Below are positions 1-46,687 of a DNA stretch of 46,687 bases, in pieces. The notes beneath the pieces are model-generated. The model was not told the origin of the DNA and ran no database searches. It was given only the letters and a program-made list of their open reading frames with translations. How positions within the stretch are numbered: the stretch's first letter is position 1; every line of letters starts with the position of its first letter. The translations under genes were made by a program, and so were the position numbers. The stretch spans positions 1 to 46,687 of the forward strand of contig CAWFGE010000003.1 of NCBI GenBank assembly GCA_963815195.1, given 5' to 3'. This DNA is from an uncultured Planctomycetaceae bacterium (lineage in GTDB: Bacteria; Planctomycetota; Planctomycetia; Planctomycetales; Planctomycetaceae).

Positions 1-6
1 ACATAG

Positions 7-2133
7 GTGCTCAACGCCTGGCGGCGTCATTGGAATCGGCACATGCGGTACGACGCGCCTTGCCGCCGAGCGTGCTCAACGCCTGGCGGCGTCATTGGAA
101 TCGGCACGCGACCGCCAGCCCCGACGATTCCGACCTCAGGTGCTCAACGCCTGGCGGCGTCATTGGAATCGGCACCCCACGTCGGCATCGCCGGCATTAT
201 CGCAGGTGCTCAACGCCTGGCGGCGTCATTGGAATCGGCACGTTCGGCGATCGCAATCGGCAAGTCGTGCCCAGTGCTCAACGCCTGGCGGCGTCATTGG
301 AATCGGCACGATGCAGCGATTCCGGTTTGCTCCGGCACCGATGTGCTCAACGCCTGGCGGCGTCATTGGAATCGGCACCGCTGTCGACGTGCCGGTCATG
401 CCAGCGACTCAGCCTGTGCTCAACGCCTGGCGGCGTCATTGGAATCGGCACCCGATCTCGCGATGCGTCAACGCGGCTCGGAATAGTGCTCAACGCCTGG
501 CGGCGTCATTGGAATCGGCACGTCGATTCGCTCGTCGACTTCCGGCGTCGGTGCATTGGTGCTCAACGCCTGGCGGCGTCATTGGAATCGGCACACTGCA
601 GCACGATCGCCGAGCCGGGACGACTAGGTGCTCAACGCCTGGCGGCGTCATTGGAATCGGCACCATCGAGCTGACGGCTTCGAGTCGCGCCGCGACCGAG
701 TGCTCAACGCCTGGCGGCGTCATTGGAATCGGCACCGAGGCGATGACGTGCGGCCTTCCGGCGCAGAGTCGAGGTGCTCAACGCCTGGCGGCGTCATTGG
801 AATCGGCACCGGCGATGGTTGCGACGGTTCAGCTCGTCGGGTGCTCAACGCCTGGCGGCGTCATTGGAATCGGCACCTGACTCGTGCCGTCGGCTGTCGA
901 GTCTCCGTGTGCTCAACGCCTGGCGGCGTCATTGGAATCGGCACCTGGCCGTGACCTCGGCGATCTGGCTCACGTAGTGCTCAACGCCTGGCGGCGTCAT
1001 TGGAATCGGCACATCAAGATCGGGCCGTAACATCGCAATCTCGGTGCTCAACGCCTGGCGGCGTCATTGGAATCGGCACCGCGTGGTCCGGTGCTGCTCG
1101 GTTCACCGTGAAGTGCTCAACGCCTGGCGGCGTCATTGGAATCGGCACCGCTCCGGATTTCACGGCTGCACCGCTGCAGTGTGCTCAACGCCTGGCGGCG
1201 TCATTGGAATCGGCACCCTGATGCCGCATCCGGTGTCCGCGCCACCTGAGGTGCTCAACGCCTGGCGGCGTCATTGGAATCGGCACGACGTGACTCCCGT
1301 GCATCGGCGTGCGATGCTGGATCGTGCTCAACGCCTGGCGGCGTCATTGGAATCGGCACCCGCACGTCGACAGTGGCCGTCAAGCCGTCAGGAGGTGCTC
1401 AACGCCTGGCGGCGTCATTGGAATCGGCACGACGTCGGTCGCCGCGCATTTCGCTGACTCCACTGTGCTCAACGCCTGGCGGCGTCATTGGAATCGGCAC
1501 GCTCGAACCGTCGACGCCGATCGCGCGATCGCTGTGCTCAACGCCTGGCGGCGTCATTGGAATCGGCACGACGGTCGCACGGCATCGCGAGTGTCACGGC
1601 ATAGTGCTCAACGCCTGGCGGCGTCATTGGAATCGGCACGTTCGGCACGTGCCGGATCTCGATCGCGTAGCAGTGCTCAACGCCTGGCGGCGTCATTGGA
1701 ATCGGCACCTCGTGCTGAAAGTCCGACGGGCTGTTCGTCTGCGGTGCTCAACGCCTGGCGGCGTCATTGGAATCGGCACACTGCAGCACAATCGTGACAG
1801 TCCTCGCGAACTAGTGCTCAACGCCTGGCGGCGTCATTGGAATCGGCACCGATCAGCGATCGGCTGCAGCGGCGTGCCGACTGCAGGTGCTCAACGCCTG
1901 GCGGCGTCATTGGAATCGGCACGGCGATCCGCACGATCGGCTCGATCGCGGATCAAGTGCTCAACGCCTGGCGGCGTCATTGGAATCGGCACGCTCGTAG
2001 GTCACGACTGCGAGTCGGATGTCGATGTGCTCAACGCCTGGCGGCGTCATTGGAATCGGCACCACGTCGATGGACCGCCAGCGTCTGCGACTACATGGTG
2101 CTCAACGCCTGGCGGCGTCATTGGAATCGGCAC
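7..2133 (-). CRISPR. CRISPR array, 31 identical 36-bp repeats and 30 spacers (29-38 bp); probably continues beyond the window start
   Basis: Repeat GTGCTCAACGCCTGGCGGCGTCATTGGAATCGGCAC counted 31 times (first at 7, last at 2098). On the minus strand it reads GTGCCGATTCCAATGACGCCGCCAGGCGTTGAGCAC, with an ACGCC-GCCA-GGCGT hairpin and the TTGAGCAC 3' end typical of I-MYXAN repeats. Orientation inferred from the leader and cas genes on the right. Confidence 0.98.
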
Positions 2134-2426
2134 CGCATGCCTTCCAACCCTTGTAACCAACACTGGTTACGATTGCAACAATCACGCACCACAACAAACC
2201 ATTCAATTTGTCGGTATCGTTTCAAGTCAAATTGCCAAAGAACCATTTTATAAATCCTGGTCATATCGCGGTTTGAGTCGCATGGCAAGAGCATCATGCA
2301 ATACTAAGATGAAGGTTTAGCGCCAACTTCGCATGGCTTTTGCACTTAAAGAAAGTCGCGGCCGAACTTCTACTGACCACCGGAAAATGCATGATTGACG
2401 CATCCCTCGGCAGTCCACTGCGTTAA
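2134..2426 (-). promoter_or_regulatory. CRISPR leader
   Basis: AT-richer non-coding segment between the last repeat and the cas2 stop; contains inverted repeat GTAACCA-acac-TGGTTAC (2153-2170). Confidence 0.75.
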
Positions 2427-2717
2427 TTAAACGATGCGAAAGGATGGCGGATCGTCAGCCCAGTCGCAGTGGTCGGGCGTGGAGTGAATTGGCACGTTCA
2501 ATGCGCATTGGGCACAAAGCGGCATTACCAGCAGATTGTCTTCGTCCGCGATAATTTCAGCAAGCTCCCAGCGCAACTTTTCCAACGTGGAACGGTCCAA
2601 GCGGCAACGAAAGATGCTGTACTGCACTCGGGTGCCATAGGCTTCCAGCTTTTTGGCCACGCGACGCAGCCGCTTGGGATCGCGTATGTCGTAGGCAATG
2701 AGGTGCCACATCTTCAT
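2427..2717 (-). CDS. cas2: CRISPR-associated endonuclease Cas2
   Basis: MKMWHLIAYDIRDPKRLRRVAKKLEAYGTRVQYSIFRC matches the Cas2 signature; start placed at ATG 2717 after a GAGGA RBS. Confidence 0.95.
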   Translation of the reverse strand: MKMWHLIAYDIRDPKRLRRVAKKLEAYGTRVQYSIFRCRLDRSTLEKLRWELAEIIADEDNLLVMPLCAQCALNVPIHSTPDHCDWADDPPSFRIV

Positions 2718-2764
2718 TTGGCCGTCCTCGTATGTCAGCTTTGAAGTCCGGCGAATGACGACTG

Positions 2765-4481
2765 TCACCGAATCCGCATGCGGGCGAACAGACCTGGTGC
2801 GCCGCTCCATTCCTTTTCGAGCAGACGGGCTTCCAATTCGACGAGCCGGGCATAGCTCATCGCCTTGCCCGTATGGGGATGCTTGGCGGGTTCCTCAAGT
2901 CGCGATTCAAAAATGCCGATGGCCTTTTTCCGTCCCGGTCCAGACAACCACACATGAGCACCGGCCCGCGTGAAATCTTCGTCGGGGTTCCATTGCATCC
3001 GATTGAGACTCCCGATCAACGGCATATCGACGAGCAGCACGCGGAAGATCTCCATCAAATCCAGCACCAACGGCGGCGCGGCCGAGCGAGGCTGATGAAA
3101 ATACCCCAGCGCCGGTTCCAGCCCCACGGCAAGCAGCGTGCGATGCACCAGTCCGAAAAGCATCTGATAGCAATAGCTGAGCACTGCATTGAAGGCATCC
3201 TTGGGCGGATGTTTGCTTCGGCCCGTGGGATGCAGTTCATCGGGAACGCGATCGAGCGAGCATCGCCGGAACGGCGGCAAAGTACGCCTTGGCCGCCATC
3301 CCTTCCAGCCCACGGAGCGTATCCAACGAGGCGGCCGCGTTCAGTTTTCGCAAACACTCGCGAATGCGTTCCAACTCCGCAGTCGACCTTGTTGCGGGCG
3401 GCGTCGTTTCCGCGAGTCGCCCGCATCAGGTATTTCAATTGGCTTTCGACTTTGGCGTGCACGGTGCGGCGGGCCAGTTCGAGGCAAAGCGCTTCGTCGG
3501 TGAGGGCCTTATATTGGCGGATTCGCTGCTGGACTCGGCCGGGAGACGCCGATGTCCCCGCCACAAATCGACCGCCGAACGACATCCATTGGACCTGCAC
3601 GCCGTGGTAGGAGCAAAGCTGTAAAGCCTGCGTGGTGATTTGTCCGGAGCCGTGAATCACAACCGCATCGATTTGAGCGATCGGCACGGTTTGGCGTTCG
3701 TCTTCAACCTTGACCACGAGCGTTTCGCTGCTTTTGGTGATGTAGGCTTTGCGGTCGGTGACATAAAGAGTTTGCTTCTGGCGATCGGCGGGAAGCGGGA
3801 CGACCAAGGGTTTTTTAGCCGGTGACGGGGCGTCGGCATTCTGGTTTTGGCAGGCGTTCTTCTTCCGGCAGACAAACGGGGGCCAACGAGCACGATTTGC
3901 AAAGACGTTCATTCTCGGTGACCGGCGGCCGCTGGGTGGTCTCGCGCAGTTCCCGTGCGCGGAGAATCGCCTTTCGGAGGTCTTCGCGAGCCTCGTCGTC
4001 GATCTCGACAAACGCCGTGGCGTTGTCGGCGTGGTAGCGAATGCGGGCCTGCGGGACGGGTTCGCCGAATTCCTCCTCAGCGAGGACGGCATACGCGATG
4101 GCTTGAATGCGGTCGCTGGGCCAAGGGAGCGGTTGTTTGTCATCGCCCCGCCGACAGCGGCCCTTCTTATGTTCGTAAGCGACCCAAGCCCCGTCGCGTT
4201 TACGGATCGCATCGATCTTGCCCTTCAGCCCCCACGTCTCGCTGGCGACTTCCAGCGACCTGCAACTCCGGCGTCTCATCATCCAACGGCACCCGCTCAA
4301 CATGCAGCCGCCGTCCGGCATACACATTCGCATCGGCAACCCGAATTTCCTCGACTTCTTCCAAATAAAACAACCGCTCGCAGTAAAGAAGCGCGTGCAA
4401 CGCCATCACCCGCAAAGGCGGCGAATCGTCCTGGGCTGGTGAAAGCATCGCGGCGGGATTATCGGCGGATCGTGATGGCAT
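2765..4481 (-). CDS. cas1: Cas4-Cas1 fusion (I-MYXAN type), split by several frameshifts
   Basis: Cas4 motifs (VMALHALLYCERLFY, GKIDA, EHKKG, LCKSCSLAPVC) followed by Cas1 motifs (IHGSGQITTQALQ, FNAVLSYCY, GYFHQPRSAAPPLVLDLMEIFR) over ORFs 4200..4655, 3815..4339, 3055..4212 and 2765..3313; TGGAG RBS before ATG 4481. Confidence 0.92.
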
Positions 4482-4548
4482 GATCGAACTCCACAAAGGG
4501 TGCAAGAAGCCCTCCGTGGCCGCGGGAATTGATTTTGTATTGCGATGC

Positions 4549-5187
4549 TCACTCCGGTGGCGTGATTGAAATCCACGATAACGGCAAGCCCTCCGAAACC
4601 AAATGCTCGTCGATTCGGAATCGGTCTCGACGACGCTGATTCGCGGCGTGATCAATCCAAACCGGCAAAGTATAAAACCCAGACTGGTCGGGCATTATGA
4701 AAGTTAGTTTTTCATCGTCGTCGGGCCATTGTGACTTGACGGTATCTACGAGATAACTGCTCTCACCAAGCGAAAGACCGCCCGATCGCTTGACGGTTTC
4801 TGGATTGGAAAGCGCCAGTTGAACAGCCTCCGGCAATGAAGGCAGCGATTTGTCTTTGGCCGCGGCTAGCCATATCCAGAGGCGTAGCCCAAGCAACAAG
4901 TCCTGGTAATCCGGACGAATGTCTTCAAGTTCCTTGCCGCGCCGAAGTTTGCGAAAGACCCGTCCGCGCTCAGGTTCCCCTTGAATCCCCAAGGCAAGGG
5001 CGACACCTGCGTGCCGCATTTTCTCTTCGCGCCCGACACCGCACAATGAGAGCAGCATGCCATATACGGCCGATGGTGGGGGCACAGGGTGGGTGTCTTG
5101 GTATTCGCGCGATTCGTAGGGACGAAACGCACAAACGGGAACGTCCACGCGAAGACAGATATCGGGTTCAAGAGCATTCTCCGTCAT
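4549..5187 (-). CDS. cas5: Cas5 (DevS / I-MYXAN type)
   Basis: LRVDVPVCAFR...EYQDTHPVPPPSAVYGMLLSLCG and RSGGLSLGESSYLVD motifs; lies directly after cas7. Confidence 0.93.
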   Translation of the reverse strand: MTENALEPDICLRVDVPVCAFRPYESREYQDTHPVPPPSAVYGMLLSLCGVGREEKMRHAGVALALGIQGEPERGRVFRKLRRGKELEDIRPDYQDLLLGLRLWIWLAAAKDKSLPSLPEAVQLALSNPETVKRSGGLSLGESSYLVDTVKSQWPDDDEKLTFIMPDQSGFYTLPVWIDHAANQRRRDRFRIDEHLVSEGLPLSWISITPPE

Positions 5188-6056
5188 TTGAGACGCCCCT
5201 CAATTCGTTTTAGTGCTTCGGAAAATGCCGCTTTCACGCCCTCCAGAACGGTCGCACCTTTTTCGCGGGCTTCCGACTCGCCGAGGATTCCGTCGAACGC
5301 GGTGCCCACAATCACTTCGCTGGGCGGCACATCCGGCTCATCTCCCTGCATTCGTCGGACGAGTTTATGCATCGAAACTTCACCGCGATCGTTTTCATCG
5401 AAGCAAAACATGATCCGCGGCGCGGGATCGTCCGTGACACGAAGAATGATAGCTTCGGGGGCAAAGTCGTAGAGATAACGGGAATGGTTTCCTCCGACTC
5501 GTCGCAGATTTTGGATCGCGTGAAGAGTCTGAGTTGTCCGTTGGACGCGGTCCTTCCCCTCCAGCGATTCCGGCGTCATCGCAAAAGTGAACTGGTATCG
5601 CGTGTCATGCATTTCCGCAGCGTAGGGAATTGGGTTGTTGTGCGTCACGCCGGGATTCGAACCGGGAGACGAGAAATTTGAAGAAACAGAGCCGGTCCAC
5701 GGCGTCACGCTCACGGCACGTCCGATCTCCAGGATCCCCCGTCGGCTATTTGTTTCCTTCTTGGCGTGCATGAATCCGAGTACATCATTGTCAATGTACT
5801 TTTCCCAACCGTTTTTAAATTCCTTGTCGGCCCAAGTGCTTCCGTGATGGGTGACGGTGCGATTCAGCTCAGCTCCATTCATGTCCATCCAGACCTCGCG
5901 GATTGCGTAGCGAATCGATTCGCTGCTGACTGTCGTGAACAAGTCGCCGTCACGAATGACTTTTTGCAATGTCGTAGCGTTGCCCTCGTTTTCACCACGA
6001 TTGTTCGCGGCGACCGCGCGGGCAGTTAAAACAGTTCCAAATACGTGCAAACTCAT
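5184..6056 (-). CDS. cas7: Cas7 (DevR/Cst2 type)
   Basis: MSLHVFGTVLT..AANNRGENEGNATTLQK, TVSSESIRYAIRE, VGGNHSRYLYDFAPEAIILRVTDDPAPRI; AAGGAG RBS before ATG 6056. Confidence 0.95.
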   Translation of the reverse strand: MSLHVFGTVLTARAVAANNRGENEGNATTLQKVIRDGDLFTTVSSESIRYAIREVWMDMNGAELNRTVTHHGSTWADKEFKNGWEKYIDNDVLGFMHAKKETNSRRGILEIGRAVSVTPWTGSVSSNFSSPGSNPGVTHNNPIPYAAEMHDTRYQFTFAMTPESLEGKDRVQRTTQTLHAIQNLRRVGGNHSRYLYDFAPEAIILRVTDDPAPRIMFCFDENDRGEVSMHKLVRRMQGDEPDVPPSEVIVGTAFDGILGESEAREKGATVLEGVKAAFSEALKRIEGRLK

Positions 6057-6069
6057 GGAAAACGCTCCT

Positions 6070-6200
6070 TTAAGAATCGGAAACATCACGGTCCAGGGAT
6101 TCGTTGTCGGCTTCACGTTTGTCTTTGCTCTGATAACTTGCGAGTGCGAGCAGCGAGAATCTCGGCCTCGTTTCCAATCGGCATCGATAAGCCTCCACAC
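6070..6200 (-). pseudogene. cas8: Detached C-terminal fragment of cas8/cas11
   Basis: Reads VWRLIDADWKRGRD, then after a 1-nt indel LLALASYQSKDKRE...DS*. The W..(A/G)RDL.LLALASY tail is typical of I-MYXAN large subunits. Joins in frame with the upstream part when the IS and one TSD copy are removed. Confidence 0.85.
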
Positions 6201-7665
6201 CACCCCTTTCAACATGTTAGTTTTTTGCTATAAGTCGCTTCTACAGGGATTGTTGTATCAAACCTTATGGAGGCGGCAAGGATGTGGCCCGACGCTGTGC
6301 TTGATCGTTTTGTGGAAGAATGTCCAGCGGCAGTGATGGTTCGAGCGACGCTCGAGAATCTTGTGTCGCCGGATCGCCTGGATGAGATTTTCGCCGACGC
6401 TTCGCAGAGACAATACGAGAAAGAGTTGCTGTTTTCGCAAGTGGTGGCCCTGATGATGGGCGTGGCAACGCGGACGCACACGTCGGTCCATGCCGGATAC
6501 TTGGCCGCCAAGGATCGACTGGCGGTTTCGCCGGCCGCGCTTTATGGCAAGTTGAACCGTCTGGAACCCGGTCTTTCGGCGACGATGATCCGGGAAACGA
6601 GCCAGGACGCGGCTCAAGTCATCGATGCCATGCCGGGAGCATGCCGCGAACTTTTGCCGGGCTATCACGTGCAGTATTTGGACGGGAATCATTTGGCGGC
6701 GACTGAGCATCGGCTGGCGGAATTGCGCGTCACGCGGGAAGGCCCTTTGCCCGGCCAGACCTTGGCGCTTCTGGACGCGCAGCGGGATCTGATTTCGGAA
6801 CTGCTTCCGTGTGAAGACGGCCATGCCCAGGAACGTTCGCTTCTGCCGGAGCTTCTGGAATGGATCCGGGCCGAGACAGTGACAATCGCCGACCGGAACT
6901 TCTGCACGACCAAGTTTCTGTTTGGAATTGTCAAGCAGTCGGCCTACTTTGTCATTCGCCAACACGCTTCGACACTCACCTGGAAACTCGTCGGTCGCCG
7001 GAAACGCATCGGACGCATCGAAACGGGTGTTGTTTTCGAGCAGTCGGCCGAGCTGTCCCAGGGTGAAGAGACGTTGCGAGTCCGGCGGATCACCATCCAA
7101 TTGGATACGCCCACAGAGAATGGTGACACTGAGATTCACATCCTGACCAACTTGCCTGTCAAAGTCGCCAATGGCGAAAAGTGGCTTTTCTGTATCGCAA
7201 GCGCTGGACGATTGAAGAAGCCTTCCAAACTCTGACCGAGGTGTTCGCTGCGAAGTGGAGACGCTGGGCTACCCCAAGGCGGCGCTGTTCGCCTTCGCCA
7301 CGGCGGTTTTGGCTTATAACACCTATGCCGTGGTGAAAGCGGCGCTGCGATCGGTTCACGGTGAAGAAACGATCGATGAAGACTGTCGGACTACCACCTG
7401 ACGCAGGACGTGACTGCCACGACGGTGGGCATGAACATCGCCGTGGACGCGGAAATCTGGGAGGGCTATCAAATCATGCCACCTCGAAAACTCGCGATCG
7501 AGTTGGTGCGACTCGCGAAACGCATCGACCTGACGCGTTACCCCAAAAAGAAACGCGGGCCGAAAAAACCACAGCCTCGAAAAAAGAGCGGCAAACGGAA
7601 TCACCATATCTCCACTGCGCGAACCCTGGCCAAATCCAGGGGTAAGTGACATGTTGAAAGGGGTG
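6201..7665 (+). mobile_element. IS4-family insertion sequence (1465 bp) inserted in cas8
   Basis: Perfect 17-bp terminal IRs CACCCCTTTCAACATGT (6201-6217 and 7649-7665); 10-bp direct repeat GCCTCCACAC at 6191-6200 and 7666-7675. Confidence 0.95.
6282..7649 (+). CDS. IS4-family DDE transposase (frameshifted in the 3' third)
   Basis: YLDGNHL, TIADRNFCT, ILTNLP and, in another frame, LYRKRWTIEEAFQ (YREK-like motif); basic C-terminal tail; GGAGG RBS before ATG 6282. Confidence 0.9.
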
Positions 7666-7960
7666 GCCTCCACACCAACCCGGGATTCTTCCGAACGTGT
7701 TTGGATCGGAAGGTCTTCACAGGGCGAGCGAAAACTTCGGCCAACGTCTCGCGGAGCAGCGGCCCGGTTTTCGTGCGCGTGATGCCGCGGCGCAGTTCTT
7801 CATTGAGATCTTCGAGACGATCGCCCCATGATCGAGAGCCGCCCCGTTCCACGGCTTCTCTTTCTCGGTAATAAAGCGCCCCGAGAGTCTCCCAAAACGC
7901 TTCGACGAACTCGCGTTCGTTTGGGTTGTCCCACATCTCGTCTTCGCGAATAAGCTCCAT
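7666..7960 (-). CDS. cas11: Putative Cas11 small subunit from an internal in-frame start in cas8 (IS-interrupted)
   Basis: Minus strand reads CAAAGGAGAGCATTG-ATG-GAG-CTT: a strong RBS before the in-frame Met (MELIREDEMWDNP...). Reconstituted length about 138 aa. Confidence 0.7.
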
Positions 7961-9289
7961 CAATGCTCTCCTTTGGTAACCGAGATTGTTGAAGTGTAAT
8001 CTGAGGATTGATTTCCCCGGCTGTCGTTTTCGCTGACGATCCAAAGAGTTCATATCCCAAGGCAACGGTTCTGAGAGGTTCGCGTACCAAGGTAGTTTCA
8101 AAATCAGGTTATCCGCAATTCTCCCTCGCACCGTGGGGACCGACACAAATCCTGCCGCACGGAGTTGGTTGTCGTCTTTTTTCTTCTTCGTATTCGATTG
8201 GTTTTCCTCAACCTTTCGAGGCATCCAGCGATTTCCCAAGTGCTTTTCCAACAGCCGGTATCTGCGTAGTGTTTTCGCGTCCGCGGGGACATCGACGACG
8301 CCTTTTCGTATTGATTGGCTTTGGTAGTAACCAACCTTGCCCATCGCAACCACGCGGCATCCGGCGTCAAGTTCGGCCCGAACTCGCTTTGTTTGATACT
8401 CGGAGAGAAATCGGAATCCCGCATCGGCCAGGCTGGCCACGTCCACCCATTTTAGGTCGGCTGCCAAGGTGGCGCTTCTTCGGCCATTATCGAAATCTTC
8501 GAGGTCTCGGACGTCGGGGACAACGATGGCCCATGTTCCCAACTCGTTGTGCAACTGCTTAAAGACGCAAGTGATCGGGGCAAGCATGACAAGGATGGTG
8601 AGGTCAGCCTTGCCCTCCCAAGAACCCTCATTTGCAAAACGTCCTGAGATACCCGGATAGACCCAGTTCGAAAGGGAGACCAGCTTGTCCGTCAGCACGT
8701 CATTTCGATCCACGAGTTTCGCCGCGTCGTCAAATAATCGCAATGTGCCTGTCGGGATCTTCTTCTTATGCGACCGGCCCGTTTTTGGATTTATTGGGCG
8801 GTCATCGTCTTCAACTCGCTCTGCGGGACGTTGAAACGCGACCTTGTATTCCTCGTTTTCATCGGGACGAACAAGTTGGCTTTCCCAATCCATGCGGGGT
8901 TGCGTGTTCGGATGCTGCAGAAAAGTGCAGAAAATGCCGTTATGAGACGCCAATCGTCGATGATAAAAATCGAGATCGGCCGGCTCCCGATGAATAGCGG
9001 GCAGATACAACACGCCGTCGCGAACTTGCCAAGCCCACTCGAAGAGTTTTACGGCGCTGACTTGTCGTCCGCCGCGGAACGGATGGTCACGCTGTCCGGA
9101 GTAAGGTCACTCTCGTCCCATGTCAGCGGAGCAAGGTTATCTTTTATGCCCTGTTCGTCCGCTGCGAGGAGAGACATGTAAAGCAGCTGCCAGTCCCGCC
9201 CGTTCCAATAGACCCATACCCGGATCGCTGAGGCACCACGTGAGGCCGTTTTGGAGGCGATAATTTGGTTTGGTTACTTTCTTGGCCAT
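7666..9289 (-). pseudogene. cas8: I-MYXAN Cascade large subunit Cas8 (Cas8a1/Cmx1- or Cmx8-like), IS-truncated, with N-terminal frameshifts
   Basis: N-terminus MAKK..LTWCLSDPGMGLLERAGLAA; HNGIFCTFLQHP; VRGRIADNL; lies between cas3 and cas7; GAAGGAG RBS before ATG 9289. Confidence 0.88.
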
Positions 9290-11649
9290 GATGCTCCTTC
9301 CCCCCGCGATCCGTCCCAATCGTATTCGACGGACCCGGCGGGCGCGATCGGATAACCCGCGGCCCGCGCGCTGAAGTCAAATTTGTCTTGGTACAACATG
9401 GGGATTGTCAACGGGATCACATCGTTCTTGTTGTAGTTTCCATTCGGAAGCCGCTTGAGCAATTTGAGGTCTTCCTGGCGGACCAGAGTGATGCTATTGT
9501 CGCCCTCGCGGAGAGGCATCGGCTCGCTTTGCCATCCGCCGTCCAACCACGCGGAGTATTGCGGCAATTCTTCGTTACCTTGCAGTTGGTTGATATAAGT
9601 ATTGAGCGTCGCCTGACTGCAGGGTTTCCCTGCGAGTTCTTCGACCATTCGCTCCGCCGCCAACATGTAGGCGGGATCATCGTGTTCGTGGTACGGCCGA
9701 CCGGAAAACGAGTAACAGAACGCCGGGCAAGGATTGTTCGTTTTTGCGTAACGGTTTAATCGTCCCAGCCGCTGAACGAGTGAAGGCAAGGGACACATCG
9801 CCGAGACTAACAAATCCGCACTGATGTCAAGAGACATTTCGCAGACTTGAGTCGTTATAGCAATTGCCGGGCCGTGATGCTGTCGGACGGATTTCGCATC
9901 GTCGGCATACCGAAACTCCTCAATCAACGCACCCTGCAAGCTGACACGATCACCATAGCGGTAGCGACTGTGATAGAGCAAGACTTCGGCAAACGGAAAA
10001 CGCTGTTTGGCTTCCTTGTAGGCAGCCATTGCATGGCCTACGGTGTTGCAGACCCAAAGAACCTTGTTGCCGTTTTGCTGATCGTTCGCGTGAAGAAGGG
10101 ACTCAACTTCCTTCCAACATCCATCTTCGTTTGCCTTGTGAAGCCGGTATCGCTGGACGGCTTCCATTTTCTCATCACCGGGAATCGGCTTGTCGTTCGC
10201 CCGGTCGCCAGCGACCCGCTTCAACTCGGCAAGTCGTTCCGGGGGAATCGAGGCGCTCATGATGAGGACCGGGATTCCGGGGAACGTGTCAAGAAATCGG
10301 AGCAACGCCGCGAACAATCGGCGGTCGTAGCTATGAACCTCATCGAAGACGAACGCTCCACGGATGATGGCGGGAAATGAAAACACGGGCCGGCGTTGGT
10401 TTTGAATAAGTCCCAAAACCGTATCGACGGTGCAGGCAATCACTTGTTGCCCCCAAGCGTTGAGCGAGTCCAATCTCTGTGCGCGCTCGACGGGAGGAAT
10501 GTCCGTCGATTCCCACATCATTTGCAAATCAACACCGGCCCGTCCGTGGATTAACTCCCGCTCAAGATTCGTCTGAGCGAACAAGTAGTCCTGAAATCCT
10601 GCCGAAGCTGTGCCAGTCGTGGGATACGTAAAGAACAGCTTACGCCCGACGGCATGTTTTTTCGCCCACATGTAGGCGGCTGTTGTCTTGCCGTTTCCGC
10701 ATCCCGCACTGACGATCGTTACCAGCTTCTCCGAATCGGCGACATTTTGTTGAAACTTGTGGGGCAATCGCCCCTTCAGATTGTCATCAATGACTTTTTG
10801 CAAATCAGGCAGCGTCAACTTTTGCGAGAGGGCTGAGGCAATCCACTTTTCCGGGGTCAAATCGACCTCGGCCGAACCGGGTAGTGCTGAGCCAGCAATA
10901 TCGGAAGCGACGAGCAGGATCTTGAGCAATGCCAAATCCAGCAAATTAGAGCGACCATCCGCGTTGCGCTTCCATTTCTTCCATTCCCGGTCCGACTCCC
11001 GTAACAGTCGCATCACTGACCGTTCCAAGCCATCGGGCGAATCATCGAGCGGATCGAGTGGAGGTGAGTCGTGCACGTCCCTCGGCACGGGTTCCATGTC
11101 GATATTCACCGAGTGCGCAATGCCATAGACTTCATCAAGTACGTTCTGGACTTGCGAGTGGCCAAGGTACAAGGTGACCGACTTGGGAACGTTGCGCACT
11201 CGAAACAAGGGATCCGTCGCCTCAAACTCGCGCTTCAGACGGAGTTGAAAATGATGGCCGCCGATGGCCCAAATCAAACTCCAAAACTGCCGGTCGTTGA
11301 AGGCCGATTTCAACCAGGCTGAAATGGATTCGTGCTGAGATAGCACGATGGCAGCCAGGATTTCATGGCGCACAGGCTGGGTTTTATAGTCCGACGACGA
11401 TCTCAAAATGTCCTGGAATGAACTATTGGCTTTCAGCACATCATGTAATACAGCGGCAGCGAAGAGCAGAGGCTGAAGACGCTTTCTCAGCGTTGCCCGA
11501 TCCGCTGCGACGGCGTCTGCGAGCGGGCCTTCAAGTTGACTCCAAATGGCTTGCGCCGACGTGAGAACATCGCGGCAATGTTCAGCCACGGACGGCGGGG
11601 TGCCGCCGAAGAGTCCGCGGCTTTTTGCAAAAACCTTCACCTCAATCAT
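9274..11649 (-). CDS. cas3: Cas3 HD nuclease-helicase
   Basis: AEHCRDV, LHDVLKA, GGHH HD motifs; AGCGNGKT Walker A, FDEVH, MSAS, TTQVCEMSLDIS, QRLGRLNR; frame intact. Confidence 0.96.
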   Translation of the reverse strand: MIEVKVFAKSRGLFGGTPPSVAEHCRDVLTSAQAIWSQLEGPLADAVAADRATLRKRLQPLLFAAAVLHDVLKANSSFQDILRSSSDYKTQPVRHEILAAIVLSQHESISAWLKSAFNDRQFWSLIWAIGGHHFQLRLKREFEATDPLFRVRNVPKSVTLYLGHSQVQNVLDEVYGIAHSVNIDMEPVPRDVHDSPPLDPLDDSPDGLERSVMRLLRESDREWKKWKRNADGRSNLLDLALLKILLVASDIAGSALPGSAEVDLTPEKWIASALSQKLTLPDLQKVIDDNLKGRLPHKFQQNVADSEKLVTIVSAGCGNGKTTAAYMWAKKHAVGRKLFFTYPTTGTASAGFQDYLFAQTNLERELIHGRAGVDLQMMWESTDIPPVERAQRLDSLNAWGQQVIACTVDTVLGLIQNQRRPVFSFPAIIRGAFVFDEVHSYDRRLFAALLRFLDTFPGIPVLIMSASIPPERLAELKRVAGDRANDKPIPGDEKMEAVQRYRLHKANEDGCWKEVESLLHANDQQNGNKVLWVCNTVGHAMAAYKEAKQRFPFAEVLLYHSRYRYGDRVSLQGALIEEFRYADDAKSVRQHHGPAIAITTQVCEMSLDISADLLVSAMCPLPSLVQRLGRLNRYAKTNNPCPAFCYSFSGRPYHEHDDPAYMLAAERMVEELAGKPCSQATLNTYINQLQGNEELPQYSAWLDGGWQSEPMPLREGDNSITLVRQEDLKLLKRLPNGNYNKNDVIPLTIPMLYQDKFDFSARAAGYPIAPAGSVEYDWDGSRGEGASWPRK

Positions 11650-12305
11650 GACAATTCCTCTGTTGTTTTTTCAAACGGCACAAATACGCCGCAGCCCATG
11701 TGTCTTCGGCCGCCTAATCCTTGTTCCTGCAGGGTCAGTGACTCCTCCGCGGTGAGGGCTTCGATGATGACCTCGTAGCCCACTATGCTCGCGCCTTTGA
11801 TGCCGATGGCCCGGCGTTGGGGTTCGCCCTGTTTGGGGCCGGTGGGAATCGGCGGGATGCCGAGTATGGCTTCCTCCGAAGTCCCCATCTCGCCAAGTTG
11901 TTTGCGGGCCGCGGCCAGGAAAATCTCGGGCGTCAGTTCCTCGGCCTTGGTGTCCTTGACCTTGATGCAGACGAACCGGCTGCGCAGCGCCGTCGCGGGC
12001 GTGAGGGCAAAAACCTGAGGCACGCCCACGCGAAGGCTGGTCTCCCCCACATGCAGCGACTGGCCCGCGAGCGGCAAGAGTTCCGCGATCCGATCGGCCG
12101 GCGTGCGGAGCGTCAGTCTGGACCAGGGCGTGAGCACCATTTCCTCGTCGCCGACTTTGCGGCCGCGAATCGGATGAATCGCAAACCCGTTCTCCTGATG
12201 CACAACGGGCAACACCCGCGAAACCGCCCCGAACAAGGCATACCCGTGGTCGGAGGCGATCGGTTTTTGTGCCGTCACCGCGAAAGCTAAATCGACATGG
12301 GACAT
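11646..12305 (-). CDS. cas6: Cas6 (Cmx6 type) crRNA endoribonuclease
   Basis: VDLAFAV..IASDHGYALFGAVSR and C-terminal LQEQGLGGRRHMGCGVFVP G-rich loop. Confidence 0.95.
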   Translation of the reverse strand: MSHVDLAFAVTAQKPIASDHGYALFGAVSRVLPVVHQENGFAIHPIRGRKVGDEEMVLTPWSRLTLRTPADRIAELLPLAGQSLHVGETSLRVGVPQVFALTPATALRSRFVCIKVKDTKAEELTPEIFLAAARKQLGEMGTSEEAILGIPPIPTGPKQGEPQRRAIGIKGASIVGYEVIIEALTAEESLTLQEQGLGGRRHMGCGVFVPFEKTTEELS

Positions 12306-12377
12306 TTGGGGAACCTCACATTTGTCTTGAACTTGCATCGGCAGGCACCAAACGGCGCTTGGTACGACTTTTTGACC

Positions 12378-13379
12378 TCACACATCCGCCTCCATTTTTT
12401 CATAGGCTTCAAGAGTTGCCAGACACTCGTCTCGGATTTCCGTCCGCAGGTCTTCCGGTTCCAACACCACCGCGTGCTTGCCGAAGGACTGGATGAAGGA
12501 TTTAAGCTCCACAAAGCTGGCGACTTCGACCTCGAATAGGATTGAGCCGTCTTTCTGCGGTGTGAGCTTTTGGCTGGGATGCCATTCGTATTCCCGAAGG
12601 AAACGGGCGACGGGGCGGCCGAAGCGGACGACCGCCTTCTGCTTGCGTCCGCCGTCCAGGTAAACGCCGAAAGCGTCGGCAAAGTACGCGTCCAGTTCGA
12701 AATGCTTCGGCTCGTTGAAGGGCGGGCCGGAGTTGTCGACCTCGCTGATGCGGTTGATTTTGTAGTGGCGGATTTCACGGTTGTCCGAGGAGAAGGCGAC
12801 CAGGTACAGCGCCTGCTTGTGGTACGCGATGCCGTATGGATGCACTTCATGCTCGACGGGCTCCGTGGCCCGCAGGGATTGGTAGAGAATGATGGTGATC
12901 TTGCGGTCTTCGATGGAAACCATCAGGTCGTCAATGATCTGGGCGTGTTCCGCGTAATCGGAATGGCCGAATCGTGAGCGGTACATAATGCGAGCCAGTT
13001 TCTCCAAATATTCAAGCGCCAGGTCCCCGAATGAAGCGCGGATTTTTTCAAATGCCGATTGCGAGCCCTGCCAGAACACCGTGCCCGCCAGTGGCCCGAG
13101 GAATTCGCGACCCAGATAAAGGGCCGCCGCTTCTTCAAGCGTAAAATGTCTCGTGGGGATGGAGGTCGCGTCATCGACCCGCCAGCGCTGGCGAAGATGA
13201 GCTTCTTGTTCTGGTTCGGCCAGGAAGCCAACCAACCGCAATTGATCCAAGTCCCGGCGGATTGTTTTCAGAGATACGCCGAACGCCTCCGCAAGTTCGG
13301 TAACTGTGGCCCCGTTTCTCCGCGAGGCCAGCGAGTTCAACAAGCGCCATTGCCGGGTGATTTGTTTCGTGTCCGCCAT
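12378..13379 (-). CDS. HTH-WYL-WCX transcriptional regulator
   Basis: N-terminal wHTH (TVTELAEAFGVSLKTIRRDLDQL), VHPYGIAYHKQALYLVAF..IRHYKINRI WYL core, WHPSQ...VLEPEDLR WCX tail. Confidence 0.92.
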   Translation of the reverse strand: MADTKQITRQWRLLNSLASRRNGATVTELAEAFGVSLKTIRRDLDQLRLVGFLAEPEQEAHLRQRWRVDDATSIPTRHFTLEEAAALYLGREFLGPLAGTVFWQGSQSAFEKIRASFGDLALEYLEKLARIMYRSRFGHSDYAEHAQIIDDLMVSIEDRKITIILYQSLRATEPVEHEVHPYGIAYHKQALYLVAFSSDNREIRHYKINRISEVDNSGPPFNEPKHFELDAYFADAFGVYLDGGRKQKAVVRFGRPVARFLREYEWHPSQKLTPQKDGSILFEVEVASFVELKSFIQSFGKHAVVLEPEDLRTEIRDECLATLEAYEKMEADV

Positions 13380-13491
13380 CGCTCCCCCCGTCGTTGTGTT
13401 CTGTTGTTCTGTTTGACGGAGGCCATATTAGCAAATTTCCTGAGCGATTCACGTCCAACGAAACATTTGCCCAGACCTTTCCGGTGCTTTT

Positions 13492-14322
13492 TTAAGCAGG
13501 AGTTGCATCGCAAGATGGGGCAACTTGGATTACCCGCCCCATCGCCAACTCCCCCGCCATCTCTTTCCGCCGCGCCTGATCCGGCATTTCCCCTCGAACA
13601 ATCGAAGGATGTTCGTCAAAAGTCCGCCCATTGAGTTCCCGTCCTGCAAGTTTCTTCCGAACCCCGCCCCACTGCTTGAAGAAGAACGGAAGATTCGCCG
13701 ATTCACATTTCCGCTGAATGTTCTCGACCCATTCGGCTTCCATGGGGCGGGCACCGGCGCAGCTTTCGCCCCCGACAATTACCCAATCGATTCCCGACAA
13801 ATCGATTTCGCCCAAGTCCTCCAGCAGCGGTTCCACCGACAAGAAGGCCATCTTGGGATTGGCCTCGCGCAAATGATCGATCCGCGGCAGGCCATGCTTT
13901 CGGTTCTCGACACTCACGCCCCACCAGATGTGTTCCAATTCGGCGGCGAAGGCCAGCTGCGTCTGGAGCATATCCCGCAGGCGTTCGGATCGTTTCGTCA
14001 AGACCTGGTACGTGTGCCAGTTCGCCTTGGCCATGACTTCGGCGACCAGCACGATGTATTCGTCCGGAACGTCGCGGTGGAAGAGGTCGCTCATCGAGTT
14101 GACGAATACCATCTGCGGTTTGGACCAAAGGAACGGCTCGGTCAATTTTTCCGGGACCAGACGCAGATCGAAGCCTTGTTCGTAGGGGTGCCCCGGCACG
14201 CCGCGAAAACGTTCGGCGAACGTTTCAGCGTAGCAGTGGGCACAGCCGGGACTGATCTTCGTGCAGCCTCGGACCGGGTTCCATGTCGTGTCGGTCCATT
14301 CGATCTTCGTGTTTGTGCTCAA
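13492..14322 (-). CDS. DUF5131 / phage Gp37Gp68-family protein (three-Cys, radical-SAM-like)
   Basis: TKIEWTDTTWNPVRGCTKISPGCAHCYAE, FVNSMSDLFH, LTKR, SVEPLL, DWVIVGGES, PFFFKQWGG. Confidence 0.92.
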   Translation of the reverse strand: MSTNTKIEWTDTTWNPVRGCTKISPGCAHCYAETFAERFRGVPGHPYEQGFDLRLVPEKLTEPFLWSKPQMVFVNSMSDLFHRDVPDEYIVLVAEVMAKANWHTYQVLTKRSERLRDMLQTQLAFAAELEHIWWGVSVENRKHGLPRIDHLREANPKMAFLSVEPLLEDLGEIDLSGIDWVIVGGESCAGARPMEAEWVENIQRKCESANLPFFFKQWGGVRKKLAGRELNGRTFDEHPSIVRGEMPDQARRKEMAGELAMGRVIQVAPSCDATPA

Positions 14323-14443
14323 CGGTGATCTCCTGGGATCTACAGGCGCTTCGCAAAATGCGAAAAGCGGGGGAGCAATTTGAAACCGCGATCTGGTAAA
14401 CTCAGCTAACGGTGTTTTTAGCTCAGGCTTCGGAGGCTAGGCA

Positions 14444-14737
14444 ATGTCGGAACCACTTCTCAAAATCCGCATTAATCACGCGGTTGCCTGCGGGGATCCT
14501 CCCATCATCACCACGGACGATCCCAGCGTTTACGTTGGCTATTTTCAGAACGTATTCGGCGAACAATGGATTTTCACCTACGATTACCGTACCGAGAACG
14601 CGGAATTGCGGGGTGGTGATATTGGTTGGAACGAGGCTCGCGAAGTGATAGAAGGAGTCGCCCCATCGCTGGTTTTGAATCGGGATGAACAGGACTGGCT
14701 CAAAGCATGCTGGCGTTCCGCGAGCGGCAACGGTTGA
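14444..14737 (+). CDS. Hypothetical protein (97 aa)
   Basis: Clean ORF with GGAGG RBS and protein-like composition (YVGYFQNVFGEQWIFTYD). Confidence 0.7.
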   Translation: MSEPLLKIRINHAVACGDPPIITTDDPSVYVGYFQNVFGEQWIFTYDYRTENAELRGGDIGWNEAREVIEGVAPSLVLNRDEQDWLKACWRSASGNG

Positions 14738-14855
14738 TGCAAATCGGCCTCATTTCGTTTCCAGGGGAAATCAGTTCAGAAACTGTCAATTGACAAATTC
14801 AGAAAAGTCGACTTTCTGCTGCGGCAAATATTGGATTTAGAGTGAGGACAAGGAA

Positions 14856-16040
14856 ATGCGAAACGATGGATATCTCTTCAGCTCCATCAGCCTCGATGAC
14901 GAATGGGTTCGTCGCCGTGAGGCGATGGAAGCGAAATGCGCTGAAGTCCCCGCAGAGCAGATCCTTTGCGGCGATTTAGAGGCTCTCAGCGACGAATGTG
15001 CTGCCGCATACATTTTTGACCCACCGGAGATTTTGAAGGATCAGCTTTACAGCGACGAACCGGTCATCAGTCCCAACGGCGAGGCAAGAGTCTCTCTTTT
15101 CATTCCCTGTAGCGGCGACACGAACCTACTTCGCGTTTACCACCGGACGCGGCCGATACCCATGACTCGGCCGAGATATACGGTTTCCCTCTCAACGGGC
15201 CTGATCACACTGAATATTGTAGTTCGACAGCATGAACTCATCGAAGAGACGGCGAAAATCCGGAATGAAATCTTCACGCATGCTGACAAATATCTTCCCA
15301 ATATCCAGAATATGATGTTGGTTCACTACAACCCAAGGTTTCGACAGTTCGCGATGAGCGCCGTCCGCAACCGGAAAAAGGATCTCGAAGAAAAGCAGAA
15401 GGTGAAAACAGGCTTCAGTGCACTCGGTTTTCCGATTAGAAAGAGGACCGACGAACCGGCTCAGGTCTTCGTGCCTGTCGAGCGGAAGTTCCTCGCCCTT
15501 CCGGAATCGAAGAGGGGGGAGGAAAACAAATACCTGGAGAAGAAAGCGTACGACGACATCCTAGCGACAATTACAGCGATGGGGCATGGGATTGAACGGT
15601 CGCCGGATACGTTCAAAGATATGGAGGAAGAAGACATCAGGATGATCCTTCTGATTGGTCTGAATGCGATCTACGAGGGCAAGGCAACGGGAGAAACCTT
15701 CAACGGGCACGGAAAGACGGACATCCTCATCAGAGTCGGAGACAAGAATATCTTCATTGCGGAATGCCTAGTATGGAGGGGCGAGGTGTATTTCAAATCC
15801 AAGATCGAACCGCAGCTATTCAACTACTCGATGTGGAGAGATACGAAAACAGCGTTGATCGTCTTCAACAGGAATAAGAATTTCTCGGCCGTGGTCGCAC
15901 AAATGCGGGAAATTCTCCTCAAACATCCTCAGTGCATTCAGGAAGTGGAACGAATCGGGACGACAACAAAGTACCTCTTCCGGCGGCATGATGACCCGGC
16001 TCAGCAGTTTCACCTCACTGCCCTCGCCTTCGACGTGTGA
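14856..16040 (+). CDS. Hypothetical protein with C-terminal PD-(D/E)XK-like nuclease domain
   Basis: 394-aa ORF with RBS; EEDIR...GETFNGHGKTDILIR..NIFIAECLVW resembles a restriction-endonuclease-fold core. Confidence 0.7.
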   Translation: MRNDGYLFSSISLDDEWVRRREAMEAKCAEVPAEQILCGDLEALSDECAAAYIFDPPEILKDQLYSDEPVISPNGEARVSLFIPCSGDTNLLRVYHRTRPIPMTRPRYTVSLSTGLITLNIVVRQHELIEETAKIRNEIFTHADKYLPNIQNMMLVHYNPRFRQFAMSAVRNRKKDLEEKQKVKTGFSALGFPIRKRTDEPAQVFVPVERKFLALPESKRGEENKYLEKKAYDDILATITAMGHGIERSPDTFKDMEEEDIRMILLIGLNAIYEGKATGETFNGHGKTDILIRVGDKNIFIAECLVWRGEVYFKSKIEPQLFNYSMWRDTKTALIVFNRNKNFSAVVAQMREILLKHPQCIQEVERIGTTTKYLFRRHDDPAQQFHLTALAFDV

Positions 16041-16067
16041 TTGCGAATACTTCCAATTACCGGAGAA

Positions 16068-16485
16068 TCATACAAATTCCGTTTTCAAACGCTCCTCCAA
16101 ATGGTGCCACATTCGTCTCTGCTTCTTCCAATCCGCCACGGCCACGATCGGCCGCAGATCCCGCTCGGTGATTGGATCCTTCCCCCGTTCCACCGGCTCC
16201 AAAAACAGGATCGCCTCCTGGATGTCTGGGGCTAGATTGAGGAGATTTCCAATTTGGGACATCCTGGCCCGTGAAACGTGCCCAAGAACGCGCCAGTTCC
16301 GCGTAGTCGGCGACGACGCCGTCGCAGACGAGGCCTTCGAACCTTATGGCCAAGGCCATAAGCTTCGCCACACGCGGCACACGGTGGCCCACGTCGCGTT
16401 GGGGTTCGGGCTCCCGCAGGTGCTTGCGGCCGCGCTGGCTGCGCTCGACCTGAAATGCCTTCGTGAAAGAGAGTATCGCTTTCAT
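16068..16485 (-). pseudogene. Recombinase-associated hypothetical protein of planctomycete integrative elements (frameshifted)
   Basis: RVPRVAKLMALAIRFE..GVVADYAELAR and MSQI.NLLNLAPDIQEAILFL..ITERDLRPI..DWKKQRRMW in two frames; family recognised from memory. Confidence 0.65.
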
Positions 16486-16576
16486 GCCGCGTCCTCCTCG
16501 GCCAGCGCGTTACAGTTCGGGTGTTGGTGGGGGCAGACACCGCTTTGATTCGCGAGAAACGAAAGGCCGTGCCAAG

Positions 16577-17549
16577 ATGAAAAGATGGAAATTCGGGATC
16601 GGGCTGCTATTGATCCTTGGCTGCATCGAGATCGAGCCCCCTGGGCCGGACGCCAAGCAGGAAACCGTCGATCTGCCCGCCACCGCCGGAGTTCCCGAAA
16701 AGCCGTCCGCATCGGCCGACCAAACGCCAAGGGTCAGTTGGACACCATACAACAAGGGCATCAAACACGGCGATTTCCTGGTGTCATTGACCAGGGTGAC
16801 GGTCGGTAAGACTGAGCTGAAGAATATTCTTCAAGATGCGGCGATCTCGCAAGACGATCAGCTTCAAATCGGCTTGGAGATTCGAAACCTCAGCAAAACG
16901 AGGAAGATCAACTACCGCGGCTGGGGTTCGGAATGGTCCGACTTCTCGATCAGCGAAAGAGCCTCCCTCGAGGATGAGCACGGCAACGTCTATCGGACGA
17001 TTTATTTCTCCACCGCGAAACCCGTGGGTCAGGTCCATCATGAGTCGCTGTATCCGGGGGCGAGCTTGGGCGATGTCGTCATTTTCGAAGAGCCAATTCC
17101 CGCTGCGAAGGAGACTCCGGTTGACACTTCCGGCCGTTGCTTTTGGAGGAACGGGCTCGCTCCGCTTTTCGATTCCCACTTCGGCAATTGGCTGGGATCG
17201 CAATGCCCAGGCGAGCCGCGAGCCGATGCCGGTTGCAGAACTGAAGCCCGAGCCGATGCCGGTTGCCCAACCGAAGCCCGGGCCGGTTGTGAAGCCGAAG
17301 CCCGAGCCAATGCCAGTTGCAAAGCCGAAGCCCGAACCAATGCCGGTTGCAAAAGCGAAGCCCGAGCCGGCAGCCGAGGATCCTGCGGAATTGGAAATGA
17401 AAGCCTCCGGACGTTTGCGATTGGCTGACAAATTTGCCGATCGAGGCAAGGTCAATGAGGCGAAGCGCTGGTACAAGGGAATCATTGAAGATTACCCCGG
17501 CACGGAAGCGGCCAAGGCCGCGAAAAAAAAACTGATGGAATTGGATTAG
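16577..17549 (+). CDS. Putative lipoprotein with Pro-rich linker and C-terminal TPR-like helix pair (one frameshift near 17115)
   Basis: MKRWKFGIGLLLILGC lipobox; PKPEPMPVA repeats; AKRWYKGIIEDYPGTEAA. Confidence 0.7.
17220..17370 (+). repeat. About five imperfect 24-30-bp coding tandem repeats
   Basis: Units like GAGCCGATGCCGGTTGC...GAAGCCC encoding EPMPVAxxKP. Confidence 0.8.
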
Positions 17550-17817
17550 CGGGGCTTTCATTCGTGGGCGGGGCGAGGTTCGGCATTGATGTCGGCTATG
17601 GTGCCTAACCTTTCGCCGTGGATATAAAGGCTCGCCCGCCGGGAGGTAGGGCGGCAGAATCGTTCTCCAAAACCGCGAGCATCGATGCCCCGCGGCCGGA
17701 TGGGCCACTGGAATTCTCGATTTCTTCGTCGCAGCGGTCGAGTCGCTCGTCAACCAGGACGGACCGGGAGAGTGACGACAAACCGGCGAACTGAATCCGG
17801 CCGCTGCTCAGATCGTT

Positions 17818-18159
17818 TCACCGAATCCCCGCGGCTTCGAGGGCATGTTTGATTCCGCCAAAATAGCGAAAGCAGGCGCAGTAGAGAGCATGGTCATCAC
17901 CTGAAATGCCTATCATCGGCAATCCGCGGCGTTCGCGCTCCCAAAGGGCTTCGATGACTTTCTCCGGATCCCATTGGCGACGGGCCAATTTCTCCAGCAA
18001 CTCGATCCCCGCGTATTGCAAAGCCGTCTCCCAGGTCCCAAAGTGCTCGCAAGCCAATTCGAGCAATTCGGGATCCTCCTCGGAAACGGCTTCTTCCGAA
18101 AGGTTTAATTCTCGTTGTTCCCGGCCGACGAGCCGGCGAATCACATCTTCACGCGACAT
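17818..18159 (-). CDS. Homing-endonuclease-associated-repeat-like protein
   Basis: Two repeats of L...A..HFG(T/S)W..AL..AG. Confidence 0.65.
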   Translation of the reverse strand: MSREDVIRRLVGREQRELNLSEEAVSEEDPELLELACEHFGTWETALQYAGIELLEKLARRQWDPEKVIEALWERERRGLPMIGISGDDHALYCACFRYFGGIKHALEAAGIR

Positions 18160-19050
18160 GGCATGATTCCTGTTCCCAGGCAGGCCCGATCGAAGTTTTG
18201 GCCCCGCCCGTGGAGAGCGAGTCGACGGCATCCGACACGAATCCACTGGCATTGAGGGCTTTTTGCCAGTTCCCAAAGTGGTATCGGGCCGCACTGGCGA
18301 GAGAATGCTCCACATCACAGGGACGTTGGATTGGCTGTCCCGCGACATGTCGATTTTGAATCTCCAGGATAATTGACGACTTGGACCACTTCCGAACCCC
18401 ATAAGACTCAAGACCCGCGGCCTCAAGAGTCTTCGTCAACCCACCCCAATATCTCCGCATGGCTCCCAACAGGGGTATGGGAAGTTGATCTCGATCGCCC
18501 CCCGTTTGACGATACCAGGCTCGTGTTTCCGAGAGGACGCGTTCTTTCGACCACACCTGGCGAGGCGTGTGTTTCAAACCCACGCTGGCCAGTGCCGCGG
18601 ACCAACTTCCAAAATAGCGGACGGCCGCCTCGTAAAAGTTGGGAGTGGGGGTCTTTTCTCCCACAGTTCGCGTATGTCGCAACAATTCGAGAGCCGCCAC
18701 AACACGCTCGCGCGTCCAGGTTTGGCGGATCGAGGCCGGAATCCCAGCGGCTCGGAGGGCTTTCCGCCAGCCTCCAAACAGTCGCTGGCCGGCATGGTAG
18801 AGGCGATAATCCGTCTTCCAGACCTCATGCAACGGCTGCCCGAGTTGCTGCCGTTTTCGGATCGCGGCCAGGACGGCGGATTTTATCCAAGGCTTTTTCG
18901 GGTTTTCCAACCCTGCGGCGCAAAGCGCCTGAGGCCAACTGTCGAAGTGACGACAGGCGGCCGCATAAAGCAGTCGGTCGTTCTTCGTGATGCCTTCAAG
19001 CGAATTCTGCTGGGCGTGCCTCCGCAGTTCGTTCACAATCCGCTCCGGCG
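18149..19050 (-). pseudogene. Multi-repeat homing-endonuclease-associated-repeat-like protein, 5' end missing
   Basis: About five W(T/S)..R(V/I)...LY.AA.RYFG.W..AL.AAG repeats; no clear start codon or RBS; abuts the recombinase fragment. Confidence 0.6.
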
Positions 19051-19450
19051 TCCTCGGGGGGATTCGGCCGCGTCGGCGTCTTCAGCTTCTGGGTAGTGCG
19101 GTTATAGATCAGCGTGCCCGCGTAGCGTTCGTTTCGCAGCCGGTTGACCACCAAACCGCCCGTCCACAGCCGGCCTCCCGGCGAGGGGATGCCGTCCGCG
19201 TTCAGTTTCTCTGCGATGCGGTGTTCCGAATGTCGCTCTTCCACGAACTCATGAAAAATGCGGCGAATCACGACCACTTCTTCGTCCGGGCCTGCGGTGA
19301 GCGTGACCCGCTGGTTTTGGATGCCTTTCCGCTGGCCCGGTTCGAGGATATGCAAGGGTTCACGGGATTCATCCAACAGGAGTCGGCTTAAGGCATAGGG
19401 CGGATTGCCGCCCGGCCAATAGCCTTGCTCGACTCGCGCGGTGTGCTGTC
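19051..19450 (-). pseudogene. Internal fragment of a large serine recombinase (recombinase domain only)
   Basis: EQGYWPGGNPPYALSRLLLD...IRRIF..IAEKLNADGIPSP..W...LRNERYAGTLIYNR; no catalytic N-terminal domain; starts just after the DUF2294 stop. Confidence 0.75.
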
Positions 19451-19472
19451 GAGGGTTGTTTTCGAAGAGGGA

Positions 19473-19868
19473 CTATTTCCTTCCGGTTTCCCGAACGCCT
19501 GGCGACTGGGCGAGCGTGAACAGCACCACTTCTTCCCCGGTGATGACGCTGATGTCGTGGTGCAAGCTGACGACTTCAACACCGGTGATTTCCTGGACTA
19601 GCGTTCCAAGGACCGGCCGCGCCGTTTCAATGAGTTGAGTTCGAACCTCTTTCAGGAGATCACGGCCTTTTTCTGCGGGGAGCGTTTTGACCAGTTGTTG
19701 TTCCGCCACCGTCAGCACTCCCTGCAGACGGACGAGGAGAAGATCGCCAATGAGATGCGCATGAATGTGCTTTGGCCCTCGCCCCATGTAGTCTTGTTCG
19801 AAACGGCTGATTCCGTTGCAAATGGCGGCTTCGATTTCTCCCTGCGTTTTCGCGGTCGTCTTTGCCAT
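19473..19868 (-). CDS. DUF2294 / MpsC-family protein
   Basis: TQGEIEAAI..FEQDYMGRGPK..LLVRLQGVLTVAEQQL..SLHHDISVITGEEVVLFTL. Confidence 0.9.
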   Translation of the reverse strand: MAKTTAKTQGEIEAAICNGISRFEQDYMGRGPKHIHAHLIGDLLLVRLQGVLTVAEQQLVKTLPAEKGRDLLKEVRTQLIETARPVLGTLVQEITGVEVVSLHHDISVITGEEVVLFTLAQSPGVRETGRK

Positions 19869-19969
19869 AGTTCGATGGGGGACTTGATCGTTGATGAAGG
19901 AAGAATCCGATGGGATGCATTATTTCATCCTCATCGTACCCATTCTAGAAGAATTAAGCGATGGCCTCC

Positions 19970-19998
19970 TTGTTATCTTCGGAGTCGGATGCTACAAT
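19970..19998 (+). promoter_or_regulatory. Sigma70-type promoter
   Basis: TTGTTA (19970-19975), 17-nt spacer, TACAAT (19993-19998) with an extended -10 TG. Confidence 0.6.
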
Positions 19999-20004
19999 GA
20001 TTTG

Positions 20005-20149
20005 AGATGGAGTTGCATGAAAATCTCATGCAAATCATCCTTTCGGATGACTTGATAAATCGTAACCCGATCATTTTCGGGAGACGTGTTATTTAGTAAG
20101 CCGACGCGGTGAAACACCTTCGGGTGTTTCACCGCGTCGGCTTTTTTTT
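20005..20149 (+). ncRNA. Candidate structured leader RNA (attenuator) or small RNA
   Basis: Successive hairpins between the promoter and a terminator; the 20049-20102 stem shares bases with the terminator's 5' arm. Confidence 0.5.
20098..20149 (+). terminator. Intrinsic terminator
   Basis: Perfect 21-bp stem AAGCCGACGCGGTGAAACACC / GGTGTTTCACCGCGTCGGCTT with a TTCG loop, running into T8 (20142-20149). Confidence 0.85.
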
Positions 20150-20357
20150 GTTTCGTTGCTGAGTCATTTCGGAATTGCCAATCCCTCTGCGCAACAGCCG
20201 CCCTGTTGCCTACATGCCTGACGGTCTTGCCTAGTATCCAGCCTGCTCATTGAGGGGCATTTAGAGGCGGCGAAATATGCCCGGCGTGGCACGCGGCGGC
20301 ACCCATCAGATTGAAAGTTCCAGAACGGCGGGCGTAGGACCGCCGAAAGTCATTGCC

Positions 20358-20792
20358 ATGAATAGAACCGCTCCAAATCAACCGGATCAAACCATAGAAC
20401 AACAAATTGCGAAAGTGGTCAACGCATTTCAAAAGCGAAATACCGGCCACACGCCGACGGCGGTCACCGTCGTCTTGAGCGAGGAAGCTCTGGTCATCAC
20501 GTTGCACGAAGCCTTGTCGCCCGCGGAAAAGGCTCTCGCCACGAGTGCCGAGGGGGCGGCTCAGATCCAGGAGTTTCATCGACAACTTTTCGCCGCTTCT
20601 TCCAAAACTCTCCGCCAGGAAATCCAGCGGATCACCGGAAGAGTGGTGCGCGAAGCCACGGCGGAAGTCGAACCTGTGACCGGGGCAATCGTGCATGCAT
20701 TCACCACGGGCACCGTGGTGCAGGTCTTTCTTCTCGATAAGGATCCTCGCTCGGAGACGGCGGGCGAATCCGGCCCGAAACCAACCCTTTAG
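20358..20792 (+). CDS. Second DUF2294 / MpsC-family protein
   Basis: QQIAKVVNAFQKRNTGHTPTAVTVVLSEEALVITLHEALSPAEKAL..HAFTTGTVVQVFLL. Confidence 0.85.
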   Translation: MNRTAPNQPDQTIEQQIAKVVNAFQKRNTGHTPTAVTVVLSEEALVITLHEALSPAEKALATSAEGAAQIQEFHRQLFAASSKTLRQEIQRITGRVVREATAEVEPVTGAIVHAFTTGTVVQVFLLDKDPRSETAGESGPKPTL

Positions 20793-20807
20793 AAAAGGAT
20801 TCTCCCC

Positions 20808-21125
20808 ATGTTAATTGTCTCAAGAAGTCTCGATCAATCCGTGATCGTGGGAGAGTTGGATGGTTTGGAACTGATGCTCAAGGTCACGGTGCTTGGGGTC
20901 CGCGGAAAGAAGGTGCGACTGGGATTTGAGGTGCTGTCGGGCGATCTTTCCCGGCCTGCGGTGGTGCGGGAGCCATTTTCCGCCCCTCAACCGAACCTTT
21001 CCCCGAACCCCGGCATGGCGACGACGCAGGAGTGGAATCTTCGAGAGGATCCCAGCGGCGAAGCGGACCGCACGCCTCGCCGACCCAAGCAAGCCCATGC
21101 CACAAGCGAAACACAAACGGACTGA
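20808..21125 (+). CDS. csrA: CsrA/RsmA-like carbon storage regulator with extended C-terminus
   Basis: MLIVSRSLDQSVIVG...KVTVLGVRGKKVRLGF matches the CsrA pattern; AAAGGA RBS. Confidence 0.75.
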   Translation: MLIVSRSLDQSVIVGELDGLELMLKVTVLGVRGKKVRLGFEVLSGDLSRPAVVREPFSAPQPNLSPNPGMATTQEWNLREDPSGEADRTPRRPKQAHATSETQTD

Positions 21126-21304
21126 ATCGTCAAAAATCTTCCGTCTGATCAAACAAGCGGAATCAGGAAACCTCCAGACGATTTTTATTCGCTCGAAATT
21201 CACAGGGTGAGCTTGTTTGGCTCATTCCAGAAGCGCTCGGCGGGATCCCTCCGCGTTTCGCAAGCTCTGTTCGGATCCCAATCTTTCACGACAGGTGATG
21301 ACAC

Positions 21305-22057
21305 ATGAGGACTTTATTTGCAGGTAGTTTGACATTAATGCTGGCAATCCTGACGGGCTGCAGTCAGGGCACTCCCGGTGGGCCGGGAACGACCGACAAG
21401 GACAGTAAAAAGCCGATGTACGGACAGGAGGACAACACCTTCAATCTGAGCGTGCCCAGGACTTCGACATCCCTTCAGCAGGGAGAGCAGTTGGAAACGA
21501 CGGTCGGAATTAAGCGAGCCAAAAACTTCGACCAGGATGTCACGCTCAAGTTCGCTGATGTTCCCAAGGGCGTGACGATCGAACCGGCCAGCCCAGTGAT
21601 TAACAGCAGCGACACGGAATCGAAAATCAAGTTCAAGGCCGGGGACGAAGCCCCATTGGGCGATTTCAAAGTCCAGGTTACGGGACATCCCAGGAAGGGA
21701 GCCGATGCCCAGATCGAGTTCAAACTGACCATTCTAGCGAATGATAGCTTCACGTTGAGCATGCCGGAGGCGACGACGCTCAAACAAGGTACTGAGCAGA
21801 CCGTCCTGATCGGCATCAAACGGGACAAGACCTTTAACCAGGATGTCCCACTAAATCTCGGCCAACTGCCCAAGGGCGTCACCGTTAAGCCGGAAGCTCC
21901 CATGATCAAGCAAGGGAGCACGGAAACGCAGGTCGCACTCGCGGCAGCAAAAGACGCCTCGTTGGGAGAATTCGGCATCAAAGTGACGGGTCATCCGGCG
22001 AAAGGGGCAGACGCCTCGAACGAGTTTAAGCTCACCGTGGTCAAAGAGGGACGGTGA
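21305..22057 (+). CDS. Lipoprotein with two tandem beta-sandwich-like repeats
   Basis: LTGC lipobox; duplicated unit (IKR.K.F.QDV.L...PKGVT..P...GHP.KGADA..EFKLT). Confidence 0.8.
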   Translation: MRTLFAGSLTLMLAILTGCSQGTPGGPGTTDKDSKKPMYGQEDNTFNLSVPRTSTSLQQGEQLETTVGIKRAKNFDQDVTLKFADVPKGVTIEPASPVINSSDTESKIKFKAGDEAPLGDFKVQVTGHPRKGADAQIEFKLTILANDSFTLSMPEATTLKQGTEQTVLIGIKRDKTFNQDVPLNLGQLPKGVTVKPEAPMIKQGSTETQVALAAAKDASLGEFGIKVTGHPAKGADASNEFKLTVVKEGR

Positions 22058-22133
22058 GCGACGACGATGTGGCAATTTAACGCCGCTCGCGGGCGGCAAA
22101 CCAAATGTCTTTTTGAGAAGAAAGCGTGATGTC

Positions 22134-22424
22134 ATGAGTATCGGTAGCATTCTCAGTTGGATCGTCTGCGGATTGGTGGTGGGGATTTGTGCGCGGTTTC
22201 TGGTGCCCGGACGGCAGAGCATGAGTCTGCCGATGACGGTTGTGCTCGGCATCGCCGGTGCTTTGGTGGGCGGGTTTCTCTATTCCCTGATTTGGAGCGG
22301 TTCCGTCGAGCCATTCTCTCTCAGCACCCAGAACTGGTATGGCTGGATCGTCGCGATTTTAGGCGCGATGCTCCTGGTGTGGGCGTTTCCCTTCTTCAGT
22401 TCGAACCGGTGGAGGAACAACTAA
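22134..22424 (+). CDS. GlsB/YeaQ/YmgE-family (transglycosylase-associated) membrane protein
   Basis: ILSWIVCGLVVGICARFLVPG...LGIAGALVGG...AILGAMLL. Confidence 0.88.
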   Translation: MSIGSILSWIVCGLVVGICARFLVPGRQSMSLPMTVVLGIAGALVGGFLYSLIWSGSVEPFSLSTQNWYGWIVAILGAMLLVWAFPFFSSNRWRNN

Positions 22425-22518
22425 GTCGGCATTCATAAGTCGGCATTCATAAGTCGGCATTCATAAGTCGGCATTCATAAGTCGGCATTCATAAGTCGGC
22501 ATTCATAAGTCGGCATTC
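22422..22518 (+). repeat. 14-bp tandem repeat TAAGTCGGCATTCA, 6 full copies plus 13 bp
   Basis: Counted directly; the first unit starts at the upstream gene's TAA stop. Confidence 0.95.
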
Positions 22519-22616
22519 GGCGTATTCAAAACACGGACTCAACCGGCCCGTGCATCACGGAGGTACGTTGCTTTCGTGAACGGTTCAAGAAAGTTTTTCA
22601 ATGAAAGACAGCCATA

Positions 22617-23333
22617 ATGTTTAAGCGAACGTTTTTCACGAGTGCGATCATTTTAGGCCTCGCCGGCCCGCTAATATTCGTTGACGCCATTGCTCAGGGC
22701 GAGAACGAACCAAAGCGTGCGCAGCCTCACCAAGCCGCGTCCAATGAAGCGGCGATACCCGCCTGTCTGGCGAAACTGGATCTTACGAAGCAGCAGGAGA
22801 CACAGATCAAAAACATTGTCCGAGATTATGACAAGGATCTCTCCATGGTTTGGACGCAGTTCGGCGTTCGGTACATGGACACCATCCGCACCGAGGCATT
22901 GTTGTTGGCCGCCATCGAGGACAAACTGACGGACGCCCAAAGGCAACGAGTCCGTGAACAACGCCGCAAGACAGCCCAGCATCAGAAGTCTCTAGAGAGC
23001 ACAGATGCTAAGCCAAACCAAGCGACGAGTAAGCCGGTGAGTGCCGTCGAAGAGGAGCTTTCGATCGTTGGCGTCGCGCTCACAGCCGAACAACAAATTG
23101 CTGCCGACGCACTCCAGGAGAAGTATCTCAGCCAGCTTCGTTCTCTAAATCGGGACATTGAAGGCCTTCACATGCGGCTTGTCTCCCTGGAAGCTGACAA
23201 ACTCGTGGAAATCGAGAAAGTCCTCACCAAGGACCAACTGCTCCAGTTCCGTAAAATCCGGCAAAACGCTCCGGCGACATCGAAGATCGCGGCTCGCCAA
23301 ACTGGCGGCGGTCGTCCTCCAAGTACCGAGTAA
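22617..23333 (+). CDS. Secreted helical protein, Spy/CpxP-like
   Basis: Signal peptide; LTxxQ motifs (LDLTKQQ, LTDAQR, LTAEQQ, VLTKDQ). Confidence 0.65.
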   Translation: MFKRTFFTSAIILGLAGPLIFVDAIAQGENEPKRAQPHQAASNEAAIPACLAKLDLTKQQETQIKNIVRDYDKDLSMVWTQFGVRYMDTIRTEALLLAAIEDKLTDAQRQRVREQRRKTAQHQKSLESTDAKPNQATSKPVSAVEEELSIVGVALTAEQQIAADALQEKYLSQLRSLNRDIEGLHMRLVSLEADKLVEIEKVLTKDQLLQFRKIRQNAPATSKIAARQTGGGRPPSTE

Positions 23334-23465
23334 TGTCATAATAGAACCTGCCTCTTGCGGTATGAAATCTTGATGAGCAAATGCCTGTGAGTTGTCCCCG
23401 TGCCGCAAGGGGCAGAGTTTTTCTTTCTTGGGAATTCAAATCAACGCTTCCGAAAGGAGCCTATC

Positions 23466-23906
23466 GTGTTAAAAACCATTCGCCTTCCATCGCTTGTGAG
23501 TGCAGTCACTTTGGCCGTCTGGCTGGTTACTCCCGCGATGATGAGTTCGAACCAAGCTGCCGCTCAGGGGATTCGAATCCAATTTGGCAGCAACCCTTCC
23601 GGCTATTACAACGGATACGGCAGCGGATATTATGGGTATGGCTCCGGCTACGGAATCGGATACGCTTCTCCTTACACGAGCTATGGATACGGTTCCGGCT
23701 ACACGGGCTATGGATACGGGGTTTACGGACACCGTTCGGCTGGTCTTTACACCTACCCGCGCACGAACATTTACGGCTATGGATACGGCACGCCCTCTTA
23801 TCTATATTCCCCTAGCATACAGTTTCAAGGCAGGGCCTTCGGCCCTAACTATAACCATTTCGGGGGCTATAATTCTTATTATCCGTACGGGTTTCGAAAT
23901 CATTGA
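23466..23906 (+). CDS. Secreted Gly/Tyr-rich protein
   Basis: AAAGGAG RBS before GTG 23466; signal-like N-terminus; GYGSGY low-complexity body. Confidence 0.7.
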   Translation: MLKTIRLPSLVSAVTLAVWLVTPAMMSSNQAAAQGIRIQFGSNPSGYYNGYGSGYYGYGSGYGIGYASPYTSYGYGSGYTGYGYGVYGHRSAGLYTYPRTNIYGYGYGTPSYLYSPSIQFQGRAFGPNYNHFGGYNSYYPYGFRNH

Positions 23907-23981
23907 TCGTCCCAAGAAGATTACACATCGATTGGGCGGAGTTTTTTCGATTAGGCAATTCTCAATGAAAGGTAACCAGAC

Positions 23982-24179
23982 ATGAAAAAGATGACGCTTT
24001 TCAAGGTGGTAATCGTATTGGTGCTCTGCTTTGTCGGGCTGGGCTTCTACCAGGGCTGGTTCGTCCTGTCGAGTCGCGGTGACAATAGTGCCGGAGACCA
24101 CAAAGTTGACATCAACCTGACGGTAGACCCGGACAAAGCGAAAGAGGACGCCAAGAAGGTGGGAGCCGGTGAACTATGA
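23982..24179 (+). CDS. Small membrane-anchored hypothetical protein
   Basis: Single TM segment followed by GFYQGWF..INLTVDPDKAKED. Confidence 0.65.
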   Translation: MKKMTLFKVVIVLVLCFVGLGFYQGWFVLSSRGDNSAGDHKVDINLTVDPDKAKEDAKKVGAGEL

Positions 24180-24260
24180 GCGGACACGGTGTGGGGCCAA
24201 GTTCACGCCGGTCCTCCAAAGACGGCATAAGGAGAACTGACAAATGTTCCGGAGTGAGTA

Positions 24261-25103
24261 ATGACTGATCGTATCTTGGAGCAATTCGACGAGGCCCCGC
24301 CTCTTTTAGAGCATCCCCATCCGCCAGCCCCGCCGCCTTCCATCGAGGGAGAACGGCCGGCGGATCCTGAACCGGAGAACGTTCCGCCCCTTCAACAACT
24401 CCGGATTTACGGCCATTCCTCGCTCCTCTACTGGTGGCCGGTTTTCGTCGTCGGATATGCCATGGCTCTCATCACCTATGGCGAGGGCCACGGATACCAA
24501 GTCGGCCAAAGCCCAACCTGGATTCACCCCAGCAGCAATTTAGGATTGATTTTCTTCGTCACCCTGTTTGTGGTCATCGTGATCACCAATTTCTCCGTGC
24601 GCGGCATGGCCTCCGGGATGGTCATCATGGGAATGGTGCTCCTGACCGTGCTGCTGGCCTTCGTCGGTTGGTGGGACGAGGTCTTTCGCTGGCTTGGCGG
24701 TCTGGAAATTCACCTCGACCTGGGAGCCTATTTTTGGTTTTCCACCCTGATGCTCGTGCTATGGGCCGTGACTCTGTTCGGGGTGGATCGCCTGAGTTAT
24801 TGGGAAGTGACTCCGGGCCAACTGACTTATAAGACGCACTTGGGCGGCGGCTCGAAAAGTTATCCCGCGCAAGGCATGGGATTGGAGAAATACCGCGACG
24901 ATCTGTTCCGGCACTGGCTCCTCGGGCTGGGTTCCGGAGACCTGCAGATTCTTACGTCCGGAGCCACCCGCCGACAGATTGACGTGCGCAACGTTTTGTT
25001 CATTAGCTCAAAGAATCCGGGCGATGCAGACCCTCATCGCCGCAGTTCCCGAAGGAAATTCGGAGTCGCCTTGATACGGCTCTATCCGCAACAAGGCATA
25101 TAA
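24261..25103 (+). CDS. Multi-pass membrane hypothetical protein (possible 3' frameshift)
   Basis: About four hydrophobic segments; HSSLLYWWPV and DDLFRHWLLGLGSGDL blocks. Confidence 0.7.
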   Translation: MTDRILEQFDEAPPLLEHPHPPAPPPSIEGERPADPEPENVPPLQQLRIYGHSSLLYWWPVFVVGYAMALITYGEGHGYQVGQSPTWIHPSSNLGLIFFVTLFVVIVITNFSVRGMASGMVIMGMVLLTVLLAFVGWWDEVFRWLGGLEIHLDLGAYFWFSTLMLVLWAVTLFGVDRLSYWEVTPGQLTYKTHLGGGSKSYPAQGMGLEKYRDDLFRHWLLGLGSGDLQILTSGATRRQIDVRNVLFISSKNPGDADPHRRSSRRKFGVALIRLYPQQGI

Positions 25104-25186
25104 AATCCACATCGAGTGGGGACTCCCGACTGCGACGTTCACGGCAGCGACCTCCACCGAATCTCTAACCCTTGAAAAGGTGATTT

Positions 25187-25345
25187 ATGTCTCTCGTTAC
25201 TATTCTACTGATTGTTTTGGTTTTGATGCTTCTAGGTGTGCTCCCTGCGTGGGGCCATAGCCGCAACTGGGGTTACGGACCGAGCGGCGGGCTGGGGTTA
25301 ATCGTGCTCGTGCTGGTCGTTCTTCTTCTCATGGGACGTGTTTGA
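25187..25345 (+). CDS. DUF3309-family small membrane protein (52 aa, absent from the ORF track)
   Basis: Hand translation: MSLVTILLIVLVLMLLGVLPAWGHSRNWGYGPSGGLGLIVLVLVVLLLMGRV*; AAAAGGTG RBS. Confidence 0.88.
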   Translation: MSLVTILLIVLVLMLLGVLPAWGHSRNWGYGPSGGLGLIVLVLVVLLLMGRV

Positions 25346-25405
25346 TTGATGGCGGAATCACTCGCGTGCCGGGCCGTATCGACAATATAAGCGGCAGCTT
25401 AAAAG

Positions 25406-28400
25406 ATGAGAAGGACGCGTAAATTGCCTGTTCAAAACATCCCGAAGAAGCTCTTGCGGATGATGTCGTGGCGACGGTCTGCCGATCGGAAGTCCATTCG
25501 GACGCACCCCCCAGACGAACAGCCGTTGCGAGCGGAGCTTTTTAGCATTGATCAGCTCGAGCGGCACGCCAAGTCGATCGCGGCTTCGCACCAATTGGCT
25601 AAGGGCCCGGCCCGCGATAAGTTGTTGCCGCGACTTGACGAGAACGAGTGCGTGCTGCTCGAAACCTACGACCTGGTGTCAACGGCTGCGGACCAGAATC
25701 GCCGGATGGAGCCGGCCGCGGAATGGCTGCTCGATAACTTCTACCTCGTCGAAGAACAGATCCGCGTGATTCGGCGGCTGTTGCCGCCATCCTTTAGCCG
25801 CGAGTTGCCCCGTCTGGCCAGCGGCTCCGTCGCCAGTTTTCCACGCGTTTATGGCATCGCCTTGGAACTGATCGCTCATGTGGATGGGCGGATCGATGCC
25901 GTCCACCTCAACAGCTTCATCTCCGCATATCAGTCGGTCGCGTCGCTTAAGCTGGGCGAATTGTGGGCGCTCCCGCTGATGCTGCGGCTGGCGCTGATGG
26001 AGAACTTGCGGCGTGTCGCGGTGCGTATCGCCGCCGCCAGGCGGGACCGCGACTTGGCTGGCGATTGGGCCGAGCGGATGGTCAATATTGTGGAAGAGAA
26101 GCCGACGGACTTGATCCTGGTTTTGGCGGACATGGCCCGCGCCGACCCGCCCTTGTCGGGCGCATTCCTGGCGGAACTGACGCGGCATTTGCAGGGGCAG
26201 AACCCCAACTTTGCATTCGCCAATAGCTGGATCGAACATCGTCTGGCCGATGTCGGCCAGACCACCGAACTGCTCGTGCGTGCCGAAGGACAATCCCAGG
26301 CAGCCGATCAAGTTTCGATCGGCAACAGCATCAATAGCCTACGGTTTTTGAATTCCAATGATTGGCGAAAGTTCGTTGACGAGCACAGCGTGGTCGAACG
26401 GACCCTGTCAAGCGATCCTGCAGGGATCTATGCCCAGATGGATTTTGCGACCCGCGACCGCTACCGGCACGCGGTCGAAGGCATCGCCCGGCGCAGCCGG
26501 ATGACCGAGTACGAAGTGGCGCGAAAGGCGGTGGAACTGGCCGGAGAGCCCCGCGAACGGCCCAGCGACCGCGCAGGGCACGTCGGATATTTCCTGGTCG
26601 ATCGCGGACGCCCGGTGCTGGAGCGGTGCGCCGAGATGCAGCTTACTCCTGCCGTGGTGCTTGAAAAGCTTCGGCGGAAGTTTCCGCTGACGTGTTACCT
26701 GACCATCATCGGGCTAGTGACGCTCGCGAGCGCGCTCTTTTTCTGTTCTGGTCACACGAGCAGGAAGCAGGTTGGTTTTCGCTGCTGGTGCTTGCCGTCC
26801 CCGCGCTCATCTGCGCGTCCCAATTGGGGGTGGGTCTCGCGAATTGGCTGGCGACGCAAGTACTCAGCCCCCAATCGTTGCCCCGAATGGAGTTTGAGGC
26901 GGGCATCCCTCCCGAGCACCGTACTTTGGTGGCGGTGCCCACCATGCTGGCAAGCGCCGCCGGCATCGAGCATTTGCTGGAAGGGCTGGAAGTGCGGTAT
27001 CTCGCCAATCGCGACCCGTGCCTGCATTTCGCCTTGGTGACGGACTTTGTCGATGCCGCGGCAGAGACGCTGCCCTGCGATGCGGAACTCGTGCGCCTGC
27101 GCACGAGGGCATCGAACGATTAAACGAGAAGTACGCAAATGTTGGCGGCGATACTTTTTTTCTCTTTCACCGCGCACGCCACTGGAATGCCCAGGAAGGC
27201 GTCTGGATGGGTCTCGAGCGCAAGCGAGGCAAGTTGGCGGATCTGAACGCCCTGCTGCGCGGCGAGGAAGGACAGTTTCCCGGACATTGCCGGCCGGATT
27301 GCGATCCTGGAGGGCGTGCGCTATGTCATCACGCTCGATACCGACACGCAGTTGCCGCGCGATGCGGCGCGGGAGATGGTGGGGGCAATTGCCCATCCCC
27401 TCAATCAGCCCGTCTTCGATGCCCAATCCAAACGCATCGTCGATGGCTACACTATTTTGCAACCTCGAGTTGGCGTCAGCTTGCCCAGCGCGCAGCGCTC
27501 GCGGTTCGTGCAACTCTTTGCGGACGATGCCGGAATCGATCCGTACACGCGCGTCGTGTCGGACGTGTATCAGGATCTATTTGGCGAAGGTTCGTTCATC
27601 GGCAAGGGAATTTACGATGTCGATTCCTTTGAACGCTGCACCGGCGACTTACCCGAAAACGCGATTCTCAGCCACGACTTGATCGAGGGTGCGTATTGCC
27701 GTTCCGCTCTGCTCAGCGACGTGACGTTGTACGAAGAACATCCTTCACGGTACGTAGCGGACGCGGCCCGCCGGCATCGTTGGATGCGCGGCGACTGGCA
27801 GATTTCTGCGTGGTTGTTGCCTTGGGTGCGCGGACGGTCGGGCCAACGCATTCGCAACTCTCTCACACTGCTGTCGCGGTGGAAGATTTTCGACAACTTG
27901 CGCCGCAGCCTGGTGCCGGTGGCCATGTTGCTCGTTCTGCTCATTTCCTGGTTCACTTCGCCGGGCATCGCGGGATCCGCGTTGCTGTTCCTGGTGAGCG
28001 TGGTCCTGCTGCCAAGGTTGCTGACCGTCGTGGCGGACCTGCTTCGCAAGCCGGCGGACTTGCCGTTGGGGATGCATGTCCGCGTGACGCTGCAATCATT
28101 AGAGCGGCCGCTCGCGCAGAGTGTGTTGACATTCGTGTTTTTGCCTTACGAAGCTTACATCAGCGTCGATGCGATCCTGCGCACGCTGGTGCGCATGGGG
28201 TGGACCAAACGGCGGTTGCTCGAATGGAAGACCGCCAGCGATTCGGAACAAAGCAGCGGCCAACTGGCGGCTTCGTTTCGCTCGATGGCCATTGCGCCCG
28301 CTCTGGGAATCCTGGTGTTCGTCGCGCTCGGCTTTTTCCATCGCGAGATCTTGCCTTTTGCGGCGCCGTTGACCGCCGCGTGGATTGTTTCCCCGCTTGT

Positions 28401-31400
28401 GGCCTGGTGGTTGAGCCGGCCAATCCCTCGGCGTGTGCCACGACTCTCCGAAAATCAGCATCGCTTTCTTCGGATGCTATCGCGAAAGACATGGCGGTAT
28501 TTCGAGGAATTTGTCACGGCGGAGGAGAATTGGTTGCCGCCGGATAACATTCAGCTGAACCCTGAGCGAATCGTCGCGCCGCGCACCAGTCCCACGAACA
28601 TCGGCATGGCGCTGCTCGCTGACCTGGCGGCCTACGACTTCGGCTATTGCTCCGCCGGTCAATTCCTGACCCGGACGCAGCACACCTTTGAAACGCTGTC
28701 CCGCATGGAGAGGTATCGAGGACATTTCTTTAATTGGTACAACACGCGCTCGCTTGCGCCCTTGCATCCGCGTTATGTCTCGATGGTCGATAGCGGCAAT
28801 CTGGCGGCGAACCTTTTGGTCCTCAGCAGCGGCTGCACCGAACTCAGTGTGAGGCGCGCATCCTTCCACCACGGATATTCGGCGGCCTCTCGCGATACAC
28901 TGCGCGTGCTCTGGGACATGGCCTGCAGCAAGGAGGAAGCGCTGGTCGAAGCCAAGCTGCTTCGCAAGATCGAATGCCAATTGGAAGATTTGGATCACGC
29001 TCCCGCAACATTGGCTGCGGCCAATGCGCTCCTCTCCCAGCTGAGCCTGCTTGCGGCCGAACTGACTGCCACTGCGGACAGCGATGCCGAGTTCGCTTGG
29101 TGGGCGAATGCCTATGAGCGATCCTGCCGCGACCATCAAGCCGACCTGCTGCATCTGGCGAGTTGGCTCAGCTTACCCGTGCCGCCTGATGAGATTTGGG
29201 AAAGCGGTTCCGGCGAGCAGGTCGATCAGCGGAACACGTTGCAAGAGATGCTCAATCGTCTGGACGCCTCGGCAACGCTGCAGGATGTCGCAGAATTGGA
29301 AGGAACATCACGACCGCTGCTCGAAGCATTGCTGCAAGAGGCGTCCGCGGAAGCCAAAGGTTGGCTCATGCAATTGAACACCGCACTCGCCACGGCTTCC
29401 GAACATGCCACCGCGAGGATCCAGGCATTTGAGGAACTCGCCGCACAGTGTCGCGAGCTGGCCGACATGGATTTCGGCTTGCTGTACGATTCCACGCGTG
29501 ATTTATTCGCCATCGGCTACAACGTCAGCGAGCGGCGGCTCGATGCGAGCTTTTACGATCTTTTGGCATCTGAGGCGCGGCTTGGCAGCTTTATCGTTGA
29601 TCGCGCAGGGGCATTGTGGGCAGGAGCATTGGTTCGCACTCGGCCGGCTGCTTGACCAGCGCGGGGCATGTGCCGGCTCTGTTGAGCTGGAGCGGCTCGA
29701 TGTTCGAGTACTTGATGCCGCTTTTGGTCATGCCCAACTATGAAAACACGCTGCTCGATCGGACTTATCACGCCGTCGTGCGCCGGCAGATCGAATATGG
29801 CCGGCAGCGCGGCGTTCCGTGGGGCATCTCCGAGTCCGGTTACAACACCATCGATCAGCACAAACCTATCAATACCGAGCATTTGGCGTGCCCGGGACTG
29901 GGGTTGAAGCGCGGGCTGGCGGAAGACTTGGTGATTGCACCCTATGCGAGCGTGCTGGCGCTGATGGTCGAGCCGGAGGCGGCCTGCCGCAACCTTGGAA
30001 CGGCTGGCGGCCGACGGCCAGCAAGGCGACTACGGCTTCTACGAAGCGGTCGACTACACTCCCTCCCGATTGCCGCCAGGGATGCGATCAGCGTCACCGT
30101 GCGGCAGTTCATGGCCCATCACGAAGGGATGAGCTTGCTGTCGCTGGCGTACTTGTTGCTTGACAAGCCCATGCAGCGCCGCTTCCTGGCCGATCCCATG
30201 CTGCGGGCGGCCGAACTGCTGCTGCAAGAGCGCGTTCCCAAAGCCACCGCGCCCGTCTTTCCTCACGCCAGTGAAGCGAGCGCCACGCGACTTGCTTCGG
30301 GGGAAGAAACCGGCACCATGCGCGTCTTCACCGATCCCAACAGTGCGGCGGTGGAAGCCCATCTGCTTTCCAACGGCCGTTACCATGTGGCCGTGACAAG
30401 CGCCGGTGGCGGTTACAGTCGCTGGTGAGACCTGGCGGTCACGCGATGGCGCGAGGATGCCACTCGCGATAGCTACGGCAGCTTCTGCTACGTGCGCGAT
30501 GTGGACAGCGGCGAGGTGTGGTCCAACGCCTGGCAACCGACGCTCAAGTCGCCCCAAGACTTATGAAGCGATCTTCACGCAAGCGCGGGCCGAGTTTCGC
30601 CGCACCGACCACCAGATCGAAACGTACACGCAGATCAGCGTCTCGCCGGAGGATGACATCGAACTGCGGCGCGTGACGCTGACGAACCGCTCCGAGACGC
30701 CGACGCACGATTGAGATCACCAGTTATGCGGAGGTCGTGCTGGCGACGCAGGCGCAGGACGAGTCGCATCCCGCGTTCAGCAATCTCGTTCGTGCAGACC
30801 GAACTGGTTCCGGGCCGTCAGGCGATTTATTGCACGCGCCGTCCGCGCTCGGCGGAAGAGCAGCCTCCGTGGATGACGCACATGATGATGGTGCGGGGCA
30901 TCACGATCGGCGAGCCGTCTTACGAAACCGATCGGATGCGGTTTATTGGTCGGCAGCGGACGCTCGCATCCCCTCAGCGCGCTCGATGGCAAATCGCCCC
31001 TTTCCAACACCGCAGGGCCGGTCCTCGATCCGATCGTCTGCATCCGCCAGACAGTGTGGATCTGCAGCCGAATGAGGCCGTGCGGATCGACATCGTCACC
31101 GGCGTCGCCGAGTCACGCGCCGGCGTTGAAGCGCTGACCGAGAAGTACAGCGATTCCAGCCTGGCTGATCGCGTTTTCGACCTCGCCTGGACGCACGGCC
31201 AAATCCTGCTTCAACAACTCGAGCGCTTCCGAAGCGGATGCGCAGGTCTATGGCCGCCTGGCGGGTTCGATCATTTATGCCTCGTCGCTCAGGCGGGCCA
31301 AGGCCAGCATTCTCAGCCGCAATCGACAGGGACAATCGGGGCTTTGGGGCTATGGAATCTCGGGCGATTTGCCGATTGTATTGGTGCGGATTCGCGACCA

Positions 31401-34333
31401 TGAGCGGATCGCGCTGGTGCGCCAAGCGGTGCAGGCGCATGCATACTGGCGACTGAAGGGGCTGGCGGTTGATCTGGTGATCTGGAACGAAGACGATTCG
31501 GTCTATCGGCAGACGTTGCAGGAAGCCATCGTCGATCTCGTCGCTGCCAGTCCGGAAGCACCGCTCGTCGACCGGCCCGGCGGCGTTTTCATCCGCCGTG
31601 GCGAGCAGATGTCGGAAGAAGATCGCGCGCTGCTGCAGACCGTCGCGCGGATCGTATTACTGCGATGACGGGGAACGCTGGCGGAACAGGCCGAACGCCG
31701 CGAACGGGTCCGAAGTTTCGATCCCGCATCTGAAACCGCTTGCCCGCCGGCCCGGTCGACCGCTCCCCTATGAACCTCCGCAGCGCGATCTGGCTTTTTT
31801 CAACGGCCTGGGCGGCTTCAGTCACGATGGCCGCGAATATGTGACGATCCTCGCCGCTGGCGCAGACGACGCCCGCGCCGTGGGTGAATGTCATCGCCAA
31901 TCCGCAATTCGGCACCGTCGTCTCGGAAGGGGGCAGCGCCTACACCTGGTCGGAAAACAGCCATGAGTTCCGACTCACCCCCTGGCACAACGATCCCGTC
32001 TCTGACATGAGCGGCGAAGCCATCTATGTGCGCGATGAAGAGACGGGGCAGTTCTGGTCTCCCTCGCCGCTGCCCGGCACGCGGGCAGAACACTTACATC
32101 GTGCGCCACGGATTCGGCTATAGCATTTTCGATTACACCGAAGAGGGCCTAACGACCGAACTGTGCGTCTACGTGGCCACCGACTGCGCCGGTGAAGTTC
32201 TACAAGCTCAAGATCGCCAACCACTCGGGACGTCCGCGACAGATTTCGGTCACCGGCTATTGGGAGTTGGTCCTCGGCGATTCGCGAAGCAAGTCGCTAA
32301 TGCACGTCGTGACTGAGTCCGATCCGGCCAGCGGCGCAATTCTCGCCCGAAACGTCTATAACCCCGAGTTTGGCGACCGCGTGGCGTTCGTCAATTGCAG
32401 TGAGGCGAATCGCACTCACACCGGGGACCGCGCCGAGTTTCTCGGCCGCAATGGCGAGTTGGCCCATCCCTCGGCCATGCGGCGCGTGCGGCTCTCGGGC
32501 CGCGTGGGGGCGGGATACGATCCGTGTGCCGCATTCCAAGCGCCGCTGACGCTCGCCGACGGACAAGAGCGGACCATCACCTTCACGCTCGGTGCCGCGC
32601 GCGGAGCCGCCGAAGCGAAAGACCTCGCGCAGCGGTTCCGCAGCGTCGAGAGCGCCCACCGGTCGATCGAGAGCGTCTGGGACTACTGGAGCCGGACGCT
32701 GGGCGTGGTCTATGTGGAAACGCCCGACGCATCGGTCAATTTTCTGGCGAACGGCTGGCTTCTCTATCAGACGCTCGCTTGCCGCATGTGGGCTCGTTCG
32801 GGGTTTTATCAATCGGGCGGCGCATTCGGCTTCCGCGACCAACTGCAGGACGCGATGGCCCTGGTGCATGCGCAGCCGCAATTGCTCCGCGAGCATCTGC
32901 TGCGCGCTGCGGCGCACCAATTTCGTGAAGGAGACGTGCAGCATTGGTGGCATCCGCCAGTGGGCCGCGGCGTGCGGACGCATTTCTCCGACGATTACCT
33001 GTGGCTTCCATTGGCAATTTGCCGCTATGTCGGCATGACGGGAGATACCGGCGTGCTTGGAGGAGTCGCATTCCGTTTTTGACTTCGCGCCCTTGCGCGA
33101 TGATGAGGAATCCAATTACGACCTGCCGCAGATTTCCGACGATGTCGGCACGCTTTACGAGCACGGCATCCGCGCGATCGACCGTGGGCTGCGGTTCGGC
33201 GAGCACGGCCTGCCGCTGATGGGCTGCGGCGATTGGAACGACGGCATGAACCTCGTCGGCCAAGCACGGCCGGGGCGAGAGCGTCTGGCTGGGGTTCTTT
33301 CTGTTTCACGTGCTCATGCAGTTTGCCGATCTGGCGCGATGGCGCGGCGATGCGGCACTCGCCGAGCGCTATACGCGTCGAAGCGCGGACGGCTGCGTGG
33401 AAATCATCGAGGAGCACGGCTGGGATGGCCAGTGGTATCGCCGGGCTTATTTCGACGACGGCACACCGCTGGGCTCGGCCATGAACGAAGAGTGCCAGAT
33501 CGATGCCATCTCGCAAAGTTGGTCGATTCTTTCGGGAGCTGGCACGCACGAGCGAACCCAAACCGCGATGGAAAGCGTCGATCGTCGCCTCGTCCGACGG
33601 GACGACCGCTTGATTCTGCTGCTCGATCCGCCGTTCGACAAGTCCGACCTCGACCCGGGCTACATTAAAGGCTACGTGCCCGGCGTGCGAGAAAACGGAG
33701 GTCAATACACTCACAGCGCCATTTGGACCGTCATGGCGGCGGCTGCCCGGGGTGAGAACGAGCGGGCCTGGGAATTGTTCTCACTGATCAATCCCATTTC
33801 GCACGGAGCGACATCCTGCGGAGATTGCCACCTACCGCGTCGAGCCGTACGTCGTGGCGGCCGACGTCTACGGAGCCGATCCGCACGTCGGCCGCGGCGG
33901 TTGGACATGGTACACCGGATCGGCCGGCTGGATGTACCGCCTCATTGTGGAGTCGCTCTTGGGCCTGCACCTGGAGGTGGACAAGCTGCGCATCACGCCT
34001 TGCCTGCCGACGGCATGGACCAGGTTCCAGATCCACTATCGTTATCGTGAGACATTCTATCACATCACCATCGACCACAACGGCCCGGACGCGACGGTCT
34101 GCCGACGGGCACTGGACGGCGTCGAGTTCACCGACGACTTAATCACACTCGTTGATGATGGCACGGATCACGAAATTGAAATCGAGATGGGGCCAGCCAT
34201 AACCGCGAATTCGGGCGCAGCACATGACAGAATCCTGAAGCGAGATCTTGTGAACTTCACGCCCCGAACAAACGACAGAAATAGAGAATTGCCAGATTCC
34301 CTCCCGACCGGACTTGGAAAGCGGCATGCATGA
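25406..34333 (+). pseudogene. ndvB: Cyclic beta-1,2-glucan synthase (Cgs/NdvB/ChvB) with GH94 domain; more than 10 frameshifts and an in-frame TGA at 30426
   Basis: EWLLDNFY, MDFATRDRYR, ERKRGKL, ITLDTDT, GKGIYDV, SHDLIEG, RWMRGDWQ, WLPPDN, RTSPTNIG, YDLLASEARL, SWSGSMFEYLMP, WGISES, GFYQSGGAFGFRDQLQD, GDWNDGMN, ENGGQYTH, TWYTGSAGW in the expected order. Confidence 0.93.
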
Positions 34334-36687
34334 CCAACGAAAAATCTGATTCGAGGGGGATGATCGATCCTCTCCGACTCGCGGACGAAGCGTTTCTCGA
34401 ACAGCGGAATTGGCTGCGCGTGACTCTCTCATGCATTGGCGATGCCGTCATCACCACGGACGCCGAAGGCCGAGTGACTTTTCTAAACCCGGTCGCCGAG
34501 TCCTTAACGGGGTGGACGCACCGAGACGCCGTGGGGCAATCGCTCGATGATGTGTTCCATATCATCAATGAATCAAGCCGCCAGTTGGTTGAAAGTCCCG
34601 CCGTGCGTGCGTTGCGGGAGGGTGTCGTGGTCGGACTGGCGAACCACACTCTGCTCATCGGCAAGGACGGCACGGAGTACCCCATCGACGATAGTGCGGC
34701 CCCGATCCGGAATAACAAAGGGGAAATCGCCGGCGTCGTGCTGGTCTTTCGGAACATCGCCGAGCGCCGGGAAGCGGAACACAGGGTCGAACGCGCGCTC
34801 GCGTACGCGGATGATATCGTCGCCACCCTCAGAGAGCCGTTCGTGGTTCTCGATCGCGGCCTGCGGGTGAGATCGGCGAATCGCGCCTTCTACGAGTCGT
34901 TTCACGTCTCGCGGCAGGAAACGAGGAACCGCCTCATCTACGAATTGGGAGATGGCCAGTGGGATATCCCCGCGTTACGGGCACTGCTGGATGAAGTTTT
35001 GTCAGAACACCATCCCGTCCACGATTATGAGGTGGAACACGACTTCCCACTGATCGGGCGGAGGACCATGCTGCTCAACGCCCGCCAGTTTCCGCCCGAG
35101 GCCGAGAACCCGGAATTAATCCTGCTCGCCATTGAAGACATCACCAAACGCAAGCGAGCGGAAGCCGCCCTGAAGACTTCGGAGGTCCGGTATCGGCGGC
35201 TGTTCGAGTCGGCCCGGGACGGCATCTTGATTCTCGATGCCGAAACCATGCGGATCATCGATTCCAATCCCTTCATGCACGAACTGCTGGGCTACTCCGG
35301 CCAAGAGTTCCTCGGAAAGGAGCTTTGGGAAATCGGCCTGTTTCGTGACAAATCGGAAAGTCAGACCGCCGTGAGGACTTTGAAAGAAACAGGCTATGTA
35401 CGCTACGAAGACCTGCCGCTGGAAACCGAGCAGGGAGAAATTCGGCAGGTGGAGTTCATCTGCAACGTCTATAACGAAGTCGGCCACGAAGTCGCCCAGT
35501 GCAACATCCGAGACATTACCGAGCGAAAGCAGATGGAACGGCGCATCGCGGAGCAGGCGAAAGAACTGGCCGTCGCTAACCGCCGCAAGGATGAGTTCAT
35601 GGCGATGCTCTCGCATGAGCTTCGGAACCCGATGGCCCCGATCTACAACGCCTTGCAACTCATCGGACAAGACGGCAATGAAAATGAACTCCAAAGGGAA
35701 GCCCGCGGCGTCATCGAACGGCAGGTGCGGCATCTGTCGCGACTGGTGGACGATCTGCTGGAGGTTTCTCGCATCACGACCAGTCGAGTCCGCCTGCATA
35801 TCGAAAGCGTGGACCTGAATGGCATCGTACAGCAGGCCGTAGAACGGCTACGTCCCCACATCGACCGCCGTCAGCAGGAGCTGACCGTCACGCTGGCAGA
35901 TCAAGTCGTGTGGCTGGACGCCGATGCAACCCGCTTGGAGCAGGTCGTCGGAAACCTGCTGGGCAACGCGTCCAAGTACAACAACCCCGGCGGCAAAATC
36001 GGGCTGTCGGTCGAATCCGAAGACTCTCAGGCAGTCATTCGAGTTAAAGACAACGGCATCGGCATGGCTCCCGAATTGCTCCCGAACATCTTCGATCTGT
36101 TCACGCAGGCGGACAAGTCGCTGGTTCGAAGTGAGGGGGGATTGGGCATCGGATTGGCTCTGGTGAAAAACCTTGTGGAATTGCACCGGGGAACCGTTGA
36201 GGCTCATAGCGAAGGCATCGGAAAGGGCAGTGAGTTCGTCGTCCGCCTGCCGATTAAATCCGAAATGGGGACCCGTCGGGAATCCGCCGCGGCCTATTCG
36301 GCGACAGAGGCGGCGAAACCGCTGCGGATTCTGCTCGTGGATGACAACGTGGACGCGGCCAGAATGTGCGGGATGCTGCTGGAGTCCTGGGGACACGAAG
36401 TTCGAGTGACTCACAACGGCGCCGACGCCCTAGAACGGGCGATCGGCTTTCATCCGCATGTGATTTTGTGTGACATCGGACTACCAGACATGGACGGCTA
36501 CGAAGTCGCCCGGCACATCCGCCAGAGCCCGCTTCTCAATGATGTGCGGTTGGTGGCGGTGACCGGCTATGGACAAGACTCCGACCGGCACCGAGCGCTG
36601 GAGGCGGGGTTCGATCTGCATTTGGTCAAACCAGTAGAAATGCTCGAGGTGCAAGCTTTGCTAACCGGATTCGCGGGCAGACAATAG
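34330..36687 (+). CDS. Multi-PAS hybrid sensor histidine kinase / response regulator
   Basis: Three PAS domains, LSHELRNP H-box, N/G boxes (NASKY, DNGIG, GGLGIGL), receiver domain (LVDDN, DIGLPDMDG, LVKP); intact; ATGA overlap with the cgs stop. Confidence 0.95.
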   Translation: MTNEKSDSRGMIDPLRLADEAFLEQRNWLRVTLSCIGDAVITTDAEGRVTFLNPVAESLTGWTHRDAVGQSLDDVFHIINESSRQLVESPAVRALREGVVVGLANHTLLIGKDGTEYPIDDSAAPIRNNKGEIAGVVLVFRNIAERREAEHRVERALAYADDIVATLREPFVVLDRGLRVRSANRAFYESFHVSRQETRNRLIYELGDGQWDIPALRALLDEVLSEHHPVHDYEVEHDFPLIGRRTMLLNARQFPPEAENPELILLAIEDITKRKRAEAALKTSEVRYRRLFESARDGILILDAETMRIIDSNPFMHELLGYSGQEFLGKELWEIGLFRDKSESQTAVRTLKETGYVRYEDLPLETEQGEIRQVEFICNVYNEVGHEVAQCNIRDITERKQMERRIAEQAKELAVANRRKDEFMAMLSHELRNPMAPIYNALQLIGQDGNENELQREARGVIERQVRHLSRLVDDLLEVSRITTSRVRLHIESVDLNGIVQQAVERLRPHIDRRQQELTVTLADQVVWLDADATRLEQVVGNLLGNASKYNNPGGKIGLSVESEDSQAVIRVKDNGIGMAPELLPNIFDLFTQADKSLVRSEGGLGIGLALVKNLVELHRGTVEAHSEGIGKGSEFVVRLPIKSEMGTRRESAAAYSATEAAKPLRILLVDDNVDAARMCGMLLESWGHEVRVTHNGADALERAIGFHPHVILCDIGLPDMDGYEVARHIRQSPLLNDVRLVAVTGYGQDSDRHRALEAGFDLHLVKPVEMLEVQALLTGFAGRQ

Positions 36688-36945
36688 AGCGAGAGATCGC
36701 TCGCAGCCGGTGGCCAGGGAGGCCATCCGTGAAGGAAAAATTTCGTGATGAAGGAAGCAAATGGCTGAATACGCCTTCCCTCCCCGCACAAAAACAATAG
36801 TTGCTGGCGACGGATGACAGATTTGATTTCTTCATCTGCAATCGCGACGCAGGGGAACAGGAATTCGAATGCGGCTTGGTGCCTATTGCCCGCATCCGCG
36901 CGAACGTCGGCCCCAGTCTTTACGAATGTTGGCTCACATCCTGGA

Positions 36946-37094
36946 TCAAGCCGCCCACTCGTAGTGCTTCAGCAGCCCGCCCAATCGCTCGCAACACACC
37001 ACATTCTCCAAGCAAATGATCTCGGCTTCCGGCGGCGGTTCCTTCATCGCCGGCGGCAGGTGGTCGCGATTTTCGTGCGGCCGAAGCTCGTTAT
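36946..37094 (-). pseudogene. C-terminal part of an integrase-core (rve) gene split by IS701
   Basis: NELRPHENRDHLPP...VCCERLGGLLKHYEWAA*; continues QFY from 38624. Confidence 0.8.
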
Positions 37095-38623
37095 TTCGAC
37101 TGTTTTAGATTTGTCTTTTGTTTATATTCAATGGTGCCAATTGATTATGTTGTTTCCAATGGTATAAGCGAGCAAGTTCGTTTCGTTTAAGCCGTTGCTC
37201 GCGATCCCAGAGGACGCGGGAGGTTGTACCGCATTCGTAGTGGTGGTGAAGGATCAAGGCGATCCCCTCTTGGATTTGTTGAACCGTAATCGCCGGTGTC
37301 CATTTTTTTTCCCCTCCGGGCTTCCGTCACTAAGAACCAGGTGGCGATCAGCGAGAGCGTCTGATGATGTTGCCAGCCCTTCCAGTTGCGAACCTCGTAG
37401 TCCGCAAGGCCGGCTTCGCCCTTCGCTGCGCCGGAGACATTCTTCGATACGATGCTCGGCCTTCGCCACCCGGGTGAATTCCGCCAATTTTGTTTCGGAA
37501 CTGGCATTGGACAGATAGTAGTCCGTCTTGATGACAGATTGATTGTCGCGGTCTTTGTAGCGGATCACCACCAGAACCTCGCAGTGTCCTTCTTGGCGTC
37601 GATCGTCACGCGCCACGACGCAGCATTTGACCGCTTCGACAATCAACGGCCCCTTCTCTCCGTCGCGGACATCAATCACGGTCCAATCGCTTTCACAAAG
37701 CGACATCGCCCACTGGTCCACGCGGAGCCAAGGACGCTTGGGATGCCGGCCCCGACCCGTGTACGCAGGCGGATCGACGTCGAGATCACGGATCAACGTA
37801 TTCGACGGAACAGACAACAAGTACTGTTCGCCCAACTTGTGCAAACGCCGACGAAACCAGGAGGGACGACCCATCTCGTCGTCGCCGGCAATCCACTGAT
37901 GAGGCAACTGATCGCCGTGCTCCTTGAGCATCTCCAGGCACAGTTGATGCCGCGTGCGATAGCGAATCCCCTTGGGAAGACCGGCCTTCTTTCGTCGCTT
38001 CGGATCCTGCGTCCATTCCTTGGGAAGATACAATCGCGTATCCACCAAGGCGTGTTCTTGACTCGAGACGTATCCCATGTAGATGGCGACTTGGCAGTTG
38101 TCGACTTTTCCCAGGCGGCCACACCACTGACGCGCCACGCCCACGGAGTCCTTGCCCGATTTTGGAAATCCGGAGGGATCAAATACAATCACCCCGTCTT
38201 CTGTCCCCAACTCCTCGCCGACCTGGCGGACCAACTCCGCCCGCAGCGGTTTGTCATCCCAACCGGAGACCCCAATGAACCATTGCAGCGGCATCCGTTC
38301 TTCTCCGAAACGATACGCAATCGACTCCGTGTTCTTGGCCTCCAAATCCGACAGCAAACCTTGGACGAACGTCAGGGCATGTTCGACCTGCTCTTTGCGC
38401 ACCAGGCTGTCGACGAAGGGGGCCATAAACTCTTCCAACCGCGGCATCACTTGCTCAAAGATCTGCGGATCGACCGAACACTCATCCAACAATTCCTGCT
38501 TTCGTGTCTCGTACGCCGCGTCCATGCCATTGCTCCTTCCATGTGAATTGGTCTAGCCACAAATGACGGAAGGTGCTAATACAAAATCCTTTAAATCTGA
38601 TCAAGACAAATATAACAGTCGAA
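37095..38623 (-). mobile_element. IS701-family insertion sequence (about 1529 bp)
   Basis: Imperfect IRs TTCGACTGTT...TTTGTCTT; 4-bp TSD TTAT (37091-37094 and 38624-38627). Confidence 0.88.
37105..38525 (-). CDS. IS701-family transposase (frameshifts)
   Basis: FDPSGFPKSGKDSVGVARQWCGRLGKVDNCQ, TRLYLPKEW, AGDDEMG, HRIEEC, GLADYEVRNWKGWQHH; C-terminal tail continues in another frame after a G4A8 run at 37303-37314. Confidence 0.9.
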
Positions 38624-38868
38624 TTATAAAACTGGACGTATTCCCTGACGATGTGCCGGAAATGCTTCTCGCCCAGAACCACGAAATGGTCGAGACATTC
38701 TTGTTTTATGCTCTGCACCCATCGTTCGATGAAGGCGTTCATGTTCGGCGACGCTGGCAGAAGTTTCTTGACCCTGATGCCGTCGTCCTCAAAGATTTCA
38801 TCGAACTGCTTCGTGAACTTCGTGTCCGCATCGTGAATGATATCCGTCGGTTTCCCGTGAATCGGCAT
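38624..38868 (-). pseudogene. Middle part of the integrase-core gene (5' end missing)
   Basis: IIHDADTKFT..SPNMNAFIERWVQSIKQECLDHF. Confidence 0.82.
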
Positions 38869-38876
38869 GTTATCGG

Positions 38877-39101
38877 TTGTTTCCGCCGAAGGTTCCGGTC
38901 GTGAATCCCATCGCGTGCGGGGATTGTTTCGCCGCCGGGCTCGCCTGGGGATTTCACGAAGATCGATTGCCGGTTGAGGCCCTGAAACTCGGCGTGGCGG
39001 CGGCGATGGAGAACGTCGGACAACTTCTCCTCGCTCGGCTCGTTCCCGGTCACGTCCTCAAAATCGCCAAAACGGTTCGCGTCGGAGCCCTCTCCAGTTA
39101 A
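38877..39101 (+). pseudogene. C-terminal fragment of a PfkB-family carbohydrate kinase
   Basis: VVNPIACGDCFAAGLA..ALKLGVAAA matches the PfkB C-terminal signature; the N-terminal part is absent. Confidence 0.75.
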
Positions 39102-39110
39102 GATGGGTTC

Positions 39111-40529
39111 ATGCAAGATCATTTCCATCACTCAGAACGACGTACTTCCCGTCGGGATATTCTCCGCGCGGGGAGCGTGGGATTGTTTGGTTTAAGTTTG
39201 CCGCGGTTGCTGGCCGGACAAGAGGCTTCTGAAAAAACCTCACAAATCGGGGCGTCGGATTTCGGGCGGGCGAAGGCTTGCATTTTGTTGTTCATGTGGG
39301 GCGGACCGGCGCATCAGGACACGTGGGATTTGAAACCCAAAGCCCCGGCGGAAGTTCGCGGGGAGTTTCAGCCGATCCCCACTAAGACTCCGGGCGTTTT
39401 CATCAGCGAGCATTTCCCGCTGTTGTCGGAGCGGACGAACGACCTGGCGATCGTGCGATCGATGACGCATGGGGATGTGAACCACACGACCTCCACGCAT
39501 TATTTGCTCACGGGACAACCCCCGCCGCCGGGGGGCGACTTGCGGGGGGATTGGCCGCACGTGGGGGCGGTGTTGGCGAAATTGGGAGCGGGAAAGCCTC
39601 CTTTACCGCCGTTTGTTTCGATGCGGCCGAAACTGGAAAACACGGTTCCGCGATTCGTCGAAGAGAGCCACGGCCAGTTCGCCGGCTGGTTGGGGCAGCG
39701 GTTTGATCCTTTAACGATCGATGCCAACCCCGCCAAACCGGATTACCGCGTGGGCGATTTCGTGCTGCAACCAGAACTCAGCATGCAGCGGTTGGACCGC
39801 CGGAAAGAACTGCTGCACGATTTGGAACGCCAACTCGAAGCCGCCCTGGAGCAATCCAATCCCCGCGCGATGGAGGCGCATTATCAACGGGCGTTTGCTC
39901 TCTTGAATTCGGCGGTGGGCCGGCAGGCGTTTGACTTGACACAGGAACCCGAGGAAGTCCGCGAGCGGTACGGCAAAAATCCCCACGGGCAGTCGGTGCT
40001 TCAGGCCCGGCGGCTCGTCGAGCGCGGCGTGCCTTTGGTCACCGTGTTCTGGCCGAACGACGGCATCAAAAACGTCTCTGTGTATTGGGACACGCACTCG
40101 CGGAACTTCATCGACTTGAAAGACCGTTTGATGCCCGTGGCCGACCGCGCGTTTTCAGCCCTGCTCAACGACCTCAAGGACCGCGGGCTGTTCGATGAGA
40201 CGCTCGTGGTCTGGACCGGCGAGTTCGGCCGCACGCCAAAAGTCGGACAGCGAAACAGCGACGCCGGGGCCGGCCGCGACGGGCGGGACCATTGGCCGAA
40301 CTGCTTCACCAGCGTCCTCGCCGGCGGCGGGATTGCGGGCGGGCAGGTTTACGGATCCTCCGACCGCCACGCCGCCTATCCCGCCAGCGATGCCGTGCGG
40401 CCCGTCGATCTGGTGGCGACGATTTATCAACTGTTGGGCGTCGATCTGGAACTCACCTTCAAAGATGCCCAAGGCCGGCCGCTGGTGATCTGCCCCGGCC
40501 AACCATTAAACGGGTTGCTGAAATCGTAG
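39111..40529 (+). CDS. DUF1501 domain protein with TAT signal
   Basis: SRRDILRAG, LFMWGGPAHQDTWD, ARRLVERGV, WDTH, GEFGRTP, GRDHWP. Confidence 0.93.
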   Translation: MQDHFHHSERRTSRRDILRAGSVGLFGLSLPRLLAGQEASEKTSQIGASDFGRAKACILLFMWGGPAHQDTWDLKPKAPAEVRGEFQPIPTKTPGVFISEHFPLLSERTNDLAIVRSMTHGDVNHTTSTHYLLTGQPPPPGGDLRGDWPHVGAVLAKLGAGKPPLPPFVSMRPKLENTVPRFVEESHGQFAGWLGQRFDPLTIDANPAKPDYRVGDFVLQPELSMQRLDRRKELLHDLERQLEAALEQSNPRAMEAHYQRAFALLNSAVGRQAFDLTQEPEEVRERYGKNPHGQSVLQARRLVERGVPLVTVFWPNDGIKNVSVYWDTHSRNFIDLKDRLMPVADRAFSALLNDLKDRGLFDETLVVWTGEFGRTPKVGQRNSDAGAGRDGRDHWPNCFTSVLAGGGIAGGQVYGSSDRHAAYPASDAVRPVDLVATIYQLLGVDLELTFKDAQGRPLVICPGQPLNGLLKS

Positions 40530-40985
40530 CGGCGGCTCTTGGCGGGTCGCAGAAGCCAAGAGATAAAGGATCGGGTGAAAAATGCGGTACATCGCGATAC
40601 CATTGCCAGAGCCAGTATTTTCAAGGGTGACAAGGTTTTTGTACCCCGCCATGAGCCCGGTTTCGACCGCCTTTCGCTCCGTGCGGCTGGGTTCGCGAGG
40701 ATCGCCGGTCGGGAACTGGTTCGACCGTCCTGAGCCGCAGAGATGTGCGCGGTTTTGGGCGATGATATGACACGCGACTCGCGCTCAAATTCGCGATTCC
40801 CGTTAACCGGTGGGGCAAAAGTTCGCAGTTGTTGTCTGCGTTTTGAGGCACCGTAGAAGACTCGAACTTTTGCAAGTTCCTGCCATTTCACGACTTCCGC
40901 AATCGGGTCGTGCGCGAATGGTTAGTAACGTGTTGTGTACGGGGAGGCTTGCGTTTTCGGTGTCGGAAGTGGTTCGTGGTATTGG

Positions 40986-41846
40986 TGTGGTGGACCCCGA
41001 AAACTGGACAGCCCAATAAGGTAGAATGTGCTATGTACATTTGTCGCATTGGGAGGTTCCGATTATGACCAGGAAGCGTCGAGTTTTGGGGTCCGCGTTC
41101 AAAGCCAAGGTGGCGTTGGCGGCGGTCAAAGGAGACAGGACGACGGCTCAGTTGGCGTCGGAATTCGGCGTCCACACGAGCCAAGTCACGGCCTGGAAAA
41201 AGCAGTTGTTGTCGGGCGCCACGGAGTTGTTTACGGATGGCCGACGTAAGCGATCCGACGATCAATCGGCCAATGGGCAAGAACTCTATGAACAAATCGG
41301 CCGGCTGAAAATGGAAGTCGAATGGCTCAAAAAAAAGTCGCTGACGCTGGATTAAGCCACGAGGTTTTGCGGGCATGGATCGAACCGAATCATTCCACGT
41401 TGAGCGTGTCGCGTCAGTGCAATCTGTTGGGATTGGCGCGGAGCAGTTGGTACTACGAACCTGGCGGCGAGACCGCGGAAAATTTGGAACTGATGCGGCG
41501 AATCGACGAGGAATACACGCGCTTGCGATTCACGCCGAACAACTCGGCCATCTTGCGAGAACCATAAAACGGATGCCCGATCTCGCGGCCGGAGGTCTTC
41601 AACAGCGACCAGGGCAGCCAATTCACAGCGATCAAGTTCACCGAGCGATTGGAACGATTGAATGTCGCGATCAGTATGGATGGAAAGGGACGGGCCTTGG
41701 ACAACGTATTCATCGAGCGGCTGTGGCGGAGCGTGAAATACGAAGAGGTTTACTTGAAGGATTACATGGATGGTTGGGAGGCCGAGAGAAGCCTGCGGAG
41801 TTACTTTGAGTTTTATTGTGAGGAACGGATCCATCAGTCGCTGGGT
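40986..41846 (+). mobile_element. Decayed IS3-family element (left IR, orfA, rearranged orfB)
   Basis: TG..GACCCCGAAAACTGGACA end; A8G slippery site at 41329-41337; orfB pieces VSRQCNLLGLARSSWYY, FNSDQGSQFT, DNVFIERLWRSVKYE. Confidence 0.85.
41065..41355 (+). CDS. IS3-family transposase OrfA
   Basis: FKAKVALAAVKGDRTTAQLASEFGVH..W, LYEQIGRLKMEVEWLKKK. Confidence 0.9.
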   Translation: MTRKRRVLGSAFKAKVALAAVKGDRTTAQLASEFGVHTSQVTAWKKQLLSGATELFTDGRRKRSDDQSANGQELYEQIGRLKMEVEWLKKKSLTLD

Positions 41847-41914
41847 CGGAGGCGACGTCACTTTGAGCGTCTGTCTGCGCGACCGCAGGGAAAAGGGAAT
41901 CTGGTTTGGCATAA

Positions 41915-42929
41915 TTCGCTGCAACAGACCCTTCCAGGAAACTCGCATAGTCTTCGCGGCTGGAAAAATCCCGGCTGCCGCGCAGAAGCAGGGCTTGATC
42001 CACCCTGCGTTTGAGATGGCCGTTCGAGGATTCCACATCGCCGTTTTCATTGGCGCAACGGGCGTTGGTTTTCTCGGGCTGACTGCCGTAGTGTTCCATC
42101 AACGCCTGGTAGCGTGCGGTATGCGTCTTGCGATCCGAATGGTTGTTGACCGCCGCGCTCAAACTGTCGGTGCGATGCCGCTTCGGCACGCCGCCGAACT
42201 CCCAAAAGGCTTTCTGAATCCCCGCGCTCAAGGCCTCAAACGATTCGGAAAAACAGAGCGAAACCGACTCCACGTTCGAGTAGGTCAGCACGCAATGAAA
42301 CAGCGTATGATCGAAACGCTGGCCGGCGATCTTCACGCCCAGATCGTTCATCACCGTGAAATCGCTGGCCGCCAACCGGCCCGGATGGTGCACCTGCTCG
42401 AACATCACCGGCTTTCCCGGCCCCGAAAGGCTTCGCCATTTCGCCACCCGCCGCTCAAAAGTTCGCCGGGTGGAATTGGGAAACTGCCCCGAGTATTTCT
42501 CCTGGAGCCATTCAAAGAGCGTCTTGGCTTTGAGGCGCGGTTCCGCTTCCAAGCGGGCTTGGACTTCGTCCCACACCCTCTCAAAGGGATCGACGCGTGT
42601 TCGGTACTCCCGGGGCTTTTTCCGCTCCGAGGGCAACCGCCCGTCATCGCGGTACTTCCGGGCCGGTTTTTTCATCCATGCCACTCATCCTTGCCGAGGC
42701 AGCGAGAGAAAGTCCCTTGTCGAGCAATCGCCGCAGTTCCAAAACTTGTCCATTGGTGATCATCACAACCTCCGTGAAAACGAGAAGCTGCCATGATGAC
42801 CTGAACGGAACCTCCAGGGAAATCTAATTGTCGCTGAAAGAAGAATTGCGAGCAGAGAACCCGCGGAAATTCACGTCAAACCCGGAAATCCAATCGCCGC
42901 CAAACGGGAAAAGTAGTTGTCGTTAGACA
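41915..42929 (-). mobile_element. istA: Truncated IS21-family element (left end plus 5' part of istA, ATG 42763)
   Basis: TGT terminus at 42929 with internal repeats of a GGAAA...TGTCG-like motif; YRTRVDPF, RRTFERR, SDFT, RTDSLSAAV, ENGDVES; no istB. Confidence 0.85.
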
Positions 42930-43793
42930 TACGGCGACCGTTGCATGGGGCGACAATACAGGGACTGAGACGTTACCGCTCTCCGAAGGTATTGGGATAG
43001 TGCAGTACTCGGTAATCACGTCTATGTGTTATCGGGCACCTTCACGATTACAGTGAGTGTAACAGACGATGATGGCGGCACAGCCACCAAAACTTTCCAG
43101 ATCGTTGTTGCTAATGCGGCACTGCTGCCGGATACCGCTCACAACGGGCAAATTGCTCTCTATGTTGGCGGAATGATCGGTGCCGATGACATCCAGATTA
43201 GTCCTGGTGACAATGCCGGGGATATTGAGGTCGAGATCAATGGTGTTTCTGAAGGCATGTTCGCTCCGACGGGACGGATCGTTGTTTTTGGTCAGGCCGG
43301 GGATGATGAAATCCAAGTCTCCGGCAGTATCACGAACTCGGCTTGGCTCGACGGCGGAGTCGGAAACGACCGACTTAAGGGCGGGGCCGGCCACGATGTC
43401 CTGTTGGGTGAAGATGGAGACGATCTGCTCGCCGGTGGAAGTGGTCGCGATCTGCTCATCGGCGGGCGCGGATCGGACCGGATTGTCGGCAACGCGGACG
43501 ATGACATCCTCATTGCCGGTTGGCTTGGCGTCTCGAGTGCCAATCTCGACCAGACGTACAGCGACATCATGGAAATTTGGACCTCGATCGACCAATATCA
43601 GACGCGAACCGAAGACCTGAGCCACATACTTATGCTGGATCAAACCGTGCTCGATGATGATGCGGACCGAGATGTGCTGACCGGTTCTTCTGGCACCGAC
43701 TGGTTCTTGCTCGACCTTGACAACGATCGAGCCACGGATTTGAAGGACGAGGTGTTCGCCAATGATCTCGACTGGGTATTAAGCGCCGTCTGA
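42930..43793 (+). pseudogene. C-terminal remnant of a large PKD/RTX calcium-binding-repeat protein
   Basis: TVAWGD..TITVSVTDDDGG, then GGxGxD nonapeptides; begins exactly at the IS21 end. Confidence 0.75.
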
Positions 43794-44183
43794 ACGCGAG
43801 TCGAATGTGAGCGGTAACCGTGGGGAAACCAATTACCGATCGCGTTCCCACAACTGTTCATGCCCTTTGGGACTATTCCAAAGGCACGCCTCTGGCGGTG
43901 GATACTTTACGCGAAGATATTGACTGACATGCCAAGAACCTTCACCTAACCGATGCCTTAAGGAGCACTCTATGGCCGACTCGAAGATTCTCCGTATCAC
44001 TCTCGTACAACATGGATATCCCGCCTTCGCAAGGCTGACAGCAGATCGACCTGCACCGCTCGCTGACCGACGCCCGCACATTCGAATTTCACGACGTTGA
44101 TTGAATTGGGCCTAGTCGTGGACACGACTATGCCCAATTCAATCAATGCAGTTACATTCCGTAAGTACTCCCTGTCGAACCCT

Positions 44184-44430
44184 TTGCAGTTTTTCGAAGA
44201 CGGGAAGATGCTGGCCTCGGGCGGTTACGACAAGATCGTGCGGATTTGGGACGTGGCGCGGGGCGAAGAGATCAAGCGGCTCGAAGGCAACATGGCCGCC
44301 GTCCGCGCGGTCGCGTTTTCGCGCGATGGGAAACTCGTCGCCTCGGCGGGTAGCGACCGCCGCGTGCGGATCTGGAACCTCGCCGACGGCCGGTTGATGA
44401 AAACGATTCTGGCCCACGACGCCGCGATCC
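44184..44430 (+). pseudogene. Two-repeat WD40 fragment
   Basis: DGKMLASGGYDKIVRIWD and FSRDGKLVASAGSDRRVRIWN; too short for a propeller. Confidence 0.75.
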
Positions 44431-44654
44431 CCGCGATCCGCGATCCGCAATTTGGCGTTCTCGCCGGACCCCGAAATTCCCTCAAACGATTGCGAAGAAG
44501 CACGGCCATGCGGGGCACATGGCTGTTGGTGTGTTTGTGATCGGATCGGGCATGATGTTCTACCTTGAGCATCCGAGAGGGCAAACGAAAGCAACGAGGG
44601 CTGTCGGCGAAAGAACCGACAGCCCTCGTTGCGACGCCGGTGTGGTATTGGGCG

Positions 44655-44876
44655 CTACGCCGCCCCTTCAATTTTTCGCGGCGTGATGGAAACGCGGTCG
44701 CCCTCCTGGAGGATGTAGGTCGCTTCGACCGGACCTCGGTTCAAGCGAATCAAGTAATCCTGGGGCGAACCATTCGGGACGGTCTGCTCAAACAGCGTCT
44801 TAATGGTGGTGCCTTCGCGAACTTCCACGGTGTCCGCGAAGCCGGCGCCGAAGTTGTTGATGACGTAAACTTTCAT
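44655..44876 (-). CDS. Ubiquitin-like MoaD/ThiS-family protein
   Basis: MKVYVINNFGAGFADTVEV...YLIRLNR..LQEGDRVSITPRKIEGAA; beta-grasp GD motif; AAGGA RBS. Confidence 0.8.
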   Translation of the reverse strand: MKVYVINNFGAGFADTVEVREGTTIKTLFEQTVPNGSPQDYLIRLNRGPVEATYILQEGDRVSITPRKIEGAA

Positions 44877-44953
44877 GGATGATTTCCTTTGCAAGAGTGA
44901 AAATTGAAACGGAGGTTCGGAGAACGGCGTCGTGCCCTGTTACGGGATGGAAA

Positions 44954-45148
44954 TCAGCCGGCGATCGCGGTGCGTTTCCGCTGCGGGAAGATATTGACGT
45001 GCCGTCGGGCTTCGAGTTCGTCCCAGTCGATGGGCGGTTCGCATTCGCGGTCGAGTTCTTCGACGGGCACGAACCCCCGCCGCGAGATTTCACTGACGGT
45101 TTCTCCGGTGGATTGGGCCACTGCTCGGTTGAGGTCACGTTGTGTCAT
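44954..45148 (-). CDS. Small conserved hypothetical protein
   Basis: MTQRDLNRAVAQSTGETVSEISRRGF..IDWDELE; AAGGAG RBS. Confidence 0.7.
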   Translation of the reverse strand: MTQRDLNRAVAQSTGETVSEISRRGFVPVEELDRECEPPIDWDELEARRHVNIFPQRKRTAIAG

Positions 45149-45508
45149 CGCTTGCTCCTTTGAAGATTGAGAGAAAGCGACCGCCCCACACCGGGGCGAT
45201 CGCATGAGAGAAAATGCAATCACTCCGCAGTGCGGGCGTAACAATCTTGGATTCTTGAGGTTCAAAACCCGCTCGTTAGCGGGTCTTGGCTTTCACCTTC
45301 TTTTTGGCTTTCTTGGTTTTCGCGCTGTTGGCGGCGAATATTGTCTGCGCGATTCGGCGCCGTTTCGCTGTCCAGATTCACAAGGCCCGGCAACAGGGAT
45401 GGCAGCCGCTGGCGGGGAGGATGACAATGCGACCGGTCGGATACTGCGTCGGCTGGGACACGTTTGGGCCTCTTCCAGATGCTGCCATTGCGCGTCGGCG
45501 ATTTTGCA

Positions 45509-46159
45509 TTAAGCGAGCGCCGGCTCGCCCTGGAACTGATGCCACGCCTCGCACAGTTCCCGCCGAAGCTGAGAAACCCGGGCGGCAGAGATTTTGAACT
45601 TTTTGGCGATCCAACTCGTCGCGTGTCCCCGGGCCAGCTTGAGAGCCACCTTGCGATCCCGGCGGGACAGTGTTTTCAGGAAGGCCCGGAAGTCGATGCG
45701 GAAGGCGGCCAGTTCGGCCGGCGTGGAGTGCCGATCCTCGACGACCATTTCCGTCCATTCTTCGTTTCGATGGTCCCAGCAATGCAGGTGGCGGACTTCC
45801 ACCCCTTTTTGCTGCTGGCAGTATTCCGAGGACACATCTTTGATGTTGAGGGAACAGCCGACCCGCCGCCCGCTACGAACCTGGGCCACGGCATATTTGG
45901 CGAGCGAACTCCACGTCGCGGCCTCCACTTCGCCCCGCTCCACCAGCCGAGCAAACGCGACACAGCAGTTGCAAACGACTTCCTGGATCGCCTCATCGCG
46001 GTTGTCGCCCTGCAAATTGCGGAACATATAGCTGGCGTGGTCCTGGATCTTGGGAAGCATTTGAAGGAAGTTTTCGTGCCAACACGCTGAAGTTGTCGGC
46101 GGAGTGTTGGAAGCCGTGGAATCAGACGAGGAATTGGGAGTGGAAGCGTGCGAACTCAT
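45509..46159 (-). CDS. Sigma-70-region-4-like HTH hypothetical protein
   Basis: GGAGG RBS; C-terminal TLSRRDRKVALKLARGHATSWIAKKFKISAARVSQLRREL. Confidence 0.7.
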   Translation of the reverse strand: MSSHASTPNSSSDSTASNTPPTTSACWHENFLQMLPKIQDHASYMFRNLQGDNRDEAIQEVVCNCCVAFARLVERGEVEAATWSSLAKYAVAQVRSGRRVGCSLNIKDVSSEYCQQQKGVEVRHLHCWDHRNEEWTEMVVEDRHSTPAELAAFRIDFRAFLKTLSRRDRKVALKLARGHATSWIAKKFKISAARVSQLRRELCEAWHQFQGEPALA

Positions 46160-46244
46160 AAGGACGAACCTCCATAGAAGGGCCGCCCCAGCGGGGGCGG
46201 CTGTGAAAGAAACACAACCGCCCCGCGCACACGTGCCGGCGCAA

Positions 46245-46290
46245 CAAAAAAGGCCCCGCGATCGCCGAAAAGAGGCGGAAATCACGGGAC
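46245..46290 (-). terminator. Possible intrinsic terminator upstream of the sigma-like gene
   Basis: Minus strand CCCGTGAT...ATCGCGGG stem followed by GCC and T6. Confidence 0.4.
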
Positions 46291-46687
46291 AGAACGGAGC
46301 TATTTTGGCTCCTTGCAAGAGCTAAGCTATTGGCAGCAAATTACCTGGCGCAAACACTGTCTGAATTTAGGACGAGCCGAATCCTTGAACGGCCAGACAA
46401 GTATCAATTTCGTCAACTCCAAGGCGTGTTAGGCAAATCCGCACGGAGTCACGTTTTTGGTCCGGCCATTTGTCCGATCGTTTGCAGCCACGATCGGACT
46501 TCCCCTTCTAGATCTCGCTGGGATAACAGGTCGGCTGTCATGCATTCGACAGCTTGGGTGTTGAGCCGATCTGCCGGGATCCTTCAGCGACTTCGCATTG
46601 GAGTTCGGCCATCTGGCGGTTTTGCTCGGCTTGACGGTTCAGGTTTTCTTCCGCCCTCTCGGCTAACTTTTGGTTTTCCGATTGCTC

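Follow-up and report, generated by a model that had tools for sequence, protein, structure and literature searches.

Gene Organization around the Leader

The window, i.e., the whole 46,687-nt stretch analysed here (contig CAWFGE010000003.1, GCA_963815195.1), to which all window coordinates refer, contains two divergent genes of the DUF2294/MpsC family that flank an RNA leader; their divergence had been noted in the preliminary description of this DNA. The gene on the reverse strand (19473..19868), divergent from the leader, encodes a 131-aa type A protein, DUF2294-A (PF10057, E = 1.5e-35), a candidate RNA-binding antiterminator. The first gene 3' of the leader terminator (20358..20792, forward strand) encodes a 144-aa type B protein, DUF2294-B (PF10057, E = 4.2e-22). 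With bit scores of 122 and 78.8 against a Pfam cut-off of 23 bits, both are members of the family. Of the proposed DUF2294-csrA operon, the first gene is confirmed as DUF2294. The next gene (20808..21125, forward strand), encoding a small CsrA-like protein with a long C-terminal tail, gives a weak CsrA match: the window protein scores below the Pfam and NCBIfam cut-offs, and two homologues exceed the Pfam cut-off. The ribosome-binding site of this csrA-like gene (window 20790-20810) lies inside a possible GGA-UUC-UCC mini-hairpin, which, judging from the sequence, could serve translational coupling or autoregulation. Farther downstream, a same-strand cluster (21305..25345, forward strand) combines small stress-type genes with several unassigned ORFs and includes, according to Pfam scans, a Transgly_assoc gene (22113-22424), a weak Spy-like gene (22617-23333) and a DUF3309 gene (25187-25345), all on the forward strand; it is probably co-transcribed with the leader. 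None of the window ORFs that were scanned was identified as DabAB.

Immediately to the left of the DUF2294 genes and their leader (window 18149-19582), an HNH-repeat ORF and recombinase remnants suggest an island edge. The window starts with a CRISPR array of 31 repeats (6-2150), two spacers of which (558 and 1743) begin almost identically, followed by a type I-MYXAN cas operon with a WYL regulator (3055-13379; Cas1, Cas5, DevR/Cas7, Cas8a1, Cas3 and Cas6). To the right, GT2-like and GH94 domains delineate a cyclic beta-glucan synthase region (25406-34050), presumably NdvB-like, whose split across several overlapping ORFs reflects either real decay or assembly indels, and an ORF at 43026-43793 contains RTX calcium-binding nonapeptide repeats.

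The leader is preceded by a sigma70-type promoter, TTGTTA-N17-TACAAT (19970..19998, forward strand), the sole sigma70-like match between 19000 and 21500. A scan of 3.5 kb gave 2 matches against 1.2 expected by shuffling and the window promoter alone is therefore not significant; homologues keep its spacing. Transcription would start near 20005. Folding predicts a 5' hairpin, P0, of free sequence and outside the conserved core (20013..20033), followed by an antiterminator rod (20043..20104), assigned from folding and covariation and composed of a basal helix UCGG/CCGA, an internal loop AUG/AAG, a helix ACU/AGU and upper stems, and by an intrinsic terminator of 21 bp and 8 U (20098..20149), whose perfect stem spans 20098-20143 (z = -11); all three lie on the forward strand. 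The seven nucleotides AAGCCGA are both the start of the terminator and the 3' strand of the antiterminator base. Promoter, P0 hairpin, terminator and an inner stem CGT-AA-CCCGA / TCGGG-AG-ACG had all been recognized in the preliminary description and are present. The start codon of DUF2294-B lies 210 nt beyond the terminator in the window copy, compared with about 50 nt usually, which leaves room for a non-sigma70 promoter; the promoter scan found no sigma70-like site in 20150-20357.

A Conserved Antiterminator Overlapping a Terminator

A second copy of the element occurs in the same genome on contig C8, likewise with a divergent DUF2294 gene adjoining, giving two copies in total. By BLAST the stretch is present in 11 of 61 related genomes, and conservation among these relatives is confined to about 20041-20148. 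A degenerate pattern search of GTDB genomes yielded at least 138 stretches; among the matches listed, the titles of 137 loci named Planctomycetota in 133 cases, Chloroflexota in one and a single deltaproteobacterial contig in three. After duplicate removal the set comprised at least 167 distinct copies, nearly all from Planctomycetota, of which 103 were aligned. One exact pattern match was also found in viral contigs (L299:3001-3101), with a DUF2294-A gene adjoining the RNA.

The conserved pairing is UCGG-AUG-ACU / AGU-AAG-CCGA (20043-20104), of which about 7 nt are common to the terminator; the G and A of the AUG/AAG loop are invariant, and the upper stems covary and carry A-G-rich internal loops. 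This register differs from the one first proposed, in which GACTTGATAAAT (20049-20060) paired with ATTTAGTAAGCC: that stem forms 10 of 12 pairs in the window copy alone, with a mean of 5.5 of 12 over 167 copies, and is calculated at -13.8 kcal/mol as against -24.2 kcal/mol for the conserved register. The overlap between antiterminator and terminator that had been described is thus real, but it lies one helix further out (U20043-G20046 with C20101-A20104). In the same way, the hairpin TCATCC/GGATGA exists in the sequence but is particular to the window copy. As a conserved anti-antiterminator it was rejected, since RTCC occurs upstream in 4 of 167 copies and the upstream pairing of GG was 0.43 compared with 0.48 in shuffles (166 copies); no conserved anti-antiterminator was found across the copies. 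A free-sequence upstream hairpin shows modest enrichment, with 25% of 165 copies having z < -2 versus 5% of 164 controls.

Over the 103 aligned copies the rod is 86% paired with 189 double (compensatory) changes, compared with 79% and 55 in shuffles, and the terminator is 94% paired with 213 double changes. RNAalifold recovers the upper stems and the terminator unaided, so that the covarying homologues called for in the preliminary description were obtained for these parts. The basal helices were preset by the search pattern and the planctomycete alignment therefore cannot show their covariation; free core pairs do covary in the cross-phylum set described below, whose inner pairs are required by the descriptor. 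Where the core loop exchanges C and G, G partners occur in 8 of 11 copies versus 38 of 156 (p = 0.002, ignoring kinship). Calculated folds of the 167 nascent leaders contain the basal helix with a probability exceeding 0.5 in 83% of cases, and those of the full-length leaders never do; the terminator is favored over the antiterminator by a median of 9.6 kcal/mol (10.9 in the window copy). Mutually exclusive folds with a more stable terminator represent the layout of an off-by-default attenuator.

In the window, Rfam 15 gave nothing at the gathering threshold and, by E-value, generic hairpin matches only, in agreement with the earlier statement that no known family was recognized. Nor did any Rfam model match the element in 11 non-Planctomycetota DUF2294 loci, 14 planctomycete loci and the Anoxybacillus copy.

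Its multi-copy, patchy distribution and the recombinase remnants adjoining the window copy would also suit a small mobile or repeat element with a terminator and without any function in regulation. We find this barely credible: the stems show compensatory changes, the promoter keeps a fixed spacing despite unrelated sequence, the window's own genome holds just two copies, both adjoining DUF2294, and the same core recurs in distant phyla. Covariation and context have already largely refuted such a reading.

Promoter Spacing and Target Genes

In 82 of 157 copies a promoter of the form TTG-N-TAnnnT lies upstream, with its end at a distance of 20-70 nt; the two control windows gave 1 and 0. Within about 450 nt, 59 of 97 copies are followed by an identified same-strand gene: Pfam accounts for 39, from 70 candidate ORFs picked by hand, and DUF2294-B for 21, with one common to both. 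A convergent Pfam gene follows 1 of 97 (84 candidate ORFs examined). Besides DUF2294-B, the targets encode CsbD, Dps/ferritin, Hsp20, YflT, BON, DUF1328, Transgly_assoc, fasciclin, PRC-barrel, KaiC-like and STAS proteins, a sigma factor and kinases, families that we take to be a general-stress set. Direct sensing of Na+ or bicarbonate, which had been put forward for this RNA, finds no support for the window copy, whose targets are stress genes. Two contig-level metatranscriptome runs from one study contained gene relatives of mostly <90% identity, and none covers the leader.

The element thus combines a conserved, mutually exclusive antiterminator and terminator with a promoter before it and same-strand genes after it. 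Covarying homologues, fixed promoter spacing, a position 5' of same-strand genes, exclusive folds and the absence of an Rfam match strongly uphold the earlier view of an undescribed cis-acting attenuator.

The preliminary description had also considered a free sRNA of about 145 nt. Here the terminated 145-nt RNA would itself be the product, either a free sRNA or a sponge for DUF2294 or the CsrA-like protein, and the downstream genes would be self-promoted. An own promoter, a strong terminator, up to 7 copies per genome and a CsrA-like gene near 29 of 86 loci fit this scheme, as do short RNAs detected at the Bacillus subtilis site, where the accessible part of PMC2965217 tabulates a 158-nt RNA, ncr181, before ndhF. 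However, the copies point into same-strand genes far more often than into convergent ones (59 versus 1 of 97), the distance from the terminator to the start of DUF2294-B is usually about 50 nt, and the window has no sigma70-like site between 20150 and 20357. In addition, the conserved core is destroyed in the terminated fold, and the GGA lies in a stem, its A not being conserved across phyla. We consider an sRNA very unlikely.

Linkage to DUF2294 Genes in Planctomycetota

Of 86 copies, 56 have a DUF2294 gene in the examined flanks, 31 of them with the gene upstream and divergent and 25 with it just downstream, and the other 30 have none there; a CsrA-like gene is nearby in 29 of the 86 loci. 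Up to 7 RNA copies occur per genome, with multiple copies lying far from DUF2294. Among 150 class-wide genomes, 18 contain the RNA, 33 contain DUF2294 and 15 contain both; all 15 genomes with an RNA score of at least 70 bits have DUF2294, as do 18 of the remaining 135. The three RNA-only class genomes have the weakest RNA scores, and the two that were inspected have altered cores. In a phylum sample the protein was present in 4 of 5 RNA-positive genomes. In G116, a genome that is 89% complete, the RNA scores a strong 82 bits and DUF2294 was not found. The genome model search, limited to 24 strictly filtered candidates in each genome, overlooks short variants, and all of the co-occurrence counts are raised by kinship and island linkage. 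Given the patchy distribution, island linkage can account for the co-occurrence without any binding.

In a quick tree (145 columns), the A proteins that adjoin the long-form RNA form one clade (SH-aLRT 99), the B proteins form another, and the DUF2294 proteins of 16 of 18 RNA-negative genomes belong to a third. Automatic labels misplaced 19 B-type rows; label statistics were therefore left unused and assignments come from the clade drawing alone. In this tree, the long RNA form tracks one DUF2294 clade.

Third-clade genes mostly lie ahead of DabAB, SbtA, carbonic anhydrase or isocitrate dehydrogenase, and in the RNA-negative class genomes a match to the short-core descriptor (see below) directly follows DUF2294 in 1 of 18. 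At nine third-clade loci we observed another conserved leader, whose terminator starts with the same A-G-G-C. Its consensus is GCUGA-n-AGCC...GUGACCCG...GGA-n-AGGCC plus terminator; it follows the other-clade DUF2294 gene (L285:4535-4632, L287, L288 and L291-L296), precedes carbonic anhydrase, SbtA or isocitrate dehydrogenase, and has no Rfam match.

A Short Core beyond the Planctomycetes

In two Bacillota records, the DNA 3' of DUF2294 contains a minimal core, GG-NN-GAY / RUA-NR-CC, with an overlapping terminator; this core takes up about 14 nt in one helix and its apical part is free. The Anoxybacillus core precedes an SbtA permease and the Acetoanaerobium core an MFS gene. We ran a descriptor of this arrangement (GG-NN-G-x-y / y'-x'-A-N-R-CC plus terminator) on 80 metagenome and 4 plasmid loci. 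Among the 45 non-redundant loci with enough flank (Bacillota-type query), 22 had a match within 200 nt after DUF2294, two of which had helped to define the descriptor; elsewhere it gave 16 matches in 990 kb (0.003 per 200 nt), and altered descriptors matched 0, 4, 1 and 2 of the 45 loci. The other 23 loci have no core directly after DUF2294; in some of them the core lies in the leader of the operon or takes a variant form. Matches in the leaders of ndhF-dabA operons lie 4.8-5.1 kb upstream of DUF2294 (L216, L218, L219 and L221). A match also adjoined DUF2294 in 6 of 8 further Planctomycetota genomes that the model had missed.

Behind the short-form matches lie genes for SbtA, DabB/DabA, PEP carboxykinase and SulP as well as P-type ATPases, an MFS protein, argininosuccinate synthase and unassigned ORFs. 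At DUF2294 loci whose variant cores the descriptor misses, the genes that follow include those for PurE and pyruvate:ferredoxin oxidoreductase. The short RNA form of other Planctomycetota lies ahead of PEPCK or PEPCK-like genes and of argininosuccinate synthase (L181:5022-6917, L182:6064-7971, L185:6470-8245 and L183:2169-3467). On a Staphylococcus pettenkoferi plasmid, an IS6-flanked ndhF-dabA-DUF2294 operon (L194:3182-3507) has a terminator before ndhF and no intact core. For Staphylococcus aureus, the part of PMC2790875 at hand tabulates RsaX05 as a possible cis-acting leader of ndhF. Small ORFs of 160-196 aa also occur in DUF2294-linked carbon operons (L293:4394-4984, L295:4549-5103, L204:7499-7981 and L218:6471-6962); Pfam and NCBIfam gave no match for those of L293, L204 and L218, nor did a Pfam scan for that of L295, and some of them may be degenerate beta-carbonic anhydrases like B. 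subtilis YbcF.

This genomic context across phyla supports the link to DUF2294 drawn in the earlier proposal, in which a DUF2294/MpsC protein was a plausible reader. The short-form DUF2294 gene often lies upstream of the terminator and hence is not itself gated, as expected of a regulator. Since the same core occurs with other DUF2294 clades ahead of transporters of bicarbonate and enzymes that use CO2, inorganic-carbon status is the likely ancestral signal, as judged from the target genes of the short form.

The DUF2294 Protein

The AF2 model of DUF2294-A shows a confident alpha/beta domain (pLDDT 95), and the protein has a net charge of -1. The A and B types are clear homologues by sequence comparison. 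Of 121 non-B homologues, 79-95% carry a basic residue at each of five positions (R30, R47, K73, R76 and R84); in 34 B proteins H, T, Q, H and S occupy these positions, and the S-x-H-x-D-x-S strand is lost as well. A PDB sequence search with DUF2294-A returned one match, a designed protein (E 0.68), Foldseek found nothing at E 0.001 or better, and the protein atlas gave no usable match outside PF10057. In structure comparisons the best Z was 6.4, and RbfA reached 5.3, which is within noise (rmsd 3.7 over 87 residues); the absence of a clear fold match does not show a new fold. A predicted complex between DUF2294-A and DUF2294-B scored 0.26, below the mark of 0.32, a value that speaks neither for an interaction nor against it.

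Proposed Mechanism

We propose, with a probability of roughly 0.58, that the leader is an attenuator in the off state by default and that DUF2294-A, acting as an RNA-binding antiterminator, opens it. In the nascent leader the rod would first close its basal helix (UCGG/CCGA) and then lose those bases to the terminator, whose fold is more stable by about 10 kcal/mol, and transcription would end near 20149. Active DUF2294-A would bind the small core, consisting of the GG/CC pairs, the 2x2 loop with its G-A and the A-U pair, and hold the helix shut, as LicT does in holding a RAT, such that polymerase reads into the genes for DUF2294-B, the CsrA-like protein and the stress proteins. The RNA copies elsewhere in the genome would form a regulon read in trans. 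It is tempting to speculate that DUF2294-B, which would be produced only when polymerase reads through and is devoid of the basic residues, acts as a feedback modulator. By analogy, the smallness of the core and the free variation of its apical part are reminiscent of a protein site.

Data from S. aureus bear on the direction of this control. As far as the accessible part of PMC6689103 goes, ΔmpsC has no growth defect in air, mpsC is dispensable for the complementation of E. coli, and mpsA is down 1.7-2.5-fold in 5% CO2. Normal growth of ΔmpsC in air counts against an obligatory activator of mpsAB, which should not allow such growth, and fits better with a riboswitch, a repressing DUF2294 or a leaky leader. 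Other observations given above also count against our proposal: DUF2294-A has no clear match among known RNA-binding folds such as KH/RbfA, its net charge is negative, some copies and G116 have the RNA and no DUF2294 found, and about half of the 45 DUF2294 loci have no core directly after the gene.

If the sign were reversed, DUF2294 would promote termination in a PyrR/TRAP-like manner when CO2 or another signal is plentiful, and the unbound leader would be read through. This would account for both the growth of ΔmpsC and the lower mpsA at 5% CO2, and the nascent leader does form the antiterminator helix unaided in the calculations. The conserved core, however, exists solely in the antiterminator fold, unaided, the terminator is the more stable fold by about 10 kcal/mol, and the copies revealed no conserved anti-antiterminator, so that we regard termination by DUF2294 as quite improbable.

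Alternatively, the RNA itself could bind a small molecule or ion as an ON riboswitch, for example a metabolite that accumulates when CO2 is short or a stress signal, with DUF2294 merely co-regulated or co-inherited. The conserved purines that enrich the internal loops, several copies per genome far from DUF2294, the RNA of G116 without DUF2294 and the ΔmpsC strain without a growth phenotype (PMC6689103, as far as accessible) speak for such a switch. It would, however, have to work with a cross-phylum core of merely about 14 nt in one helix under a free apical part, and a single ligand would have to suit carbon-supply and general-stress regulons alike. Moreover, DUF2294 is often upstream of the terminator or divergent, hence ungated, and the RNA form follows the protein clade. 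On balance a riboswitch is unlikely.

Extending antitermination by DUF2294 to the whole family, DUF2294/MpsC/YbcI proteins may be a new group of RNA-binding antiterminators that sense CO2/bicarbonate status and, by way of a single very small RNA core, gate inorganic-carbon pumps and carboxylases in phyla ranging from Bacillota to Planctomycetota, with a lineage of planctomycetes having rewired the system into a master switch of a general-stress regulon; we offer this tentatively and would sooner doubt than assert it. The rewired version, equally conjectural, would have a longer RNA and would use the pseudo-paralogue DUF2294-B and the CsrA-like protein as feedback parts.

Comparison with Known Systems

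The literature searched, with subscription papers and supplements outside its scope, contained no paper linking DUF2294/MpsC to an RNA element, and no regulatory or RNA-binding role for MpsC or YbcI was described there; nothing on a leader mechanism appears in the accessible parts of PMC4448311, PMC7857571 and PMC11394868. The leader RNA is therefore undescribed in the sources searched; motif catalogues or term-seq supplements may list it. On the tuning of bicarbonate pumps to CO2 in heterotrophic bacteria, a 2026 B. subtilis preprint notes that the mechanisms are still to be explored; MpsC is without an assigned function. If true, our proposal would add a new antiterminator protein family and an RNA family spanning several phyla, and with one small protein and one leader of about 60 nt it can be tested cheaply in a model organism. 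The planctomycete version would be, if true, a post-initiation switch for the general stress response. General stress responses are usually run by sigma factors.

The window proteins belong to the same family, PF10057, as S. aureus MpsC and B. subtilis YbcI, and the leaders of staphylococcal-type ndhF-dabA-DUF2294 operons (L216, L218, L219 and L221) contain the core; unlike mpsABC, the window has two DUF2294 paralogues flanking the RNA. The element is also, like CsrB/RsmZ sRNAs, a multi-hairpin RNA near a csrA-like gene, but it has no repeated loop GGA (ANGGA) motifs, its GGA lies in stems and its position is in cis. ON-type transcriptional riboswitches, including the Na+ and Li+ classes, have a closing helix in common with the terminator and form multi-copy regulons. 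The element likewise shares its closing helix with the terminator and its copies form a multi-copy set, whereas no Rfam riboswitch model matches, the core is minimal and the protein partner is constant.

Attenuators of the HutP, GlpP and PyrR types have a small regulator gene upstream of the terminator that it controls. The DUF2294 - RNA - SbtA/DabAB loci have the same gene order; in contrast, searches with DUF2294 gave no sequence or fold match to these regulators, and the PyrR RNA model gives 17 bits against 54. In the RAT systems, the available part of PMC5393181 describes a hairpin with a variable apex and conserved internal loops, whose 3' end overlaps a favored terminator by 6-10 nt. As in the RAT of BglG/SacY/LicT (bglG-cis-reg, RF03530), the window element overlaps its terminator, here by about 7 nt and with a gap of about 10 kcal/mol. 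It is nevertheless no member of that family: it has no RAT sequence match (14 bits against 80 for the Anoxybacillus copy), the flanking proteins contain PF10057 only and no CAT or PRD domain, and the targets are stress or inorganic-carbon genes. We regard the element as a form of RNA-based attenuation whose protein reader is probably new.
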